Sequence record: MN895435.1
DNA length: 64,000 bases
DNA from: Escherichia phage teqhal
Reading direction: 5' to 3' (one strand)
The position numbers and the translations under genes were made by a program. The notes under the pieces are model-generated. The model was not told where the DNA came from, did not search any database, and worked only from the letters and a program-made list of their open reading frames with translations. Positions 1 through 64,000 of this stretch are shown piece after piece (position 1 is the stretch's first letter; the number at the start of each line of letters is the position of its first letter).

Positions 1-22
1 TAAGGGCTTCGGCCCTTTTTGG
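1..22 (+). terminator. GC hairpin with UUCG-type loop (GGGCTTCGGCCC) followed by T-run
   Basis: palindrome plus T tract at window start; same hairpin family recurs between genes. Confidence 0.5.
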
Positions 23-55
23 ATAATAAAATTTTAACGTAATTGAGGATAATGT

Positions 56-382
56 ATGACTATTCAAATTAAAAACGCCATCAATTCTTACGCATATGAT
101 AAAGTAGTTTCTTTGCTAGAAAAAGGCGATATTGTAACTCCTCAAATTTTGGATAAATGGGAAAAAGAGCTTCATCAGACGATGAAACAGAATGATCAGA
201 AGATTGGACGTAATACTATCCGTGAATTGTTGGTTCAATATATCTTGTCAGAATTTGATGTTAAAGCTTTTGGTGTAGAATCTAAAGCTTATCAAAAGCA
301 TGAAATTTCCGATAAAACTATTCGTCGCATGAAAAATCAACGCAAGAAAAAATTTGCAGACCTGAAAATTACTAAGGTATAA
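56..382 (+). CDS. hypothetical early protein (55.x-like)
   Basis: 108 aa ORF with GAGG RBS upstream; no recognised family. Confidence 0.5.
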   Translation: MTIQIKNAINSYAYDKVVSLLEKGDIVTPQILDKWEKELHQTMKQNDQKIGRNTIRELLVQYILSEFDVKAFGVESKAYQKHEISDKTIRRMKNQRKKKFADLKITKV

Positions 383-384
383 TT

Positions 385-600
385 ATGAACGAAGCTCTTA
401 TTAACGATTTACGTCTCGCTGGGTATGAAGTAAATACAAATGACATTGGTTTAACTCAAATTGAAGGAAACGGATTCATCCTTGAGTATGAATTTAGCCA
501 ATGGTGGTTATATGCCAATTATGGCGAATTGATTGAATATGTTGACCAATTTGATTCACTAGATGCAGCTCTTGAAGCGGCTAAGTTGATGAATGTATGA
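385..600 (+). CDS. hypothetical early protein
   Basis: 71 aa ORF tightly packed after previous gene. Confidence 0.45.
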   Translation: MNEALINDLRLAGYEVNTNDIGLTQIEGNGFILEYEFSQWWLYANYGELIEYVDQFDSLDAALEAAKLMNV

Positions 601-866
601 AATTTATTAATATTTCTATTACTATTGAAAATTATGGCATTTTCTATGTTGACCAATACATGAAAATTTCATTTTTCCCAAATAAGACTGGTGTTGGATA
701 TTGGGAAAGCCATGTTTCTGAATTAAATGAAAGTGAATATGTTAGTACACATGAAAAGTTTTTAGACTTTTTATATCATGCTGATCTAACTAGTCATTAT
801 ATAGATATTCATGAATTTAAAAAGATGATGGAGAAAGTGTTCCAAGCATACTGTTTACTTAGATAA
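597..866 (+). CDS. hypothetical early protein
   Basis: 89 aa ORF, ATGA stop/start overlap with upstream gene. Confidence 0.45.
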   Translation: MKFINISITIENYGIFYVDQYMKISFFPNKTGVGYWESHVSELNESEYVSTHEKFLDFLYHADLTSHYIDIHEFKKMMEKVFQAYCLLR

Positions 867-944
867 CTGATATCCTCTATGCTTTAAGATAGATCTTCAA
901 ATATTATGATATAATAGATCTATGAATTGAGCTAAGAGGTGAAA

Positions 945-1502
945 ATGTCAGAAACTAAGCCTAAATATAATTACGTAAACAATAAAGAGCTTTTACAAGC
1001 TATTATTGATTGGAAAACAGAATTAGCAAATAATAAAGACCCAAATAAAGTAGTTCGTCAGAATGATACTATCGGATTAGCCATTATGCTTATTGCAGAA
1101 GGCTTATCTAAACGTTTCAACTTTTCAGGATACACCCAGTCTTGGAAACAAGAAATGATTGCAGATGGTATAGAAGCTTCTATTAAGGGGCTTCACAATT
1201 TTGATGAAACGAAATATAAAAACCCGCATGCATATATAACTCAAGCTTGTTTTAATGCATTCGTCCAACGTATTAAAAAAGAACGTAAGGAAGTTGCAAA
1301 GAAATACAGTTACTTCGTTCACAATGTCTATGACAGCCGTGACGACGATATGGTTGCGTTAGTAGATGAAACTTTTATTCAAGACATCTACGATAAAATG
1401 ACGCATTACGAAGAATCAACCTATAGAACACCGGGGGCTGAAAAGAAAAGTGTTGTAGACGATTCTCCTAGTTTGGATTTTTTATATGAGGCTAACGATT
1501 AA
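945..1502 (+). CDS. 55: late-transcription sigma factor gp55
   Basis: 185 aa from ATG 945 (track ORF begins at upstream GTG 939); [23 protein letters not shown] matches remembered T4 gp55; RBS AAGAGGTGAAA. Confidence 0.9.
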
Positions 1503-1704
1503 CCTCTCCGGATTCTTGGAAGAAATACCTGAAGTTGAAGCTATTCCCTATTTACTTAAAATGTATCTCAGGGAAGTTTTAGCTCTTGACATTGATATTG
1601 ATCCAGAAAATCCGTATGATACCGCTTTTAAATCTAATGGTGTAGAATTAAATTACAGGTATCATTTAACAGATGATGATTTTTATTTTATATTAGAGAA
1701 ATAA
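1486..1704 (+). CDS. hypothetical protein (a-gt.x-like)
   Basis: 72 aa ORF overlapping 3' end of gene 55; start uncertain. Confidence 0.3.
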
Positions 1705-1705
1705 T

Positions 1706-2023
1706 ATGACTGATAAACCCGAAATTAATGATGAAGTGGAAAAGCTTATTTCTTCTATTGAAGAAAAGAACCGTCTTGAAGCAGAAAGAAAAGCAAATAA
1801 GTTATTGTCTAAAAACAAACGCGAACTGAATCGTCTTTATAAGCACGCTCAGATTGCAGCTGAAAACAATAATTTTGCTCAATACGAATATGCTATCAAG
1901 AAAAGTCGGGATATTCTAAAACAGCCATATAACGATGAACTCATCAGTATTCTTTGGAAGACTACTAGATCGCAAATTGAGGATATGATTGATGCTTACA
2001 CACGTAAAATTCAAGCGTCTTAA
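1706..2023 (+). CDS. hypothetical protein (a-gt.x-like)
   Basis: 105 aa ORF, charged coiled-coil-like. Confidence 0.5.
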   Translation: MTDKPEINDEVEKLISSIEEKNRLEAERKANKLLSKNKRELNRLYKHAQIAAENNNFAQYEYAIKKSRDILKQPYNDELISILWKTTRSQIEDMIDAYTRKIQAS

Positions 2024-2195
2024 AATTAATGCAGGATTTACTGAATCTTTGAATGGTCATCTTTGTGTGAAAATTTCTGAAAAAGAATACCATGATAGTT
2101 CAATTAAAGAAGTTAATCCTCCTATTGTAAGAGCAGACCCTAATATGAAAGTGTGGGTTGATTCTTATCAAGTCAAAAAATGGTGGCAGTTATGA
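1989..2195 (+). CDS. hypothetical protein
   Basis: 68 aa ORF overlapping previous gene. Confidence 0.35.
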   Translation: MMLTHVKFKRLKINAGFTESLNGHLCVKISEKEYHDSSIKEVNPPIVRADPNMKVWVDSYQVKKWWQL

Positions 2196-2371
2196 AAGAT
2201 GAACACCCAGACTTCTGAAATAGATTATAATAAAATTCGTTCCTCTAAAGAGGAAATGATGAGACTCTTTAAAGCGTCTCATGATAAAGCTAAAGCAGAA
2301 GGAACTATAAAATATAAGCGCATAAAATTTAAAAGTTCTAACGAGCCTCTGTATGGCGTATTATGTGGATA

Positions 2372-2385
2372 GGAGCTTCGGCTCC
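2372..2385 (+). terminator. UUCG-loop hairpin GGAGCTTCGGCTCC
   Basis: perfect palindrome in intergenic region upstream of a-gt. Confidence 0.4.
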
Positions 2386-2388
2386 TAT

Positions 2389-2415
2389 ATTGCTTTATAA
2401 ATTTTTGGTAAAATA
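2389..2415 (+). promoter_or_regulatory. possible MotA-dependent middle promoter (TGCTTTA box)
   Basis: ATTGCTTTA about 12 nt upstream of TAAAAT, upstream of a-gt. Confidence 0.35.
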
Positions 2416-2438
2416 AACCAAAACAAAGAGGATATTAA

Positions 2439-3641
2439 ATGAAAGTATGTATTTTTATGGCTCGAGGTCTTGAAGGTTGTGGTGTAACTAAATTTTCTCT
2501 TGAGCAACGTGATTGGTTTATTAAGAATGGTCATGAAGTAACTTTGGTTTATGCTAAAGATAAATCATTTACTCGTAATTGCGCGCATGATTATAAATCA
2601 TTTTCAATTCCGGTTTTATTGGCAAAAGAATATGATAAAACACTTAAGCTGGTAAATGATTGTGATATTCTAATTATCAATTCAGTTCCTGCTACTTCGG
2701 TTGAAGAAGACACTATTAATAACTATAAAAAAATTATTGATAACATTAAACCTTCTGTTCGTGTTGTAGTTTATCAACATGACCATTCTTCTCTTTCTTT
2801 GCGTCGAAATTTGGGATTAGAAGAAACTGTTCGTCGAGCTGATGTTATTTTTAGTCATTCTGATAATGGTGATTTTAATAAAGTTCTGATGAAAGAATGG
2901 TATCCAGAAACTGTTTCTCTGTTTGATGATATTGAAGAAGCACCGACCGTATACAACTTTCAGCCTCCTATGGATATTGCGAAGGTTCGATCAACATACT
3001 GGAAAGATGTTTCTGAAATTAACATGAATGTTAACCGTTGGATTGGTCGTACGACTACATGGAAAGGTTTTTATCAGATGTTTGATTTTCACGAAAAACA
3101 TCTTAAACCTGCAGGACTAAGTACTATTATGGAAGGTCTGGAACGTTCTCCAGCGTTCATTCCTATTAAAGAAAAAGGAATTCCATACGAGTATTATCGT
3201 CTTCATCAAGTAGACCAAATTAAAATTGCTCCTAATTTGCCAACGCAAATTCTTGATCGTTATGTAAATAGCGAAATGCTTGAACGCATGAGTAAATCCG
3301 GTTTTGGTTATCAGTTGAGTAAGTTGGATAAAAAATATCTACAACGTTCTTTAGAATATACTCATCTCGAGCTTGGTGCATGTGGAACAATTCCGGTATT
3401 TTGGAAATCTACTGGCGAAAATTTAAAATTCCGTGTTGATAATAATCCTTTGACCTCGCATGATAGCGGTATCATTTGGTTTGATGAAAATGATATGGAA
3501 TCAACATTCGAGCGTATTAAAGAACTGTCATCTGACCGAGCTCTTTATGACCGTGAGCGAGAAAAAGCATATGAATTTTTGTATCAGCATCAAGATTCAA
3601 GCTTCTGCTTTAAAGAACAGTTTGACATTATTACAAAATAA
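2439..3641 (+). CDS. a-gt: HMC alpha-glucosyltransferase
   Basis: 400 aa, MKVCIFMARGLEGCGVTKFSLEQRDWFIKNGHEVTLVYAKDK matches remembered T4 alpha-gt. Confidence 0.85.
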   Translation: MKVCIFMARGLEGCGVTKFSLEQRDWFIKNGHEVTLVYAKDKSFTRNCAHDYKSFSIPVLLAKEYDKTLKLVNDCDILIINSVPATSVEEDTINNYKKIIDNIKPSVRVVVYQHDHSSLSLRRNLGLEETVRRADVIFSHSDNGDFNKVLMKEWYPETVSLFDDIEEAPTVYNFQPPMDIAKVRSTYWKDVSEINMNVNRWIGRTTTWKGFYQMFDFHEKHLKPAGLSTIMEGLERSPAFIPIKEKGIPYEYYRLHQVDQIKIAPNLPTQILDRYVNSEMLERMSKSGFGYQLSKLDKKYLQRSLEYTHLELGACGTIPVFWKSTGENLKFRVDNNPLTSHDSGIIWFDENDMESTFERIKELSSDRALYDREREKAYEFLYQHQDSSFCFKEQFDIITK

Positions 3642-3660
3642 AGGGCTTCGGCCCTTTAGC
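3641..3660 (+). terminator. UUCG-loop hairpin AAGGGCTTCGGCCCTT
   Basis: palindrome directly after a-gt stop. Confidence 0.55.
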
Positions 3661-3817
3661 TTTATACGGAGTTTGATATAATGATATTTCTTGGATATGT
3701 GATACTTTTTCTTGCATTTTATCTATTCACTAGAGCATGTTGGATTGGGTTCTTTAGTACTCCAGATGGATTTATTTCAATAATTTTATTTTGCATTTCA
3801 ATGACGGTTCTTGATAT

Positions 3818-4837
3818 ATGAAAATTTTAAATTTAGGTGATTGGCATTTAGGCGTTAAAGCCGATGATGAGTGGGTTCAATCCATTCAGTTGGATGGAAT
3901 TAAACAAGCAATAGAATATTCTAAGAAAAATGGAATTACTACCTGGATTCAATACGGTGATATTTTTGATGTGCGAAAAGCAATCACACACAAAACTATG
4001 GAGTTCGCCCGTGAAATAGTTCAAATGCTTGATGATGCTGGTATTACCCTACATACTATTGTAGGAAACCATGATATGCACTTTAAAAATACTTTAACTC
4101 CAAATGCCTCTACTGAGCTTTTGGCTAAATATCCTAATGTTAAAGTATATGATAAGCCTACTACAGTAGATTTTGACGGATGTTTAATTGATTTAATTCC
4201 TTGGATGTGTGAAGAAAATACTGGTGAAATTCTTGAGCATATCAAAACTTCATCTGCTTCTTTTTGTGTTGGTCACTGGGAACTGAATGGATTTTATTTT
4301 TATAAAGGAATGAAATCTCACGGTCTTGAACCTGATTTCCTTAAGACTTATAAAGAAGTGTGGTCTGGTCACTTCCATACTATTTCTGAGGCTGCAAACG
4401 TCAGATATATTGGGACACCATGGACACTAACTGCAGGTGACGAGAATGACCCTCGTGGGTTCTGGATGTTTGATACAGAAACAGAACGAATGGAATTTAT
4501 TCCAAACAACACTACTTGGCATCGTAGAATTCATTATCCATTTAAAGGAAAAATTGACTATAAAGATTTTACAAATCTATCAGTACGTGTTATAGTAACT
4601 GAAGTAGACAAAAATCTGACGAAGTTCGAATCTGAACTAGAAAAAGTTGTGCATTCATTACGAGTTGTGTCAAAGATTGATAACTCTGTCGAGTCAGATG
4701 ACAGTGAAGAAGTTGAAGTTCAATCTCTTCAGACGTTGATGGAAGAATACATTAATGCAATTCCAGACATCACTGATTCTGACCGTGAAGCACTTATTCA
4801 ATATGCAAATCAGTTATATGTAGAGGCAACACAATGA
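3818..4837 (+). CDS. 47: recombination/repair nuclease gp47 (Mre11-like)
   Basis: 339 aa, phosphoesterase motifs GDWH and GNHD, T4 gp47 length. Confidence 0.9.
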   Translation: MKILNLGDWHLGVKADDEWVQSIQLDGIKQAIEYSKKNGITTWIQYGDIFDVRKAITHKTMEFAREIVQMLDDAGITLHTIVGNHDMHFKNTLTPNASTELLAKYPNVKVYDKPTTVDFDGCLIDLIPWMCEENTGEILEHIKTSSASFCVGHWELNGFYFYKGMKSHGLEPDFLKTYKEVWSGHFHTISEAANVRYIGTPWTLTAGDENDPRGFWMFDTETERMEFIPNNTTWHRRIHYPFKGKIDYKDFTNLSVRVIVTEVDKNLTKFESELEKVVHSLRVVSKIDNSVESDDSEEVEVQSLQTLMEEYINAIPDITDSDREALIQYANQLYVEATQ

Positions 4838-5097
4838 CTTTTGATGAATTTAAAAATGTTATGATGAGTCAGCATTTTGAATGCGAAGTAAAAGATGATA
4901 TTGGTCATAAAGAAATTATTGAATATTGGTTTGAACCGCTAGAGGTTGAAGATAATTGTATTAAAAAGGTTACAGTCTGCACTGACTGGGCTGTATCTTT
5001 TAACTTCAACATTTTAGATAATGACACACCTAAATCATTACGAGATATGGCTGTATCTTGTATTAAGGATGCATACTGTGAAGTTTTCGACATTTGA
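4834..5097 (+). CDS. hypothetical protein
   Basis: 87 aa ORF overlapping gp47 stop. Confidence 0.4.
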   Translation: MTFDEFKNVMMSQHFECEVKDDIGHKEIIEYWFEPLEVEDNCIKKVTVCTDWAVSFNFNILDNDTPKSLRDMAVSCIKDAYCEVFDI

Positions 5098-5280
5098 CAT
5101 TAATGATGAATTCATAGCAAACATTGATTATACCGAAGAAGATTCTAGATATGTTGGAATAATTTATATTACATCAAAAACAGCACAAGGCGTTGTTTGC
5201 ATGGCTGAATTTGATGAATACTTTTTAGATTATGATGATATGATAGAATGGTCTAAAAGATACATTAAAAGGAATCTTTT

Positions 5281-6969
5281 GTGAAGAATTTTAAACTAAA
5301 CCGAGTTAGGTATCAAAATATAATGTCAGTAGGTGGAAATCCTATTGACATTCAATTAGATAAGGTTCAAAAAACTCTTATTACTGGACGAAATGGCGGT
5401 GGTAAGTCTACTATGTTAGAAGCCATCACATTTGGGCTTTTTGGCAAGCCATTTCGTGATGTAAAGAAAGGCCAATTAATAAACAGCACAAATAAGAAAG
5501 AACTTTTAGTTGAACTGTGGATGGAATATGATGAGAAAAAGTACTATATCAAAAGAGGACAAAAACCGAACGTTTTTGAAATCACCGTTAACGGTACACG
5601 TCTTAATGAATCTGCCAGCAGTAAAGATTTCCAAGCAGAATTTGAACAGCTTATCGGAATGTCATATGCCAGTTTCAAGCAGATTGTTGTCCTTGGTACA
5701 GCAGGGTATACCCCTTTCATGGGTTTGTCGACCCCTGCGCGAAGAAAGCTTGTGGAAGACCTGCTTGAGGTAGGAACATTAGCTGAAATGGATAAGCTTA
5801 ATAAAGCACTAATACGTGAATTAAATTCACAAAACCAAGTGCTTGACGTTAAAAAAGATAGTATTATCCAACAAATTAAAATATATAATGATAACGTTGA
5901 ACGCCAGAAAAAATTAACGGGTGACAACCTTACTCGTCTGCAAAATATGTATGATGATTTGGCAAAAGAAGCTAGAACGCTAAAATCGGAAATAGAAGAA
6001 GCTAACGAAAGATTAGTTAATATTGTTTTAGATGAAGACCCGACTGATGCATTTAATAAAATCGGTCAAGAAGCAGTTTTAATTAAATCAAAAATTGACT
6101 CGTATAATAAAGTCATTAATATGTATCACGAAGGTGGATTATGTCCAACCTGTTTGTCACAATTGAGTTCCGGTGATAAAGTTGTTTCTAAAATTAAAGA
6201 TAAAGTTTCTGAATGTACGCATTCGTTTGAACAGCTTTCAACACATCGTGATAATTTAAAAGTTCTTGTTGATGAATACCGAGATAATATTAAAACCCAA
6301 CAATCGTTGGCAAATGATATTCGCAATAAAAAGCAATCTCTAATCACGACGGTAGATAAAGCTAAAAAAGTTAAAGCGGCTATAGAAAAAGCATCTTCTG
6401 AGTTTATTGACCATGCTGATGAAATAGCACTGCTTCAAGAAGAACTTGATAAAATTGTTAAGACAAAAACTAATTTAGTAATGGAAAAATACCACCGAGG
6501 AATTTTGACTGATATGCTCAAAGATTCTGGTATTAAAGGTGCTATTATTAAAAAGTACATTCCATTATTTAATAAGCAGATTAACCATTATCTTAAAATA
6601 ATGGAAGCGGATTATGTGTTTACATTAGATGAAGAATTTAATGAGACAATTAAATCCCGTGGTCGCGAAGATTTTAGTTATGCTTCATTCAGTCAAGGTG
6701 AAAAAGCACGAATTGATATTGCTCTTTTATTTACTTGGCGTGATATTGCTGAAAAAGTTTCAGGTGTTAAAATAAGTTGTTTATTTCTTGATGAAGTGTA
6801 TGACGGTGCATTTGATGCTGAAGGTATTAAAAATGTAGCTAAAATTTTAGATGGTTTGAAGGATACCAACTTCTTCATAATTTCGCATAAAGACCATGAC
6901 CCACAAGAATATGGTCAGCATATTCAGATGGAAAAAGTTGGTAGATTTAGTTTAGCTAAGATTAGCTAG
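5281..6969 (+). CDS. 46: recombination/repair ATPase gp46 (Rad50-like)
   Basis: 562 aa, GTG start, Walker A GRNGGGKST, long coiled coil, CPTC zinc hook. Confidence 0.9.
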   Translation: MKNFKLNRVRYQNIMSVGGNPIDIQLDKVQKTLITGRNGGGKSTMLEAITFGLFGKPFRDVKKGQLINSTNKKELLVELWMEYDEKKYYIKRGQKPNVFEITVNGTRLNESASSKDFQAEFEQLIGMSYASFKQIVVLGTAGYTPFMGLSTPARRKLVEDLLEVGTLAEMDKLNKALIRELNSQNQVLDVKKDSIIQQIKIYNDNVERQKKLTGDNLTRLQNMYDDLAKEARTLKSEIEEANERLVNIVLDEDPTDAFNKIGQEAVLIKSKIDSYNKVINMYHEGGLCPTCLSQLSSGDKVVSKIKDKVSECTHSFEQLSTHRDNLKVLVDEYRDNIKTQQSLANDIRNKKQSLITTVDKAKKVKAAIEKASSEFIDHADEIALLQEELDKIVKTKTNLVMEKYHRGILTDMLKDSGIKGAIIKKYIPLFNKQINHYLKIMEADYVFTLDEEFNETIKSRGREDFSYASFSQGEKARIDIALLFTWRDIAEKVSGVKISCLFLDEVYDGAFDAEGIKNVAKILDGLKDTNFFIISHKDHDPQEYGQHIQMEKVGRFSLAKIS

Positions 6970-7678
6970 GTTTATATTTACAGTTATCATTATGCCACCT
7001 TGATAAATTTCCGAAAGTGGTAACTTTACCACAATGGACGCAAGTACCAGTCTTTTCAGTTTTCTTGCGTCCATTTGGATTTTTCTTGCAGAAATTTCTA
7101 TGTGCTGCGATAACGCATTTCTTGCCTATCATTCCGCAGAATTCGCAGGATGTTTCTTCAAGAATGATTGCTTTAAGCCCGTTTGAGATATTATTTCTGT
7201 GTTCTTTAGACATCGGTGGTCTAACTTTAGGATTAGGGTGATTCGGGCAGTTATCAAAATGCCATCGATTCATATTCCCGCTTAATCCAGACTTACCGCA
7301 ATGAGGACAAGTTAGTCTTGCTTTATTAGCTACTGCATCAGACATTTTCTTTCGTGTCTCCTGGGAGAATTCTTTATTCTTTTCTATTTCCCAGAGTTTA
7401 CGACGAATCCAACCGAAAGTTTTATTGTTGCGTTTAGCGTATTTCGTGGAAACTGTCATCATGTTAGCAGCATAGACTAATTTTGGTTCAGAAGGATAAA
7501 TTTTTACTAAAAGTTGATGAGCTACATAGTGCTCTTCTGGTGTTAAATCTACTAAGTTTGAAGCATCATCGCTGCCATTTAAACAGCGTGGTATAATGTG
7601 ATGAGATTCAGTATAGCAATCAAGTTTTCGAGATTTAGCATTAGAGATTAACTTTTCATAAATTAGTTTATAATTCAT
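6962..7678 (-). CDS. HNH homing endonuclease with three C-terminal zinc-finger repeats
   Basis: 238 aa; HNH core ESHHIIPRCLNGSDDASNLVDLTPEEHYVAHQ; three CxxCGK(x10-12)RWHxDNC-like repeats; antisense to flanking genes. Confidence 0.75.
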   Translation of the reverse strand: MNYKLIYEKLISNAKSRKLDCYTESHHIIPRCLNGSDDASNLVDLTPEEHYVAHQLLVKIYPSEPKLVYAANMMTVSTKYAKRNNKTFGWIRRKLWEIEKNKEFSQETRKKMSDAVANKARLTCPHCGKSGLSGNMNRWHFDNCPNHPNPKVRPPMSKEHRNNISNGLKAIILEETSCEFCGMIGKKCVIAAHRNFCKKNPNGRKKTEKTGTCVHCGKVTTFGNLSRWHNDNCKYKPS

Positions 7679-7711
7679 AACATATCCTTTTGATACAGCG
7701 AGTGATAAACA

Positions 7712-7719
7712 TATTTATA
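7712..7719 (-). promoter_or_regulatory. late promoter TATAAATA (minus strand) for the HNH gene
   Basis: plus-strand TATTTATA about 33 nt upstream of the HNH ATG. Confidence 0.55.
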
Positions 7720-7729
7720 CGGAGGAACT

Positions 7730-7921
7730 GTGGCAGAATATTCAACTGGACAGCATCTATTAACTATTCCTGAAATAAAACGATATATTCTGAGAAATAA
7801 TTTTTCTAATGAAGAGCATATAGTTACTGAATCTATGCTTAGGAATGCATTTAAATCAGAATATACAAAAATAATGTCCAATAGAAATGAAGCTTGGACT
7901 GTTACTGATTATTATGACTAA
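7730..7921 (+). CDS. hypothetical protein (45.2-like)
   Basis: 63 aa ORF with GGAGG RBS, at the T4 45.2 position. Confidence 0.5.
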   Translation: MAEYSTGQHLLTIPEIKRYILRNNFSNEEHIVTESMLRNAFKSEYTKIMSNRNEAWTVTDYYD

Positions 7922-7930
7922 AGGTGTATT

Positions 7931-8320
7931 ATGACTAAAATTACTGTGAATTATACTGTTGATGTAAAAGATATTCAGCCAAAACACGTGCGTTCTGAAT
8001 CAAATCCACAAAACCAAAATAAAATTCGTCGAGCATGGGTTTTGTCTCTTTCTGATAACGCAATGGAAGTTATTCAGAACAAAATTAAATCTGCACCTGC
8101 TCGTCATGTGTATTATGAAGCTATCGATCGTGAAGTAAGTAATAAATGGATTGAACTAATGCGCAAACATACTACAGAATCCCTAAACGCCGGTGCTAAA
8201 TTTATTATGACTTCATGTGGTGAACGCCTTGAAGATGAATATTGCGGCAATGCAGATGAACGTCTGATTGTTGCTGCTCAAATTGTTGCCGAAACAATCG
8301 CAGCTGATTTTAATCGTTAA
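7931..8320 (+). CDS. rpbA: RNA polymerase-binding protein RpbA
   Basis: 129 aa, position between 46 and 45, T4 RpbA length. Confidence 0.75.
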
Positions 8321-8346
8321 TTGCTTTATTTAATTAGTTATAAAAT
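8319..8346 (+). promoter_or_regulatory. MotA-dependent middle promoter upstream of gene 45
   Basis: MotA box TTGCTTTA followed about 10 nt later by TATAAA. Confidence 0.5.
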
Positions 8347-8375
8347 TAAATCTCATTTGAATTGAAGGAAATTAC

Positions 8376-9062
8376 ATGAAACTGTCTAAAGATACTACTG
8401 CTCTGCTTAAAAATTTCGCTACTATTAACTCTGGTATTATGCTTAAATCAGGTCAATTTATTATGACTCGCGCAGTTAATGGTACAACTTATGCGGAAGC
8501 AAATATTTCTGACGTTATTGATTTTGATGTAGCAATTTACGATTTGAACGGTTTTCTCGGTATTCTGTCTCTAGTTAATGATGATGCAGAAATTTCCCAG
8601 TCAGAAGATGGAAATATTAAAATTGCTGATGCCCGCTCAACAATTTTTTGGCCAGCAGCCGATCCGAGTACAGTAGTTGCTCCTAATAAACCAATTCCAT
8701 TCCCGGTAGCATCTGTTGTTACCGAAATTAAAGCTGAAGACCTTCAACAGCTGTTGCGTGTATCTCGTGGTCTGCAAATTGATACAATTGCTATCACGGT
8801 AAAAGAAGGTAAAATCGTAATTAACGGTTTTAATAAAGTAGAAGATTCTGCTTTGACACGTGTTAAATATTCTTTGACTCTTGGTGATTATGATGGTGAA
8901 AATACATTTAATTTCATTATCAATATGGCAAATATGAAAATGCAACCAGGAAATTATAAACTTCTGCTTTGGGCAAAAGGTAAACAAGGCGCTGCTAAAT
9001 TTGAAGGTGAACATGCGAATTATGTAGTAGCTCTTGAAGCTGATTCTACCCACGATTTTTAA
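8376..9062 (+). CDS. 45: sliding clamp gp45
   Basis: 228 aa, MKLSKDTTALLKNFATINSGIMLK matches remembered T4 gp45. Confidence 0.95.
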   Translation: MKLSKDTTALLKNFATINSGIMLKSGQFIMTRAVNGTTYAEANISDVIDFDVAIYDLNGFLGILSLVNDDAEISQSEDGNIKIADARSTIFWPAADPSTVVAPNKPIPFPVASVVTEIKAEDLQQLLRVSRGLQIDTIAITVKEGKIVINGFNKVEDSALTRVKYSLTLGDYDGENTFNFIINMANMKMQPGNYKLLLWAKGKQGAAKFEGEHANYVVALEADSTHDF

Positions 9063-9064
9063 TA

Positions 9065-9085
9065 AAGGGCTTCGGCCCTTTATAA
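9065..9085 (+). terminator. UUCG-loop hairpin AAAGGGCTTCGGCCCTTT
   Basis: palindrome directly after gene 45 stop. Confidence 0.55.
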
Positions 9086-9113
9086 TTTACACTAAAACTT
9101 GAATGAGGAAATT

Positions 9114-10073
9114 ATGATTACCGTAAATGAAAAAGAACACATTCTTGAACAGAAATATCGTCCATCTACTATCGATGAATGTATTCTTCCCGCCTTTGAT
9201 AAAGAAACCTTTAAATCTATTACAAGTAAAGGTAAGATTCCACATATTATTCTTCATTCTCCTTCTCCAGGAACAGGTAAAACAACTGTAGCAAAAGCAT
9301 TGTGTCATGATGTAAATGCTGATATGATGTTTGTAAATGGATCAGACTGTAAAATTGATTTCGTTCGTGGTCCTTTAACTAATTTTGCGAGTGCAGCTTC
9401 ATTTGATGGTCGTCAAAAAGTAATCGTTATTGATGAATTTGACCGCTCAGGTTTAGCAGAATCTCAGCGACATCTTCGTTCCTTTATGGAAGCTTATAGT
9501 TCAAACTGTAGTATTATTATTACTGCTAACAATATTGATGGTATTATTAAACCACTTCAGTCACGCTGCCGAGTTATTACGTTCGGTCAACCGACCGATG
9601 AAGATAAAATTGAAATGATGAAGCAGATGATTCGTCGATTGACTGAAATCTGTAAACATGAAGGTATTGCTATAGCTGATATGAAAGTTGTAGCAGCTTT
9701 GGTTAAAAAGAATTTTCCTGATTTTCGTAAAACTATTGGCGAGCTCGATAGTTATTCATCTAAAGGTGTTTTGGATGCTGGTATTTTATCACTGGTTACT
9801 AACGATCGTGGTGCTATTGATGATGTTCTTGAGTCTCTCAAAAATAAAGATGTTAAACAACTCAGAGCTTTAGCACCAAAATATGCAGCCGATTATTCGT
9901 GGTTCGTGGGTAAACTTGCCGAAGAAATCTATTCACGTGTAACACCACAGAGTATTATTCGTATGTACGAAATTGTCGGCGAAAATAATCAGTATCATGG
10001 TATTGCAGCTAATACTGAATTGCATTTAGCTTATCTTTTCATTCAATTAGCATGCGAAATGCAGTGGAAGTGA
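9114..10073 (+). CDS. 44: clamp loader large subunit gp44 (AAA+)
   Basis: 319 aa from ATG 9114 (track ORF starts 9099); Walker A SPGTGKTT. Confidence 0.9.
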
Positions 10074-10074
10074 T

Positions 10075-10638
10075 ATGAGCTTATTTGAAGATGATATTCA
10101 ATTAAACGAGCATCAAGTTGCTTGGTATTCAAAAGATTGGACAGCTGTCCAATCTGCTGCTGATTCTTTTAAAGAAAAAGCTGAAAATGAATTTTTTGAA
10201 ATAATTGGAGCTATTAATAATAAAACTAAATGCTCAATTGCCCAAAAAGATTATTCAAAATTCATGGTTGAAAATGCATTATCACAATTTCCAGAGTGCA
10301 TGCCAGCTGTATATGCTATGAATTTAATTGGATCAGGCTTAAGTGATGAAGCTCATTTTAATTATCTAATGGCTGCAGTTCCTCGTGGTAAAAGATATGG
10401 TAAATGGGCAAAACTGGTTGAAGATTCCACCGAAGTATTGATTATTAAGTTACTTGCTAAGCGGTATCAAGTTAATACAAATGATGCAATTAACTATAAA
10501 TCAATTCTTACTAAAAATGGAAAACTTCCTTTAGTATTAAAAGAACTAAAAGGTTTAGTCACGGATGATTTTTTGAAAGAAGTGACTAAGAACGTAAAAG
10601 AACAGAAACAACTCAAAAAACTAGCATTGGAATGGTAA
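10075..10638 (+). CDS. 62: clamp loader small subunit gp62
   Basis: 187 aa, immediately after gp44, T4 gp62 length. Confidence 0.85.
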
Positions 10639-10639
10639 A

Positions 10640-11008
10640 ATGATTGAAATTACTCTTAAAAAACCTGAAGATTTTCTGAAAGTAAAAGAAACTTTGACTC
10701 GTATGGGAATTGCTAATAATAAAGATAAAGTTCTGTATCAGTCCTGTCATATTCTTCAGAAAAAAGGACTATACTATATCGTTCATTTTAAAGAAATGCT
10801 TCGTATGGATGGTCGTCAAGTTGAAATGACAGAAGAAGATGAAGTTCGTCGTGATTCGATTGCATGGCTATTAGAAGATTGGGGACTGATTGAAATCGTT
10901 CCTGGTCAAAGAACTTTTATGAAAGATTTAACTAATAACTTCCGAGTTATTTCTTTTAAACAAAAACATGAATGGAAACTCGTTCCTAAATATACGATTG
11001 GTAATTAA
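10640..11008 (+). CDS. regA: translational repressor RegA
   Basis: 122 aa, MIEITLKKPEDFLKVKETLTRMGIANNKDKVLYQSCHIL matches remembered T4 RegA. Confidence 0.85.
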   Translation: MIEITLKKPEDFLKVKETLTRMGIANNKDKVLYQSCHILQKKGLYYIVHFKEMLRMDGRQVEMTEEDEVRRDSIAWLLEDWGLIEIVPGQRTFMKDLTNNFRVISFKQKHEWKLVPKYTIGN

Positions 11009-11009
11009 T

Positions 11010-11231
11010 ATGACTGCTATAACTCCGCAAGAATACATGGCGTCTCTTAAAGAAAAATATAATCTTTCTGCAACAGAAACACTTTTCGATTTACCAGAAA
11101 ACCTTCAACTAAAATTTCAGGTAGAATTTCAAAAATTAGTTCACCCAGAACAAAAACACTTTACCGCGGTCGTTAAGTCAATTAATGCAGATGGATTGAC
11201 AATTTTCACCCGACAAATAGTACTAATTTAA
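11010..11231 (+). CDS. hypothetical protein
   Basis: 73 aa from internal ATG of track ORF 10968..11231, starting right after regA stop. Confidence 0.4.
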   Translation: MTAITPQEYMASLKEKYNLSATETLFDLPENLQLKFQVEFQKLVHPEQKHFTAVVKSINADGLTIFTRQIVLI

Positions 11232-11234
11232 GCA

Positions 11235-11255
11235 AGGGGCTTCGGCCCCTTAATT
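11235..11255 (+). terminator. UUCG-loop hairpin AAGGGGCTTCGGCCCCTT
   Basis: palindrome upstream of gene 43. Confidence 0.55.
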
Positions 11256-11309
11256 GGAGTATAATATATCAAGAGCCTAATAACTCGGGCTATAAACTAA
11301 GGAATATCT

Positions 11310-14006
11310 ATGAAAGAATTTTATATCTCTATCGAAACAGTCGGAAATAACATTGTTGAACGTTATATTGATGAAAACGGAAAGGAACGTACTCGTGAAG
11401 TAGAATATCTTCCAACTATGTTTAGGCATTGTAAGGAAGAGTCAAAGTACAAAGACATTTATGGTAAAAATTGCGCTCCTCAAAAATTTCAATCAATGAA
11501 AGATGCTCGAGATTGGATGAAGCGAATGGAAGACATCGGTCTCGAAGCTCTTGGTATGAACGATTTTAAACTCGCTTATATCAGTGATACGTATGGTTCA
11601 GAAATTGTTTATGACCGAAAATTTGTTCGTGTAGCTAACTGTGACATTGAGGTTACTGGTGATAAATTTCCTGACCCAATGAAAGCTGAATATGAAATTG
11701 ATGCTATCACTCATTATGATTCAATTGACGATCGTTTTTACGTCTTTGATTTGTTGAATTCAATGTACGGTTCAGTATCAAAATGGGATGCAAAGTTAGC
11801 TGCTAAGCTTGACTGTGAAGGTGGTGATGAAGTTCCTCAAGAAATTCTTGACCGAGTAATTTATATGCCATTTGATAATGAGCGTGATATGCTCATGGAA
11901 TATATTAATCTCTGGGAACAGAAACGACCTGCTATTTTTACCGGTTGGAATATTGAGGGATTTGACGTTCCGTATATCATGAATCGTGTTAAAATGGTTC
12001 TCGGTGAACGTAGTATGAAACGCTTCTCTCCAATCGGTCGAGTAAAATCTAAACTAATTCAAAATATGTACGGTAGCAAAGAAATTTATTCTATTGATGG
12101 CGTATCTATTCTTGATTATTTAGATTTGTACAAGAAATTCGCTTTTACTAATTTGCCGTCATTCTCTTTGGAATCAGTTGCTCAACATGAAACCAAAAAA
12201 GGTAAATTACCGTATGATGGTCCTATTAATAAACTTCGTGAGACTAATCATCAACGATACATTAGTTATAACATCATTGACGTAGAATCAGTTCAAGCAA
12301 TTGATAAAATTCGCGGGTTTATCGATCTAGTTTTAAGTATGTCTTATTACGCTAAAATGCCTTTTTCTGGTGTAATGAGTCCTATTAAAACCTGGGATGC
12401 TATTATTTTTAACTCATTGAAAGGTGAACATAAGGTTATTCCTCAACAAGGTTCGCACGTTAAACAGAGTTTTCCGGGTGCATTTGTGTTTGAACCTAAA
12501 CCAATTGCTCGTCGATATATTATGAGTTTTGACTTGACGTCTCTGTATCCGAGCATTATTCGTCAGGTTAACATTAGTCCTGAGACTATTCGTGGACAAT
12601 TTAAAGTTCATCCAATTCATGAATATATCGCAGGAACAGCTCCTAAGCCAAGTGAAGAATATTCTTGTTCTCCGAATGGATGGATGTATGATAAGCATCA
12701 AGAAGGTATCATTCCAAAGGAAATCGCTAAAGTATTTTTCCAGCGTAAAGACTGGAAAAAGAAAATGTTCGCTGAAGAAATGAATGCCGAAGCTATTAAA
12801 AAGATTATTATGAAAGGCGCAGGGTCTTGTTCAACTAAACCAGAAGTTGAACGATATGTTAAGTTCACTGATGATTTTTTAAATGAACTGTCGAATTACA
12901 CCGAATCTGTTCTCAATAGTCTGATTGAAGAATGTGAAAAAGCGGCTACACTTGCTAATACAAATCAGCTGAACCGTAAAATTCTCATTAACAGTCTTTA
13001 TGGTGCTCTTGGTAATATTCATTTCCGTTACTATGATTTGCGAAATGCTACTGCTATCACAATTTTTGGCCAAGTCGGTATTCAGTGGATTGCTCGTAAA
13101 ATTAATGAATATCTGAATAAAGTATGCGGAACTAATGGCGAAGATTTCATTGCAGCAGGTGATACTGATTCGGTATATGTTTGTGTAGATAAAGTTATTG
13201 AAAAAGTTGGTCTTGACCGATTCAAAGAGCAGAACGATTTAGTTGAATTCATGAATCAGTTCGGTAAGAAAAAGATGGAACCTATGATTGATGTTGCATA
13301 TCGTGAGTTATGTGATTATATGAATAACCGCGAGCATCTGATGCATATGGACCGTGAAGCTATTTCTTGCCCTCCACTTGGTTCAAAGGGCGTTGGTGGA
13401 TTTTGGAAAGCGAAAAAGCGTTATGCTCTGAACGTTTATGATATGGAAGATAAGCGTTTTGCTGAACCACATCTAAAAATCATGGGTATGGAAACTCAGC
13501 AGAGTTCAACGCCTAAAGCGGTCCAAGAAGCTCTCGAAGAAAGTATTCGTCGTATTCTTCAGGAAGGTGAAGAGTCTGTCCAAGAATATTACAAGAACTT
13601 CGAGAAAGAATATCGTCAACTTGACTATAAAGTTATTGCTGAAGTAAAAACTGCGAACGATATAGCGAAATATGATGATAAAGGTTGGCCAGGATTTAAA
13701 TGTCCGTTCCATATTCGTGGTGTGCTAACTTATCGTCGAGCTGTTAGCGGTTTAGGTGTAGCTCCAATTTTGGATGGAAATAAAGTAATGGTTCTTCCAT
13801 TGCGTGAAGGAAATCCATTTGGTGACAAGTGCATTGCTTGGCCGTCGGGTACAGAACTTCCAAAAGAAATTCGTTCTGACGTACTGTCTTGGATTGACTA
13901 CTCAACTTTGTTCCAAAAATCGTTTGTTAAACCGCTTGCAGGCATGTGTGAATCGGCTGGTATGGACTATGAAGAAAAAGCTTCGTTAGACTTCCTGTTT
14001 GGCTGA
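11310..14006 (+). CDS. 43: DNA polymerase gp43 (family B)
   Basis: 898 aa, same length as T4 gp43, exonuclease and polymerase motifs (DTDS), no intein or intron. Confidence 0.95.
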   Translation: MKEFYISIETVGNNIVERYIDENGKERTREVEYLPTMFRHCKEESKYKDIYGKNCAPQKFQSMKDARDWMKRMEDIGLEALGMNDFKLAYISDTYGSEIVYDRKFVRVANCDIEVTGDKFPDPMKAEYEIDAITHYDSIDDRFYVFDLLNSMYGSVSKWDAKLAAKLDCEGGDEVPQEILDRVIYMPFDNERDMLMEYINLWEQKRPAIFTGWNIEGFDVPYIMNRVKMVLGERSMKRFSPIGRVKSKLIQNMYGSKEIYSIDGVSILDYLDLYKKFAFTNLPSFSLESVAQHETKKGKLPYDGPINKLRETNHQRYISYNIIDVESVQAIDKIRGFIDLVLSMSYYAKMPFSGVMSPIKTWDAIIFNSLKGEHKVIPQQGSHVKQSFPGAFVFEPKPIARRYIMSFDLTSLYPSIIRQVNISPETIRGQFKVHPIHEYIAGTAPKPSEEYSCSPNGWMYDKHQEGIIPKEIAKVFFQRKDWKKKMFAEEMNAEAIKKIIMKGAGSCSTKPEVERYVKFTDDFLNELSNYTESVLNSLIEECEKAATLANTNQLNRKILINSLYGALGNIHFRYYDLRNATAITIFGQVGIQWIARKINEYLNKVCGTNGEDFIAAGDTDSVYVCVDKVIEKVGLDRFKEQNDLVEFMNQFGKKKMEPMIDVAYRELCDYMNNREHLMHMDREAISCPPLGSKGVGGFWKAKKRYALNVYDMEDKRFAEPHLKIMGMETQQSSTPKAVQEALEESIRRILQEGEESVQEYYKNFEKEYRQLDYKVIAEVKTANDIAKYDDKGWPGFKCPFHIRGVLTYRRAVSGLGVAPILDGNKVMVLPLREGNPFGDKCIAWPSGTELPKEIRSDVLSWIDYSTLFQKSFVKPLAGMCESAGMDYEEKASLDFLFG

Positions 14007-14015
14007 TAGAATAAA

Positions 14016-14040
14016 TCTAGGGACATCCGGGTCCCTTTTT
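14016..14040 (+). terminator. hairpin TAGGGACATCCGGGTCCCTTTTT
   Basis: stem-loop plus T-run after gene 43. Confidence 0.55.
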
Positions 14041-14123
14041 CATACAAGTAATATAAATCTATACTTATGAAAAACAGATGATTCTGGACCTTTAGAATTC
14101 CCTAAAAAAATTTTCACAAAACT

Positions 14124-14156
14124 GTTTACAAGACTGTTCTTCCATGGTACTATACA
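14124..14156 (+). promoter_or_regulatory. T4-type early promoter (GTTTACA ... TACTATA) with A/T-rich UP region
   Basis: GTTTACAAGACTGTTCTTCCATGGTACTATACA, conserved cassette. Confidence 0.55.
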
Positions 14157-14187
14157 ACTATCAACTAATACGGATTTGGAGAATAAA

Positions 14188-14424
14188 ATGAAAATTGTTA
14201 TGGGATGCTTAGCAGTTTGTTTAGTTGCATTAGCAGCAGTTCCATTTGTTAGTGTTGAAAATGATACTCAACCTGTGATTGAATCTAGCACCGTTATTCA
14301 CACTAATGGTAAAATATCAGTTAAAATTGATGATAATCTTCATGTGAATACAAATGGATCTTTAGGTGTGCAAATGGGTAATACCTGCGTAAGCACTACT
14401 GGAGTAATTACTACTTGCATTTGA
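14188..14424 (+). CDS. small secreted protein (signal peptide)
   Basis: 78 aa from ATG 14188 (track ORF begins at upstream TTG); hydrophobic N-terminus MKIVMGCLAVCLVALAAVPF. Confidence 0.5.
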   Translation: MKIVMGCLAVCLVALAAVPFVSVENDTQPVIESSTVIHTNGKISVKIDDNLHVNTNGSLGVQMGNTCVSTTGVITTCI

Positions 14425-14434
14425 GGAAATTATT

Positions 14435-14815
14435 ATGAAAATCGCTATTTTGGTTATTGCATTAGGTCTTACTGGTTGTGTAGCTCAAGGACCGGTAGTA
14501 AATCAGTCTGATGCAGGAAAAATTGTAAACTGTTCAAGCAAATTTTATAATCCTAATGTCAAGTGTTATAAAGAAGCTCCAAAGCAAACAGTAGAACAAA
14601 TGCAGGCGAATTTTGACGAAGCTATTCGTCCAGATGAATCTGCTCAAGCATATCGTAATTCAGATGTAATTACACGCGAAGAAAAAATTGAAAACTACTG
14701 CGCCGAAATTTGGGCTAATTGGGCTAATAATTACCAATGGCGTACTGGTAAAAATGCTCCGATGGAGTATGTAGTGAATTCTTATAATTCATGTGTAAAA
14801 AATTTGACTAAGTGA
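14435..14815 (+). CDS. putative lipoprotein
   Basis: 126 aa, lipobox LTGC after signal peptide MKIAILVIALGLTGC, several Cys pairs. Confidence 0.55.
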   Translation: MKIAILVIALGLTGCVAQGPVVNQSDAGKIVNCSSKFYNPNVKCYKEAPKQTVEQMQANFDEAIRPDESAQAYRNSDVITREEKIENYCAEIWANWANNYQWRTGKNAPMEYVVNSYNSCVKNLTK

Positions 14816-14822
14816 GGAAAAC

Positions 14823-15074
14823 ATGGAAACTTTAGTAGCAGGTTCAATTTTTATGGTTTTAGTTTCAGGTGTGTTGGCTATTATTATATACATGCTTCCA
14901 TGGTTTATCGCCTTGATGCGTGGGTCAAAATCTACAGTAGGAATCTTTTTCACGTCTTTACTGTTTAACTGGTCAATTATTGGTTGGTTTATTACATTTA
15001 TTTGGTCAATTGCGGGTGAAACTAAAAAGTCTGCACAACCAAATCAGGTAATTATCATCAGAGAGAAGGAATGA
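14823..15074 (+). CDS. imm: superinfection immunity protein Imm
   Basis: 83 aa two-TM membrane protein at the T4 imm position between 43 and 42. Confidence 0.75.
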   Translation: METLVAGSIFMVLVSGVLAIIIYMLPWFIALMRGSKSTVGIFFTSLLFNWSIIGWFITFIWSIAGETKKSAQPNQVIIIREKE

Positions 15075-15220
15075 AAAGCAAAATTATAACAGTGTTGCTT
15101 TTAATCTTGATGGTTATAATAAGTATATACTATAGCGTAACAGTTCCTGCTATGATTCCAACTCTTATCATAGGGTGGGGTTTATTACTGTTACAAGTTA
15201 AATATGAATGTATCAATTGA
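15071..15220 (+). CDS. small membrane peptide (49 aa)
   Basis: ATGA overlap with imm stop; MKSKIITVLLLILMVIISIYY; not in ORF track (under 60 aa). Confidence 0.35.
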   Translation: MKSKIITVLLLILMVIISIYYSVTVPAMIPTLIIGWGLLLLQVKYECIN

Positions 15221-15227
15221 GGTTTAA

Positions 15228-15968
15228 ATGATTAGTGACTCTATGGCAGTTGAAGAAATCCGTCTTCATTTGGGGCTTGCATTAAAAGAAAAAGATTTCG
15301 TAGTTGATAAAACTGGCGTTAAAACTATTGAAATTATTGGCGCATCATTTGTAGCAGATGAACCGTTTATTTTTGGCGCTCTTAATGATGAATACATTCA
15401 GCGTGAACTTGAATGGTACAAGTCTCAAAGTCTGTTTGTTAAAGATATTCCGGGTGAAACACCAAAGATTTGGCAGCAGGTAGCATCTTCTAAAGGCGAA
15501 ATTAACTCGAATTATGGTTGGGCTATTTGGTCAGAAGATAACTATGCCCAGTATGATATGTGTTTAGCTGAACTTGGTCAAAATCCTGATTCTCGGCGTG
15601 GTATCATGATTTATACTCGTCCATCCATGCAATTTGACTACAATAAAGATGGTATGTCAGATTTCATGTGTACTAATACAGTACAGTACCTGATTCGTGA
15701 TAAGAAAGTCAATGCAGTAGTAAGCATGCGCTCAAATGACGTGGTCTTCGGATTCCGTAATGATTATGCATGGCAAAAATACGTATTAGATAAATTAGTA
15801 TCTGATTTGAATGCAGGCGATTCAACTCGTCAGTATAAAGCAGGTTCTATTATATGGAATGTTGGAAGTCTTCATGTATATTCTCGTCATTTTTACTTGG
15901 TTGATCATTGGTGGAATACTGGCGAAACTCATATTGTGAAAAAAGACTATAAAGGTGAGTGGAAATGA
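15228..15968 (+). CDS. 42: dCMP hydroxymethylase gp42
   Basis: 246 aa, thymidylate-synthase-like fold, T4 gp42 length. Confidence 0.9.
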   Translation: MISDSMAVEEIRLHLGLALKEKDFVVDKTGVKTIEIIGASFVADEPFIFGALNDEYIQRELEWYKSQSLFVKDIPGETPKIWQQVASSKGEINSNYGWAIWSEDNYAQYDMCLAELGQNPDSRRGIMIYTRPSMQFDYNKDGMSDFMCTNTVQYLIRDKKVNAVVSMRSNDVVFGFRNDYAWQKYVLDKLVSDLNAGDSTRQYKAGSIIWNVGSLHVYSRHFYLVDHWWNTGETHIVKKDYKGEWK

Positions 15969-16807
15969 TTCAATTCGTAATTCCAAGTTATCAACGCGTC
16001 GGGGCAGTTTCTGCCCTTGATATGTTTCCATCTGATTATGAACCGCATATTGTAGTACGTGAACACGAAGAAAAAGCTTATTATGATGCCTATGGGTCTA
16101 GAGCTAAAATTATAACTATTCCTGATGACGTAAATGGAATTGCCGGTACTCGTAAAGCAATTACTGATATGTATGCAGGTCAACGAATCTGGATGATTGA
16201 CGATGATACTACTATTCGTATGAGTTCAATGCGAAAAAGAGATGACCGTCGTTGTGTGGATAAAGTCAATCAATTGACTCATGAACAGTTCTATGAATTG
16301 ATTCAATACGTCGAAGATGCCATGGATTGCGGGTATTATCATGGTCATGCTCGCCTACCAATTTTTAAAATTACTTCATCTTGGGGTAATTATCGTGAAA
16401 ATTCATATGGATTCACGAATACATGGTATGACCTTGGAAAACTTACGACAGAACAAATTGGGTATGGAAAAATTGATTTGTGCGAAGATATGTATGCATT
16501 TCTCAATTTAATTAATCAAGGTTATCCGCATTTGGCCCTGTTCAAATATCTAGTTGTATCTGGAAAAGCACAAGCTCCTGGCGGGTGTAGTTCAATTCGT
16601 AGTAATTCTAAACATAATAGAGCGCTTGAGCAAATCAATAGAGAGTTTCCAGAGCAAGCTCGTTGGAAAACTTCTAATATTGAAAAACGAAAATCGTTGG
16701 GTGAAGAAGACGAGCCATTAAAGGTTCTTCGCATGTGTGTTTCGCGTAAAGAAAAATCAGAAGCATTTCATAAGTTTAATGCTATTCATCCGATAGCAGT
16801 TGATTAA
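15965..16807 (+). CDS. putative glycosyltransferase (GT-A-like, DxD) at the locus occupied by beta-gt in T4
   Basis: 280 aa from ATG 15965 (ATGA overlap with gene 42); WMIDDDTTIR DxD-type motif; not alignable to remembered T4 beta-gt (351 aa). Confidence 0.6.
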   Translation: MIQFVIPSYQRVGAVSALDMFPSDYEPHIVVREHEEKAYYDAYGSRAKIITIPDDVNGIAGTRKAITDMYAGQRIWMIDDDTTIRMSSMRKRDDRRCVDKVNQLTHEQFYELIQYVEDAMDCGYYHGHARLPIFKITSSWGNYRENSYGFTNTWYDLGKLTTEQIGYGKIDLCEDMYAFLNLINQGYPHLALFKYLVVSGKAQAPGGCSSIRSNSKHNRALEQINREFPEQARWKTSNIEKRKSLGEEDEPLKVLRMCVSRKEKSEAFHKFNAIHPIAVD

Positions 16808-16884
16808 TGCCTAAATTTATTGTGTTATAATTACTCTATCTTTAACCAGTGAGGAAAATATAATGATGCCTATGGAAAAAATGA

Positions 16885-18066
16885 ATGTCTATTGCAGATT
16901 TAAAATCCCGTTTGATTAAAGCTTCCACTTCTAAAATGACTGCTGAACTGACTACATCTAAATTCTTTAATGAAAAGGATGTAATCCGTACAAAAATCCC
17001 AATGCTTAATATTGCTATTTCTGGTGCGATTGATGGCGGCATGCAGTCTGGTTTAACTATTTTTGCAGGGCCTTCTAAACACTTTAAATCAAATATGTCT
17101 TTGACTATGGTTGCGGCGTATTTGAACAAATATCCTGATGCAGTTTGTCTATTCTATGATAGCGAATTTGGTATTACTCCAGCTTATTTGCGATCCATGG
17201 GAGTTGACCCGGAACGAGTAATTCATACGCCAATCCAGTCAGTTGAACAGTTGAAAATTGATATGGTGAACCAGCTTGAAGCTATTGAGCGCGGTGAAAA
17301 GGTTATTGTATTCATCGACTCAATTGGTAATATGGCTTCTAAGAAAGAAACGGAAGATGCCTTGAATGAAAAATCTGTGGCAGATATGACTCGTGCTAAA
17401 TCACTGAAGTCATTATTCCGTATTGTTACTCCTTACTTTAGCATTAAAAATATTCCATGTGTTGCGGTTAACCATACAATTGAAACAATTGAAATGTTTA
17501 GTAAAACCGTGATGACAGGTGGTACAGGCGTAATGTATTCGGCTGATACTGTATTCATTATCGGTAAGCGCCAGATTAAAGATGGTTCTGATCTTCAGGG
17601 GTATCAATTTGTTCTAAATGTAGAAAAATCTCGTACCGTTAAAGAAAAAAGTAAATTCTTTATTGATGTTAAATTTGACGGTGGCATCGATCCTTATTCT
17701 GGATTGTTAGATATGGCTCTTGAATTAGGATTTGTGGTAAAACCTAAAAATGGCTGGTATGCTCGTGAATTTCTTGATGAAGAAACCGGCGAGATGATTC
17801 GCGAAGAAAAATCTTGGCGTGCAAAAGATACCAATTGCACTACATTCTGGGGTCCTTTATTTAAGCATCAACCATTCCGAGATGCTATTAAACGTGCTTA
17901 TCAGTTAGGTGCTATTGATAGTAATGAAATTGTTGAAGCTGAAGTTGATGAATTGATTAACTCAAAGGTTGAAAAATTTAAATCTCCAGAAAGTAAAAGT
18001 AAATCAGCAGCTGATTTAGAAACTGACCTAGATCAGTTAAGTGATATGGAAGAATTTAATGAATAA
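16885..18066 (+). CDS. uvsX: recombinase UvsX (RecA/Rad51-like)
   Basis: 393 aa, DLKSRLIKASTSK N-terminus, Walker A GPSKHFKS. Confidence 0.9.
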   Translation: MSIADLKSRLIKASTSKMTAELTTSKFFNEKDVIRTKIPMLNIAISGAIDGGMQSGLTIFAGPSKHFKSNMSLTMVAAYLNKYPDAVCLFYDSEFGITPAYLRSMGVDPERVIHTPIQSVEQLKIDMVNQLEAIERGEKVIVFIDSIGNMASKKETEDALNEKSVADMTRAKSLKSLFRIVTPYFSIKNIPCVAVNHTIETIEMFSKTVMTGGTGVMYSADTVFIIGKRQIKDGSDLQGYQFVLNVEKSRTVKEKSKFFIDVKFDGGIDPYSGLLDMALELGFVVKPKNGWYAREFLDEETGEMIREEKSWRAKDTNCTTFWGPLFKHQPFRDAIKRAYQLGAIDSNEIVEAEVDELINSKVEKFKSPESKSKSAADLETDLDQLSDMEEFNE

Positions 18067-18403
18067 AGATGATTTAGACTTAGATCTAGAAATTATCGAT
18101 GAATCCCCCTCTTCGGAGGGGGAAGAAGAAAGAAAAGAACGTCTTTTTAATGAATCTCTTAAGATAATTAAATCTGCCATGGAAAATGTTATCCAGGAGA
18201 TTGTCATTAAACTAGAAGACGGTTCTACACACATTGTGTATGTGACAAAATTAGATTGGGTTGATGGAAAAGTCGTAATGGACTTTGCTGTTCTTGACCA
18301 AGAAAGAAAAGCTGAGTTAGCTCCTCATGTAGAAAAATGTATTACAATGCAACTACAAGATGCATTTAATAAAAGGTCAAAGAAAAAATTTAAATTCTTT
18401 TAA
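18059..18403 (+). CDS. 40: head vertex assembly chaperone gp40
   Basis: 114 aa from internal ATG of track ORF 18041..18403, position between uvsX and 41. Confidence 0.55.
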   Translation: MNKDDLDLDLEIIDESPSSEGEEERKERLFNESLKIIKSAMENVIQEIVIKLEDGSTHIVYVTKLDWVDGKVVMDFAVLDQERKAELAPHVEKCITMQLQDAFNKRSKKKFKFF

Positions 18404-18412
18404 GGAGTAAGT

Positions 18413-19840
18413 GTGGTAGAAATTATTCTTTCCCATCTCATATTTGATCAAGCTTATTTTTCAAAAGTTTGGCCATATATGGATTCAGAATATTTTGAAA
18501 GTGGTCCAGCTAAAAATACATTCAAATTAATTAAATCTCATGTTAATGAGTACCATAGCGTTCCATCTATTAATGCGTTAAATGTTGCATTAGAAAATAG
18601 TTCATTTACTGAAACAGAATATTCTGGTGTAAAAACACTTATTTCGAAACTAGCCGATTCTCCAGAAGACCATAGCTGGTTAGTAAAAGAAACAGAAAAA
18701 TATGTTCAGCAAAGGGCGATGTTTAATGCTACGTCTAAAATAATTGAAATTCAAACTAATGCTGAGCTTCCTCCGGAAAAACGAAATAAGAAAATGCCAG
18801 ATGTAGGTGCTATTCCTGACATCATGCGCCAAGCATTATCAATTTCATTTGATAGTTACGTTGGTCATGATTGGATGGATGACTACGAAGCACGTTGGCT
18901 ATCTTATATGAGTAAAGCTCGTAAGGTTCCATTTAGACTCAAAATTCTAAATAAAATTACTAAAGGTGGAGCTGAAACTGGAACACTGAACGTTTTAATG
19001 GCTGGTGTTAACGTCGGTAAGTCATTAGGTCTGTGTTCATTGGCAGCAGATTATTTGCAGCTCGGACATAATGTTCTTTACATTTCCATGGAAATGGCAG
19101 AAGAAGTCTGTGCTAAGCGTATTGATGCTAATATGCTTGATGTTTCTCTTGATGACATTGATGACGGGCATATTTCTTACGCTGAGTATAAAGGAAAAAT
19201 GGAAAAATGGCGTGAGAAATCTACCCTTGGTCGTTTAATCGTTAAACAGTATCCTACTGGTGGAGCAGACGCTAACACATTCAGGTCTCTCTTGAATGAA
19301 TTGAAGCTCAAGAAGAATTTTGTTCCAACAATCATTATTGTCGACTATCTAGGTATTTGTAAATCTTGCCGCATCAGAGTTTATTCAGAAAATAGTTACA
19401 CAACTGTTAAAGCTATTGCAGAGGAATTGCGTGCTCTGGCTGTTGAAACCGAAACTGTTCTTTGGACTGCAGCACAGGTCGGTAAACAAGCTTGGGACTC
19501 TTCCGATGTTAACATGAGCGATATTGCAGAATCTGCTGGTCTTCCAGCAACAGCTGATTTTATGCTTGCGGTCATTGAAACCGAGGAGCTAGCAGCTGCT
19601 GAACAACAACTCATTAAGCAAATCAAATCACGATATGGCGATAAGAATAAGTGGAATAAGTTTTTAATGGGTGTTCAAAAGGGAAATCAGAAATGGGTAG
19701 AAATTGAACAAGATTCTACTCCAACTGAAGTGAGTGAAGTAGCAGGTTCACAACAGATACAAGCTGAGCAGAATCGCTATCAAAGAAACGAATCGACTCG
19801 AGCTCAGTTAGATGCTTTGGCAAATGAATTAAAATTTTAG
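18413..19840 (+). CDS. 41: replicative helicase gp41 (DnaB-like)
   Basis: 475 aa, GTG start, Walker A GVNVGKS, T4 gp41 length. Confidence 0.9.
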   Translation: MVEIILSHLIFDQAYFSKVWPYMDSEYFESGPAKNTFKLIKSHVNEYHSVPSINALNVALENSSFTETEYSGVKTLISKLADSPEDHSWLVKETEKYVQQRAMFNATSKIIEIQTNAELPPEKRNKKMPDVGAIPDIMRQALSISFDSYVGHDWMDDYEARWLSYMSKARKVPFRLKILNKITKGGAETGTLNVLMAGVNVGKSLGLCSLAADYLQLGHNVLYISMEMAEEVCAKRIDANMLDVSLDDIDDGHISYAEYKGKMEKWREKSTLGRLIVKQYPTGGADANTFRSLLNELKLKKNFVPTIIIVDYLGICKSCRIRVYSENSYTTVKAIAEELRALAVETETVLWTAAQVGKQAWDSSDVNMSDIAESAGLPATADFMLAVIETEELAAAEQQLIKQIKSRYGDKNKWNKFLMGVQKGNQKWVEIEQDSTPTEVSEVAGSQQIQAEQNRYQRNESTRAQLDALANELKF

Positions 19841-19843
19841 TTT

Positions 19844-19874
19844 ACAAGCTGACAAGACTATGGTATAGTAGTCT
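19844..19874 (+). promoter_or_regulatory. T4-type early promoter
   Basis: AGTTTACAAGCTGACAAGACTATGGTATAGT upstream of dmd. Confidence 0.5.
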
Positions 19875-19898
19875 TGTTGGTTAAATGAGGAGATTGTT

Positions 19899-20081
19899 AT
19901 GGAATTGGTAAAGGTAGTTTTTATGGGGTGGTTTAAGAATGAAAGCATGTTTACTAAAGAGATCACAATGATGAAAGATGACGTTCAATGGGCTACTACT
20001 CAATATGCTGAAGTTAATAAAGCACTAGTTAAAGCTTTCATTGATGACAAGAAGGTATGTGAAGTGGATTGCCGAGGATAA
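19899..20081 (+). CDS. dmd: Dmd (61.5), antitoxin against host RnlA/LsoA
   Basis: 60 aa ORF in the T4 dmd position between 41 and 61, T4 Dmd length. Confidence 0.6.
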   Translation: MELVKVVFMGWFKNESMFTKEITMMKDDVQWATTQYAEVNKALVKAFIDDKKVCEVDCRG

Positions 20082-20082
20082 T

Positions 20083-20340
20083 ATGCATATCGTTTTATTT
20101 AAACCTACTCCGTATAATGTCAGGAAAAATACTCAATTCAAAGCACTTATTGCAGATACGTGGGAATTAGTATTAGATATTCCGGCAGAAGAAAGCCCTC
20201 CATTTGGTCGAGTGGAATTTATTAAGTTTGCTGTGCGCCCTACAAAGCGACAGATTCGTCAATGCAAAAGATACTTTCGTAAAATCGCCAAGTTAGAGAA
20301 ACAGTTTGTAACATGTGATTATGCAGAAGTTTTAAAATAA
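20083..20340 (+). CDS. hypothetical protein (61.4-like)
   Basis: 85 aa from ATG just after dmd stop (track ORF 20041..20340). Confidence 0.45.
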   Translation: MHIVLFKPTPYNVRKNTQFKALIADTWELVLDIPAEESPPFGRVEFIKFAVRPTKRQIRQCKRYFRKIAKLEKQFVTCDYAEVLK

Positions 20341-20342
20341 CT

Positions 20343-20372
20343 GTTTACTTTTATTGGAAATTGAGATACTAT
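20343..20372 (+). promoter_or_regulatory. T4-type early promoter
   Basis: TGTTTACTTTTATTGGAAATTGAGATACTATATAA upstream of sp. Confidence 0.45.
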
Positions 20373-20400
20373 ATAAACATAAACTACTGAGGAGATTATC

Positions 20401-20694
20401 ATGAAAAAATTTATCTTTGCTGCAATTTTTGCTTTATCTTCTTGCGCTGCTCAGCCTGCTATGGCGGGTTATGACAAAGATTTGTGCGAATGGTCTATGA
20501 CTGCAGATCAGACTGAAGTTGAAATTCAAATTGAAGCGGATATTATGAATATCGTTGAACGTGATCGTCCTGAAATGAAAGCTGAAGTGCAAAAACAACT
20601 TAAATCTGGTGGTGTAATGCAGTATAATTATGTTCTGTATTGCGATAAAAACTTTAATAATAAAAATATCATCGCTGAAGTGGTAGGTGAATAA
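20401..20694 (+). CDS. sp: periplasmic Spackle (Sp, 61.3)-like protein
   Basis: 97 aa, signal peptide MKKFIFAAIFALSSCAAQPAMA, T4 sp position and length. Confidence 0.6.
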   Translation: MKKFIFAAIFALSSCAAQPAMAGYDKDLCEWSMTADQTEVEIQIEADIMNIVERDRPEMKAEVQKQLKSGGVMQYNYVLYCDKNFNNKNIIAEVVGE

Positions 20695-21320
20695 TGCTCT
20701 ATCAAATGCACAAGTGCAAAGATACATACAAATATAAAGGTGCCCAGTGTTATATCATTAATCGTGAAAACGCGGGTCCAGGTCATTCGCATCAATCACG
20801 GTTTGTATTCGTTAAAAACAATGAAATTATAGCAGTTGCTAATTACATGCTTGTGATTAATGACGTTAATCCGGTGCCTTTTACATATTATAATCTAATG
20901 GATTTGGCGTACGATTATAATTGGTTTAATCATGACACTTTGGCTCATATCGAAGGCGTAGGATTTGACATCTCTTATTCTAGTTACTCGTTGTGTCCTA
21001 TGAGCCGAGCTCATAGAGAGCCTGAATATTTTTCATTTCGTCGGCGTGTAGACTTTAAACGCAGCACAGAGTATGTCGGTGGAATATTTGTTAAAGATAA
21101 TCGAATTACTCGCATTATTTATCCTTTGGGCTGTGGTCAAAAAGATATTGATGTTGATTTAGACTTTACTGAAAACATCATTAATCATATTGCTTCTGTG
21201 TATTTTGATATTGATCACAAAATTGTAATATGTGGATATGAATTACCGTTTGAAGAACAGCCTAAAGTAAAAGTTTCTATTGACGATCAAATTTTTAATG
21301 CTTTTATGAATAAAGGTTAA
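20694..21320 (+). CDS. hypothetical protein (61.2-like)
   Basis: 208 aa; C-terminus SIDDQIFNAFMNKG shared with next ORF. Confidence 0.5.
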   Translation: MLYQMHKCKDTYKYKGAQCYIINRENAGPGHSHQSRFVFVKNNEIIAVANYMLVINDVNPVPFTYYNLMDLAYDYNWFNHDTLAHIEGVGFDISYSSYSLCPMSRAHREPEYFSFRRRVDFKRSTEYVGGIFVKDNRITRIIYPLGCGQKDIDVDLDFTENIINHIASVYFDIDHKIVICGYELPFEEQPKVKVSIDDQIFNAFMNKG

Positions 21321-21321
21321 T

Positions 21322-21678
21322 ATGTATAGTTCTGAATTTTCATATTTAAAAATGGAAAAAATTTCATACGATTTTATAGATGAAAAGGTTTATTACAGTT
21401 TCCATGAACCGCGTTTTAATAGTGAGGTTGGGTTTATTGTAGTAAAAGACAATTTCATTTTAAAGATATATTCGGCATTAAAGGATTTTCACTACGAAAA
21501 TATTAACCTAAAATTTGATAAAGAAAACGTTCGTAATTGTGCAGTAACAATTACAGGAAATAAAGGTACATGTGTTATGCTATCTGATGAAATTAATGAT
21601 TTGCTAAATGATGCAGAAAATATTACTGCGCCATCTATTGATGACCAAATTTTTAATGCTTTTATGAATAGAGGTTAA
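21322..21678 (+). CDS. hypothetical protein (61.1-like)
   Basis: 118 aa; C-terminus SIDDQIFNAFMNRG shared with previous ORF. Confidence 0.5.
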   Translation: MYSSEFSYLKMEKISYDFIDEKVYYSFHEPRFNSEVGFIVVKDNFILKIYSALKDFHYENINLKFDKENVRNCAVTITGNKGTCVMLSDEINDLLNDAENITAPSIDDQIFNAFMNRG

Positions 21679-21679
21679 T

Positions 21680-21844
21680 ATGAAAACATATAAAGAATTT
21701 ATTAAAGAAGATATGGTCGCTGGAGATTCAGGTGGTAATCCTGAAAATATCTCTACTGGAACAACGTCAGGTGCTGTAGTAAATAAAGGTCCTGAACAGA
21801 TTCCTAAAAAGAAGAAAGAGGAATCTAAAGAAAAAGAAGAGTAA
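21680..21844 (+). CDS. small Lys/Glu-rich protein (54 aa)
   Basis: ATG with GAGG RBS, ends 2 nt before gene 61; not in ORF track. Confidence 0.3.
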   Translation: MKTYKEFIKEDMVAGDSGGNPENISTGTTSGAVVNKGPEQIPKKKKEESKEKEE

Positions 21845-21846
21845 AA

Positions 21847-22875
21847 ATGTCATCAATACCTTGGATTGATAATGAGTTTGCATACCGTGCATTAGCTCAT
21901 TTACCTAAATTCACACAAGTAAATAATAGTTCAACTTTTAAATTGCGGTTTAGATGTCCTGTTTGTGGAGATTCAAAAACCGACCAGAATAAAGCTCGTG
22001 GATGGTATTATGGTGATAATAATGAAGGAAATATTCATTGTTATAACTGTAATTATCATGCACCAATCGGAATATATTTAAAGGAGTTTGAACCTGATTT
22101 ATATCGTGAGTATATCTTTGAAATAAGAAAAGAAAAAGGTAAAAGTCGTCCAATAGAAAAACCTAAAGAACTTCCTAAGCAACCTGAGAAGAAAATAATT
22201 AAATCTCTTCCGTCATGTGTTAGATTAGATAAACTAGTGGAAGACCATCCAATTATAAAATATGTAAAAGCTCGTTGTATTCCAAAGGATAAATGGAAAT
22301 ATCTTTGGTTTACAACCGAATGGCCTAAATTAGTTAATAGCATAGCACCGGGAACATACAAAAAGGAAATTTCTGAGCCTCGTCTTGTTATTCCAATTTA
22401 TAATGCTAATGGAAAAGCTGAGTCTTTTCAAGGACGTGCATTAAAGAAAGATGCTCCTCAAAAATATATCACCATTAAAGCTTATCCTGAGGCAACAAAA
22501 ATTTACGGTGTTGAACGAGTTAAAGATGGTGATGTATATGTTCTAGAAGGACCTATAGATTCACTTTTTATTGAAAATGGTATAGCTATTACAGGTGGTC
22601 AATTAGACCTAGAAGTTGTTCCATTTAAAGATAGACGAGTGTGGGTTTTAGATAATGAACCTCGTCACCTTGACACTATCAAACGAATGACTAAATTAGT
22701 TGATGCAGGAGAAAGGGTTATGTTTTGGGATAAATCTCCCTGGAAATCAAAAGATGTCAATGATATGATTAGAAAGGAAGGTGCAACCCCTGAACAAATT
22801 ATGGAATATATGAAAAATAATATTGCCCAGGGGTTGATGGCTAAAATGCGGCTATCTAAATATGCTAAGATTTAA
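21847..22875 (+). CDS. 61: DNA primase gp61
   Basis: 342 aa, zinc ribbon CPVCGDS...CYNC and Toprim region, T4 gp61 length. Confidence 0.9.
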   Translation: MSSIPWIDNEFAYRALAHLPKFTQVNNSSTFKLRFRCPVCGDSKTDQNKARGWYYGDNNEGNIHCYNCNYHAPIGIYLKEFEPDLYREYIFEIRKEKGKSRPIEKPKELPKQPEKKIIKSLPSCVRLDKLVEDHPIIKYVKARCIPKDKWKYLWFTTEWPKLVNSIAPGTYKKEISEPRLVIPIYNANGKAESFQGRALKKDAPQKYITIKAYPEATKIYGVERVKDGDVYVLEGPIDSLFIENGIAITGGQLDLEVVPFKDRRVWVLDNEPRHLDTIKRMTKLVDAGERVMFWDKSPWKSKDVNDMIRKEGATPEQIMEYMKNNIAQGLMAKMRLSKYAKI

Positions 22876-23072
22876 ATCAACCCAACTAAAGCAAATGCTA
22901 AATCTACAAATGTATCAAGAGTAACTACTGGAATATTAATACCATGCGCAATTGCAACAGGTGATAGAATAAAGTTCCAGAGTAAAATTCCTACCATAGC
23001 AGAAATAGTAAAAGCTATACGTTTTTTATTACCTTTTATGGCATTAACAAGTGCCATTAATTTTTGTACCAT
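22872..23072 (-). CDS. small antisense membrane protein
   Basis: 66 aa, strong SD AAGGAGGA 5 nt upstream, hydrophobic segments; convergent with gene 61. Confidence 0.4.
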   Translation of the reverse strand: MVQKLMALVNAIKGNKKRIAFTISAMVGILLWNFILSPVAIAHGINIPVVTLDTFVDLAFALVGLI

Positions 23073-23082
23073 ATGTCCTCCT

Positions 23083-23110
23083 TATTGCTTTATATATTTA
23101 TTGTATAATT
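23083..23110 (+). promoter_or_regulatory. MotA-dependent middle promoter upstream of gene 56
   Basis: MotA box ATTGCTTTA about 11 nt upstream of TATAAT. Confidence 0.5.
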
Positions 23111-23145
23111 AATCTACTAACCCATGAATTGAAAGGAAAAAAATA

Positions 23146-23664
23146 ATGGCTTACTTTAATGAATGTGCTCATTTGATCGAAGGTGTTGATAAAGCAAATC
23201 GTGCATATGCTGAGAATATTATGCACAATATTGACCCACTGCAGGTTATGCTTGATATGCAGCGGCATTTACAGATTCGTTTGGCTAATGATAAACCAGA
23301 AACAAATCGTCATCCTGATTCACTTGAAACCGCAGGAGAAGTTCTTGCTTGGTTGCGAAACCAAGACGATTATATCGCAGATGAAACTCGCGAACTATAT
23401 ACTTCTCTTGGTGGTATGAGTAATGGTGAAAAAGAAGCTTCTGCTGTATGGAAACCTTGGAAGAAACGTTATTCTGAAATGCAATCCAAGAAAATTCAAG
23501 ATTTATCTCCCGAAGATCAGCTTGAAATTAAATTTGAACTGATTGACCAATTTCACTTTTTCATGAATAAATTTATTGCTCTTGGAATGTCAGCTGAAGA
23601 AATCTTTAAACTTTATTACCTGAAAAATGCTGAAAACTTCGCTCGTCAAGACCGAGGTTATTAA
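23146..23664 (+). CDS. 56: dCTP pyrophosphatase gp56
   Basis: 172 aa, MAYFNECAHLIEGVDKA ... KLYYLKNAENFARQDRGY matches remembered T4 gp56. Confidence 0.85.
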   Translation: MAYFNECAHLIEGVDKANRAYAENIMHNIDPLQVMLDMQRHLQIRLANDKPETNRHPDSLETAGEVLAWLRNQDDYIADETRELYTSLGGMSNGEKEASAVWKPWKKRYSEMQSKKIQDLSPEDQLEIKFELIDQFHFFMNKFIALGMSAEEIFKLYYLKNAENFARQDRGY

Positions 23665-23864
23665 TGGCTCGTTTAAATAAGCGTCAGCTTAAGAAAGCCC
23701 ATAAGAAACGTATTGACCAGCTATTTAAAGATTATAACAAGGAGCTCACATATGAGCTCTTATCTAATCAGCTTCGTATGGTTGATTGGGTTATAGAAGA
23801 AGGTCCTGACGAAATTTTTGTCAGTGAAGAAGCCTTAAAATTAATTATAGAGCATTCAAAATGA
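23664..23864 (+). CDS. hypothetical basic protein
   Basis: 66 aa ORF with ATGA overlap. Confidence 0.45.
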   Translation: MARLNKRQLKKAHKKRIDQLFKDYNKELTYELLSNQLRMVDWVIEEGPDEIFVSEEALKLIIEHSK

Positions 23865-24034
23865 AAATATCCAAAGAAGAATTTATTAGACGACAAAAAG
23901 CTTTAATTAATTTACATGAGTGGTATGCTTATCAACTTAAAGTAGATAGCTCTAATATAAATGCTGTAATGGCTTTATATAAACAAATTCAAGATGAACA
24001 TGAATTCCTGGCACAAGTTTTCATTGAAGATTGA
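23861..24034 (+). CDS. hypothetical protein (57 aa)
   Basis: ATGA overlap with previous ORF; not in ORF track. Confidence 0.3.
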   Translation: MKISKEEFIRRQKALINLHEWYAYQLKVDSSNINAVMALYKQIQDEHEFLAQVFIED

Positions 24035-24042
24035 TATAAATA
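24035..24042 (+). promoter_or_regulatory. late promoter TATAAATA upstream of soc
   Basis: exact TATAAATA about 30 nt upstream of soc ATG. Confidence 0.6.
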
Positions 24043-24073
24043 CACCTGTAATTAAACAATAAAGGAGTTTATT

Positions 24074-24310
24074 ATGGGTGGTTTCGTTAACATCAAGACC
24101 TTTACTCATCCAGCAGGTGAAGGCAAAGAAGTTAAAGGTATGGAAGTTTCTGTAGCATTTGATGTATATTCAAATGAACACCGTATTGCAGATTCTCATT
24201 ATCAAATCTTTCCGTCAGAAAAAGCAGCTTTTTCTGATGTAGTTTCTGATGCAGCAACTTGGAAAACTAAGAATGCTGCAATGTTTACACCTACAGAAAT
24301 AGGTGGTTAA
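24074..24310 (+). CDS. soc: small outer capsid protein Soc
   Basis: 78 aa; GFVNIKTF ... VSVAFDVYSNEHRIADSHYQIFPSEKAAF resembles remembered T4 Soc. Confidence 0.75.
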   Translation: MGGFVNIKTFTHPAGEGKEVKGMEVSVAFDVYSNEHRIADSHYQIFPSEKAAFSDVVSDAATWKTKNAAMFTPTEIGG

Positions 24311-24317
24311 TAATTCA

Positions 24318-24343
24318 AGGACTCCCTAGGGAGTCCTTTTTCA
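24318..24343 (+). terminator. hairpin AAGGACTCCCTAGGGAGTCCTTTTT
   Basis: perfect palindrome plus T-run after soc. Confidence 0.6.
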
Positions 24344-24374
24344 TTTTACCGGTTTACTTTCCAAAATGAGTATG
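24344..24374 (+). promoter_or_regulatory. T4-type early promoter
   Basis: GGTTTACTTTCCAAAATGAGTATGGTATAATAG. Confidence 0.5.
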
Positions 24375-24407
24375 GTATAATAGAATTATCTTATAGAGGA
24401 GAGCACT

Positions 24408-24614
24408 ATGTTAAATCGTTGGATTAAACCAAATGAAGATTTAGATATTATCATTTCACGACATGTAATGAAGAAATATGAACTACAACCATGGTCTACA
24501 GAAGTTGTTGTGCATTCATTTATGATGTACGCAGATGGTTCTGTCGAATTTAATGCAGAGATTCGATATGATTATGGTGAGAAGCAAGTCGAATTCAAAA
24601 GAGGCTTTTTGTAA
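24408..24614 (+). CDS. hypothetical protein
   Basis: 68 aa ORF with GGAG RBS. Confidence 0.45.
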   Translation: MLNRWIKPNEDLDIIISRHVMKKYELQPWSTEVVVHSFMMYADGSVEFNAEIRYDYGEKQVEFKRGFL

Positions 24615-24952
24615 TGTTTATCTTTAATTGGTTTAAAAATTTCTTTACAGATTTTTTCTCTACAACTCCGGGAGAAGGTGTAGTTCCTATTTCAAATGAC
24701 TATCTTCCTTTAACTGTAGTTGAGTATGTTTATATGGGAGATGGAACAGTAGAAGCAGTTACTATGACTTATGAAGAAGCCCAGGAATATTATAAAAATC
24801 CTTGGCGTTGGTCAACACCTACATCATCTAATACGCAGAATACACAGTCTAGTTCTGATTCATATGACACTAATGTTCCTGTTCATGTATGGACGGGCGA
24901 TTCATGTGGAAGTTCTTGTGATTCTAGTTGTTCATCTACATCTTGTGATTGA
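24614..24952 (+). CDS. hypothetical protein with Cys/Ser-rich C-terminal tail
   Basis: 112 aa ending [18 protein letters not shown]. Confidence 0.45.
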
Positions 24953-24960
24953 GGAAAATT

Positions 24961-25446
24961 ATGGAAGCGATTTTGTTTGAAATGTATATTAGCAGTAATA
25001 GTATGTCGTTTGCTAAAGACGTTCCAATTACCGTAGCAGTAATGATTGATAAGGGTTATTGTGACCCAATGTATCTCGTAGAAAATTTCGTTTCAATGCC
25101 AGTTCCAGAAGATGCTGAAATAAAACTTAAAAAGATTGGTATTATTGAAACTGTACCAAATATTCCATTTAGAGCAATTGAAGCATTTACTAAATCCGAA
25201 TACATTAATGTTAGCGCAGAACAATATAATGATAAGCCTTTATCTTTTTATTCGTACGATTCACTATATAGTTGGAAAATAGATAAAGGAAATAAATTTA
25301 TAATTGTAAGTGAAGATGCGTTATCATACTTTATTTCTTCTGTGTGGAATAGTTTACATCCAAATTTGCTAAAAATTCATGAATTTGATGATGCTCCTAC
25401 TGTTGTTTTAGGTAAAACAAATGAAAGCTCTGAAGAAGATGCTTGA
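24961..25446 (+). CDS. hypothetical protein (possibly Mrh-like, tentative)
   Basis: 161 aa from ATG 24961 with GAGG RBS (track ORF begins at upstream TTG); T4 mrh position and size. Confidence 0.4.
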
Positions 25447-25624
25447 ATGGTTCAATAGACCAAACTCGATGTATATTGATGATGGTTGGGTTGAACAAGC
25501 AAATAAAGAAATGCAGAACGAATCGGAAGAATGGATGAAATCAATGATTAGTGCTGAGAAAGAAAAGAAATTAGAACGCTCAGCGCTTAAATTAATGAGA
25601 GACATCTATGGGGATAAATCGTGA
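25421..25624 (+). CDS. hypothetical protein
   Basis: 67 aa charged ORF overlapping previous gene. Confidence 0.35.
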
Positions 25625-25777
25625 ACAGAGATATGATATTAGAAGAGGCTAAAGCTAAAGCAAATGAAGCAATGGATTTGCTTCTTAAAATTGGCAGTAA
25701 AATGATGGAAGAAAATGAGAAATATATCCAGGAAAACAAAATTCCTGACGGTCCATTAGTAGGCAAGAGGAAATCGC

Positions 25778-26260
25778 ATGATTGAAGTAGCAAAACATTA
25801 TTCAATAGAATTTATGTCTAAAGAAGGTAAATCAGTAAATGCACTTGATAAAAAATGCTCATTAATTATTCCTTTAGCAGAAAATCCGGATCTTTTAATT
25901 AAAGATATAAAAGAAAGAAAATATCCAGAAAATGTTATTCTAATTATAAAGCATACTGAAGATATTTTACAGAATACTGATTCACCGTTTTCTTCTTCTG
26001 AAGCTTTAACTATTAAAGGCTATAAAAGAGCTCATGAATATGGTCTTTTTGCCCTGTTTGAAGACGATAAAGTTAAATTAGCACTTAATTTAGCAGGTCA
26101 ACCTTCTAAAAGTAAAACATTCATTATTGAAGATATTAAAGATATAAATGCATTTGTTAAGATGGTCTGGGCTCATTTTGATGTTGGACTACGCTGGAGA
26201 ATGTCTGAAGAAGAAAGAAAGATTATTGAAGCTAATCGTTATTTTGGTTTTTATCGCTAG
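25778..26260 (+). CDS. hypothetical protein
   Basis: 160 aa ORF. Confidence 0.45.
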
Positions 26261-26268
26261 GAATTAAT

Positions 26269-26451
26269 ATGGATTTATTTGAGATGTTAGAAGATAATCA
26301 TTCTACGAATATCCAGAATGATTCTAGTGATTATAAGAAAGAGTACCGTATAGTATTACAGAATTATGGAATTGAAGCCCCAGATGCTCTTCTAGAAGAA
26401 CTAGCTTCATACCATCTTGACCCTCCGCCTTGGGCTCCCTGGGCAAAATAA
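26269..26451 (+). CDS. hypothetical acidic protein
   Basis: 60 aa ORF. Confidence 0.35.
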   Translation: MDLFEMLEDNHSTNIQNDSSDYKKEYRIVLQNYGIEAPDALLEELASYHLDPPPWAPWAK

Positions 26452-26463
26452 TTCAAAAAGTTG

Positions 26464-26493
26464 TTTACTTTCCTTTCTAACGATGATATGATA
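26464..26493 (+). promoter_or_regulatory. T4-type early promoter
   Basis: GTTTACTTTCCTTTCTAACGATGATATGATAG. Confidence 0.4.
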
Positions 26494-26518
26494 GCTTCTG
26501 AAGTATATGGAGGCTATC

Positions 26519-27142
26519 ATGATTATTAATCTCGCAGATGTTGAACAGTTATCTATAAAAGCTGAAAGTGTCGATTTTCAATATGATATGTACAAAAAGG
26601 TCTGTGAAAAATTTACTGACTTTGAACAGTCAGTTCTTTGGCAGTGTATGGAAGCCAAAAAGAATGAAGCTCTTCATCGGCAGTTGAATAAAATCGTTAA
26701 AAAGCATTTAACTAAATCGCCTTATCAGCTATATCGTGGTATATCAAAATCGACAAAAGAACTCATTAAAGATTTACAAGTTGGAGAAGTGTTTTCAACG
26801 AACAGAGTAGATTCATTTACTACTAGTTTGCACACAGCATGTGGTTTTTCTTATGTTGAGTATTTCACTGAAATAATATTTCGCTTAAAAACTGATAAAG
26901 CTTTTAATTATTCTGACCATATCAGCGATATTATACTTTCTTCTCCTAATACTGAATTTAAGTATACATATGAAGATACTGATGGATTAGATTCAGAACG
27001 TACTGATAACTTAATGATGATTGTACGTGAACAAGAATGGATGATTCCAATTGGAAAGTATAAAATAACTTCTATTTCAAAAGAAAAATTACACGATTCA
27101 TTTGGAACATTTAAAGTGTATGATATTGAGGTAGTTGAATGA
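26519..27142 (+). CDS. modB: ADP-ribosyltransferase ModB
   Basis: 207 aa from ATG 26519 with GGAGG RBS; R (LYRG), S-T-S (FSTNRVDSFTTS), E-x-E (REQEWMIP) motifs. Confidence 0.6.
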   Translation: MIINLADVEQLSIKAESVDFQYDMYKKVCEKFTDFEQSVLWQCMEAKKNEALHRQLNKIVKKHLTKSPYQLYRGISKSTKELIKDLQVGEVFSTNRVDSFTTSLHTACGFSYVEYFTEIIFRLKTDKAFNYSDHISDIILSSPNTEFKYTYEDTDGLDSERTDNLMMIVREQEWMIPIGKYKITSISKEKLHDSFGTFKVYDIEVVE

Positions 27143-27741
27143 AATATTCAGCAATGCAATTAAAAGATTTTAAAATCAAATCAATGGATGCATCTGTGCG
27201 TGCTTCTATTCGTGAAGAATTACTTTCCGAAGGATTTAATTTATCTGAAATTGAACTTTTAATTCATTGTATTACTAATAAACCAGACGATCATTCTTGG
27301 TTAAATGAAATAGTCAAATCTCGTTTGGTTCCAAACGATAAACCTCTTTGGAGAGGTGTTCCAGTTGAGACTAAACAGGTGTTAAATCAAGGAATTGATA
27401 TTATTACATTTGATAAAGTAGTATCAGCTTCATATGATAAAAATATAGCTCTACATTTTGCTTCTGGATTAGAATACAACACACAAGTTATTTTTGAATT
27501 CAAAGCTCCTATGGTGTTTAATTTCCAGGAGTATGCTATAAAAGCTTTACGTTGTAAAGAATATAGTCCGAGTTTTAAGTTTCCGGATAGCCATCGCTAT
27601 CGTAATATGGAATTAGTTTCAGATGAACAAGAAGTAATGATACCAGCTGGAAGTGTATTTAGAATTGCGGATAGATACGAGTATAAAAAGTATTCAACAT
27701 ACACTATCTATACTCTTGATTTTGAAGGATTTAATCTATAA
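27139..27741 (+). CDS. modA: ADP-ribosyltransferase ModA
   Basis: 200 aa; R (LWRG), S-x-S (VVSASYD), E-x-E (DEQEVMIP) motifs; paralogue of upstream gene. Confidence 0.6.
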   Translation: MKYSAMQLKDFKIKSMDASVRASIREELLSEGFNLSEIELLIHCITNKPDDHSWLNEIVKSRLVPNDKPLWRGVPVETKQVLNQGIDIITFDKVVSASYDKNIALHFASGLEYNTQVIFEFKAPMVFNFQEYAIKALRCKEYSPSFKFPDSHRYRNMELVSDEQEVMIPAGSVFRIADRYEYKKYSTYTIYTLDFEGFNL

Positions 27742-27805
27742 TGGAAGGACTTAGATTCATTATACCATGAAAGTTTTAAAGCATTTTTCATAAAGTTGTT
27801 TACAA

Positions 27806-27836
27806 GCTGAAGTAAAAATGTTATAGTATAAGTAGT
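27806..27836 (+). promoter_or_regulatory. T4-type early promoter
   Basis: TGTTTACAAGCTGAAGTAAAAATGTTATAGTATAAG. Confidence 0.5.
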
Positions 27837-27857
27837 TAACCCGTCCGTGAGAAAAAT

Positions 27858-28604
27858 ATGAAACTGTCTAAAAATCAAATTCGTAAAATTACACGTCGTC
27901 TAGAGCACACTCAGGCATCTGCTAAAAGACGTTCTAAAGATTTTAACTTAGACTTCAATTACATTAAGAACATTTTAGATCAGAAAGTTTGCGCTTACTC
28001 AGGAGAACCTTTTGATAATCGTATTGAAGGAGAGAAATTATCATTAGAACGTTTTGATAATAACGTTGGATACATTAAAGGGAATGTTATTGCAGTAAAG
28101 AAAAAGTACAATACATTTCGTTCTGATTATACTTTAGAAGAGTTGATTGAAAAGCGTGATTTATTTGCTTTGCGAATTGGTCGTTCATCTGCGAAAAAAG
28201 TTCATAAACTAAATTTAGATGAAAAGAAATGGGCTAAAATCAAAAAGACTTATAATCAAATTAAAGCTATACAGAAAAAACGTGAAAACCGAATTGAACA
28301 CATTTCTCAGCTTTCTAAATCAAAACAAACTTCTGACGTTAAGCTAACGATTATAGCACTTAAAGCTCGTATTGATGGTTCTCGTATAGCAGAAGGCGCT
28401 GAAGTTGTTAAATTGAACGTTCTTCTTAAAGGCTCGGATTGGAAAACTGTGAAAAAGTTGTCAGAAGCAGAAATGCAATATGATATGTGTGATAAAATTA
28501 TTCAAGGTGTAGAGCGGTATCAAAACTTGTCTTTTATTGATAAACTTAAACTGAAAAGAGGATATCCGCTAAATTGTTCAATTTTTAAACTTATCCGAGG
28601 ATAA
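27858..28604 (+). CDS. Srd-like protein (tentative)
   Basis: 248 aa basic protein in the T4 srd position between modA and dda.1. Confidence 0.45.
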   Translation: MKLSKNQIRKITRRLEHTQASAKRRSKDFNLDFNYIKNILDQKVCAYSGEPFDNRIEGEKLSLERFDNNVGYIKGNVIAVKKKYNTFRSDYTLEELIEKRDLFALRIGRSSAKKVHKLNLDEKKWAKIKKTYNQIKAIQKKRENRIEHISQLSKSKQTSDVKLTIIALKARIDGSRIAEGAEVVKLNVLLKGSDWKTVKKLSEAEMQYDMCDKIIQGVERYQNLSFIDKLKLKRGYPLNCSIFKLIRG

Positions 28605-28605
28605 T

Positions 28606-28917
28606 ATGGTTTATGTATATGCGATAGTTTACCGAGACAAAGACGGATTTACGGCGCCAGTTCCGCTTGATGAACATCGTCCTGCTGTATTTTTTGAATG
28701 GAATATTGCTGACAAAGTATTTACCACTCTTAAAGAGCAGTATCAACTAGCTTTAGGCAAGGGAATTCCAAGATTAGTTGAGACTCCACGTAAATTTTGG
28801 TTTAATAAAATAGAAGTTAAACATGTTAAGCCTGATGTAGACACACAAAGATTATATCAGCGAATTTTAGATACTGGGCGTATTGTTAGTATACCAATTG
28901 CAGGGAATTTACGATGA
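28606..28917 (+). CDS. hypothetical protein (dda.1-like)
   Basis: 103 aa ORF immediately upstream of dda. Confidence 0.45.
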   Translation: MVYVYAIVYRDKDGFTAPVPLDEHRPAVFFEWNIADKVFTTLKEQYQLALGKGIPRLVETPRKFWFNKIEVKHVKPDVDTQRLYQRILDTGRIVSIPIAGNLR

Positions 28918-30233
28918 CATTTGATGATTTGACCGAAGGCCAGAAAAATGCCTTTAACATTGTTATGAAGGCTATTAAAGAAAAGAAACATCATGTAACT
29001 ATTAATGGACCTGCTGGTACTGGTAAGACTACTCTTACCAAATTCATCATTGAAGCTTTAATATCTACGGGTGAAACTGGTATTATTTTAGCAGCTCCTA
29101 CTCATGCAGCTAAAAAGATTCTTTCAAAACTATCAGGGAAAGAAGCGAGTACTATTCACAGCATTCTTAAAATTAACCCAGTAACATATGAAGAAAACGT
29201 TCTTTTTGAACAAAAAGAAGTACCAGATTTAGCTAAATGCAGGGTATTAATCTGCGACGAAGTGTCAATGTATGATAGAAAGCTCTTCAAAATTTTGCTT
29301 TCAACTATTCCACCTTGGTGTACTATAATTGGAATAGGTGATAATAAGCAAATTAGACCTGTTGATCCAGGAGAAAATACTGCTTATATCAGTCCATTCT
29401 TTACACACAAAGATTTTTATCAGTGTGAACTTACTGAAGTTAAACGCAGTAATGCTCCTATTATTGATGTAGCTACTGATGTTCGCAACGGTAAGTGGAT
29501 TTATGATAAAGTTGTTGACGGTCATGGAGTACGTGGATTTACTGGTGATACCGCTTTACGCGATTTTATGGTAAATTATTTTTCAATCGTCAAATCACTA
29601 GATGATTTGTTTGAAAATCGCGTAATGGCATTTACGAATAAATCCGTTGACAAGTTAAATAGCATTATTCGTAAAAAGATTTTTGAAACTGATAAAGATT
29701 TTATTGTTGGTGAAATTATTGTAATGCAGGAACCATTAATTAAAACATATAAAATTGATGGAAAGCCTGTATCAGAAATTATTTTTAATAATGGACAATT
29801 AGTTCGTATTATAGAAGCAGAGTATACATCGACGTTTGTTAAAGCTCGTGGTGTTCCTGGAGAATACTTAATTCGTCATTGGGATTTAACAGTAGAAACT
29901 TACGGCGATGATGAATATTATCGTGAAAAGATTAAAATAATTTCATCTGATGAAGAGCTATATAAGTTTAACCTATTTTTAGGTAAAACGGCAGAAACTT
30001 ATAAAAATTGGAACAAAGGCGGAAAAGCTCCGTGGAGTGATTTTTGGGATGCTAAATCACAGTTTAGTAAAGTGAAAGCACTTCCTGCATCAACATTCCA
30101 TAAAGCGCAGGGTATGTCTGTAGACCGTGCTTTCATTTATACGCCTTGTATTCATTATGCAGATGCTGAATTAGCTCAGCAGCTTCTTTATGTTGGTGTC
30201 ACTCGTGGTCGTTATGATGTGTTTTATGTGTGA
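28914..30233 (+). CDS. dda: DNA helicase Dda (SF1B)
   Basis: 439 aa, Walker A GPAGTGKTT, T4 Dda length. Confidence 0.9.
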   Translation: MTFDDLTEGQKNAFNIVMKAIKEKKHHVTINGPAGTGKTTLTKFIIEALISTGETGIILAAPTHAAKKILSKLSGKEASTIHSILKINPVTYEENVLFEQKEVPDLAKCRVLICDEVSMYDRKLFKILLSTIPPWCTIIGIGDNKQIRPVDPGENTAYISPFFTHKDFYQCELTEVKRSNAPIIDVATDVRNGKWIYDKVVDGHGVRGFTGDTALRDFMVNYFSIVKSLDDLFENRVMAFTNKSVDKLNSIIRKKIFETDKDFIVGEIIVMQEPLIKTYKIDGKPVSEIIFNNGQLVRIIEAEYTSTFVKARGVPGEYLIRHWDLTVETYGDDEYYREKIKIISSDEELYKFNLFLGKTAETYKNWNKGGKAPWSDFWDAKSQFSKVKALPASTFHKAQGMSVDRAFIYTPCIHYADAELAQQLLYVGVTRGRYDVFYV

Positions 30234-30239
30234 GGATAT

Positions 30240-30500
30240 ATGATTAACATCAATTCAAAATATTTAAATCGTCTAATAGATGGTATAAGGAAGCATACTA
30301 ATAAGCAAGATAATCTTAATGTTATGGTAACAGGAGCTGAGCTCCTTCATAAGCTTTATCTTATAAGTGATACTATATTAGCAATTAAACGAATTGAAAA
30401 ACAATCATATCACAGTAATACAGATACGGTAATTACACTAGATGAAAGTGTCTGTAAATTACTAATTAAATTTGAGGAAGCTATTCGTGGAAATAACTAA
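30240..30500 (+). CDS. hypothetical protein (dexA.2-like)
   Basis: 86 aa ORF. Confidence 0.45.
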   Translation: MININSKYLNRLIDGIRKHTNKQDNLNVMVTGAELLHKLYLISDTILAIKRIEKQSYHSNTDTVITLDESVCKLLIKFEEAIRGNN

Positions 30501-30732
30501 AGATCAGTTTTATCTTCTTCAGGATAAAGTTAGCGAAATTTATGAAATTGCTCATGGTAAAAATCGTGAAACTGTAAAAATTGAATCTAGTAAGTTGATG
30601 CTTCAATTAGAAGAAATTGAACGAGATTTAATTGCGTTAGAATTCTTTTGCGGTGAAGTGAAAACTGTTACAATTAATGATTATGTTTTAGGCGAAATTA
30701 GCTATCTTTATGAGGCGATTATTAATGATTGA
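30487..30732 (+). CDS. hypothetical protein, tandem paralogue A
   Basis: 81 aa from GTG with GAGGAAG RBS (track ORF 30472..30732); shares the LEEI motif with the next ORF. Confidence 0.4.
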   Translation: MEITKDQFYLLQDKVSEIYEIAHGKNRETVKIESSKLMLQLEEIERDLIALEFFCGEVKTVTINDYVLGEISYLYEAIIND

Positions 30733-30967
30733 ATTAAGTTGGTACCAATTTAAATCTCTTATGACAAATGTTAAAGCTGTCATTGAAGAAAATCAGGGTC
30801 CTGAAAATATTACTATTCGCGAAAAAGCTTTAAAGATAGTATACAGTCTTGAAGAAATACAAAAAGACATTGAATCTATGGCAAAATTTATTGATGAGCC
30901 TATCAATAAAGTTTATATTCAAGACTATACTGTAGGTCAAATTCGTGATTTAGCGAGGAAAATTTAA
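30725..30967 (+). CDS. hypothetical protein, tandem paralogue B
   Basis: 80 aa from ATG 30725 (track ORF 30710..30967); similar spacing of conserved residues to previous ORF. Confidence 0.4.
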   Translation: MIELSWYQFKSLMTNVKAVIEENQGPENITIREKALKIVYSLEEIQKDIESMAKFIDEPINKVYIQDYTVGQIRDLARKI

Positions 30968-31650
30968 TGTTTGATTTTATTATAGATTTTGAAACAATGG
31001 GAAGCGGTGAAAAAGCAGCTGTTATTGATTTGGCTGTAATTGCTTTTGACCCTAACCCAGAAGTAGTTGAAACATTTGATGAATTAGTTTCACGTGGCAT
31101 TAAAATCAAATTTGATTTAAAAAGCCAAAAAGGACATCGTCTTTTTACTAAAAGCACTATCGAATGGTGGAAGAATCAATCCCCTGAAGCTCGAAAAAAT
31201 ATTGCACCATCAGATGAAGATGTAAGCACTATCGATGGTATTGTAAAATTTAATGATTACATCAATGCGCATAATATCGATCCTTGGAAATCTCAAGGCT
31301 GGTGCCGTGGAATGTCGTTTGATTTTCCAATTTTAGTCGATCTCATTCGTGATATTCAACGCCTTAATGGTGTATCTGAGAATGAGCTTGACACATTTAA
31401 GTTAGAACCGTGTAAATTCTGGAATCAGCGTGATATTCGTACCAGAATTGAAGCACTTCTACTTGTTCGTGATATGACCACATGTCCTCTTCCAAAGGGA
31501 ACTTTAGATGGATTCGTTGCACATGATTCTATTCATGACTGTGCGAAAGACATCCTGATGATGAAGTATGCTTTGCGATACGCTATGGGTCTTGAAGATG
31601 CTCCGTCAGAGGAAGAGTGCGATCCTCTGTCTCTTCCAACAAAACGATAA
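30967..31650 (+). CDS. dexA: exonuclease A DexA (DEDD family)
   Basis: 227 aa, FDFIIDFETMG exonuclease motif, T4 DexA length. Confidence 0.85.
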   Translation: MFDFIIDFETMGSGEKAAVIDLAVIAFDPNPEVVETFDELVSRGIKIKFDLKSQKGHRLFTKSTIEWWKNQSPEARKNIAPSDEDVSTIDGIVKFNDYINAHNIDPWKSQGWCRGMSFDFPILVDLIRDIQRLNGVSENELDTFKLEPCKFWNQRDIRTRIEALLLVRDMTTCPLPKGTLDGFVAHDSIHDCAKDILMMKYALRYAMGLEDAPSEEECDPLSLPTKR

Positions 31651-31656
31651 AAAGTT

Positions 31657-31687
31657 GTTTACTTCCTCGGTTAGTTGTGGTATTATA
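31657..31687 (+). promoter_or_regulatory. T4-type early promoter
   Basis: TGTTTACTTCCTCGGTTAGTTGTGGTATTATAA. Confidence 0.5.
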
Positions 31688-31713
31688 ACACTATAGCTAC
31701 TGAGGATAATAAA

Positions 31714-32226
31714 ATGAAAATTTATCGTGTTGAATCATCGTTTAGCGCATTAAATGATGATAGTGGTATAATGAAAATTAGGCAAGAGTTATGTGTTCAA
31801 TCAACTCCTTATCGTGGATTTGATTCTATGAAAACTCGAACTTGGCTAAAATTTTGCGGTATTAATTCATCATCATTTCATCATCATAGCAATGATTATG
31901 AAAGTCATGAAAGTATTCCTATTCCACACGATGATAAGTTATTAGTTGAAAATGCTAATGATGCTATTAAAACTAAATGGAATAAAGATTATTCACGAAT
32001 TGAAAATTATATTCCATTGTGGTTTATTGCATTATATCATTTTGCTTTCGCTAGTGAATATGATATAATGAGATGGTTTACTCGAGAAGAGCGTGAAGAC
32101 TTAAAAGATCGTGGAATGTACATTGCGATTTATGAAGTGCCAGATGATCAAGTTATCATTGGTGGGCATCAAGTAATGTTTCGCAAATCGCATGCCGAAT
32201 TAAAAGGCTTTATTACCTTAGATTAA
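31714..32226 (+). CDS. hypothetical protein (MotB-like by position, tentative)
   Basis: 170 aa from ATG 31714 with GAGGA RBS (track ORF 31675..32226). Confidence 0.4.
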   Translation: MKIYRVESSFSALNDDSGIMKIRQELCVQSTPYRGFDSMKTRTWLKFCGINSSSFHHHSNDYESHESIPIPHDDKLLVENANDAIKTKWNKDYSRIENYIPLWFIALYHFAFASEYDIMRWFTREEREDLKDRGMYIAIYEVPDDQVIIGGHQVMFRKSHAELKGFITLD

Positions 32227-32235
32227 AGGAAAATT

Positions 32236-32736
32236 ATGATTAAAATTAATACTACGTATCAAATGAAAAAACCATCTGAAATTGATTTCCAGACAATGTC
32301 GAATACGACTGATAGCAAGTTTTGGGAACTTCTTGGTACAACTGGCGGATATCCTTTTACTGTTATTAGTGTTAATAGCGGAATTCTCATTGGTACAGTG
32401 TACATGGAAATTAGAAACTATTATGGAAGGGTATCATCATTCATCATCTATGAAGAAGATTTCAATTTATTGACAGAAATTGAAAAAGAAGAACAAGAAA
32501 AATCCCATATTGATATGGATTTAGTTTCTATGTATGTAACACCAGTTGAAAAAATTGAAGACCCGACTGATTTGTTGTGTAAGGCAGTTTATATTCGTCG
32601 TCCATTCGCGAATCCGATTGGCGGTTGGGTAACTGATCAGTGGATTGAAGATGGTGTTGAACTTCTGAACGTAGTTCATGCTGGAGAGTACTCTGTAGTT
32701 CCTCGCAGCGCAGTGATTAATGTTCGTGTAAGCTAG
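32236..32736 (+). CDS. hypothetical protein, paralogue pair member 1
   Basis: 166 aa; C-terminal WVTDQWIEDGVELLNVVHAGEYSVVP resembles next ORF. Confidence 0.5.
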   Translation: MIKINTTYQMKKPSEIDFQTMSNTTDSKFWELLGTTGGYPFTVISVNSGILIGTVYMEIRNYYGRVSSFIIYEEDFNLLTEIEKEEQEKSHIDMDLVSMYVTPVEKIEDPTDLLCKAVYIRRPFANPIGGWVTDQWIEDGVELLNVVHAGEYSVVPRSAVINVRVS

Positions 32737-32765
32737 TTTACAAACTCTTGGGACCAGAGTATAAT
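32736..32765 (+). promoter_or_regulatory. T4-type early promoter
   Basis: AGTTTACAAACTCTTGGGACCAGAGTATAATGG. Confidence 0.5.
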
Positions 32766-32809
32766 GGTCCTGCGGAGTATAAAATCTTTTTAACAAGTGA
32801 GAGATAATT

Positions 32810-33301
32810 ATGAATATTAATATCGGTGAAATTGCTCGTGTATCTGATAAATCCCGTTCTAAGGCAGCAGGAAAATTGGTTGAAGTTGTAAGCATTCAGC
32901 TTAAACATGGCGTTAAAGATGAAGATTCTGAAGTAAAAGTGCGTATCATTCCTAAAGATGGAATGTCTAAACCTCAGTTTGGTTATGTTCGATGGAAATT
33001 TCTTGAGCCTGCGTTTTTGAAAGCTGTTCCCGCTAAAGGAATTGAAACGATTGATACTTCGCATGTAGGTGTAGACTTTAAGTGGAAACTCGGTCAAGCT
33101 ATCAAGTTCGTTGCTCCTTATGAGTTTGAATTTACTGAAGGTGAGGAAGGTGTTGTTAACCGTACTCGCGCTATGTGTGCATACATTACCGATCAATGGG
33201 TAGAAGACGGTGTTAAGTTGTACAACACGGTATTTTTAGGAACATACAAAGTCATTCCTGAAAGCTGGATTAAACACTATAGCAAAGCTCGTTATGCATA
33301 A
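32810..33301 (+). CDS. hypothetical protein, paralogue pair member 2
   Basis: 163 aa; C-terminal YITDQWVEDGVKLYNTVFLGTYKVIP resembles previous ORF. Confidence 0.5.
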   Translation: MNINIGEIARVSDKSRSKAAGKLVEVVSIQLKHGVKDEDSEVKVRIIPKDGMSKPQFGYVRWKFLEPAFLKAVPAKGIETIDTSHVGVDFKWKLGQAIKFVAPYEFEFTEGEEGVVNRTRAMCAYITDQWVEDGVKLYNTVFLGTYKVIPESWIKHYSKARYA

Positions 33302-33334
33302 AGTTTAAAATTTTTTCATAAAACTATATACATC

Positions 33335-33360
33335 AGTAGTTGATTATGGTACTATATCAA
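33335..33360 (+). promoter_or_regulatory. T4-type early promoter with conserved leader
   Basis: A/T-rich UP region, TTGATTATGGTACTATATC, then conserved CAACTACTGATAC leader. Confidence 0.4.
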
Positions 33361-33398
33361 TATCAACTACTGATACAGAAAACAACTTGGAGAATAAA

Positions 33399-33668
33399 AT
33401 GGAAAACTTAATTATCATCGAGCAATCTTTCAACGATTATGGTATGGCTTATGGTTATCGTGCGATAATGGAAGATTCTCGTGGATGTGTTATCGATATT
33501 GCTGAATGTAAAGATTTACTGCAGCTTTTGAAGATTGTTCGCAAAAATTGGGATTGTGAAAACATTAAAGCTCGTGTTGTAACGGAAGAAGAAACTGTTT
33601 TTCATGATGTAAAATTTGCCAAAGATGCTGCTACTCTTCTGAAACGCATCGCTCCACTGTTCAATTAA
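33399..33668 (+). CDS. hypothetical protein
   Basis: 89 aa from ATG 33399 (track ORF begins at upstream TTG). Confidence 0.45.
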   Translation: MENLIIIEQSFNDYGMAYGYRAIMEDSRGCVIDIAECKDLLQLLKIVRKNWDCENIKARVVTEEETVFHDVKFAKDAATLLKRIAPLFN

Positions 33669-33681
33669 TGAGGAAATTGTA

Positions 33682-33897
33682 ATGAAACGTAAAATTGTTC
33701 AGAATTGCACTAATGACGAATTTGAAGATGTATTATTCGATCCAGATTTGGTAGTAGTTCAAAAGGAACACACCATCAAGTTTACTCACTTGACTTCGGT
33801 TTATGTGTATGAAAAGGTTGGTGATAAACAACCGATTTATGGTGTATTCCGTGAAATCACTGAAGACGGTACAACTTACTGGAAGGAAATTTATTAA
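33682..33897 (+). CDS. hypothetical protein
   Basis: 71 aa ORF. Confidence 0.45.
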
Positions 33898-34316
33898 TGG
33901 CTATTAAATTTGAAGTTAATAAATGGTATCAATTTAAAAATAAACAAGCTCAAGAAGCTTTTATTAAAGACCATACTGAAAACGGAATTTATGCACGACG
34001 TTTAGGTATGGAACCTTTTAAAGTTATAGATATTGACTATCTTGGTCGTCCTACTAAAATTATGTCATCTACTGGAAGATTGGCATTATCCTCCGGTAAA
34101 GATATTTTGGATGAAGATTTTATTTGGCTTTCTACTAGCGAAGCTGAATTCTTTGATGAAGTGGAAAATCCATACCAGGCAGCTGAAGAGCAAGAGCAGG
34201 AAGAGAAAGAGCAAATAGAAGATTTCACAGAATTCCCAATCATGAAAGTTACTATTGAAAATAATGAACAGGCATGGTCCTTGTATCAGATGTTGAAAGC
34301 TCACTTTAAGGAATAA
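33897..34316 (+). CDS. hypothetical acidic protein
   Basis: 139 aa with Glu/Gln-rich segment. Confidence 0.45.
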
Positions 34317-34318
34317 TT

Positions 34319-34495
34319 ATGCCAATGTATGATTATAAATGCCAATCCGAAGATTGCGGGCATGAATATGAAAAAATTAAAAAGATTTCTGAACGAGAAA
34401 ATGATGTTTGCCCTAAATGTCATCGTTTGTCTACTCGTCGGCCTTCTGCTCCTAAGCATGTGAATGGTGGTTTTTACGACTTACTTAAAGGGTAA
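34319..34495 (+). CDS. small zinc-ribbon protein (CxxC ... CxxC, FmdB-like)
   Basis: 58 aa MPMYDYKCQSEDCGHEYEKIKKISERENDVCPKCHR; absent from ORF track (under 60 aa). Confidence 0.5.
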   Translation: MPMYDYKCQSEDCGHEYEKIKKISERENDVCPKCHRLSTRRPSAPKHVNGGFYDLLKG

Positions 34496-34497
34496 TT

Positions 34498-34869
34498 ATG
34501 TTTAAAATCGGTAAGAAATATTGCATTCGTGAAGGTGAAGAACAGAAATATCTACTTTCTGCTAGTAATAGGAATAGTTCTATTAATGCTGTAATATCTA
34601 CAAGCGAATTTATCGTTGAAGATATGAAAGGTAATAATGTCACAATGATTAGTACAGCATCTGGAAATGATGGAAAAATTCTTCACAGTTTTCAGAGTAA
34701 TGTTCTAATTTATGATGAAGAATTTGACCTATTCGAAGAAGTTACAGAAGATTTTGATTTTGAATGCACTATCACTATGAAATCTGGCGATCCTCTTTCT
34801 TTTACAGTTAAAGATGAAAGAAGCCGCTTGAGAGTTATTAGTCTTCTTCAAGCCATTAAATTTAAGTGA
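34498..34869 (+). CDS. hypothetical protein
   Basis: 123 aa ORF. Confidence 0.45.
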   Translation: MFKIGKKYCIREGEEQKYLLSASNRNSSINAVISTSEFIVEDMKGNNVTMISTASGNDGKILHSFQSNVLIYDEEFDLFEEVTEDFDFECTITMKSGDPLSFTVKDERSRLRVISLLQAIKFK

Positions 34870-35135
34870 AAATTATGAAATATATTAATCGTTCTATCGC
34901 AGCATTAGTATTAGCAGTGTCTTTAGTAGGATGTACTGATGCTGATAATGCAACTAAAGTTTTGTCTTCAAGTGGTTTTACTAATATTGAAATCACTGGA
35001 TATAACTGGTTCGGTTGCTCTGAAAATGATTTCCAACATACTGGATTTCGTGCTATTGGACCTACCGGGCAGAAAGTAGAAGGAACAGTATGTTCTGGGC
35101 TGTTCTTTAAGGATTCAACTATTCGTTTTAAATAA
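34866..35135 (+). CDS. putative lipoprotein
   Basis: 89 aa, signal peptide and lipobox LVGC. Confidence 0.5.
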   Translation: MKIMKYINRSIAALVLAVSLVGCTDADNATKVLSSSGFTNIEITGYNWFGCSENDFQHTGFRAIGPTGQKVEGTVCSGLFFKDSTIRFK

Positions 35136-35158
35136 AAGGCCTTCGGGCCTTTAGCTTT
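35136..35158 (+). terminator. UUCG-loop hairpin AAAGGCCTTCGGGCCTTT
   Basis: palindrome immediately after lipoprotein gene. Confidence 0.55.
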
Positions 35159-35204
35159 ATGATTACCGGAGTATAATATTCCCGAAACCAAACGAGGATA
35201 AGTG

Positions 35205-37022
35205 ATGATTAAGAATGAAATTAAAATTCTGAGCGATATTGAACATATCAAAAAGCGTAGTGGCATGTACATTGGCTCTTCTGCTAATGAAATGCATGAG
35301 CGCTTTCTGTTTGGTAAATGGGAAAGTGTTCAGTATGTACCTGGTCTTGTTAAGCTTATTGATGAAATTATCGATAACTCAGTCGATGAAGGTATTCGTA
35401 CTAAGTTTAAATTCGCGAATAAAATTAATGTTACCATTAAAAATAATCAGGTAACAGTTGAAGATAACGGTCGCGGTATTCCACAAGCGATGGTTAAAAC
35501 ACCTACCGGTGAAGAAATTCCTGGTCCAGTTGCTGCTTGGACTATTCCAAAAGCGGGTGGTAACTTCGGTGATGATAAAGAACGCGTCACTGGCGGTATG
35601 AATGGTGTTGGTTCTAGTTTAACTAACATTTTTTCTGTGATGTTTGTCGGAGAAACTGGCGACGGTCAAAATAATATTGTAGTTCGTTGTTCAAACGGCA
35701 TGGAAAATAAATCATGGGAAGATATTCCTGGAAAATGGAAAGGAACCCGTGTTACTTTCATTCCTGATTTTATGTCATTTGAAACTAATGAGCTGTCCCA
35801 AGTTTATCTTGACATTACACTAGATCGTCTCCAGACACTTGCTGTTGTTTATCCTGATATTCAATTTACCTTTAATGGTAAAAAGGTTCAGGGCAATTTT
35901 AAGAAATATGCACGCCAATATGATGAGCATGCTATTGTTCAAGAACAAGAAAATTGTTCTATTGCGGTTGGTCGTTCACCGGATGGTTTTCGTCAATTAA
36001 CTTATGTGAATAACATCCACACTAAGAATGGTGGCCATCACATTGACTGTGTTATGGATGATATTTGTGAAGACCTTATTCCACAAATCAAACGTAAGTT
36101 CAAAATTGATGTAACTAAAGCACGTGTCAAAGAATGTTTGACTATCGTTATGTTTGTTCGTGATATGAAAAACATGCGATTTGATTCTCAAACTAAAGAG
36201 CGTTTGACTTCTCCATTTGGCGAAATTCGTAGTCATATTCAGCTTGATGCTAAAAAGATTTCACGCGCTATTTTAAACAATGAAGCGATTTTGATGCCAA
36301 TTATTGAAGCTGCGTTGGCTCGTAAATTGGCGGCAGAAAAAGCAGCAGAAACTAAAGCAGCTAAAAAGGCTTCTAAAGCTAAGGTTCATAAACATATCAA
36401 AGCGAATCTTTGTGGTAAAGATGCTGATACTACTCTTTTCTTGACTGAGGGTGATTCGGCTATCGGATATCTTATTGATGTTCGTGATAAAGAACTTCAT
36501 GGTGGTTATCCATTGCGTGGTAAAGTTCTCAACAGTTGGGGTATGTCATATGCTGATATGCTTAAAAACAAAGAACTGTTTGATATTTGCGCAATCACTG
36601 GATTAGTTCTCGGTGAAAAAGCTGAAAACTTGAATTATCATAATATTGCTATTATGACTGATGCTGACCATGATGGTCTAGGAAGCATTTATCCTTCTCT
36701 GCTCGGGTTTTTTAGTAATTGGCCAGAATTGTTTGAGCAAGGACGAATTCGCTTTGTCAAAACTCCTGTAATCATCGCTCAGGTCGGTAAAAAACAAGAA
36801 TGGTTTTATACAGTCGCTGAATATGAGAGTGCTAAAGATGCTCTACCTAAACATAGCATCCGTTATATTAAGGGACTTGGCTCTTTGGAAAAATCTGAAT
36901 ATCGTGAGATGATTCAAAATCCGGTATATGATGTTGTTAAACTTCCTGAGAACTGGAAAGAGCTTTTTGAAATGCTCATGGGAGATAATGCTGACCTTCG
37001 TAAAGAATGGATGAGCCAGTAG
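35205..37022 (+). CDS. 39: topoisomerase II large (ATPase, GyrB-like) subunit gp39, unsplit
   Basis: 605 aa single ORF from ATG 35205; T4 has 39 (516 aa) plus 60 (160 aa) with a translational bypass. Confidence 0.9.
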   Translation: MIKNEIKILSDIEHIKKRSGMYIGSSANEMHERFLFGKWESVQYVPGLVKLIDEIIDNSVDEGIRTKFKFANKINVTIKNNQVTVEDNGRGIPQAMVKTPTGEEIPGPVAAWTIPKAGGNFGDDKERVTGGMNGVGSSLTNIFSVMFVGETGDGQNNIVVRCSNGMENKSWEDIPGKWKGTRVTFIPDFMSFETNELSQVYLDITLDRLQTLAVVYPDIQFTFNGKKVQGNFKKYARQYDEHAIVQEQENCSIAVGRSPDGFRQLTYVNNIHTKNGGHHIDCVMDDICEDLIPQIKRKFKIDVTKARVKECLTIVMFVRDMKNMRFDSQTKERLTSPFGEIRSHIQLDAKKISRAILNNEAILMPIIEAALARKLAAEKAAETKAAKKASKAKVHKHIKANLCGKDADTTLFLTEGDSAIGYLIDVRDKELHGGYPLRGKVLNSWGMSYADMLKNKELFDICAITGLVLGEKAENLNYHNIAIMTDADHDGLGSIYPSLLGFFSNWPELFEQGRIRFVKTPVIIAQVGKKQEWFYTVAEYESAKDALPKHSIRYIKGLGSLEKSEYREMIQNPVYDVVKLPENWKELFEMLMGDNADLRKEWMSQ

Positions 37023-37052
37023 TTTACTTTACCACAAGGATGTGGTATAATT
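37022..37052 (+). promoter_or_regulatory. T4-type early promoter
   Basis: GTTTACTTTACCACAAGGATGTGGTATAATTA. Confidence 0.5.
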
Positions 37053-37076
37053 AATTGGGCAAATGAGGATATTGGA

Positions 37077-37280
37077 ATGAAATCATATAAAGTAAATTTA
37101 GAACTTTTTGATAAAGCAGTTCATCGAGAATATAGAATCATTCAACGCTTTTTCGATATGGGAGAAGCCGAAGAATTTAAAAACCGCTTTAAGGATATTA
37201 GAGATAAAATTCAATCCGACACCGCAACTAAAGATGAACTACTAGAAGTTGCTGAAGTTATTAAACGTAATATGAATTAA
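37077..37280 (+). CDS. hypothetical protein (rIIA.1-like)
   Basis: 67 aa ORF immediately upstream of rIIA. Confidence 0.5.
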
Positions 37281-37290
37281 TGAGGAAATT

Positions 37291-39468
37291 ATGATTATCA
37301 CCACTGAAAAAGAAACAATTCTTGGTAATGGTTCTAAATCAAAAGCATTTAGCATCGCAGCAAATCCTAAAGTATTTAAAATTCTATCATCTGATTTGTA
37401 TACAAACAAGATTCGCGCAGTAGTCCGTGAATTGATTACTAACATGATTGATGCTCATGCACTTAATGGAAATCCTGAAAAATTTATCATTCAAGTTCCA
37501 GGACGATTAGATCCACGATTTGTTTGTCGAGATTTTGGTCCGGGTATGAGTGATTTTGATATTCAGGGTGATGATAATTCTCCTGGTTTGTATAATTCAT
37601 ACTTCAGTTCATCTAAGGCTGAATCTAACGATTTCATTGGCGGATTTGGGTTAGGTTCTAAATCTCCGTTTAGTTATACTGATACATTTAGTATTACTTC
37701 TTATCATAAAGGTGAAATTCGTGGTTATGTAGCTTACATGGATGGCGATGGTCCACAAATTAAACCTACATTCGTAAAAGAAATGGGTCCAGATGATAAA
37801 ACTGGTATTGAAATCGTAGTTCCAGTTGAAGAAAAAGACTTTAGAAACTTTGCTTATGAAGTTTCTTATATCATGCGACCATTCAAAGATTTGGCTATCA
37901 TTAATGGTCTTGACCGCGAAATTGATTATTTTCCGGATTTTGATGATTATTATGGCGTAAATCCAGAAAGATACTGGCCTGATCGCGGTGGATTATATGC
38001 TATCTATGGCGGTATTGTTTATCCTATCGATGGTGTTATTAGAGACCGTAACTGGCTAAGCATTCGCAATGAAGTGAATTACATTAAGTTTCCAATGGGT
38101 TCACTTGATATTGCTCCATCTCGCGAGGCTCTTTCACTGGATGATCGCACTCGTAAAAATATTATTGAACGAGTTAAAGAACTCAGTGAGAAAGCATTTA
38201 ATGAAGATGTAAAACGATTTAAAGAATCTACATCTCCTCGTCATACATATCGTGAATTGATGAAGATGGGGTATTCTGCTCGAGATTATATGATTAGTAA
38301 TTCAGTCAAATTCACGACTAAAAATCTGTCATATAAGAAAATGCAGAGCATGTTTGAACCTGACAGTAAGTTATGTAATGCAGGCGTGGTGTATGAAGTA
38401 AATCTTGACCCTCGACTGAAGCGTATTAAGCAAAGTCATGAAACTTCAGCCGTTGCATCAAGTTATCGTCTGTTTGGTATTAATACGACAAAAATTAATA
38501 TTGTTATTGATAATATTAAAAATCGTGTTAATATTGTCCGTGGATTAGCACGTGCATTAGATGATAGTGAATTTAATAACACCTTAAATATTCATCACAA
38601 TGAGCGTCTTCTGTTTATTAATCCGGAAGTAGAATCACAGATTGATTTGCTTCCTGACATTATGGCGATGTTTGAAAGTGATGAAGTTAACATTCATTAT
38701 TTGTCAGAAATTGAAGCTTTAGTTAAAAGCTATATTCCAAAGGTAGTTAAAAGTAAAGCTCCTCGTCCTAAAGCTGCTACAGCATTTAAATTTGAAATTA
38801 AAGATGGGCGATGGGAAAAAGAGGAACTATTTACACTTACGTCAGAAGCAGATGAAATTACTGGTTATGTAGCGTATATGCATCGTTCTGATATTTTCTC
38901 TATGGATGGTACTACATCGCTTTGTCATCCATCTATGAATATTTTGATTCGTATGGCTAATCTTATTGGCATTAATGAATTTTATGTTATTCGTCCGCTT
39001 TTGCAGAAAAAGGTAAAAGAGCTTGGTCAGTGCCAATGTATTTTTGAAGCTTTACGTGATTTATATGTAGATGCTTTTGATGATGTAGATTATGATAAGT
39101 ATGTAGGTTATTCAAGTTCAGCTCAACGATATATTGATAAAATTATCAAGCATCCTGAACTAGATTTTATGATGAAGTACTTCAGTACAGATGAAGTTTC
39201 TGAAGAATATACACGACTTGGTAATATGGTTAGTTCATTACGCGGTGTATATTTCAACGGTGGAAAAGATACCATCGGTCATGATATCTGGACAGTAACT
39301 AATCTCTTTGATGAATTATCACGTAATGCTTCAAAAAATAGTGATAAAATGGTTGCTGAGTTTACCAAGAAATTCCGTATTGTTTCCGACTTCATCGGTT
39401 ATCGCAACTCTTTAAGTGATGATGAAGTTTCCCAAATCGCTAAAACTATGAAGGCCCTTGCGGCCTAA
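37291..39468 (+). CDS. rIIA: rIIA protein
   Basis: 725 aa, same length as T4 rIIA; N-terminal ATPase-like [10 protein letters not shown] motif. Confidence 0.9.
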
Positions 39469-39479
39469 TAAGGAAAATT

Positions 39480-40418
39480 ATGTACAATATTAAATGCCTG
39501 ACCAAAAACGAACAATCTGAAATTGTTAAATTGTATTCAAGTGGTAATTACACCCAACAGGAATTGGCTGATTGGCAAGGTGTATCGGTTGACACAATCC
39601 GTCGTGTTTTGAAAAATGCTGAAGAAGCTAAACGCTCTAAAGTTACTATTAGCGGTGATATTACAGTTAAAGTTAATAGCGATGCAGTTATTGCTCCAGT
39701 TGCTAAATCTGACATTATTTGGAATGCATCTAAAAAATTCATTTCAATTACTGTTGACGGTGTAACTTATAACGCAACTCCTAATACTCATTCAAACTTC
39801 CAGGAAATTCTTAATCTGCTTGTAGCGGATAAGCTGGAAGAAGCTGCACAAAAAATTAATGTTCGCCGTGCTGTTGAAAAATATATTTCCGGCGATGTTC
39901 GAATTGAAGGTGGAAGCTTGTTCTATCAAAATATCGAATTGCGGTCTGGTTTGGTTGATCGTATTCTTGACTCGATGGAAAAAGGCGAAAACTTTGAATT
40001 TTATTTTCCGTTCTTGGAAAATCTGCTGGAAAACCCAAGCCAAAAAGCGGTATCTCGACTCTTTGATTTCTTGGTAGCAAACGATATTGAAATTACAGAA
40101 GATGGTTACTTCTATGCTTGGAAAGTAGTTCGCAGCAATTACTTTGACTGTCACTCAAACACCTTTGATAACAGTCCGGGTAAAGTAGTTAAAATGCCGC
40201 GTACTCGTGTGAATGACGATGATACACAAACTTGTTCTCGTGGTCTGCATGTGTGTTCTAAATCTTATATTCGTCACTTCGGTGGTTCAACCAGCCGAGT
40301 TGTAAAAGTTAAAGTACATCCACGCGATGTAGTATCAATTCCGATTGATTACAACGATGCTAAAATGCGTACCTGCCAATACGAAGTAGTTGAAGACGTT
40401 ACTGAACAATTTAAATAA
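39480..40418 (+). CDS. rIIB: rIIB protein
   Basis: 312 aa, same length and position as T4 rIIB. Confidence 0.9.
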   Translation: MYNIKCLTKNEQSEIVKLYSSGNYTQQELADWQGVSVDTIRRVLKNAEEAKRSKVTISGDITVKVNSDAVIAPVAKSDIIWNASKKFISITVDGVTYNATPNTHSNFQEILNLLVADKLEEAAQKINVRRAVEKYISGDVRIEGGSLFYQNIELRSGLVDRILDSMEKGENFEFYFPFLENLLENPSQKAVSRLFDFLVANDIEITEDGYFYAWKVVRSNYFDCHSNTFDNSPGKVVKMPRTRVNDDDTQTCSRGLHVCSKSYIRHFGGSTSRVVKVKVHPRDVVSIPIDYNDAKMRTCQYEVVEDVTEQFK

Positions 40419-40436
40419 GGGCTTCGGCCCTTAACT
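40416..40436 (+). terminator. UUCG-loop hairpin TAAGGGCTTCGGCCCTTA
   Basis: palindrome overlapping rIIB stop. Confidence 0.5.
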
Positions 40437-40446
40437 AAGGAAAATT

Positions 40447-40641
40447 ATGTTAGGTTATCAAGCACGAGTAAAAGAAGAATACGATCAATTAATGCTCAAA
40501 ATTAATGCACTGAGTAAATTTTTAGAAAGCACAAAGTTTCTAACGGTTAGTGCAGTTGAGCAAGAACTGCTACTTTCACAGTTCATCTCAATGAAATCTT
40601 ATGCTGAATGTTTAGAGAAAAGAATTGCACAATTCAAATAA
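40447..40641 (+). CDS. hypothetical coiled-coil protein
   Basis: 64 aa ORF bracketed by two near-identical hairpins. Confidence 0.45.
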   Translation: MLGYQARVKEEYDQLMLKINALSKFLESTKFLTVSAVEQELLLSQFISMKSYAECLEKRIAQFK

Positions 40642-40643
40642 AT

Positions 40644-40666
40644 AAGGGCTTCGGCCCTTTTGTTTT
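40644..40666 (+). terminator. UUCG-loop hairpin AAGGGCTTCGGCCCTTTTGTTTT
   Basis: palindrome plus T-rich tail. Confidence 0.6.
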
Positions 40667-40723
40667 AAGGGAAACTATGATTTTGTATGAATATCAGTGA
40701 TTCCGACGTAAAAGGAAAGTTTA

Positions 40724-41281
40724 ATGCAGAAAACGAATCCGGGTTTACAGAGACTATTTCAGATTCCGACATTTACCCTATCGAACAGTGACTTGACTAG
40801 TGAAATGAAGGTCAAAATTGCTGATACAGCAAGATACTCTTTAAAACAAAATCCAAATCAGGATAAGGCAGAAGTTATCGAAAGATGCCGTATCGCTGTG
40901 TACGCAGAGTTTTTTGTGGCAGATTGGCTAAGCGGATATGTCAATAAAGGCCAAGAAGATGTCGATGATCCGTACACATATGCATGGGATGTTTTAGCAC
41001 ATCCAAAATACTGTGGGCTCCGTGTAGAAGTTAAGACACATCAAACTGACTCGCGTTGGATTTCGGTAACAACGGGATGCAGCGGAGAGTATCCATATGG
41101 TTCTGGAATAAATCTAGGGCCCATTCTAAATCATCAAGTCGCGGACTGTATAATTATATTCAACACTAAAGAAATTCATCCAGGTGTCATCCAGTACACT
41201 CCGAAGTTCATTGGTGATAGAGAAGACCTTCGTAAGGTTGTAAGAAAAAGCAACTACAACGGCTGGTATCTTTCCATTTAA
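40724..41281 (+). CDS. denB: endonuclease IV DenB
   Basis: 185 aa, T4 denB length and position next to rIIB. Confidence 0.8.
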   Translation: MQKTNPGLQRLFQIPTFTLSNSDLTSEMKVKIADTARYSLKQNPNQDKAEVIERCRIAVYAEFFVADWLSGYVNKGQEDVDDPYTYAWDVLAHPKYCGLRVEVKTHQTDSRWISVTTGCSGEYPYGSGINLGPILNHQVADCIIIFNTKEIHPGVIQYTPKFIGDREDLRKVVRKSNYNGWYLSI

Positions 41282-41297
41282 AAATTTTCACAAAACG

Positions 41298-41330
41298 GTT
41301 TACATACCACAAGGACCGTGGTATTATACA
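41298..41330 (+). promoter_or_regulatory. T4-type early promoter with conserved leader
   Basis: GTTTACATACCACAAGGACCGTGGTATTATAC then CAACTATCAACTACTGATAC. Confidence 0.55.
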
Positions 41331-41364
41331 ACTATCAACTACTGATACGGATTTGGAGAATAAA

Positions 41365-41628
41365 ATGAAATTTAAATTTTATTACGCTAAACATAAAATA
41401 ACTGATGAGTTTGTGTCAGTTGAATATTCTAGCGATGATGAAGGTATGATTTATACTCGCTTGGGACTATCGCATTGGGAGTCTGATACGCCTTATTTTT
41501 CAACTCCCGAAGAAATTACACGCTTAGTTAATGGTCATATGAATGACCACTGGAATGTAATTCTTTCAGATAGTCTTAAAGCAGCTATTAATAGTAATGA
41601 AATGAAAATCGCTGAGATTGAGCTATGA
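41365..41628 (+). CDS. hypothetical protein
   Basis: 87 aa from ATG 41365 (track ORF begins at upstream TTG). Confidence 0.45.
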   Translation: MKFKFYYAKHKITDEFVSVEYSSDDEGMIYTRLGLSHWESDTPYFSTPEEITRLVNGHMNDHWNVILSDSLKAAINSNEMKIAEIEL

Positions 41629-41814
41629 GTTCACTATGGTGGTGTTTTGTTTGGTTAATTAGTATTCCAGTAATTTGTTTAACATTTACTTTTGTAATGA
41701 GGTTATTATGAAAATTTTGAATTCTGTACTTATTGCTTGTGCGTGGTGGGTTGCACAGGTTTCAGCGGTAGTAGTTGGTATTCACATTTATTACGAATAT
41801 TTTTAAAAAAGTTG

Positions 41815-41846
41815 TTTACAGGACTGTTCTTCCGTGGTACTATTAC
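41815..41846 (+). promoter_or_regulatory. T4-type early promoter
   Basis: GTTTACAGGACTGTTCTTCCGTGGTACTATTA. Confidence 0.5.
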
Positions 41847-41871
41847 CCTATCAACTACGGAGGAACAGAAA

Positions 41872-41985
41872 ATGAAAAAGATTGTTAAAGCTATATGGAA
41901 TGTAGTTATAATACTAATAGTTTTGAGTATATTCCCAATCGTTTTAATGATTGATATGTTAAACGCTTATTTTGGATTTATGTGA
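41872..41985 (+). CDS. small membrane peptide (37 aa)
   Basis: MKKIVKAIWNVVIILIVLSIF after GGAGG RBS; within track ORF 41737..41985. Confidence 0.3.
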   Translation: MKKIVKAIWNVVIILIVLSIFPIVLMIDMLNAYFGFM

Positions 41986-41992
41986 GGAAAAT

Positions 41993-42190
41993 ATGAAGCG
42001 TAAACGCAGTGCTTTTACATTTATTGAATGGTTTTTCGATAATATTTTTCCGGCTTTATTCATTTTCATGCTTATTTTTGCCTTGGGTTCAGTTGTAGTT
42101 GGAATCTATTTGATGACAGTAGTCGGAATTGATATTCATCAAAATGGTTTAAAATCTGTGGTTGAAACAATTTGGAATGGTGTAAAATAA
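41993..42190 (+). CDS. small membrane protein (65 aa)
   Basis: ATG after GAGGAAAAT RBS; hydrophobic segment FPALFIFMLIFALGSVVVGIYL. Confidence 0.4.
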   Translation: MKRKRSAFTFIEWFFDNIFPALFIFMLIFALGSVVVGIYLMTVVGIDIHQNGLKSVVETIWNGVK

Positions 42191-42305
42191 TGAATTTACT
42201 AAACATTTGGTTTTATATTCTTATGTTTTACATTGGTGCAAATTTTCCATATTGGATGGGATGGTCAACAACTGCATTCGGATTTTATACTCCTTGAGGT
42301 GAATT

Positions 42306-42521
42306 ATGAAAATTTTTAAAGATGTAAAAGTTGGTGAAATTTTTTGTTTAGATAATGGTGATCAGTTAATTCGCATTTCACCTCTTAAGAGCACTAGCGA
42401 AAAAATGACAGTTAATGCTACTTTAGCAAACAATAGTAATGAACGTTTCTGTATTGAAAATGATACTGAAACTTATACCGTAGAAGAGTTTTGGGAATTG
42501 AGCGTCGACTGCGACGATTAA
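42306..42521 (+). CDS. hypothetical protein
   Basis: 71 aa ORF. Confidence 0.45.
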   Translation: MKIFKDVKVGEIFCLDNGDQLIRISPLKSTSEKMTVNATLANNSNERFCIENDTETYTVEEFWELSVDCDD

Positions 42522-42581
42522 TTTAATGGCCGCGTGTATTCATGCGGCCTTGGAGTAGAAAATAATTTAGAGGAAATTAAT

Positions 42582-43040
42582 ATGAAATATATGACTGTTA
42601 CTGATCTAAATGATGCAGGCGCTACTGTTATTGGTACAATCAAGGGTGGTGAATGGTTTTTAGGAACTCCGCATAAAGATATTTTATCTAAACCTGGATT
42701 TTACTTTTTAGTAAGTAAATTAGATGGTCGTCCATTTAGTAATCCATGTGTGTCTGCACGATTTTATGTAGGTAATCAGCGTTCTAAGCAAGGATTCAGT
42801 GCAGTTCTAAGTCATATTCGTCAACGTCGGTCTCAGCTTGCACGTACTATTGCAAATAACAATATGGTATACACAGTATTTTATCTGCCTGCTTCTAAGA
42901 TGAAACCTCTGACGACAGGATTTGGTAAAGGTCAGTTAGCTTTGGCGTTTACCCGTAATCATCATTCCGAGTATCAAACACTTGAAGAAATGAACCGTAT
43001 GTTGGCTGATAACTTTAAATTCGTTTTGCAGGCATATTAA
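42582..43040 (+). CDS. ndd: nucleoid disruption protein Ndd
   Basis: 152 aa from ATG 42582 with GAGG RBS (track ORF 42534..43040); [28 protein letters not shown] matches remembered T4 Ndd. Confidence 0.85.
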
Positions 43041-43120
43041 TGAGTAATTTCCACAACGAACACGTGATGCAGTTCTATCGTAATAATCTTAAAACTAAAG
43101 GCGTCTTCGGACGCCAGTGA
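43040..43120 (+). CDS. stp: Stp peptide (26 aa), modulator of host restriction/anticodon-nuclease system
   Basis: [26 protein letters not shown] matches remembered T4 Stp; ATG overlaps ndd stop; absent from ORF track. Confidence 0.7.
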
Positions 43121-43127
43121 GGAAAAT

Positions 43128-43286
43128 ATGAATATTGCAAAATTATTAGGAGTTATTTCATTTATTTGTTGGATAGTAGCATGTGTTTTAACTATCTGTA
43201 TCGATGCTAGCAGTGTGTTTTCGCAAGCTTTAGCTCAGGGTATGTGTGCATATTTAACATTTGTGTTGTTATCTACTAATGATTAA
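43128..43286 (+). CDS. ac: small membrane protein, Ac-like (acridine sensitivity)
   Basis: 52 aa hydrophobic peptide MNIAKLLGVISFICWIVACVLTICID at the T4 ac position; absent from ORF track. Confidence 0.5.
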   Translation: MNIAKLLGVISFICWIVACVLTICIDASSVFSQALAQGMCAYLTFVLLSTND

Positions 43287-43423
43287 GAAAATCTTGGGCT
43301 ATTCATTAGCCCTTGCTACTTTATTAGTAGCACTATATTATGGAGTAATGTTCGGATTGATTCAAGTCGTGCTTTTCATTTCTGATGTTATTATGGCACT
43401 ACATTCACTAGTATGGTAAATTT

Positions 43424-44752
43424 ATGCAACTGAATAATCGCGATTTAAAAAGTATCATTGATAATGAAGCATTGGCTTATGCTATGTACACGGTTGAAAA
43501 TCGTGCTATTCCAAATATGATTGATGGATTTAAGCCAGTTCAACGATTTGTTATTGCTCGAGCTCTTGATTTGGCACGAGGAAATAAAGATAAGTTTCAC
43601 AAACTTGCTTCTATTGCAGGTGGTGTAGCGGACCTTGGATATCACCATGGTGAAAACTCTGCACAAGATGCAGGGGCTTTGATGGCTAATACTTGGAATA
43701 ATAACTTTCCTTTGTTAGATGGTCAAGGAAACTTCGGTTCTCGTACTGTCCAAAAGGCAGCAGCTAGTCGTTATATTTTTGCTCGTGTAAGTAAAAATTT
43801 CTATAACGTATATAAAGATACTGAATATGCTCCAGTACATCAAGATAAAGAACACATTCCGCCTGCTTTCTATTTGCCTATTATTCCTACTGTTCTTCTT
43901 AATGGTGTTTCCGGTATTGCAACTGGTTATGCAACTTACATTCTTCCTCATAGTGTTTCTTCTGTCAAGAAAGCTGTACTGCAAGCTCTTCAAGGAAAGA
44001 AAGTAACTAAACCGAAGGTAGAATTCCCAGAATTTCGTGGTGAAGTCGTTGAGATTGATGGGCAATATGAAATTCGTGGAACATACAAGTTTACTTCACG
44101 AACTCAAATGCATATCACTGAGATTCCGTATAAGTATGATCGTGAAACTTATGTGAGTAAAATCTTAGACCCACTTGAAGATAAAGGCTTCATTACGTGG
44201 GATGATGCTTGTGGTGAGCATGGCTTTGGCTTTAAAGTTAAATTCCGTAAAGAATATTCTTTGAGCGATAATGAAGAAGAACGCCATGCAAAAATTATGA
44301 AAGACTTCGGGTTGATTGAGCGTCGTTCCCAAAATATTACCGTTATTAATGAGAAAGGAAAGCTACAAGTTTACGATAACGTAGTTGATTTAATCAAAGA
44401 CTTCGTTGAAGTTCGTAAAACTTATGTCCAAAAACGAATTGATAACAAAATCAAAGAAACTGAATCAGCATTTCGTTTAGCCTTTGCCAAGGCGCATTTC
44501 ATTAAGAAAGTAATTTCAGGTGAAATTGTTGTACAGGGTAAAACTCGTAAAGAACTGACCGAAGAACTTTCTAAAATTGAGATGTATTCTTCTTATGTTG
44601 ATAAACTAGTTGGAATGAATATTTTTCATATGACTTCTGATGAAGCAAAGAAACTTGCTGAAGAAGCTAAAGCTAAAAAAGAAGAAAACGAATATTGGAA
44701 AACTACTGATGTAGTTACAGAATACACTAAAGATTTAGAGGAAATCAAATGA
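43424..44752 (+). CDS. 52: topoisomerase II medium subunit gp52 (GyrA-like)
   Basis: 442 aa, same length as T4 gp52. Confidence 0.9.
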   Translation: MQLNNRDLKSIIDNEALAYAMYTVENRAIPNMIDGFKPVQRFVIARALDLARGNKDKFHKLASIAGGVADLGYHHGENSAQDAGALMANTWNNNFPLLDGQGNFGSRTVQKAAASRYIFARVSKNFYNVYKDTEYAPVHQDKEHIPPAFYLPIIPTVLLNGVSGIATGYATYILPHSVSSVKKAVLQALQGKKVTKPKVEFPEFRGEVVEIDGQYEIRGTYKFTSRTQMHITEIPYKYDRETYVSKILDPLEDKGFITWDDACGEHGFGFKVKFRKEYSLSDNEEERHAKIMKDFGLIERRSQNITVINEKGKLQVYDNVVDLIKDFVEVRKTYVQKRIDNKIKETESAFRLAFAKAHFIKKVISGEIVVQGKTRKELTEELSKIEMYSSYVDKLVGMNIFHMTSDEAKKLAEEAKAKKEENEYWKTTDVVTEYTKDLEEIK

Positions 44753-44898
44753 GTCCATTCATTGGTATTACAAGCGCTGCATTAGTATCTGGCGGCATTT
44801 TACTAGCGGGGGTAGGTGTTGTTCCAGCCGTAGCAGGAGGTCTTCTTGCGTTCGGCATTCAACGTGTTATCATGACAGTTATCACAGTCATGCAGTAA
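44749..44898 (+). CDS. small Gly/Ala/Val-rich membrane peptide (49 aa)
   Basis: ATGA overlap with gene 52 stop; absent from ORF track. Confidence 0.4.
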   Translation: MSPFIGITSAALVSGGILLAGVGVVPAVAGGLLAFGIQRVIMTVITVMQ

Positions 44899-44902
44899 TT
44901 TT

Positions 44903-44929
44903 AGGGAGAGCCGAGGCTCTCCCTTTTTT
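44903..44929 (+). terminator. hairpin AGGGAGAGCCGAGGCTCTCCCTTTTTT
   Basis: perfect palindrome plus T-run. Confidence 0.65.
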
Positions 44930-44954
44930 ATTTCAAAAATTTTTTCATAAAACG

Positions 44955-44986
44955 GTTTACAACCAAAGCATACTGTGGTACTATAC
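44955..44986 (+). promoter_or_regulatory. T4-type early promoter with UP region and conserved leader
   Basis: GTTTACAACCAAAGCATACTGTGGTACTATAC upstream of motA. Confidence 0.55.
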
Positions 44987-45025
44987 AACTATCAACTACT
45001 GATACAGAATTACGGAGATTAGAAA

Positions 45026-45661
45026 ATGTCTAAAGTAACTTACATCATCAAAGCTTCTAACGATGTTCTGAATGAAAAAACTGCTGCGATTTTAATTACT
45101 ATTGCTAAGAAAGATTTCATTACAGCTGCAGAAGTTCGTGAGGTGCATCCAGATTTAGGTAACGCAGTAGTTAATAGTAATATTGGGGTATTGATTAAAA
45201 AAGGCCTGGTGGAGAAATCTGGTGATGGATTAATCATTACTGGTGAAGCTCAGGATATTATTTCAAATGCAGCAACTTTATATGCACAGGAAAATGCTCC
45301 GGAACTACTGAAAAAACGAGCAACTCGTAAAGCTCGCGAGATTACTTCCGATATGGAAGAAGATAAAGACCTCATGTTAAAACTTTTAGATGAAAATGGA
45401 TTTGTTCTTAAAAAGGTTGAAACTTATCGTAGTAATTATCTTGCCATTTTAGAAAAACGCACTCACGGAATTCGTAATTTTGAAATTAACAACAATGGAA
45501 ACATGCGAATTTTTGGATACAAAATGATGGAACATCATATTCAGAAATTTACTGACATCGGAATGTCATGTAAAATCGCTAAAAACGGTAATGTGTATCT
45601 TGACATTAAACGCTCGGTAGAAAACATTGAAGCAGTAATCACTGTAGCATCTGAACTGTGA
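45026..45661 (+). CDS. motA: middle-transcription activator MotA
   Basis: 211 aa, same length as T4 MotA, preceded by an early promoter. Confidence 0.9.
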   Translation: MSKVTYIIKASNDVLNEKTAAILITIAKKDFITAAEVREVHPDLGNAVVNSNIGVLIKKGLVEKSGDGLIITGEAQDIISNAATLYAQENAPELLKKRATRKAREITSDMEEDKDLMLKLLDENGFVLKKVETYRSNYLAILEKRTHGIRNFEINNNGNMRIFGYKMMEHHIQKFTDIGMSCKIAKNGNVYLDIKRSVENIEAVITVASEL

Positions 45662-45671
45662 GGAATAAATA

Positions 45672-46001
45672 ATGAACAAGTTAGAAATTGTTAATGAACT
45701 TCGTCGTTGTGCAGAACCTACCCAAGAGGGTTGGGACATCTGGTATCATGGAGCTTATCTTGGAACTATCGTAAAGATTAAGACTGGTAAATACATGATT
45801 ATTCGTGAAAGTAAAGATGCTCCAGTAGGTATTCGTAATAATTTTATGGCAGCGATAAGTTCATTTACGGATGCAGCTTACGAAATTTACCTTGCTGATT
45901 ATAAAGAATTCCAGGAATCTCAACCAGTTATTCGTTCAATTGGTGTTAACAAAGCTCAACAGAAAACTTTGTGGCAACGTATTAAAGGATGGTTTAAATG
46001 A
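45672..46001 (+). CDS. hypothetical protein
   Basis: 109 aa ORF. Confidence 0.45.
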
Positions 46002-46459
46002 ACCCGTTTGTTAATCGTTTAAAAATGCTGAATGTTCCTTTATCTCGCGAGACTCCAGAAAGTCTTGTTCAAAAATTTAAAGCACACGGTTATAAATGCA
46101 CAGAAGAAGATATTCTGAAAGAAGTTCCTGAAATCTGTTGGCAGACTGCATATTGGGATGAAAACCAAAAGTATCAACGACGAATTGTATGTGCTGCTAA
46201 TCGGTTTAAATTAAAAGATGGACGAACTCTTATTATTCCAGGTGCTCGTCATTATTCTAAAGATATGGCAGAAGTTTTAGATGTAGTTAAACCCCAATTA
46301 GTTACTCAACAAGTTTGTGATGATGACCAAGGGTTTATTGACCAATATAGTAATTATTGGACACGTGAAGAAGCAATGATTATTGCAACTTACGCTGGAC
46401 AAGTACGTATTGAACGTGGTGGTAGTGAAAAAGAACTTTACTCTGAGGACCTTTACTAA
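45998..46459 (+). CDS. hypothetical protein
   Basis: 153 aa ORF with ATGA overlap. Confidence 0.45.
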
Positions 46460-46755
46460 TGAATATTAAAAAGTTTCAAATTGATGGAATTATGAATCAA
46501 ATCCAGGCACTAGAATATGCCAATAAAATGATGTCAACTAATTGGGGAATTTATACCAATGAGCCGGGATTTAAGTTCTGTGATATGGAATTCACCAAAA
46601 AGCTCGTAGGAAAAGATTATGTATGTCCATTTAGTTCTATAATAAATGACATGCTAAAACCTGCTTTACGCGATCTTTATATTGCGATGAACGAAGAAAT
46701 GATAAAAGAATTAAAACGTCAACTGAAGGTGATTCAATTTGGCCAGGGAAATTAA
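46459..46755 (+). CDS. hypothetical protein
   Basis: 98 aa ORF. Confidence 0.45.
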   Translation: MNIKKFQIDGIMNQIQALEYANKMMSTNWGIYTNEPGFKFCDMEFTKKLVGKDYVCPFSSIINDMLKPALRDLYIAMNEEMIKELKRQLKVIQFGQGN

Positions 46756-46957
46756 TTCAAAATCTGATTATTTTAATTCTCTCAATGATAAAGATAAAAA
46801 TCTAATACGGCATTTTATTGTTGAGATGGGATATACGGATACACACGATTTAAGAGAACATATATTTGAATGTGGTGTAGCTAAAAAGTTTTCATTCACA
46901 TGCAAATGTTTGAGAGAGGTAATTCAGCACTATGAACAATTTAGTCGCAAAACATAA
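46739..46957 (+). CDS. hypothetical protein
   Basis: 72 aa ORF. Confidence 0.4.
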   Translation: MAREINSKSDYFNSLNDKDKNLIRHFIVEMGYTDTHDLREHIFECGVAKKFSFTCKCLREVIQHYEQFSRKT

Positions 46958-47040
46958 TTTTAATAAAGCTTCTGTTCATAAGGATAAGAAGAAAGCGTTT
47001 AAAGAATCTAATCGCAAACAGAAACATAAGGGGAAGGTCT

Positions 47041-47319
47041 ATGATTATTGATTCTCAATCCGTGGTTCAATACACAATCAAAATTGATATTCTAGAAAAG
47101 CTATATAAGTTTCTACCAAACCTATACCATTCAATTGTTAATGAATTAGTTGAAGAACTACATCTTGAGAATAATGATTTCTTGATTGGAACTTATAAAG
47201 ACCTCTCAAAAGCAGGATATTTCTACGTAATTCCAGCTCCAGGAAAAAGTATTGATGATGTATTAAAAACTATAATGATTTACGTCCATGATTATGAAAT
47301 TGAAGATTATTTCGAATGA
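47041..47319 (+). CDS. arn: Arn-like anti-restriction protein (McrBC inhibitor)
   Basis: 92 aa acidic protein in the T4 arn position beside asiA, T4 Arn length. Confidence 0.6.
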   Translation: MIIDSQSVVQYTIKIDILEKLYKFLPNLYHSIVNELVEELHLENNDFLIGTYKDLSKAGYFYVIPAPGKSIDDVLKTIMIYVHDYEIEDYFE

Positions 47320-47468
47320 GTCATAATCTTGAAAAAGTAATCGAGCATAATGTAGCTCAGGAACGTAAGTCGTTCAAGGAATTCGTAGAAAAAATTTTTG
47401 AAGAAAATAACACAGACCAGTTTACAAATCAAGCGTCTGATGATATTATAACAAAGTCAACTAATTGA
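47316..47468 (+). CDS. hypothetical protein (50 aa)
   Basis: ATGA overlap with arn; contains the asiA promoter; absent from ORF track. Confidence 0.25.
   Translation: MSHNLEKVIEHNVAQERKSFKEFVEKIFEENNTDQFTNQASDDIITKSTN
47420..47451 (+). promoter_or_regulatory. T4-type early promoter for asiA
   Basis: GTTTACAAATCAAGCGTCTGATGATATTATAA. Confidence 0.5.
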
Positions 47469-47480
47469 GTGGTATAGTTA

Positions 47481-47753
47481 ATGAATAAAAACATTGATAC
47501 AGTTCGTGAAATTATTACTGTTGCGTCTATTTTGATTAAATTTTCCAGAGAAGATATTGTTGAGAATCGTGCTAATTTTATTGCATTTCTGAATGAGATT
47601 GGAGTAACGCATGAAGGTAGAAAATTAAATCAGAATTCATTCCGTAAAATTGTTTCTGAATTAACTCAAGAAGATAAGAAAACCCTCATCGACGAATTCA
47701 ACGAGGGTTTTGAGGGTGTATATCGATATCTAGAGATGTATACGAACAAATAA
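47481..47753 (+). CDS. asiA: anti-sigma-70 factor AsiA
   Basis: 90 aa, MNKNIDTVREIITVASILIKFSREDIVENRANFIAFLNEIG matches remembered T4 AsiA. Confidence 0.9.
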   Translation: MNKNIDTVREIITVASILIKFSREDIVENRANFIAFLNEIGVTHEGRKLNQNSFRKIVSELTQEDKKTLIDEFNEGFEGVYRYLEMYTNK

Positions 47754-48410
47754 TTATTTAGCCCTTCCTAATATTCTGGCCGCCTGAGCGCATATTGATT
47801 CAAGGCGGTCATTACTTATATGATCATTTCTATACCAGTACATGGTTATCGTTCCAGCATAGATATTATCCAAATTAAAATATGGACAACTGTACATGTA
47901 GTTTATTTCGGGAGTAGGCTTTTTAGTTGGTAAAAAAGCAAATTTTGAGTCAGAATAATAATGACGTCCATTTAAATGAACTATATATTCATCCATAGTT
48001 TTATCAACAGGATATCCTCCAAGTGATTTTTCAGTTATTGTTGAAGGTAATCTTCCTTCGTATGCTATAATATCAACAAAATAGTTTAAGTTTTTAGGGC
48101 GGAAAGAATACACCGCACTAAAGTCTGCCTCAGATGATATATGAACTATCTGGAGTTGTTCCAGGGCGACAGATTCAAAGCGTGCATTTCTTTCCTTTTC
48201 AATAATTTCACTGTATGTTTCATACTTTGATTGCTTATAGTACTCAAAGAAACTATCTCCCCTATACCAAACAATCGCCATCATAAATAAAAGAATTACG
48301 ACAGCTACCCGGGAAGCAAGAACCTTCCCAGTAGCGTTATCTTTGAACAAGCGATCTAGAACACCAAATAGAATATCAGAGGGCGAAAATGATATTCTAG
48401 GTGCTGCCAT
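47754..48410 (-). CDS. t: holin T
   Basis: 218 aa, one N-terminal TM segment and large periplasmic domain, T4 holin length. Confidence 0.9.
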   Translation of the reverse strand: MAAPRISFSPSDILFGVLDRLFKDNATGKVLASRVAVVILLFMMAIVWYRGDSFFEYYKQSKYETYSEIIEKERNARFESVALEQLQIVHISSEADFSAVYSFRPKNLNYFVDIIAYEGRLPSTITEKSLGGYPVDKTMDEYIVHLNGRHYYSDSKFAFLPTKKPTPEINYMYSCPYFNLDNIYAGTITMYWYRNDHISNDRLESICAQAARILGRAK

Positions 48411-48442
48411 AGACCCTCCTTTTAAGGATATTTATTCAAAAA

Positions 48443-49228
48443 TTATACTCTTGAACCATATATTGTACCAACCTTAGTCCAAGTTGGAGCATTACCAGTA
48501 ACAGCTTTACCGGCCGCGCCGCCGTTATATTCTGATCCTTGCCCACGAATATTACATTTACCACCTGCGGCACCAGCATCACCGCCATTCCCGCCATTAT
48601 AGATACCATTGACAGACCCTTTACCAGGTGCAGAAATAGTACCAGCAGTAGCGCCCTGTTCCATATTAGCAGACCCGCCAGCAGCACCAAATGGACGACC
48701 GCCGCCACCGCCAAAAGTCAATTTCATTTGTGAAAAAGGAGAATAATATCCGCCTCCACCGCCGCCACCGCCTCCTGCGATAACACCATTGTTGTTAATA
48801 CGCAATCTAGTTCCAATTCCATTATTTATTGCAGTTCCTCCTGCTCCACCGGCAGAGTTATTTCCGCCATTCCCGCCACGGCCCCAAACATGCACTCCTG
48901 AATTGATATTAAGTGTCACGTATGCATTAGTTAATGAGCTAGGAAAATCTAAGCATGGAACACCAGTAGATTGAGAAACAATATTTCCTGTAATAGTAAT
49001 AACAACAGGAGTACTGCCTTGGGCTTTTATCCAGTTTATTAATGTATCTTTATTATAAGAATTACTAGCACCAATGCTATAATATACTTCTTTAGATTGT
49101 CCGGCCATTGAGCTCATCCAACCGGGAACTGAAACACGGACTGCTCTCATTGCAGCATCCATCCAACGTTGTCCAGTTTCATTCACGGCAGATTCACCAA
49201 TCCAGCCAGGAACACCTACAATTGCCAT
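48443..49228 (-). CDS. 38: long tail fibre adhesin gp38 (T2 type, glycine-rich)
   Basis: 261 aa with repeated poly-Gly tracts (GGGGGGGGGYY, FGGGGGRPFGAAGG) between variable segments. Confidence 0.8.
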   Translation of the reverse strand: MAIVGVPGWIGESAVNETGQRWMDAAMRAVRVSVPGWMSSMAGQSKEVYYSIGASNSYNKDTLINWIKAQGSTPVVITITGNIVSQSTGVPCLDFPSSLTNAYVTLNINSGVHVWGRGGNGGNNSAGGAGGTAINNGIGTRLRINNNGVIAGGGGGGGGGYYSPFSQMKLTFGGGGGRPFGAAGGSANMEQGATAGTISAPGKGSVNGIYNGGNGGDAGAAGGKCNIRGQGSEYNGGAAGKAVTGNAPTWTKVGTIYGSRV

Positions 49229-49239
49229 TAAAAATCCTT

Positions 49240-49257
49240 AGAGGGCCGAAGCCCTCT
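49240..49257. other. palindromic hairpin AGAGGGCCGAAGCCCTCT between genes 37 and 38
   Basis: perfect inverted repeat in the 30 nt intergenic gap. Confidence 0.5.
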
Positions 49258-49258
49258 T

Positions 49259-52200
49259 TTACATAAGTTTAGATTCAAGTTCTTTTACACGAGAAGAAAG
49301 CGTTTTCACAGCTTCAACCAGAAGAGCAATCTGGGCTTGAGAAGAAACAGTGAGTATTTTATTACCCTTGCTGTCTTCTGTTTCACGGACGGCTTCTGGT
49401 AAAACGTCTTGTAACGTTTGAGCTACAATACCCGCTTCAGTTTCAATTGCCTCTCCACCGATGTATTCAGCTTTATCATAAATGACACCATTGAGTTTTT
49501 CAACTTTATCAAGTGCATTTTCGATAGGTTTGAAATTAGATTTTAAGCGAATATCAGAACGAATATAAACGTTTGGAGCATTTATATTTTTATATGAGTA
49601 CAAATCACCGTTTTGGAAACGGAATACTTGTACGCTGTTCGCATATATGTCTAATAATCCATCGCCATTTTGCTTAATACCAGTATCGCTATCACCAAAT
49701 GCTATACTATTTCCACCAAGTGCGTTATTGATATTAATACCAAATGAATTCATTTGGTTAACACCAGCTACAGTAGCATTATTTACTACAAAGCGGTTAG
49801 CTCCACCTGGAGCTTTTTCAAAGTAAGCAATATAGTTAGTTTCATCGGCAATTTCAATACGGTTACCACGAGAAGCATCGCCAGCATGAAATATTCTCAT
49901 ATTTCTTGGGTTAGCACCAGACTTATCAAAGTTAATAGAACCATTATCTTTGACATTTATGCTATTATAGAATAAAGCAGCACTGCGAACAGCTATGCCG
50001 TTATTCATTAATACTTCACCGGTTGTTAAGTTAATTGCGAAAGGACGCTTACTATTCCAATCACCGTTAACAGTTGCTTCGCCATCGGTGGCATTTTTAT
50101 CTGTAAACAGAATATAAAAACTACTGCCATCATTTCGTAGCATTGTAGCAACAGAACCAGTTTTATCGCTGTTGCTTCTAATACGAATACCAGTTTGGTT
50201 ATTAATAGCTATTTCAGAATCGGCTTCATAACGCTTAACTTTGCCGCGATCAACCAAGTTATTAAGAACATTAGCAACTTGCCCATCAACTGCTGTATCT
50301 GGAAGAGCATCCACAGGTGATTGGGTAGATGAGTTAATACCAATAACGCTAACAGTAGCATTTTCGGTACATGACCATTCACAAGTTAATTGATTGCAAT
50401 ATGTTCCGGCATAAACATAAATGTCATATGTATCTCCAGAGACGTTATTAACTGCAATATTTTTAAATGCAGCTGCAATTGTTCTTGTGTATAATACAGC
50501 ATTTAAGTCAGCAGGTCTTTCATTACTAGTACGTAAAACAATTTCAGCAATATTGCATTGTGTGAATAATCCACTATTAAATCCAGAACCACCGGCTATT
50601 TTAAAGAAGACCGTAGAAGTGGATTGTGGCATTGTTACTGTTGCAAACTTATACCATCCAGCAGTTGCTCCATAAGTAATAAATCCAGAATTAACTTTAC
50701 GATTTAGCGTGGTGTTTAAGTTAGCAAAGTTTCCTGAACCGCTAGTAATATTACCATCAGTTCCTAGTTGGGCATTTCCGACTTTAAGAGGTTTACTGAT
50801 TGACACGAAATTATCGCTTATAACAAGACCGTGTCCATAAGATTGACTATAAAGCGATAAATCACTTCCAGCGCCACCAAGACCAACATACCACGATCTA
50901 GTTCCAGCTTTAGAACCCTGCAAATAATTAGCAGAAGAAGATGAAGGAGAATCTAGAGTAAGCGCTGCATTACGTTCATTAATAGTTACTGGACATATCA
51001 TTTTAATAGTTTTAAGACTATTACTTACTTGTAATAATCCTGTACCAGATCCAGAATCTCCTAAATGAACATCATGCGACATTTTAACTGTGCCGGTGTT
51101 CAGTTCTATTATCAATGGTCTAAGATTACTTATACCGCCAGATTCTCCAGCATCTTTAGGAGTCGGGATAATATAAAGATTTCTTTCTGAGCGACGGAAA
51201 ATAGCACCATATTCGGCATTCCAAATTCTTAATGCATCAGCAGTTCCGCCGATTTTAACTTGTCCAGTAATAGAAGAACCACCTTGGACAAACAAACCAT
51301 TAGACATGGTAACATTACCGACTAAAGTGCTTAATCCATTAACTTTAAAACTTCCGTCAGTAATAATACTTCCTCTAGCATTAACAGCTCCAGCAAACTG
51401 GGTTACAACAGGACCAGTAGTTTCTGAGCCGCTTGGGGCTACACGCTGGGAATAAAAATAATAACCTTGTCCGTCAGCTACTTCAAAAACTGTTTCACGA
51501 TTACGATCGCCAGATGCGTTAAATGAATTACCCCACGCTTTAACAGTTACATAGCTTTTATTCTGACCAGCACGAGTACCGCCTTCCCACAAAATTTGCT
51601 TAGTGCCATCAATTGTAGTAGTTGGAGCGAATGTTAGCCCAGCAGTAGAATTATTAGCTGCTAAATATATGCCGTTATATATTGAAAGCTGCTTAACAGA
51701 TGTAATACCGCCATCAGCATAAAACATTACATTATTAGAGCCAGTTACCAATTTCAAAATACCTGGGTTAACTTCCATGCCTTCTTGAGTATTAATATTA
51801 GTTTTTCCTTTACCACGGAAATAGTGGTTCATTTTACCGCCAGAGTTATATCCAATGTGGGTTTGACCATCTCCAGCAGAGTTTTCATCAGCCTGTGTTT
51901 GAACCGATAAAAAAGCAGCGTTCGTTCCAGGCATAATCCATGTTCCGCCTTGGTCTTCTGAACGTCCAAATAATGCTTTACGAGTACTACGGAAACTGTC
52001 AGGAGTAATAGACGCGATAGAAAGACCATTAGCAACTAAATCATATACACCAGATCTTTTATATGATACACCAGTTGCGGCATCTCCAATGACTATATAG
52101 CATTCACCCATTGCTCCAGTGGAGCCGTAATTATTAATGTTTTCATCTGTTGTAATTGTACCAATTGCGAGTGAGCGTCGCAACACTAAAGACCCATCAT

Positions 52201-53041
52201 TGCGAAGGCCCATTTGTTTATTAACGGCTGTATTACCGGTCCACCAAGACAGTTCATCACTTTTTCCGGTTTGTGCAGAAGCTAATTCATGATAAATCGT
52301 ACCACCAGATTTTGCACGGAATTTACGAAGGTAATTAATTCCGTTTGTTTCACCAGTTCCAGGATAAACATATTGAACTAATGACTGCGAATCGTATTGT
52401 CCAAACGCTTTCGTATCAAATGAAATATTTTTAGTTACAACAGATGGACCAATCAAAGAACCTGTTCTTGTTTCAATATTACTCTGAGCGACTAAATACC
52501 CACCAGATACTAATAAATTACCAGAATCAACTTGAAAATTACCTGAGCGCGCAAATGTCCAATATTTAGATTGACCAGTTTCATCAATATAATGAATCTT
52601 CAACGAACCTTCAGAAACTAAAGTACCTAATGAAAAAGTTCCATCTTTAAAGCGCTGTTTAATTATAGGATTATATTCAGATGTGGAAGTAGCTGAGCTT
52701 AAATCTACAAAAATTGGAGCCTTTGCAGTGTGTTGACCGGACCAAGCCCCACTTCCAGTAGTACGATAATTAAACTCAATATATCCACCACTTGCTATAA
52801 TCTGCGGGCCAATTAAATTAAATTTTCCAGTCTGTGTATAATCACCAGTTTGAGTGATATTACCACTGATATTACCGCCAGCGGTAATGCTTAAGTCAAT
52901 GATATTTCCTGAATCGTCTTTAGTAAAAATTGTTCTATCTTTTAAGTTTATAGCCAATTCACCTTCGGCTAATACTGAAGCAGCAGGACGTTGACCTGCA
53001 GTTTTGCTTCTTTTAAATTGTATTTGTTTTAAAGTAGCCAT
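49259..53041 (-). CDS. 37: long tail fibre distal subunit gp37
   Basis: 1260 aa; Gly/Ser/Thr/Asn-rich fibre sequence; C-terminus SDIRLKSNFKPIENALDKVEKLNGVIYD resembles an intramolecular chaperone (S74-like) module. Confidence 0.85.
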   Translation of the reverse strand: MATLKQIQFKRSKTAGQRPAASVLAEGELAINLKDRTIFTKDDSGNIIDLSITAGGNISGNITQTGDYTQTGKFNLIGPQIIASGGYIEFNYRTTGSGAWSGQHTAKAPIFVDLSSATSTSEYNPIIKQRFKDGTFSLGTLVSEGSLKIHYIDETGQSKYWTFARSGNFQVDSGNLLVSGGYLVAQSNIETRTGSLIGPSVVTKNISFDTKAFGQYDSQSLVQYVYPGTGETNGINYLRKFRAKSGGTIYHELASAQTGKSDELSWWTGNTAVNKQMGLRNDGSLVLRRSLAIGTITTDENINNYGSTGAMGECYIVIGDAATGVSYKRSGVYDLVANGLSIASITPDSFRSTRKALFGRSEDQGGTWIMPGTNAAFLSVQTQADENSAGDGQTHIGYNSGGKMNHYFRGKGKTNINTQEGMEVNPGILKLVTGSNNVMFYADGGITSVKQLSIYNGIYLAANNSTAGLTFAPTTTIDGTKQILWEGGTRAGQNKSYVTVKAWGNSFNASGDRNRETVFEVADGQGYYFYSQRVAPSGSETTGPVVTQFAGAVNARGSIITDGSFKVNGLSTLVGNVTMSNGLFVQGGSSITGQVKIGGTADALRIWNAEYGAIFRRSERNLYIIPTPKDAGESGGISNLRPLIIELNTGTVKMSHDVHLGDSGSGTGLLQVSNSLKTIKMICPVTINERNAALTLDSPSSSSANYLQGSKAGTRSWYVGLGGAGSDLSLYSQSYGHGLVISDNFVSISKPLKVGNAQLGTDGNITSGSGNFANLNTTLNRKVNSGFITYGATAGWYKFATVTMPQSTSTVFFKIAGGSGFNSGLFTQCNIAEIVLRTSNERPADLNAVLYTRTIAAAFKNIAVNNVSGDTYDIYVYAGTYCNQLTCEWSCTENATVSVIGINSSTQSPVDALPDTAVDGQVANVLNNLVDRGKVKRYEADSEIAINNQTGIRIRSNSDKTGSVATMLRNDGSSFYILFTDKNATDGEATVNGDWNSKRPFAINLTTGEVLMNNGIAVRSAALFYNSINVKDNGSINFDKSGANPRNMRIFHAGDASRGNRIEIADETNYIAYFEKAPGGANRFVVNNATVAGVNQMNSFGININNALGGNSIAFGDSDTGIKQNGDGLLDIYANSVQVFRFQNGDLYSYKNINAPNVYIRSDIRLKSNFKPIENALDKVEKLNGVIYDKAEYIGGEAIETEAGIVAQTLQDVLPEAVRETEDSKGNKILTVSSQAQIALLVEAVKTLSSRVKELESKLM

Positions 53042-53049
53042 AAGTCCTC

Positions 53050-53715
53050 TTAATAATAGCCGAAATCTTGAACAGAATCCTTAATTACGATTTGATCAAA
53101 TCGCGGAACGTGAGAAGGTTGAGACGCAGGATTCTGTGAGAAAAAGTTTGGCGCGGTTAAATTACCTATCATAGTGTCGCCAGAACGCAACACTCTAGAG
53201 TTCGCATTTGCTGTAACAGTATTTATTGCTCCATCAACATAGTCCTTTCTAGTAAGGTCATTCGCTGCTATAGGAGCAGCTGCATCACTTCTTACTTGAC
53301 CTGCCGCAGACACAACACCTTTTGTGCTAATATCACCATTACGTGCATTAATTACAACAGTTCGGGCTGCTGAACCCTGCGATGATTTAAAACCAATACC
53401 ATTCCACGAAACAATATCAATATTTGCTACAGCAAAAGTAGCATTATCACCGTTACCTGGATAAATACCGCATGGGTTTGTGTTGTTTACAGCATACGGG
53501 ACTTGGACGCCGCCGTTAAATGTTACCTTTGATGCATAAGTACCACCATTAGCTTTAGAAACGAAATCGTTATCTGCAGCTTGTGGTTTGTTATATTCTG
53601 AATATATTTTAAATGATTTATAGAGTACATCGTCACCGGCCGGATTCAATGGAAAATTTCCTTGATGCCAAATGACAGAGCCTCCAGCTGTTGAACCTAC
53701 TTTTAAATCAGCCAT
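53050..53715 (-). CDS. 36: long tail fibre subunit gp36
   Basis: 221 aa, same length and position as T4 gp36. Confidence 0.8.
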   Translation of the reverse strand: MADLKVGSTAGGSVIWHQGNFPLNPAGDDVLYKSFKIYSEYNKPQAADNDFVSKANGGTYASKVTFNGGVQVPYAVNNTNPCGIYPGNGDNATFAVANIDIVSWNGIGFKSSQGSAARTVVINARNGDISTKGVVSAAGQVRSDAAAPIAANDLTRKDYVDGAINTVTANANSRVLRSGDTMIGNLTAPNFFSQNPASQPSHVPRFDQIVIKDSVQDFGYY

Positions 53716-53738
53716 TGTATGCCCCTTTATTTTAATAG

Positions 53739-53746
53739 TATTTATA
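53739..53746 (-). promoter_or_regulatory. late promoter TATAAATA (minus strand) upstream of gene 36
   Basis: plus-strand TATTTATA about 24 nt upstream of gp36 start. Confidence 0.55.
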
Positions 53747-53777
53747 AAGAAAAAGGGAACCCGAAGGCTCCCTCAAT

Positions 53778-54893
53778 TTATACTTCTCTAAATTCTTGCC
53801 CAAACACTTTACCAGTTTTAGACGATGCTTGTGTAGGAAGTACCATTATATCCGGAGGTGAAGCAGATTCACAGATATAATTAACACGAATGCCGTTGAC
53901 GCCAAATTCAGCGGGTTTTGAAATTCCGCCATTTCTTGATACTTCAGAAAAGCTTAAATTTCGCATACCGCCTTGTCCCGCTTGAGCAGTTCTTTGTGCA
54001 TATATCGTAAATCCAACTGCATTTTCTGGAACAACTACATAATCTTCCTTTAATTCCCAAGACCCAGCTTGTCCAGTAAACTCAGCTTGTGTCGAGGAAA
54101 TATATCCGTTAGATGCATTATAAAAACGGATAGATATATTTGTTGTTCCAAGAGCAAGTAAATCGGCATCAGCATATAACTGGGCTTTAAGATAAAGAAC
54201 GTCACCAGGAATTAAATTATAATCAGAGAGTTTACTTATAGCAGCTGAAGTTGGTAGACGCGCAATTTCGTTATTAGTTCCACCAACCGCTGACATGAAT
54301 TGCTCAACACTTTCATACGTTCTTCTTGGAAACCCGGTAGCTCCGACATCTTCTAAACTGTCAAATACAACATCTAAAATAGTTTGATAATCATCTGTGC
54401 TTTTTCTATTACTTAATTTAACATGCTCTAATGCGATAGCTCTTTTAGAAGAAGTGTAAAAAGCAGCATATGATACATCAAATCTCGACAATATAGAGTC
54501 AGATGGAAAAGCAGACGTTCCGGCGGTTCTTAACCAAGATACTACTTCAGGAGGAAAATTAACCTTTCCGTTAGTTAATATAGCAACAATTCGATTATTC
54601 GTCAAAGAATTCATGAAATTAACAAAAGCAGCTGATGTAGTATCATTTGAAGTCGAAAAAGCATATGACTTACTATCAACTAATGCTCCTGTAGAAGGGT
54701 CAAAAACTCTTAAATGAAGGCCTGCGCTAAATGTTTGACTTCCGACAGGATTATCCTGAAATTTAACGTATGGTCCTGCTGTAGAAAGCGGGCAAGAACC
54801 CGCTATGCTTATTTTATATCTTACTGAATTGCTTTCCGATAAAAATGGCGTTTGGACATATCCTTGTCCAAACTCTGCCATAAATTTTTCCAT
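53778..54893 (-). CDS. 35: long tail fibre hinge protein gp35
   Basis: 371 aa, MEKFMAEFGQGYVQTPFLSES matches remembered T4 gp35. Confidence 0.85.
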   Translation of the reverse strand: MEKFMAEFGQGYVQTPFLSESNSVRYKISIAGSCPLSTAGPYVKFQDNPVGSQTFSAGLHLRVFDPSTGALVDSKSYAFSTSNDTTSAAFVNFMNSLTNNRIVAILTNGKVNFPPEVVSWLRTAGTSAFPSDSILSRFDVSYAAFYTSSKRAIALEHVKLSNRKSTDDYQTILDVVFDSLEDVGATGFPRRTYESVEQFMSAVGGTNNEIARLPTSAAISKLSDYNLIPGDVLYLKAQLYADADLLALGTTNISIRFYNASNGYISSTQAEFTGQAGSWELKEDYVVVPENAVGFTIYAQRTAQAGQGGMRNLSFSEVSRNGGISKPAEFGVNGIRVNYICESASPPDIMVLPTQASSKTGKVFGQEFREV

Positions 54894-54901
54894 AATACCT
54901 C

Positions 54902-57900
54902 TTATTCAACCCATTCAAATTTAACAGTTTTATTCACTGGGTCAGGAATAATGCGAACATTACCAATTCGTAAGAAATCACGAATAGTAAGATTCCCCAT
55001 TGTAGCATTATCAGATGGTAAAGCACCGATATCAGACGGCTGAGGAGGGTTACCTCCGTCAAATACCTGAACAAAACTTGACCAAGAGTTTTTGGTTTTC
55101 TGCCATGTACGTGTCCAGCGAGTGGTACGCGCTTCTGGTGTCGTTGGATAAGTAATCCAATCTTGGTAAAGCGAATCAAGTGTGTTACCAAACTGTGTCA
55201 GTGTACCAGGAGATTTAACTTCTTCGCCACGTTCTAAGTATGGAAGTCCAGTCACTTCATTAGTTTTTTCAACCATTTTAAAATAACCTGGGAACTGGTT
55301 ATAAGTGGCTGAATCGTTAATATCGATTGACCAGAATCCTACCGTATCAGATGTTGGCGCACGGGTATATAAATCAGATGTTTTAGTACCCTGAGAACGA
55401 ATTCTCGAGTTAACAGTTAAACCGCCTGAATTTATAGTAGCACCTTTGGCAATGATTAAGCTTTCACCAATTGTGACTTGACCGGATTGATTATTAATTG
55501 ATAATGGACGTAATCCATTAAATCCACCGGTCTGATCACCAGATGCAGTAAGCATAAAATATGTGCTGCCGCCATCATTCCTGATAAAGAATCCATAATC
55601 ACCGTTTATTGCTCTGAAAGCATTTGCAGACTTGCTAATGAATTCACCATTGGCTGTAACTGAACTACCAAATGTTGCTACGCCATTCGCATTCAATGAA
55701 CCGGAAGCGTTAACATTTATTGGCATCACAGTACCATTAATGCTAAACGTAATATTACCAGCTTTATTACGTTGAGAATAAAAGTGATTAGATGTTTCAT
55801 CACCAACTTCAAATACAGTAGAACGCGTTGTATCTGATCCGCCACTAAACTGATTTCCCCAAACTCTGATAGTCATCGTCTGTGCTGGGTTAGTTCCAGT
55901 TTGAGGTCCTTTCTCAAAAATCAGACGAGTTGCTGTTCCAGTATTAGAAATAGTTAATGTACTATTTGCCGAAACTGAACCACCAAACGTAGCAGTACTA
56001 GATGATACAAGAGGGGCACTCAGATTCGTTTGTTGGGTTAAGGTTAGTGAACCATTAACCGTCTGTGCAATATCCCTACGAATGAACTGAGATGAATCTA
56101 GACCATCCAATAAATTACTATCTGCAGCTTTTGCTTTTAACGGTAAATAATTTGCTAATACACGGTTTAATTCATATGGTGATATTGCATAGCTATTTTT
56201 CTCATACAGTTCTAAATCTTGGGTAGAACCGACTGTATCATTACCAACGAACGTAATTGAACCAGATGAAGTTTTAACAAAACCTCTTACCGCAGTAGTA
56301 GCTGCCCAGGTAGGTTCACTCTGCACAATCCATTTTAAATTTTTTGGAGATACAGCAGTATTTGCTGATGCTCCAGTCACAGTTTCAGACTGAGTTGCAA
56401 CTTTAATAACACCTTCCTGTGATTCGGTAGATTTAGTACTTAAAAGCTTTTTAGGAGTTATTAAAACATTATCTAATGTTCCTGTAGCAGCTTCAACTTG
56501 TGTAGCTACACGAAGTGTACCACGTTGCGTCTCATTTGCTTCAAGAATATTAAGGGTATAATGGTCCCAGAGAGTTCCTGATTCAACTAATCCAGATAGA
56601 GCAACAACAGAAGTACGATCAGTACTATTAAATCTGGTTTTAATTTTTAATGGTGTAGAGATACGAGTATCGTCGACGCCTGCGTCGAATTCAACTTGTG
56701 TAGCAATTTCAGCTATACCACTTAAACTTTCAGTTGCTCTACGGTCATTTAAAGTTTTAGGAGTGACTGCACGAGTATAATCAGTTCCTGTATTAACTTC
56801 ACTTTGCGTAGCAATTTCAATTAAACCAATTCTTCCATCAGTTGATGTCTTTTTATGTAACGTTTCTGGCGTTACAACAGCATTTGCCCATCCTTCTTGA
56901 CTCTGTCCAGCAATTACTTCACTTTCAACTGCTAAAATTACTGCACCTTGTTGCGTTGGAGTAGCTTTATACTGATCCAAAGCTTTAGGTGAAACAACTA
57001 AATTATTAGTGTTTTTATTATAAACGTTTGTACCATTTAATTCACGACTAGAAGCTGGAGTAGCGCCTGCGGTAGATACAAAAGTTACAATACCAGATAA
57101 TGATTCAGAACCTTGACGAGCTTGAAGCTTTTTAGGAGTGATGATTGTAGTATCATCGGTTCCTGCATTAGTTTCTTGCTGCGTAGCAATTTCAGCAACA
57201 CCTCTGCGAGTTTCTGTAGCAGTTCTTTCATTCAGCTTTTTAGGAGTAATGATAAGGTCATCTGCAAAAGAGAATGTGGTGTTCTGATTCACTTGAGCAG
57301 TAGTTGCTATTCTTGCAATACCTCTGCGAGTTTCTGTAGCAGTACGGTTAGCTAATGTTTCTGGAGTAATTGCTAATTCTTTTTGTGGAGAATTTTCTAA
57401 ATCGACATTAGCTTGAGCTTGTGTAGCTAAAGCAATTACGCCTAATCTTGCTCTAGTAGAATCATTCAAAGAGTCTACTCTTTCTACGGTTGGAACGTTT
57501 TGTTGTACAACCCAGTATTTTCCATCAGAATCTTCTATATAAGCAAGTTGTAAAACTGGAACATAATTAGTTTCACCGTTAAAAACTAATTCTTGAACAG
57601 TTACCCATTCAGCTTCAGGCGGATATTCTGAACGTTTTGGGAATTGCAGCAATTGAACTGAAGAAGCAATTTTATCTTCACCGGCAGCTTTGATTTTAAC
57701 TGTTTGTCCTTTTCTCATGTAATTCATGGAAATTTTAACAGTATCACCAACAGAAATATTAGTTGGAAGCTGAAGCTCAATTGTTTGAGTTGTTCCGTTA
57801 TTCGCACCAAATACCATAACTTCTTCGTTTGGACGAATATTAGAATTAGTCGTTATAATGCGTAAACGTGCTTTACTATCCCCGTCAAACAATCTCCACA

Positions 57901-58771
57901 ATTTCTCATTATCATCAAACATCAAGAAACCGTCAATCGATGTACGGCCTTCAATGGAATGAGTTCCAACTTCTTGTACTGAAGTCGTTTCATCGTATGT
58001 AGTAACAATTGTATGATAAAGTGGATTCAGTTTATCTAAATCAACGAAATTAATAATATCGCCATGATTAGCAAATCTTGGAAGTTTAACATTAATTGGT
58101 GCAGCAGAAGTAAATCTACGTACGATAAAATCATTTGATTGCGCTTGATAAGTATTCGCTGGTGTTACAACTACAGCTTCTCTACTATAATCAGCAACAT
58201 ACATTTGCCACAGACGATTACTAAAAATTAAAACTAGCTGTGACTTTGGATGAGTCATTAGTACTGAACGTACTTGTTGACCTCTGAAGTTTACAATACT
58301 TTGCACCGGAGCTACAATTAAAACTTGGTTAACTCCAGGTTTTCCTCCAATATCTTGGAGAACGATAGTATCACCATCAATTGGGGTAGATGGTAAAGTA
58401 AATGTAATATCATTACCAGCTGCGGTGTTAACCGAAATAGCTTCACCAGATTTTAATTGATATGAACCAGATGAAACCGTAATCCAGTTAGCATCGGTAC
58501 GTAATGCTCTCCAGCGTCCGCTATTAAAAGCTCCTGCCGGTTTTGGAATATCATTTATAGCAGCCCAAAAGCGGTTATCATAAATGATTACAAAATCTTT
58601 TAAATATCCACGAGTTGGATCGTATTGTTGAACTGTGTTTTCTTGAATTAAGTAATCAACGTTAACACCGTCAGTTCCTACGGTACGATCAGCTAAAGCT
58701 ACGTTGATTATTTTATCACCACCTGCGTCCAGACCGTCTTCTGCTCTGAACTTTCTTTTAATCTCGGCCAT
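54902..58771 (-). CDS. 34: long tail fibre proximal subunit gp34
   Basis: 1289 aa, same length as T4 gp34, internal ATETRRG-type repeats. Confidence 0.9.
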   Translation of the reverse strand: MAEIKRKFRAEDGLDAGGDKIINVALADRTVGTDGVNVDYLIQENTVQQYDPTRGYLKDFVIIYDNRFWAAINDIPKPAGAFNSGRWRALRTDANWITVSSGSYQLKSGEAISVNTAAGNDITFTLPSTPIDGDTIVLQDIGGKPGVNQVLIVAPVQSIVNFRGQQVRSVLMTHPKSQLVLIFSNRLWQMYVADYSREAVVVTPANTYQAQSNDFIVRRFTSAAPINVKLPRFANHGDIINFVDLDKLNPLYHTIVTTYDETTSVQEVGTHSIEGRTSIDGFLMFDDNEKLWRLFDGDSKARLRIITTNSNIRPNEEVMVFGANNGTTQTIELQLPTNISVGDTVKISMNYMRKGQTVKIKAAGEDKIASSVQLLQFPKRSEYPPEAEWVTVQELVFNGETNYVPVLQLAYIEDSDGKYWVVQQNVPTVERVDSLNDSTRARLGVIALATQAQANVDLENSPQKELAITPETLANRTATETRRGIARIATTAQVNQNTTFSFADDLIITPKKLNERTATETRRGVAEIATQQETNAGTDDTTIITPKKLQARQGSESLSGIVTFVSTAGATPASSRELNGTNVYNKNTNNLVVSPKALDQYKATPTQQGAVILAVESEVIAGQSQEGWANAVVTPETLHKKTSTDGRIGLIEIATQSEVNTGTDYTRAVTPKTLNDRRATESLSGIAEIATQVEFDAGVDDTRISTPLKIKTRFNSTDRTSVVALSGLVESGTLWDHYTLNILEANETQRGTLRVATQVEAATGTLDNVLITPKKLLSTKSTESQEGVIKVATQSETVTGASANTAVSPKNLKWIVQSEPTWAATTAVRGFVKTSSGSITFVGNDTVGSTQDLELYEKNSYAISPYELNRVLANYLPLKAKAADSNLLDGLDSSQFIRRDIAQTVNGSLTLTQQTNLSAPLVSSSTATFGGSVSANSTLTISNTGTATRLIFEKGPQTGTNPAQTMTIRVWGNQFSGGSDTTRSTVFEVGDETSNHFYSQRNKAGNITFSINGTVMPINVNASGSLNANGVATFGSSVTANGEFISKSANAFRAINGDYGFFIRNDGGSTYFMLTASGDQTGGFNGLRPLSINNQSGQVTIGESLIIAKGATINSGGLTVNSRIRSQGTKTSDLYTRAPTSDTVGFWSIDINDSATYNQFPGYFKMVEKTNEVTGLPYLERGEEVKSPGTLTQFGNTLDSLYQDWITYPTTPEARTTRWTRTWQKTKNSWSSFVQVFDGGNPPQPSDIGALPSDNATMGNLTIRDFLRIGNVRIIPDPVNKTVKFEWVE

Positions 58772-58805
58772 TCTCCCGGGCTCCTATTGTGTTTTCAATA
58801 ATAAG

Positions 58806-58813
58806 TATTTATA
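58806..58813 (-). promoter_or_regulatory. late promoter TATAAATA (minus strand) upstream of gene 34
   Basis: plus-strand TATTTATA about 35 nt upstream of gp34 start. Confidence 0.55.
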
Positions 58814-58816
58814 CTT

Positions 58817-58847
58817 GTTTACTTTAAGATTTGGATGGTATATAATA
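58817..58847 (+). promoter_or_regulatory. T4-type early promoter for rnh (divergent from the gene 34 late promoter)
   Basis: GTTTACTTTAAGATTTGGATGGTATATAATAG. Confidence 0.5.
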
Positions 58848-58875
58848 GAAATCTCACTAATTGAACGAGGTTCAT

Positions 58876-59793
58876 ATGGATTTAGAAATGATGCTGGATG
58901 AAGATTACAAAGAAGGAATTTGCTTTATTGACTTTAGTCAAATTGCGCTTTCAACTGCTTTAGTAAACTTCCCAGATAAAGAAAAAATTAATTTATCAAT
59001 GGTTCGTCATTTGATATTGAACTCAATTAAGTTTAATGTCAAAAAAGCAAAAACGCTTGGATACACTAAAATTGTACTGTGTATTGATAACGCGAAATCT
59101 GGATACTGGCGTCGTGATTTCGCTTATTATTATAAGAAAAACCGTGGAAAAGCACGAGAAGAATCGACTTGGGACTGGGAAGGTTATTTTGAATCCAGTC
59201 ATAAAGTTATAGATGAATTGAAAGCTTATATGCCATACATTGTTATGGATATTGATAAGTATGAAGCAGATGACCACATTGCTGTTCTTGTTAAAAAGTT
59301 CTCTTTAGAAGGACACAAGATTTTAATCATTTCATCGGATGGTGACTTTACACAGCTTCATAAATACCCAAATGTTAAGCAATGGTCACCGATGCATAAG
59401 AAATGGGTTAAAATTAAAAGCGGTTCTGCTGAAATTGACTGTATGACTAAAATCCTTAAAGGCGACAAAAAGGACAACGTTGCTTCAGTTAAAGTACGAT
59501 CTGACTTTTGGTTTACCAGAGTTGAAGGTGAACGAACTCCTTCAATGAAAACTTCAATCGTTGAAGCTATTGCTAATGACCGTGAGCAAGCTAAGGTGCT
59601 TCTTACAGAATCTGAATATAATCGTTATAAAGAAAATTTAGTTCTAATTGATTTTGATTATATTCCTGATAATATTGCTTCAAACATTGTGAATTACTAT
59701 AATTCATATAAATTACCACCGCGTGGCAAAATTTATTCATATTTTGTAAAAGCGGGTCTTTCTAAATTAACTAATAGCATTAATGAATTTTGA
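58876..59793 (+). CDS. rnh: RNase H (5'-3' exonuclease, FEN-like)
   Basis: 305 aa from ATG 58876 (track ORF 58861..59793); MDLEMMLDEDYKEGICFIDFSQIAL matches remembered T4 RNase H. Confidence 0.9.
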   Translation: MDLEMMLDEDYKEGICFIDFSQIALSTALVNFPDKEKINLSMVRHLILNSIKFNVKKAKTLGYTKIVLCIDNAKSGYWRRDFAYYYKKNRGKAREESTWDWEGYFESSHKVIDELKAYMPYIVMDIDKYEADDHIAVLVKKFSLEGHKILIISSDGDFTQLHKYPNVKQWSPMHKKWVKIKSGSAEIDCMTKILKGDKKDNVASVKVRSDFWFTRVEGERTPSMKTSIVEAIANDREQAKVLLTESEYNRYKENLVLIDFDYIPDNIASNIVNYYNSYKLPPRGKIYSYFVKAGLSKLTNSINEF

Positions 59794-59801
59794 GGTGAAT
59801 A

Positions 59802-60071
59802 ATGGCTAAAAAAGAAATGGTTGAATTTGATGAAGCTATCCATGGCGAAGACTTGGCTAAATTTATTAAAGAAGCATCTGATCATAAACTGAAAATTTCC
59901 GGTTATAATGAATTGATTAAAGATATTCGAATTCGTGCCAAAGATGAACTTGGTGTTGATGGCAAGATGTTTAATCGTCTTTTGGCTCTATATCATAAAG
60001 ATAACCGTGATGTGTTTGAAGCTGAAACCGAAGAGGTAGTTGAACTTTATGACACAGTTTTCTCTAAATGA
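59802..60071 (+). CDS. dsbA: double-stranded DNA binding protein DsbA
   Basis: 89 aa, T4 DsbA length, position between rnh and 33. Confidence 0.7.
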   Translation: MAKKEMVEFDEAIHGEDLAKFIKEASDHKLKISGYNELIKDIRIRAKDELGVDGKMFNRLLALYHKDNRDVFEAETEEVVELYDTVFSK

Positions 60072-60387
60072 TATTCGCCCGGTCGATGAGACCGGTCTTT
60101 CAGAAAAAGAACTTTCAATCAAGAAAGAAAAGGATGAAATAGCAAAGCTTCTTGATCGTCAAGAAAATGGATTTATTATTGAAAAAATGGTAGAAGAGTT
60201 TGGAATGAGTTATCTTGAAGCTACGACAGCATTCTTAGAAGAAAACTCTATTCCTGAAACTCAATTTGCTAAATTTATTCCTTCGGGTATAATTGAAAAA
60301 ATTCAGTCAGAAGCTATTGACGAAAATCTTTTACGTCCTTCTGTTGTTCGTTGTGAAAAAACTAATACATTAGATTTTCTGCTATGA
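60049..60387 (+). CDS. 33: late transcription co-activator gp33
   Basis: 112 aa from ATG 60049 (track ORF 60040..60387), position upstream of 59. Confidence 0.75.
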   Translation: MTQFSLNDIRPVDETGLSEKELSIKKEKDEIAKLLDRQENGFIIEKMVEEFGMSYLEATTAFLEENSIPETQFAKFIPSGIIEKIQSEAIDENLLRPSVVRCEKTNTLDFLL

Positions 60388-61037
60388 TTAAACTCCGCAT
60401 GCCTGCTGGTGGTGAAAGATACATTGATGGTAAATCAGTTTATAAATTATACTTAATGATAAAACAACATATGAATGGAAAGTATGATGTTATTAAGTAT
60501 AATTGGTGCATGCGGGTGTCTGATGCCGCTTATCAAAAACGAAGAGATAAGTATTTTTTCCAAAAGCTATCAGAAAAGTATAAATTAAAAGAATTGACTT
60601 TAATTTTTATTAGCAATCTTGTAGCTAACCAAGATGCTTGGATTGGTGATATCTCTGACGCTGATGCATTAGTATTTTATCGTGAATATATCGGTCGCTT
60701 AAAGCAAGTTAAATTTAAATTTGAAGAAGATATTAGGAATATCTATTATTTTAGTAAAAAAGTTGAAGTTTCTGCTTTTAAAGAAATCTTTGAGTATAAT
60801 CCAAAAGTTCAATCAAGTTATATTTTTAAACTACTTCAATCGAATATAATTTCGTTTGAGACGTTTATCTTGCTTGATTCATTTTTAAATATAATTGATA
60901 AACATGATGAACAGACTGATAATTTAGTCTGGAATAATTATTCTATAAAGTTAAAGGCTTATAGAAAAATTTTAAATATTGATTCACAGAAAGCTAAAAG
61001 TGTTTTTATTGAAACTGTGAAATCTTGCAAATATTAA
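60384..61037 (+). CDS. 59: helicase loader gp59
   Basis: 217 aa, same length and position as T4 gp59. Confidence 0.85.
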   Translation: MIKLRMPAGGERYIDGKSVYKLYLMIKQHMNGKYDVIKYNWCMRVSDAAYQKRRDKYFFQKLSEKYKLKELTLIFISNLVANQDAWIGDISDADALVFYREYIGRLKQVKFKFEEDIRNIYYFSKKVEVSAFKEIFEYNPKVQSSYIFKLLQSNIISFETFILLDSFLNIIDKHDEQTDNLVWNNYSIKLKAYRKILNIDSQKAKSVFIETVKSCKY

Positions 61038-61063
61038 TTGCTTATTATAAATAGATTATAATT
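61037..61063 (+). promoter_or_regulatory. promoter cluster upstream of gene 32 (MotA-box-like plus late TATAAATA at 61046..61053)
   Basis: TTGCTTATTATAAATAGATTATAAT. Confidence 0.45.
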
Positions 61064-61069
61064 ATCTCA

Positions 61070-61136
61070 CTGACCAGCTATGAGGTCATACATCGTCATA
61101 GCACCAACTGTTAATTAAATTAAAAAGGAAATAAAA
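61070..61136 (+). promoter_or_regulatory. gene 32 autoregulatory translational operator (pseudoknot region plus A/U-rich unstructured leader)
   Basis: CTGACCAGCTATGAGGTCATACATCGTCATAGCAC followed by TTAATTAAATTAAAAAGGAAATAAAAATG, as in the T4 gene 32 leader. Confidence 0.6.
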
Positions 61137-62045
61137 ATGTTTAAACGTAAATCTACTGCTGAACTCGCTGCACAAATGGCTAAACTGGCTGGAAATAAAG
61201 GTGGTTTTTCTTCTGAAGATAAAGGCGAGTGGAAACTGAAACTCGATAATGCGGGTAACGGTCAAGCAGTAATTCGTTTTCTTCCGTCTAAAAATGATGA
61301 ACAAGCACCATTCGCAATTCTTGTAAATCACGGTTTCAAGAAAAATGGTAAATGGTATATTGAAAACTGTTCATCTACCCACGGTGATTACGATTCTTGC
61401 CCAGTATGTCAGTACATCAGTAAAAATGATTTGTACAACACTGACAATAAAGAGTACAGTCTTGTTAAACGTAAAACTTCTTATTGGGCTAATATTCTTG
61501 TTGTAAAAGACCCAGCTGCTCCAGAAAATGAAGGTAAAGTATTTAAATATCGTTTCGGTAAGAAAATCTGGGATAAAATCAACGCGATGATTGCGGTTGA
61601 TGTTGAAATGGGTGAAACTCCGGTTGATGTAACTTGTCCGTGGGAAGGTGCTAACTTTGTACTGAAAGTTAAACAGGTTTCTGGATTTAGTAATTACGAT
61701 GAATCTAAATTCCTGAATCAATCTGCGATTCCAAACATTGACGATGAATCTTTCCAGAAAGAACTGTTCGAACAAATGGTTGACCTTTCTGAAATGACTT
61801 CTAAAGATAAATTCAAATCGTTTGAAGAACTGAGCACTAAATTCGGTCAAGTTATGGGAACTGCTGTGATGGGCGGTGCTGCTGCAACTGCTGCTAAGAA
61901 AGCTGATAAAGTTGCTGATGATTTGGATGCATTCAATGTTGATGACTTCAATACAAAAACTGAAGATGATTTTATGAGCTCAAGCTCTGGCAGTTCATCT
62001 AGTGCTGATGACACGGACCTGGATGACCTTTTGAATGACCTTTAA
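61137..62045 (+). CDS. 32: single-stranded DNA binding protein gp32
   Basis: 302 aa; [37 protein letters not shown] and acidic C-terminal tail match remembered T4 gp32. Confidence 0.95.
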
Positions 62046-62067
62046 TAGATTATATTACTAATTAATT

Positions 62068-62093
62068 GGGGACCTCTAGGGTCCCTTTTTTTA
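62068..62093 (+). terminator. hairpin GGGGACCTCTAGGGTCCCTTTTTTT
   Basis: stem-loop plus T-run after gene 32. Confidence 0.65.
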
Positions 62094-62117
62094 TTTCAAA
62101 AATTTTTTCACAAAATG

Positions 62118-62150
62118 GTTTACATCCTTGTCCTTCCATGGTACTATACA
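62118..62150 (+). promoter_or_regulatory. T4-type early promoter with UP region
   Basis: GTTTACATCCTTGTCCTTCCATGGTACTATACA. Confidence 0.55.
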
Positions 62151-62190
62151 ACTATCGGCAATACTGCTGATGATTAAAGAGGAAAATAAT

Positions 62191-62421
62191 ATGGCTAAAG
62201 TTGATATTGACATCGTTGATTTTGAATATATCGAAGAAATTATTCGTAATCGTTATCCTGAACTTAGTATCACAAGTATTCACGATGATCCCAATTATTG
62301 CAATTTTTCTATTGTCATTGAAGGTCCTCTTGAAGACCTCACCCGCTTTATGGCTAATGAATATTGTGATGGCATGGATTCTGAAGACGCAGAATTTTAC
62401 ATGGGACTGATTGAACAATAA
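62191..62421 (+). CDS. hypothetical acidic protein (frd.3-like)
   Basis: 76 aa from ATG 62191 with AAGAGGAAAA RBS (track ORF 62128..62421). Confidence 0.45.
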
Positions 62422-62427
62422 TTATCA

Positions 62428-62445
62428 AGGGGCTATCAAGCCCCT
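62428..62445 (+). terminator. hairpin GGGGCTATCAAGCCCC
   Basis: short inverted repeat after the ORF. Confidence 0.35.
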
Positions 62446-62465
62446 ATTAAAATGAGGAAACCGTA

Positions 62466-62846
62466 ATGTATACCGGTAAAAAGTATGAACTTGTTCCAAG
62501 ACTTATTGATACATTTATTAATTATAGCCCACGTTCTAATTCATCAATCGTTAAAGCTATTCGAGATAATGGCGGATGGTTTGAAGTTAAAGAAGTTTCC
62601 GTCGCTAATGGATATAAAGCAGTAAAACACATTGAATGCGCAAATGGAAAGCATTTTTACCTCAAAGATAGACTTTTAGAAATTTGCGAAGATGAATTTC
62701 ATTGTTTTCGTGAGTATAAAGAACCGACTTCTGAAGAAGATGAAGTCAAAGACAAGGTTTCTGGCGTAACAAAAATTCACTGCATTGTAGATGAAAACAA
62801 TGTAGATGAAATCATTGAACTTTTGCGAAAAACTTTTAAGGCCTAA
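62466..62846 (+). CDS. hypothetical protein
   Basis: 126 aa ORF. Confidence 0.45.
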   Translation: MYTGKKYELVPRLIDTFINYSPRSNSSIVKAIRDNGGWFEVKEVSVANGYKAVKHIECANGKHFYLKDRLLEICEDEFHCFREYKEPTSEEDEVKDKVSGVTKIHCIVDENNVDEIIELLRKTFKA

Positions 62847-62847
62847 T

Positions 62848-63069
62848 ATGACTAAAGATGATTTCCTGGATGCGGTAGAAAAAGCTAGTGAGAAATTTGA
62901 AGTGATGGGTGTACGGGTCCATAAAGACAGAAATTACGGGCTCGATATTCAAACGTATTCGTTATGGCTTGTGGGTGAACACAGTCTTGTAACCAGTTTA
63001 GTTATGGTGTCGATACCTATCCTCTATTGGTCAAGTTCAGAAGTATGGAAAAGGCTACTAAAGAAATGA
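62848..63069 (+). CDS. hypothetical protein (possible frame ambiguity at 3' end)
   Basis: 73 aa from ATG 62848 (track ORF 62806..63069); a second frame is open over the last 100 nt. Confidence 0.35.
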   Translation: MTKDDFLDAVEKASEKFEVMGVRVHKDRNYGLDIQTYSLWLVGEHSLVTSLVMVSIPILYWSSSEVWKRLLKK

Positions 63070-63109
63070 TTAAGCTTGGTAAGTGGCTCGATAAAATTCA
63101 AAAATAATT

Positions 63110-63142
63110 GTTTACAACGGGCTATGGTAATGATACTATAGC
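63110..63142 (+). promoter_or_regulatory. T4-type early promoter
   Basis: TGTTTACAACGGGCTATGGTAATGATACTATAG. Confidence 0.5.
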
Positions 63143-63164
63143 CTTATCAACTAAGGAGAATAAA

Positions 63165-63407
63165 ATGAGATTACAACGTCAGAGCATCAAAGATTCGGAA
63201 GTTAGAGGTAAATGGTATTTTAATATCATCGGTAAAGATTCTGAACTTGTTGAAAAAGCTGAACACCTTTTACGTGGCATGGGATGGGAAGATGAATGTG
63301 ATGGGTGTCCGCTTTATGAAGACGGTGAAAGCGCAGGATTTTGGATTTACCATTCTGACGTCGAGCAGTTTAAAGCCGATTGGAAAATTGTGAAAAAGTC
63401 TGTTTAA
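63165..63407 (+). CDS. hypothetical protein
   Basis: 80 aa from ATG 63165 with AAGGAG RBS (track ORF 63108..63407). Confidence 0.45.
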   Translation: MRLQRQSIKDSEVRGKWYFNIIGKDSELVEKAEHLLRGMGWEDECDGCPLYEDGESAGFWIYHSDVEQFKADWKIVKKSV

Positions 63408-63417
63408 GGAAAATAAT

Positions 63418-64000
<583 letters not shown>

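Follow-up and report, generated by a model that had tools for sequence, protein, structure and literature searches.

Small genes between denB and gene 52 of Escherichia phage teqhal are the known T4-type ndd.6–ndd.1/stp/ac/52.1 early accessory block

Results

The denB–gene 52 interval is colinear with that of T4

The DNA analysed here (the window; 64,000 nucleotides of record MN895435.1, Escherichia phage teqhal) belongs to a T4-like phage (Tequatrovirus) that shares 98.9% DNA identity with phage NR1. Between denB and gene 52 lies a string of small genes (Table 1) whose order, denB–ndd.6...ndd–stp–ac–52.1–52, is colinear with T4. When compared with the ndd.6–52.1 genes of the T4 reference (NC_000866), order and junction overlaps were identical and amino-acid identities were 91–100%. 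The micro-genes of the interval are the early accessory block ndd.6–ndd.1/stp/ac/52.1 of T4-type phages, which is already annotated and already known. In PHROG and Pfam scans all of the listed peptides matched an existing family, and the PHROG matches of ndd.6, ndd.5, ndd.4 and ndd.2 were full length with E-values of 1.6e-17 to 3.6e-26. An Rfam scan of positions 40000–45000 returned a sole sub-threshold match that we attribute to chance (CrcZ, 21.6 bits against a gathering score of 95).

A first-pass annotation of the window had reported a string of eight small ORFs here. The string is real: all eight lie on the + strand and begin with ATG, and the approximate starts given earlier lie no more than 4 nt from the exact ones in Table 1. 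The Stp sequence given earlier agrees exactly with the ORF at 43040–43120. That annotation omitted ndd.1, a soluble protein of 71 aa (42306–42521).

Table 1. Features of the denB–gene 52 interval (positions in the 64,000-nucleotide window)
Feature	Position	Strand	Details
denB (endonuclease IV), upstream boundary	40724..41281	+	185-aa ORF; denB annotation in T4 and relatives
PE1, T4-type early promoter	41299..41327	+	TTTACA-N17-TATTAT, TG upstream; promoter scan
87-aa acidic soluble protein (X87)	41365..41628	+	GGAG Shine-Dalgarno; phrog_2390, E=3.8e-46
ndd.6, 28-aa hydrophobic peptide	41625..41711	+	ATGA overlap with X87 stop; phrog_8851
ndd.5, 32-aa hydrophobic peptide	41708..41806	+	GAGG Shine-Dalgarno; ATGA overlap with ndd.6; phrog_5011
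PE2, T4-type early promoter	41815..41843	+	TTTACA-N17-TACTAT, TG upstream; promoter scan
ndd.4, 37-aa peptide	41872..41985	+	GGAGG Shine-Dalgarno; phrog_3098; one predicted membrane span
DUF7248 protein, 65 aa, predicted membrane protein	41993..42190	+	PF23906; phrog_2401; equals T4 reference ndd.3 + ndd.2a
ndd.2, 35-aa aromatic-rich uncharged peptide	42190..42297	+	TAATG overlap with 65-aa gene; phrog_4135
ndd.1, 71-aa acidic soluble protein	42306..42521	+	phrog_2183
GC-rich hairpin, ndd.1–ndd interval	42528..42549	+	-19.2 kcal/mol, z-score -4.7
ndd (nucleoid disruption protein)	42582..43040	+	152 aa, 97% identical to T4 Ndd
stp, 26-aa basic soluble peptide	43040..43120	+	TAATG overlap with ndd; PF08133
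Hairpin in stp 3' end	43100..43115	+	GGCGUC-UUCG-GACGCC; -11.5 kcal/mol, z-score -3.4; just 5' of ac ribosome-binding site
ac, 52-aa predicted membrane protein	43128..43286	+	Two hydrophobic helices; phrog_2501, E=3.7e-25
52.1, 46-aa DUF7396 predicted membrane protein	43279..43419	+	PF24129; phrog_3595; 8-nt overlap with ac, as in T4
gene 52 (topoisomerase II medium subunit), downstream boundary	43424..44752	+	442-aa ORF; annotation in T4 and relatives

From denB to ndd.1

A scan with Ndd in IMG/VR gave 5 loci, and the GenBank phage collection was used for comparison instead. The comparison covered 17 Tequatrovirus loci, and the same layout was found in Dhakavirus, Mosigvirus, Gaprivervirus, Marfavirus and Winklervirus. 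On the upstream side, T4 and every other locus that extends over denB have it intact, with an ATG start and 185 aa. The promoter PE1 (GTTTACA...GTGGTA(C/T)TAT) is kept in 15 of the 17 loci and PE2 in 16, and the two have a 30-nt promoter-plus-leader repeat in common.

The 87-aa gene behind PE1 is intact in 14 loci and absent from the other three; it occurs as two allele classes about 54% identical, and has homologs in Mosigvirus, Dhakavirus and Gaprivervirus (dN/dS 0.22). The gene is whole in MN895435.1, whereas in T4 only its last 8 codons remain between denB and ndd.6; this deletion junction was read directly from the sequences, as MAFFT misplaced its right-hand side. Because T4 lacks the gene, it has never been studied. 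AlphaFold2, given 5 shallow homologs, produced a poor model (pLDDT 43.8, pTM 0.28), and PDB sequence searches with the 87-aa protein and ndd.1 gave nothing meaningful. The adjoining ndd.6 is intact in 16/17 loci (pN/pS 0.16), has homologs in Dhakavirus and Mosigvirus (dN/dS 0.28) and was found by tblastn in 493 phage genomes. For ndd.5, intact in 17/17 loci with a pN/pS of 0.11, tblastn returned no match; since the ORF is intact in every locus, the low-complexity filter probably masked the query.

Behind PE2, ndd.4 encodes an N-terminal KK..K followed by a 21-residue uncharged core. It is intact in all 17 loci and present in 595 genomes, and it can be recognised in each of the six genera examined (dN/dS 0.18). 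The peptide is 37 aa long here and 42 aa in the T4 annotation, whose upstream ATG is ACG in MN895435.1. The following gene matches DUF7248 (PF23906) at 68.1 bits against a cutoff of 27, with residues 6–63 covering profile positions 4–57 of 58. It is whole here and intact in 16 loci, and only in the T4 reference is it split into ndd.3 and ndd.2a. That split is due to one missing base at the ATGAA(G)CGT site of AF158101/NC_000866, found in the original deposit only; re-sequenced T4 strains encode a single 65-aa protein. In the T4 reference, ndd.3 and ndd.2a should accordingly become one 65-aa DUF7248 gene. The two remaining genes of the run are intact throughout the 17 loci: ndd.2 (pN/pS 0.15; 493 genomes), which has a single ATG here and 35 aa against 36 aa in T4, and ndd.1 (pN/pS 0.10), which has homologs in four other genera and which T4 proteomics has picked up as an early protein (PMC9697503 supplement). 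The hairpin between ndd.1 and ndd is found in 16/17 loci, and its stem shows compensatory changes, as in locus L012.

From stp to gene 52

Stp is 100% identical to T4 Stp, overlaps the ndd stop as in T4, and matches PF08133 over its full length (residues 1–26; 75.3 bits, cutoff 25, E=2e-21). Residues 1–16 are invariant in 17/17 loci, three of which carry L17F; the N-proximal 18 residues have been implicated in the interaction with EcoprrI (PMC3014915). We found stp in 608 phage genomes. Homologs outside T4-like phages were considered as a novelty and rejected, the one in phage Rtp (Drexlerviridae) being already so annotated. The hairpin at the 3' end of stp is identical in 15 loci, and the two loci without it have altered Stp C-termini.

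Ac is 98% identical to T4 Ac (pN/pS 0.07). Before its C-terminal ND it has an additional Thr that T4 Ac lacks and phage PP01 shares; in PP01 this residue reportedly leaves the phenotype unchanged (bioRxiv 10.1101/2025.06.30.662393). Three allele types occur at the ac slot, and in 3/17 loci ac is replaced by another allele. The next gene, 52.1, matches PF24129 over its full length (81.9 bits, cutoff 27); it lacks its own Shine-Dalgarno site and relies on the ac overlap. Its stop lies 4 nt upstream of the gene 52 ATG, an arrangement that is alike in 5 other genera. It is intact in 17/17 loci, can be recognised in each of the six genera (dN/dS 0.21) and occurs in 812 genomes. In each genus examined, 52.1 and motA.1 sit at the two ends of gene 52, apart from the phage Gravdalen locus, in which 52.1 was not detected; we note tentatively that the pair could tie the topoisomerase or replication machinery to the membrane.

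The micro-ORFs are genes under purifying selection

The micro-ORFs are genuine protein-coding genes, maintained by purifying selection, and their set is found again across T-even genera. The comparison with relatives for which the first-pass annotation had called bore out its reading frames, both in the 17 Tequatrovirus loci and in further genera. Each ORF at an occupied slot is intact with an ATG, bar three isolated exceptions, among them the ndd.3/ndd.2a split in the T4 reference and the loss of the ndd.6 stop in locus L004. In-frame pN/pS values were 0.05–0.48, compared with mostly about 0.7 or more in shifted frames; for ndd.4 (0.48) and 52.1 (0.32) these values are weak, there being few substitutions, and the case for both rests on the cross-genus comparison. 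Across genera dN/dS was 0.16–0.44, against 0.23 for Ndd. Most ORFs of the block have a Shine-Dalgarno site or a stop–start overlap, and 6 of the 13 non-nested small hydrophobic ORFs of the window sit inside 1.8 kb (binomial P=7e-7).

A literature search found no Ribo-seq study of T4. In T4 the RNA of all block genes is classed as early and protein has been seen for Ndd and Ndd.1 only, the tiny hydrophobic products being given as NA; such peptides are expected to escape standard mass spectrometry (PMC9697503 and its supplement). That automated annotation misses genes of this size was also correct: of 11 Tequatrovirus records in GenBank, 3 carry an annotation for ndd.6, 4 for stp and 6 for 52.1.

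Membrane character of the peptides

As the mark of a membrane micro-protein we took a run of at least about 20 uncharged, hydrophobic residues, and such stretches measure 25 residues in ndd.6, 27 in ndd.5, 21 in ndd.4, 30 in the DUF7248 protein, 20 and 25 in Ac, and 31 in 52.1. Six ORFs are strongly hydrophobic, with a maximum above 2.1 in a Kyte-Doolittle window of 17–19 residues; ndd.2 is aromatic-rich and uncharged throughout, with borderline to moderate hydrophobicity. The peptides had been described as mostly single-pass membrane peptides. Mostly hydrophobic they are, but the 87-aa protein, ndd.1 and Stp are soluble, and a single pass is doubtful for some of the others. Ac has two separate uncharged stretches, and an ESMfold model is given in the Ac preprint. 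Judging from the length of their hydrophobic stretches (30–31 residues), 52.1 and the 65-aa protein might form two-helix hairpins instead of a single pass, and for ndd.4, DUF7248 and 52.1 an orientation with the N-terminus inside is predicted from N-terminal clusters of Lys/Arg.

Discussion

An early accessory region of exchanged cassettes

The interval from denB to gene 52 is probably best described as an accessory block, early, non-essential and shuffled as cassettes, which corresponds to the D region of T4-like phages. The T-even D region, or hyperplastic region, has long been known as a non-essential early region in which small accessory genes build up and cassettes of them are exchanged (PMC4122927, PMC6071114). 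In this block, two conserved T4-type early promoters (41299 and 41815) would serve two runs of closely packed genes, many of which are probably coupled in translation through ATGA, TAATG or 8-nt overlaps. The genes that follow the conserved hairpin 3' of ndd.1, namely ndd, stp, ac, 52.1 and 52, are of the delayed-early class. The block combines three characterised host-takeover effectors (Ndd, Stp and Ac) with the 87-aa protein and ndd.1, both small, acidic and soluble, and with six more micro-proteins (ndd.6, ndd.5, ndd.4, the 65-aa DUF7248 protein, ndd.2 and 52.1). Ndd disrupts the host nucleoid. Ac, a small predicted membrane protein, increases the amount of acridine inside the cell and is proposed to act on AcrAB-TolC.

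The clustering most likely reflects gain, loss and exchange of cassettes at repeated promoter–leader sequences, not a single joint machine. Allelic replacement is seen directly at the ac slot and at the slot behind denB and PE1, and an exchange of the ndd.4/.5 cassette between T4 and phage PST has been described (PMC4122927, Fig. 6A). The region resembles the hyperplastic PeSL regions (Arbiol 2010; Comeau 2014, PMC4122927), whose published example is this same ndd.4/.5 locus, in being non-essential and variable and in having a repeated promoter-plus-leader that flanks a cassette. Unlike in the PeSL model, most of the string is stable within Tequatrovirus and only the post-denB and ac slots vary. 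A strict PeSL arrangement, with a stem-loop immediately upstream of the promoter, was rejected for both PE1 and PE2: no structure forms in the 19 nt that separate PE1 from the denB stop (free energy 0), and no terminator-like hairpin was found upstream of PE2. Because the stem-loop is absent upstream of both promoters, the shuffling mechanism is only partly matched.

The first-pass annotation saw in the locus a place specialised for small effector peptides. The clustering around ndd, stp and ac is significant and Stp is an effector, but an accessory region fits better. The suggested action of Stp on the host restriction/anticodon-nuclease system is well documented: Stp binds EcoprrI, blocks this type Ic restriction enzyme and unmasks the PrrC anticodon nuclease (PMC3014915). 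Stp is basic, soluble and cytoplasmic, unlike its hydrophobic neighbours, and therefore is no model for them. Nothing ties the hydrophobic peptides to Stp, or to restriction, in function.

What the hydrophobic peptides may do

The hydrophobic peptides would each insert into the host inner membrane minutes after infection and may each separately target a host membrane complex or some aspect of envelope physiology, as proposed for Ac and AcrAB-TolC, giving host- or condition-specific advantages. AcrZ, MgrB and MgtS are bacterial small membrane-protein regulators that bind AcrB, PhoQ and MgtA, respectively. Like the predicted phage membrane peptides they are about 30–50 aa long with one or two membrane helices, and their binding to a larger inner-membrane complex is the action proposed for Ac and presumed for its neighbours; the phage peptides differ in being early-expressed takeover or accessory factors. 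T4 itself has small membrane proteins, Imm, Sp, RI and RIII, that act on the envelope during infection and are non-essential on laboratory hosts. These are larger (about 80–100 aa), lie at other loci and have defined roles in superinfection exclusion or lysis inhibition; PHROG and Pfam scans gave no homology between them and the block peptides.

Ac is the sole hydrophobic member with a demonstrated cellular effect: expression of T4 Ac by itself makes E. coli sensitive to acriflavine (bioRxiv 10.1101/2025.06.30.662393). At the level of the block, the deletion saΔ9, which removes exactly these genes, is viable with a burst of about 50% and loses the T4 stimulation of host phospholipid synthesis (PMC6071114). 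It is conceivable, though less likely than not, that the lost stimulation of phosphatidylglycerol/phospholipid synthesis and the altered acridine sensitivity of saΔ9 come from one or more of the conserved hydrophobic micro-proteins acting directly on inner-membrane enzymes or transporters; among the candidates, ndd.4, DUF7248 and 52.1 have the widest conservation. The phospholipid phenotype could also stem from denB, ndd or a soluble protein.

Alternative readings

Three other explanations for the string were considered. It is unlikely, in our estimate, that the hydrophobic peptides form one coordinated system that remodels the host inner membrane (lipid synthesis, permeability, efflux). Such a system would account for the significant clustering, the tight translational coupling, the recurrence of set and order across genera, the membrane-lipid phenotype of saΔ9 and the effect of Ac on membrane transport. 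Its members, however, are gained, lost and replaced independently, both between genera and within Tequatrovirus: the ac slot holds three alleles, ndd.5 and ndd.2 are confined to Tequatrovirus, DUF7248 is absent from Dhakavirus and Mosigvirus, and 52.1 from Gravdalen. Moreover, two separate promoters divide the set, and Stp and Ndd, which are interleaved with it, have unrelated cytoplasmic targets. Nor do two genome-wide screens report a phenotype for any single gene of the block; HIDEN-SEQ scores every one as "Non-essential" and CRISPRi-ART as "Not Fit", and published work shows each to be dispensable on laboratory hosts.

Less probable still is that the small ORFs matter mainly through their translation, by keeping ribosomes on the polycistronic early mRNA for coupling, for protection from Rho and RNase, and for expression of ndd, stp, ac and 52 downstream. 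Stop–start overlaps at most junctions would fit, as would the dependence of 52.1, which has no Shine-Dalgarno site, on its overlap with ac; the 8-codon remnant of the 87-aa gene in T4 still overlaps the ndd.6 start, which suggests selection on coupling. Selection on the amino acids is nevertheless as strong as for Ndd (dN/dS 0.16–0.28 for ndd.6, ndd.4, 52.1 and stp). Hydrophobicity and motifs survive DNA divergence to about 70% identity, the motifs being SIFPIVFMID in ndd.4, GLKSVVE.IWNG at the C terminus of DUF7248 (kept as far as Gaprivervirus and Winklervirus) and YYGVMFGLIQVVLFISDVIM in 52.1. In HIDEN-SEQ, transposon insertions in the block ORFs also lack the essential-gene phenotype of gene 52.

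That the string consists of chance ORFs in AT- and T-rich phage DNA, spread by annotators from the T4 record, is effectively refuted by conservation: Phe, Ile and Leu are indeed encoded by T-rich codons, inherited labels like "outer membrane protein" or "naphthalene 1,2-dioxygenase" betray uncritical spread of annotation, and T4 ndd.3 is an artefact, but frames and ATG starts are kept across 17 loci with few exceptions, substitutions fall mostly at third codon positions with a low pN/pS in the annotated frame only, orthologs occur in five further genera, and the ORFs are non-nested, on the coding strand and mostly provided with Shine-Dalgarno sites.

Implications for T-even phages

As a rediscovery of an annotated part of the T4 map, sequenced over 30 years ago, the observation itself changes little. 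It does show how poorly annotation serves conserved genes of 26–46 aa that are under purifying selection: ndd.6 and stp are absent from more than half of the sampled records and 52.1 from nearly half, and the two inherited labels quoted above are misleading. For the membrane-lipid phenotype of the block, ndd.4, DUF7248 and 52.1 are the best-conserved candidates in which to locate it. If the direct action of hydrophobic micro-proteins on the inner membrane is true, T-even phages would carry a conserved toolkit of 28–65-aa membrane peptides that reprograms the host envelope within minutes.

The denB–52 block is the early D region of T-even phages

The region 40700-43500 matches 559 phage records, nearly all of them Tequatrovirus (the T4 genus), and is 98.9% identical to Escherichia phage vB_Eco_NR1. 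Gene order was read against the T4 reference annotation and the sequence, and every peptide of the block has a full-length match to an existing PHROG. A first-pass annotation had listed eight small ORFs here; all are present with ATG starts, its approximate starts fall within 4 nt of the true ones, and the Stp sequence it quoted is exact. These ORFs are real genes, already known.

This block is what is known in T-even phages as the "D region", early and non-essential. In T4, the saΔ9 deletion removes 52.1, ac, stp, ndd, ndd.1-ndd.6 and denB, reduces phage yield to ~50% of wild-type and abolishes the stimulation of phospholipid synthesis after infection; membrane proteins are believed to be among the ndd.1-6 products, several of them in number (Kutter et al. 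2018, PMC6071114). The RNA of all block genes is of the early class, and protein was detected for Ndd and Ndd.1 only (T4 multi-omics; PMC9697503, supplement). All block genes are non-essential by transposon sequencing (HIDEN-SEQ preprint, supplement) and "Not Fit" by CRISPRi-ART (PMC11879866, supplement), with gene 52 essential and "Fit", respectively. The block genes are early-transcribed and each is individually dispensable; the membrane-lipid phenotype is one seen for the block as a whole.

Features of the denB–52 block. pN/pS, 17 Tequatrovirus loci; dN/dS, cross-genus; genomes, number with a tblastn match among 50,697 phage genomes, independent of annotation.
Feature	Position	Strand	Remark	pN/pS	dN/dS	Genomes
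rIIB, then denB.1	upstream of denB	+				
denB	40724-41281	+				
T4-type early promoter	41299-41327	+	conserved in relatives			
87-aa ORF	41365-41628	+		0.41	0.22	
ndd.6	41625-41711	+		0.16	0.28	493
ndd.5	41708-41806	+		0.11		
T4-type early promoter	41815-41843	+	conserved in relatives			
ndd.4	41872-41985	+		0.48	0.18	595
65-aa ORF	41993-42190	+	DUF7248 match	0.10	0.44	494
ndd.2	42190-42297	+		0.15		493
ndd.1	42306-42521	+		0.10	0.22	
ndd	42582-43040	+				
stp	43040-43120	+	Pfam PF08133 match	0.05	0.16	608
ac	43128-43286	+		0.07		462
52.1	43279-43419	+	DUF7396 match	0.32	0.21	812
gene 52	43424-44752	+				
motA.1	44749-44898					

Annotation of these genes is patchy: among 11 Tequatrovirus records, ndd.6 is annotated in 3, stp in 4 and 52.1 in 6. 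The labels "outer membrane protein", "periplasmic protein" and "naphthalene 1,2-dioxygenase" on helical peptides of 28-65 aa (L001 and L008-L017 annotations) are implausible.

The earlier interpretation of the block as a specialised locus of small effectors, most of them membrane peptides, was right in part. Six products (ndd.6, ndd.5, ndd.4, the 65-mer, ac and 52.1) contain runs of 20-31 uncharged residues, with Kyte-Doolittle maxima between 2.2 and 3.4. The aromatic-rich, uncharged ndd.2 is borderline, the 87-aa ORF and ndd.1 products are acidic and soluble, and Stp is soluble and basic. Because ndd.4, DUF7248 and 52.1 carry N-terminal Lys/Arg clusters, an N-terminus-in orientation is predicted for them.

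Most small ORFs start behind a Shine-Dalgarno site (GAGG, GGAG or GGAGG) and the remainder overlap the upstream stop codon, through ATGA (87-aa ORF/ndd.6, ndd.6/ndd.5) or TAATG (65-mer/ndd.2, ndd/stp) junctions; the ac/52.1 overlap is ATGATTAA. Both early promoters share a 30-nt promoter-plus-leader repeat (D2). A stable hairpin (-19.2 kcal/mol, z = -4.7) separates ndd.1 from ndd; it is conserved and shows compensatory changes. A second, the tetraloop hairpin GGCGUC-UUCG-GACGCC (43100-43115), lies within the last stp codons (K-G-V-F-G-R-Q), immediately before the ribosome-binding site of ac. Of 17 relatives, 15 have it unchanged; in the other two it is missing and the Stp C-terminus is altered. 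It is labelled a minus-strand terminator in some records. No Rfam family matches the region. A 16-nt block, GTGAGGAAAATATGAA, comprising a stop codon, a Shine-Dalgarno site and a start codon, is identical at 41982-41997 and 43117-43132, ahead of the 65-aa gene and ac, and may be the footprint of a short recombination or duplication.

The small ORFs are under purifying selection

AT-rich DNA readily yields hydrophobic-looking ORFs, and conservation was therefore tested. In 17 Tequatrovirus loci (90-99% DNA identity), every small ORF is intact with its ATG wherever its slot is occupied, with few exceptions: the 65-mer is split in the T4 reference, the 87-aa ORF is missing in T4, RB3 and RPN226, the ndd.6 stop is lost in an IMG/VR Tequatrovirus contig (L004; the frame extends to 83 aa, through either a true fusion or a sequencing error), and three loci carry a different ac-slot allele. 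Pooled pN/pS was computed in the annotated frame (see table) and in two shifted frames, which gave mostly 0.7 to >2. Since the shortest genes hold few substitutions, eight further loci from Dhakavirus, Mosigvirus, Gaprivervirus, Marfavirus and Winklervirus were added; cross-genus dN/dS (Jukes-Cantor corrected) for the small ORFs is comparable to that of the characterised Ndd protein (0.23). The small ORFs are thus genuine genes on which purifying selection acts, and the first-pass observation is confirmed.

By a uniform crude gene call across the 64-kb window, 6 of 13 small hydrophobic, non-nested ORFs fall within 41625-43419 (binomial P = 7e-7). Others (46-66 aa) lie at 3681-3821, 15071-15220, 19071-19238 and 22872-23072 (minus strand), two with good Shine-Dalgarno sites; these are probably other annotated T4 micro-genes.

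ndd.3 is an artefact of the T4 reference

In the T4 reference (L002, 2933-3129), one missing base at ATGAA(G)CGT splits the 65-aa gene in two, giving ndd.3 of 26 aa and ndd.2a of 40 aa. Among the matches listed, a 66-nt query spanning the T4 ndd.4/ndd.3 junction matched exactly only X75802, AF158101 and NC_000866. Re-sequenced T4 strains (T4T, KJ477684, KJ477685, OZ209023, OZ209057) aligned over 67 nt and thus hold one base more; the same is true of the remaining Tequatrovirus records listed. The KJ477684 and OZ209023 translations give the intact 65-aa DUF7248 protein (L026:732-929; L027:732-929). Therefore, "ndd.3", a PHROG singleton in the CRISPRi-ART supplement, is an artefact and "ndd.2a" corresponds to the last 40 residues of the DUF7248 protein. 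The missing base seems to be a sequencing error, or else a mutation carried by the stock from which the original deposit came, and the split seems to have been copied since then into other annotations (e.g., RB68, RB3, KJ477684).

Stp and Ac

Two products of the block have defined effects. Stp binds EcoprrI, a type Ic restriction complex, and blocks restriction, so unmasking the anticodon nuclease PrrC; the 18 N-proximal residues of Stp have been implicated (PMC3014915). Expression of Ac alone sensitises E. coli to acriflavine by ~3 logs, and T4 with ac deleted is resistant; blocking of AcrAB-TolC by Ac is a proposal only (bioRxiv 10.1101/2025.06.30.662393; repeated in PMC13250531).

Unannotated Stp-like ORFs of 25 aa with good Shine-Dalgarno sites occur in phages Bas95 (L028:1501-1578) and PH1062 (Drexlerviridae; L029:1501-1578), both unrelated to T4; the second sequence of the pair is MSSHHNEHVMQLYRHNLKSHGRLGK. 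Four Veterinaerplatzvirus records (Drexlerviridae) also match. A Stp-like gene outside the T4 group is not new, being already annotated in the T1-like phage Rtp: this spread is on record, yet widely missed.

Within Tequatrovirus, the stp-52.1 slot (43128-43286; L011, L012, L017) holds three alleles: Ac of the T4 type, a form that resembles Ac but is divergent (MKFVNGIAFFCW..., present in RB68) and a two-helix type that is unrelated and also occurs in Dhakavirus and Gaprivervirus. Each allele finishes with ...ND, two residues specified by the stretch that overlaps the start of 52.1.

A conserved layout with exchangeable members

The denB-to-52 layout is kept in six genera: an ~87-aa soluble protein, small hydrophobic peptides, the ndd.1 family and ndd, followed by either Stp or a membrane protein and by a two-helix protein resembling Ac, with 52.1 and gene 52 last. 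Peptides like 52.1 and ndd.4 are identifiable in all six. It is possible that the peptides form a single coordinated membrane machine, but members are independently present or absent across genera and cytoplasmic effectors are interleaved, which weakens this explanation.

Hydrophobic micro-ORFs also flank topoisomerase gene 52: 52.1 ends 4 nt before its start, and its stop codon lies within the 49-aa ORF motA.1 by overlap. In the other loci that reach beyond that stop, those of Gaprivervirus (DK-13), Marfavirus and Winklervirus, it is likewise overlapped or directly adjoined by a small hydrophobic ORF. T4 screens found both 52.1 and motA.1 non-essential.

In T4, a 237-nt in-frame deletion between two AAATGAAA repeats removed the 87-aa gene (window 41355-41628 vs L002:3497-3535, minus strand). 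It left an 8-codon ORF, MKIAEIEL, whose stop still overlaps the ndd.6 ATG, so that the ndd.6 ribosome-binding site and translational coupling appear preserved. Retention of this remnant lends some support to a role of the small ORFs in translation only, but constraint at the amino-acid level and the conserved motifs contradict this explanation. The conservation tests rule out chance ORFs.

The explanation we favour is one of accessory genes whose clustering would result from cassette gain, loss and exchange. Replacement is seen directly in the three ac-slot alleles and in the several occupants of the post-denB slot. The ndd.4/.5 exchange between T4 and phage PST is a worked example of shuffling by early promoter plus stem-loop (PeSL) cassettes in hyperplastic regions (Comeau et al. 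2014, PMC4122927). At this locus the stem-loop upstream of the promoter, the strict PeSL feature, is not present, and we therefore take the shuffling mechanism to resemble PeSL without being the same. The two early promoters would drive runs of translationally coupled genes, and each hydrophobic peptide would insert into the host inner membrane and act on a separate host membrane target, which may confer condition-specific benefits.

Follow-up and report, generated by a model that had tools for sequence, protein, structure and literature searches.

The 64,000-nucleotide stretch of DNA analysed here (the window) carries genes 37 and 38 on its minus strand, within the canonical gene order 34-35-36-37-38-t. 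Gene 37 (49259-53041) encodes the precursor of the distal long-tail-fibre subunit, gp37, with an open reading frame of 1260 aa (134.5 kDa), and gene 38 (48443-49228) encodes gp38, a tail-fibre tip adhesin of the T2 type with 261 aa (25.8 kDa). The coordinates and lengths that a first-pass annotation had given for both proteins agree exactly with the reading frames. The two genes are separated by a 30-nt spacer, in which the sequence and a terminator-like scan place a G+C-rich hairpin with a 7 bp stem and a UUCG loop (49240-49257, minus strand); next comes AAGGA, the ribosome-binding site of gene 38 (49235-49239, minus strand). The same stem-loop and ribosome-binding site are annotated in the homologous K3 record X04747.

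Glycine accounts for 22.9% of gp38 residues, and the G+C content of gene 38 is 45%, compared with 35% for the window. The poly-glycine tracts described earlier are present, interleaved with variable segments: a run of nine (G9, residues 152-160), a run of five (G5, residues 173-177) and nine more GG pairs. Pfam GP38 (PF05268) matches the protein at 243 bits and Gp38_N (PF21721) matches residues 1-42 at 64.6 bits, while the crystal structure of gp38 from Salmonella phage S16 (6F45_D) is matched over residues 8-259 (E 2.7e-49).

Using the domain names of PMC12032242, we divide gp38 into three parts, all encoded on the minus strand. The N-terminal attachment domain (aa 1-42, 49103-49228), delimited by Gp38_N, is of the K3/T2 type; it is identical to that of Bas45 at 42/42 positions and to that of T2 at 41/42, but to that of T6 at only 28/42, and its Trp9, Trp22 and Trp37 all align to Trp residues in S16 gp38. 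The middle (beta-helix) domain (approximately aa 47-115, 48884-49090), whose boundaries are approximate and come from alignment to 6F45_D, is of the K3/RB49/Bas45 type, with 64/69 residues identical in Bas45 and 24/69 in T6. These two domains are of the type found in the OmpA-using phages Bas45 and RB49. The C-terminal polyglycine specificity domain (aa 116-261, 48446-48883), placed by alignment, has the architecture defined in PMC3157838, in which five glycine-rich motifs alternate with four hypervariable segments; the segment limits given here are our own assignment from the alignment.

Hypervariable segments 2 to 4, all on the minus strand, are of the T6/Tsx type by their identities. Segment 2 (aa 161-172, YYSPFSQMKLTF, 48713-48748) shares 10/12 residues with T6 and 11/12 with Bas35, and 0-3/12 with the T2, RB49 and Bas45 types; its Q167 and M168 are the same as in T6 (T6 residues from PMC3157838). 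Segment 3 (aa 181-211, 48596-48688) is identical at 24/31 positions to both T6 and Bas35, lacks the four-residue insertion of OmpA-type alleles, and has G208 as in T6. Segment 4 (aa 224-235, KCNIRGQGSEYN, 48524-48559) matches T6 at 10/12 and Bas35 at 11/12 positions, the OmpA types at 7/12 and T2 at 3/15. Judged by sequence, gp38 is thus a mosaic in which an attachment half of the K3/T2 type is joined to hypervariable loops of the T6 type.

The receptor, left open by the first-pass annotation, can be named here: the T6-type loops and the identity of gp38 to proteins from two phages of known receptor point to Tsx. The gp38 proteins of Bas39 and JK38, the latter a Shigella phage, are each 100% identical to that of the window. 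Bas39 uses Tsx as primary receptor and the LPS deep core as terminal receptor (BASEL S-table), and JK38 was assigned Tsx/Kdo by RB-TnSeq; in both cases Tsx dependence was measured on whole phage rather than as binding of isolated gp38 to Tsx. Tsx is thus very probably the primary receptor, and homologues and the literature suggest that gp38 would bind it physically. The earlier proposal of the gp38 loops as host-range determinant is in line with PMC3157838 and with a preprint (10.64898/2026.04.02.716166), and it fits the combination of T6-type loops with the Tsx dependence of two phages that have an identical gp38. Sequence outside the hypervariable segments can nevertheless modulate specificity (PMC3157838).

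We considered whether OmpA, alone or alongside Tsx, might be the primary receptor, given that two thirds of gp38 is similar to its counterparts in phages that use OmpA. Compared with gp38 of the OmpA-dependent Bas45, identity is 97% over residues 1-112 and 26/26 over residues 236-261, and PST, whose adhesin is T6-like, has both Tsx and OmpA as receptors (PMC3157838). However, segments 2-4 are T6-type, Q167, M168 and G208 are as in T6 and unlike PST, the two phages with identical gp38 depend on Tsx, and in a swap experiment exchange from hypervariable segment 2 onward sufficed to switch the porin. We therefore regard a role for OmpA as primary receptor as very unlikely and retain Tsx.

gp37 is collinear with the gp37 proteins of K3 (76% identity) and Bas45 (68%), and over its final 165 aa it shares 94.5% identity with T2 gp37. 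Pfam places Gp34_trimer at residues 508-645, gp37_trimer at 694-766 and Peptidase_S74 (PF13884) at 1162-1219, the last with 56.4 bits against a curated cut-off of 22. This profile match, which also occurs in the gp37 proteins of T2, T6, K3 and Bas45, bears out the earlier suggestion of an S74-like C-terminus; a Pfam scan of T4 gp37 gave no Peptidase_S74. The motif that the first-pass annotation had quoted as the end of gp37, SDIRLKSNFKPIENALDKVEKLNGVIYD, is present, but begins at residue 1162, at a distance of 99 residues from the C-terminus, and so is not the very end of the protein. Taken as sequence features, the glycine tracts of gp38 and the S74 motif of gp37 are conserved family signatures rather than chance, because the Pfam scores reach 243 bits for GP38 and 56 bits for Peptidase_S74.

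The match lies within a C-terminal intramolecular chaperone of the Peptidase S74 type that spans residues 1162-1260 (99 aa, 10.8 kDa; 49262-49558, minus strand). The S, D and K of its SDxxxK motif (S1162, D1163, K1167) are invariant across nine diverse fibre proteins, and a profile of these nine matches the solved chaperone structures 6F45_A, 8JOV, 7DC3 and 3GUD. The predicted catalytic dyad is Ser1162/Lys1167. Two alignments set the boundary: the crystal chain of the GA-1 chaperone, 3GUD, begins at the Ser aligned with Ser1162, and gp37 IR/SDIRLKS (slash, predicted cut) aligns to the S16 autocleavage site VS/SDRRIKK. Autocleavage at the S16 site frees a 113-residue chaperone and exposes the gp38 docking surface (PMC7917993). 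The sequence NVYIR/SDIRLKS and its flanks are identical in the gp37 proteins of T2, K3 and Bas45. By analogy with these homologues and the literature, gp37 very probably cleaves itself before Ser1162, freeing the chaperone. Predicted mature gp37 would then comprise residues 1-1161 (123.7 kDa; 49559-53041, minus strand) and finish with ...NINAPNVYIR, which is predicted to be the platform on which gp38 docks. Drexler et al. (1986) reportedly described proteolytic processing at the C-terminus of T2 gp37.

The S74-like domain might instead be a non-cleaving relic, such that the gp37 C-terminus stays in the virion and gp38 is attached elsewhere or nowhere. Cleavage is indeed inferred here, and an AlphaFold model of residues 1101-1260 from the single sequence was of low confidence (pLDDT 51.8). 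Against a relic, gp37 has both the nucleophilic Ser and the Lys, which are invariant, and its S74 score exceeds the curated cut-off by a wide margin. Its site is the same as in T2 gp37, a protein reported to be processed, and at the homologous S16 site cleavage is required for the gp38 docking surface to be exposed. Loss of cleavage is accordingly as improbable in our judgement as the OmpA reading, and we proceed with a self-cleaving gp37.

We consider it extremely unlikely that gp38 is a T4-type, non-virion assembly chaperone with the receptor-binding tip on gp37 itself: several database records do label the orthologue 'distal long tail fiber assembly catalyst' or 'tail assembly protein', but these labels are transferred from T4, as the T4 record itself states, and gp38 has no detectable similarity to T4 gp38 (E = 19), which itself matched no Pfam family. 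The full-length adhesin-family match and the S16 gp38 structure match confirm the earlier assignment to the T2-type adhesins; moreover, gp37 aligns to T4 gp37 over its first 832 residues only, and the T4 gp37 domains Collar and Phage_fiber are unmatched in it.

We conclude that genes 37 and 38 very likely make up the receptor-recognition module at the distal end of the long tail fibre in a T2/T6-like Tequatrovirus, and this degree of confidence applies to the explanation as a whole, including cleavage, docking and Tsx. gp37 would be synthesized as a 1260-aa precursor, in which the last 99 residues, the S74-type chaperone, would nucleate trimerisation and folding of the fibre tip. The chaperone would then remove itself through Ser1162/Lys1167 autocleavage between Arg1161 and Ser1162, exposing a flat ...NVYIR trimer tip. 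A single gp38 molecule may dock on this tip through its N-terminal domain and Trp9, Trp22 and Trp37, a geometry suggested by homologues and the literature, so that the polyglycine-domain loops would point outward and the T6-type segments could bind Tsx. Tsx is an outer-membrane nucleoside channel of E. coli. The tail-fibre tip is of an ordinary, well-described T2/T6-like coliphage type, and everything found here is already known.

The closest record is Bas39 (Escherichia phage FriedrichMiescher, MZ501066; bas39_0087 and bas39_0088), with 99.9% nucleotide identity over the 4599-nt cassette and a gp37 one residue apart (R620S); its genes are labelled 'long tail fiber distal subunit Gp37' and 'adhesin tip for distal long tail fiber Gp38'. 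The surroundings are less alike (99.3% over 16.6 kb, 98.4% over 25 kb), and the window is therefore a close relative of Bas39 and another isolate. JK38 (MK962755) has a gene 37 that is about 95% identical in DNA and is split in its annotation into two overlapping coding sequences.

T6 gp38 also has 261 aa, aligns without gaps and, with its segments 2, 3 and 4 at 10/12, 24/31 and 10/12, belongs to the same receptor class. Its residues 1-112, however, are only 46% identical, the attachment and beta-helix domains being of another subtype, and T6 gp37 has 994 aa and a chaperone domain just 41% identical to that of the window. T2 and K3 gp37 share NINAPNVYIR/SDIRLKS with the window, whereas the hypervariable segments of T2 gp38 bear no relation to those of the window (0/12, 9/33, 3/15) and the T2 receptor is FadL. 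That the gp37 C-terminus and the gp38 N-terminus are both T2/K3-type fits the lock-and-key pairing of PMC3157838.

In the S16 gp37-gp38 tip (PDB 6F45), gp38 is a full-length homologue with the Trp prongs kept, and the gp37 tip and chaperone are homologous. The sequences are divergent, with a chaperone of 113 residues (PMC7917993) compared with 99 predicted here, and the tip strand that precedes the cut reads DLNVS in S16 and NVYIR in the window. T4 has genes 37 and 38 in the same positions and a gp37 homologous over the first ~830 residues (50% identity), but its gp38 is an unrelated non-structural chaperone and its gp37 lacks S74 and bears its own receptor-binding tip. The S74 chaperones of the GA-1 neck appendage (3GUD), T5-like L-shaped fibres and the MYRF ICA domain (7DC3) belong to the same Pfam family, with SDxxxK, and occupy the same C-terminal position behind a trimeric fibre as in gp37. 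K1F endosialidase, according to the literature, likewise has a Peptidase S74 chaperone. In these proteins it is the cleaved fibre that binds the receptor or bears the enzyme, whereas in the window the predicted cleavage would create the docking site of a separate adhesin.

The cassette lies on the minus strand in the canonical T-even order 34-35-36-37-38-t, as seen from the ORFs and with Pfam support for every neighbour: gene 34 at 54902–58771, gene 35 at 53778–54893, gene 36 at 53050–53715, gene 37 at 49259–53041 (encoding gp37, 1260 aa), gene 38 at 48443–49228 (encoding gp38, 261 aa) and the holin gene t at 47754–48410 (PF11031, 386 bits). The ORF calls agree exactly with the coordinates and lengths that the first-pass annotation had proposed for gp37 and gp38. 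Gene 38 is bounded by gene 37 on its 5' side and by the holin gene on its 3' side, as in the T2-type adhesin family. Residues 58–127 of gp35, the proximal hinge connector (53778–54893, minus strand), match PF15711 (ILEI, interleukin-like EMT inducer/FAM3-type domain; 37.8 bits, cut-off 27). Because T4 gp35 also matches this profile (35.9 bits), the domain characterizes the T-even gp35 family as a whole and is not special to this window.

Exact copies of the late-promoter box TATAAATA precede genes 36 and 34; none was found directly upstream of gene 37 or gene 38, and both genes are therefore probably transcribed from the gene 36 promoter. A sigma-70 promoter scan returned 41 candidates, compared with 40.4 expected from shuffled sequence, which is the outcome that late genes should give. 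Across the whole window, neither the Rfam nor the tRNA scan returned a match. Genes 37 and 38 are separated by 30 nt that include a G+C-rich hairpin of 7 bp with a UUCG loop (49240–49257, minus strand), followed by the AAGGA ribosome-binding site of gene 38, and the K3 record annotates the same hairpin and ribosome-binding site. A second G+C-rich hairpin with a UUCG tetraloop is present in the gene 35–36 spacer (53753–53774, minus strand), just upstream of the TATAAATA copy at 53739–53746. Both are probably stable RNA hairpins of the kind typical of T-even late transcripts.

Glycine makes up 22.9% of gp38, with a run of nine at residues 152–160, a run of five at 173–177 and nine more GG pairs. 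This glycine richness explains why the G+C content of gene 38 (45%) is higher than that of the window (35%). Beneath the polyglycine tracts, the plus strand carries 9-nt tandem repeats, CCGCCGCCA and ATTCCCGCC, at 48750–48772 and 48860–48878, which could favour slippage or allele recombination in the glycine-rich motifs. Gene 38 is also overlapped by several ORFs of 61–92 aa that use its other frames or the complementary strand (48436–48974; for example 48436–48714 on the minus strand and 48539–48733 on the plus strand). These are most likely not genes but a consequence of the G+C-rich glycine codons.

Two Pfam families account for gp38 (25.8 kDa) along its length: PF21721, the attachment-domain family, at residues 1–42 (64.6 bits, cut-off 25) and PF05268, the adhesin family, at residues 47–261 (243.2 bits, cut-off 25). 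In sequence comparisons with solved structures, the gp38 chain of the Salmonella phage S16 tip (6F45_D) matched residues 8–259 (E 2.7e-49) and a second solved gp38, 9V85_A, matched with E 1e-33, so that by sequence gp38 is homologous to the solved polyglycine-II sandwich structure. In the alignment to 6F45_D, W9, W22 and W37 sit opposite tryptophans of S16 gp38, which are described as prongs that enter pockets of the gp37 tip (PMC7917993). The C-terminal domain of T2-type gp38 has been defined as five glycine-rich motifs between which lie four hypervariable segments (PMC3157838), and gp38 fits this definition; across six aligned proteins, conservation is 8/8 to 9/9 for the glycine-rich motifs and 0/12 to 11/12 for the hypervariable segments. 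All the defining features of the T2-type adhesin family that can be looked for in a sequence were found in gp38, as anticipated by the first-pass annotation, which had read it as a tip adhesin of the T2 type. An assembly chaperone of the T4 type, the other protein that carries the name gp38, is rejected, since BLASTP of T4 gp38 against the window protein gave no similarity (E = 19, 5/23 residues identical). In public records, many orthologues of this gp38 bear the name 'distal long tail fiber assembly catalyst' or 'tail assembly protein', transferred from the unrelated T4 protein.

We then compared gp38 with the proteins of phages T6 and Bas35 (receptor Tsx), Bas45 and RB49 (OmpA) and T2 (FadL). 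Its attachment and beta-helix domains (residues 1–112) are of the K3/T2/Bas45 type, being 97% identical to Bas45 and 46% identical to T6, and residues 236–261 are again of the Bas45 type (26/26). Hypervariable segments 2, 3 and 4 are of the T6/Tsx type: segment 2 matches T6 and Bas35 at 10–11 of 12 positions, compared with 0–3 of 12 for the others; segment 3 matches them at 24 of 31 positions and is without the 4-residue OmpA-type insertion; and segment 4 matches them at 10–11 of 12. The T6 residues Q167, M168 and G208 are also kept. By these segments and residues, gp38 is an allele of the T6 type and is predicted to be specific for Tsx, so that a receptor can be named where the first-pass annotation, which had suggested alignment as the means of predicting one, left it open. 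The DNA of the T6-like block of gene 38 (gene nucleotides ∼448–705) is only 76–89% identical to T6 and Bas35; the allele is therefore old and established and does not stem from a recent exchange. Proteins at least 99% identical to this gp38 are encoded in 23 or more phage records.

The assignment to Tsx agrees with measurements on phages that carry the same adhesin. Bas39 (Escherichia phage FriedrichMiescher, MZ501066) has the same gp38 protein, and its primary receptor is Tsx, with LPS (deep core) as terminal receptor (BASEL supplementary table). The gp38 of Shigella phage JK38 (MK962755) is 100% identical to that of the window, and JK38 was assigned Tsx/Kdo by RB-TnSeq; in the same study, a gp38 swap from hypervariable segment 2 onward sufficed to switch the porin (preprint 10.64898/2026.04.02.716166). 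OmpA was considered as the receptor because the N-terminal half of gp38 is Bas45-like, and is rejected on the hypervariable segments and on these experimental data from related phages. There is only a very slight chance that the mosaic gp38 has, through its combination of domains, a receptor range or a loop usage on Tsx unlike that of T6, or that the freed 99-residue chaperone fragment of gp37 is functional after cleavage; in the first case gp38 might, for example, bind a second receptor weakly, such as OmpA, or tolerate Tsx variants. Gene 37 of JK38 (918–5409 of its record) is annotated as two overlapping CDSs, a split that may reflect a frameshift or a sequencing error or may be real.

The K3/T2-type N-terminus of gp38 is partnered with a gp37 tip of the K3/T2 type. 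Lock-and-key pairing, and modular shuffling of this kind, have been described by Trojet et al. (PMC3157838), and the match between the two proteins is consistent with such pairing.

In gp37, the motif SDIRLKSNFKPIENALDKVEKLNGVIYD begins at residue 1162, 99 residues short of the C-terminus. The presence of this motif, together with the ORF calls and the composition of gp38, bears out what had been noticed from the sequence at first pass. The profile search suggested there for the gp37 C-terminus returned Peptidase_S74 (PF13884, 'chaperone of endosialidase') at residues 1162–1219, with all 58 profile positions covered (1–58) and a score of 56.4 bits (cut-off 22). Pfam also places this domain in gp37 of T2, T6, K3 and Bas45, and finds no Peptidase_S74 domain in T4 gp37; by tblastn, the module is widespread, with 1,695 phage records. 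Both S1162 and K1167 are present, in the arrangement S-D-x-x-x-K with the lysine five residues after the serine, and Ser1162, Asp1163 and Lys1167 are invariant across nine diverse fibre proteins (those of the window, T6, RB32, a Cronobacter phage, a Vibrio phage, a Pseudomonas jumbo phage and three T5-like phages of Klebsiella and Salmonella). From established knowledge of the family, we take Ser1162 and Lys1167 to be the catalytic dyad. A profile of the nine-fibre alignment matched S16 gp37 (6F45_A, E 7e-23), a putative tail fibre protein (8JOV, E 1.6e-11), the ICA domain of human MYRF (7DC3, E 2e-10) and the GA-1 neck-appendage chaperone (3GUD, E 2e-3), whose chain starts exactly at the serine aligned to Ser1162. 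A single-sequence AlphaFold2 model of residues 1101–1260 was of low confidence (mean pLDDT 51.8), with three long helices predicted past the site; the S74 chaperone fold is a helical bundle plus beta 'tentacles'. Every S74-chaperone feature that can be judged from sequence is present in gp37, and, with the profile, PDB-sequence and literature evidence on both proteins, these features uphold the earlier reading of the cassette as a probable T2-type adhesin joined to an S74-type chaperone.

Direct alignment with 6F45_A sets IR↓SDIRLKS of gp37 (Arg1161/Ser1162) opposite VS↓SDRRIKK of S16 gp37. It is at this site that S16 gp37 autocleaves, freeing a 113-residue intramolecular chaperone and baring the gp38 docking surface, and an equivalent cut, DVYIR↓SD, has been predicted for related Yersinia phages (PMC7917993). 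In gp37 of T2, K3 and Bas45, the ten residues preceding the site and the sequence beyond it are the same as in the window, and the last 165 residues of T2 gp37 are 94.5% identical. Drexler, Riede and Henning (1986; cited in PMC3157838) reported that T2 gp37 is proteolytically processed; a text search of the literature for T2 gp37 processing returned nothing. From the full-length gp37 of 134.5 kDa, the predicted products are a mature protein of 123.7 kDa (residues 1–1161) and a fragment of 10.8 kDa.

The comparisons show to which families the two proteins belong, that the catalytic motif is present, how the cleavage sites align, which loop type gp38 has and that gp38 is identical to the protein of phages whose receptor was measured. 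From there we infer the following order of gp37 cleavage, gp38 docking and contact with Tsx. The gp37 protein would first be made as a precursor, whose C-terminal S74 chaperone would aid trimer folding and then cleave itself off ahead of Ser1162. The bared ...NVYIR platform would take up one gp38 through the gp38 N-terminal domain, and the loops of the polyglycine domain would then make physical contact with Tsx, of which extracellular loops 6 and 7 are reported to bind T6 (PMC12032242).

The value of the analysis is that of correct annotation only and it adds no new biology: it marks the host-range module of the phage, with Tsx as the predicted primary receptor, and corrects the misleading 'assembly catalyst' and 'tail assembly protein' labels on gene 38 orthologues. 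For phage engineering, residues ∼150–235 of gp38 would be the segment to exchange for retargeting, with the gp37 tip and chaperone domain kept matched to the gp38 N-terminus.

The closest comparison is with Bas39. Its 4599-nt gp37–gp38 cassette is 99.9% identical to that of the window (3 mismatches), its gp37 differs by R620S, and in its record one gene is named as the distal subunit, Gp37, and the other as the 'adhesin tip', Gp38; the product note of its gene 34 (12460–16329) wrongly reads 'proximal subunit Gp37'. Identity of the flanks is lower, at 99.3% over 16.6 kb (window 42440–59041, 118 mismatches) and 98.4% over 25 kb, which makes teqhal and Bas39 close relatives but separate isolates. 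With 3 mismatches in 4599 nt as against 118 in 16.6 kb, the fibre tip is markedly more conserved between the two phages than its surroundings, a difference that may stem from a recent cassette exchange or from uneven divergence. The combination of a T2-type adhesin with an S74 chaperone is already known, both from near-identical phages and from the family generally, and in teqhal represents ordinary biology.
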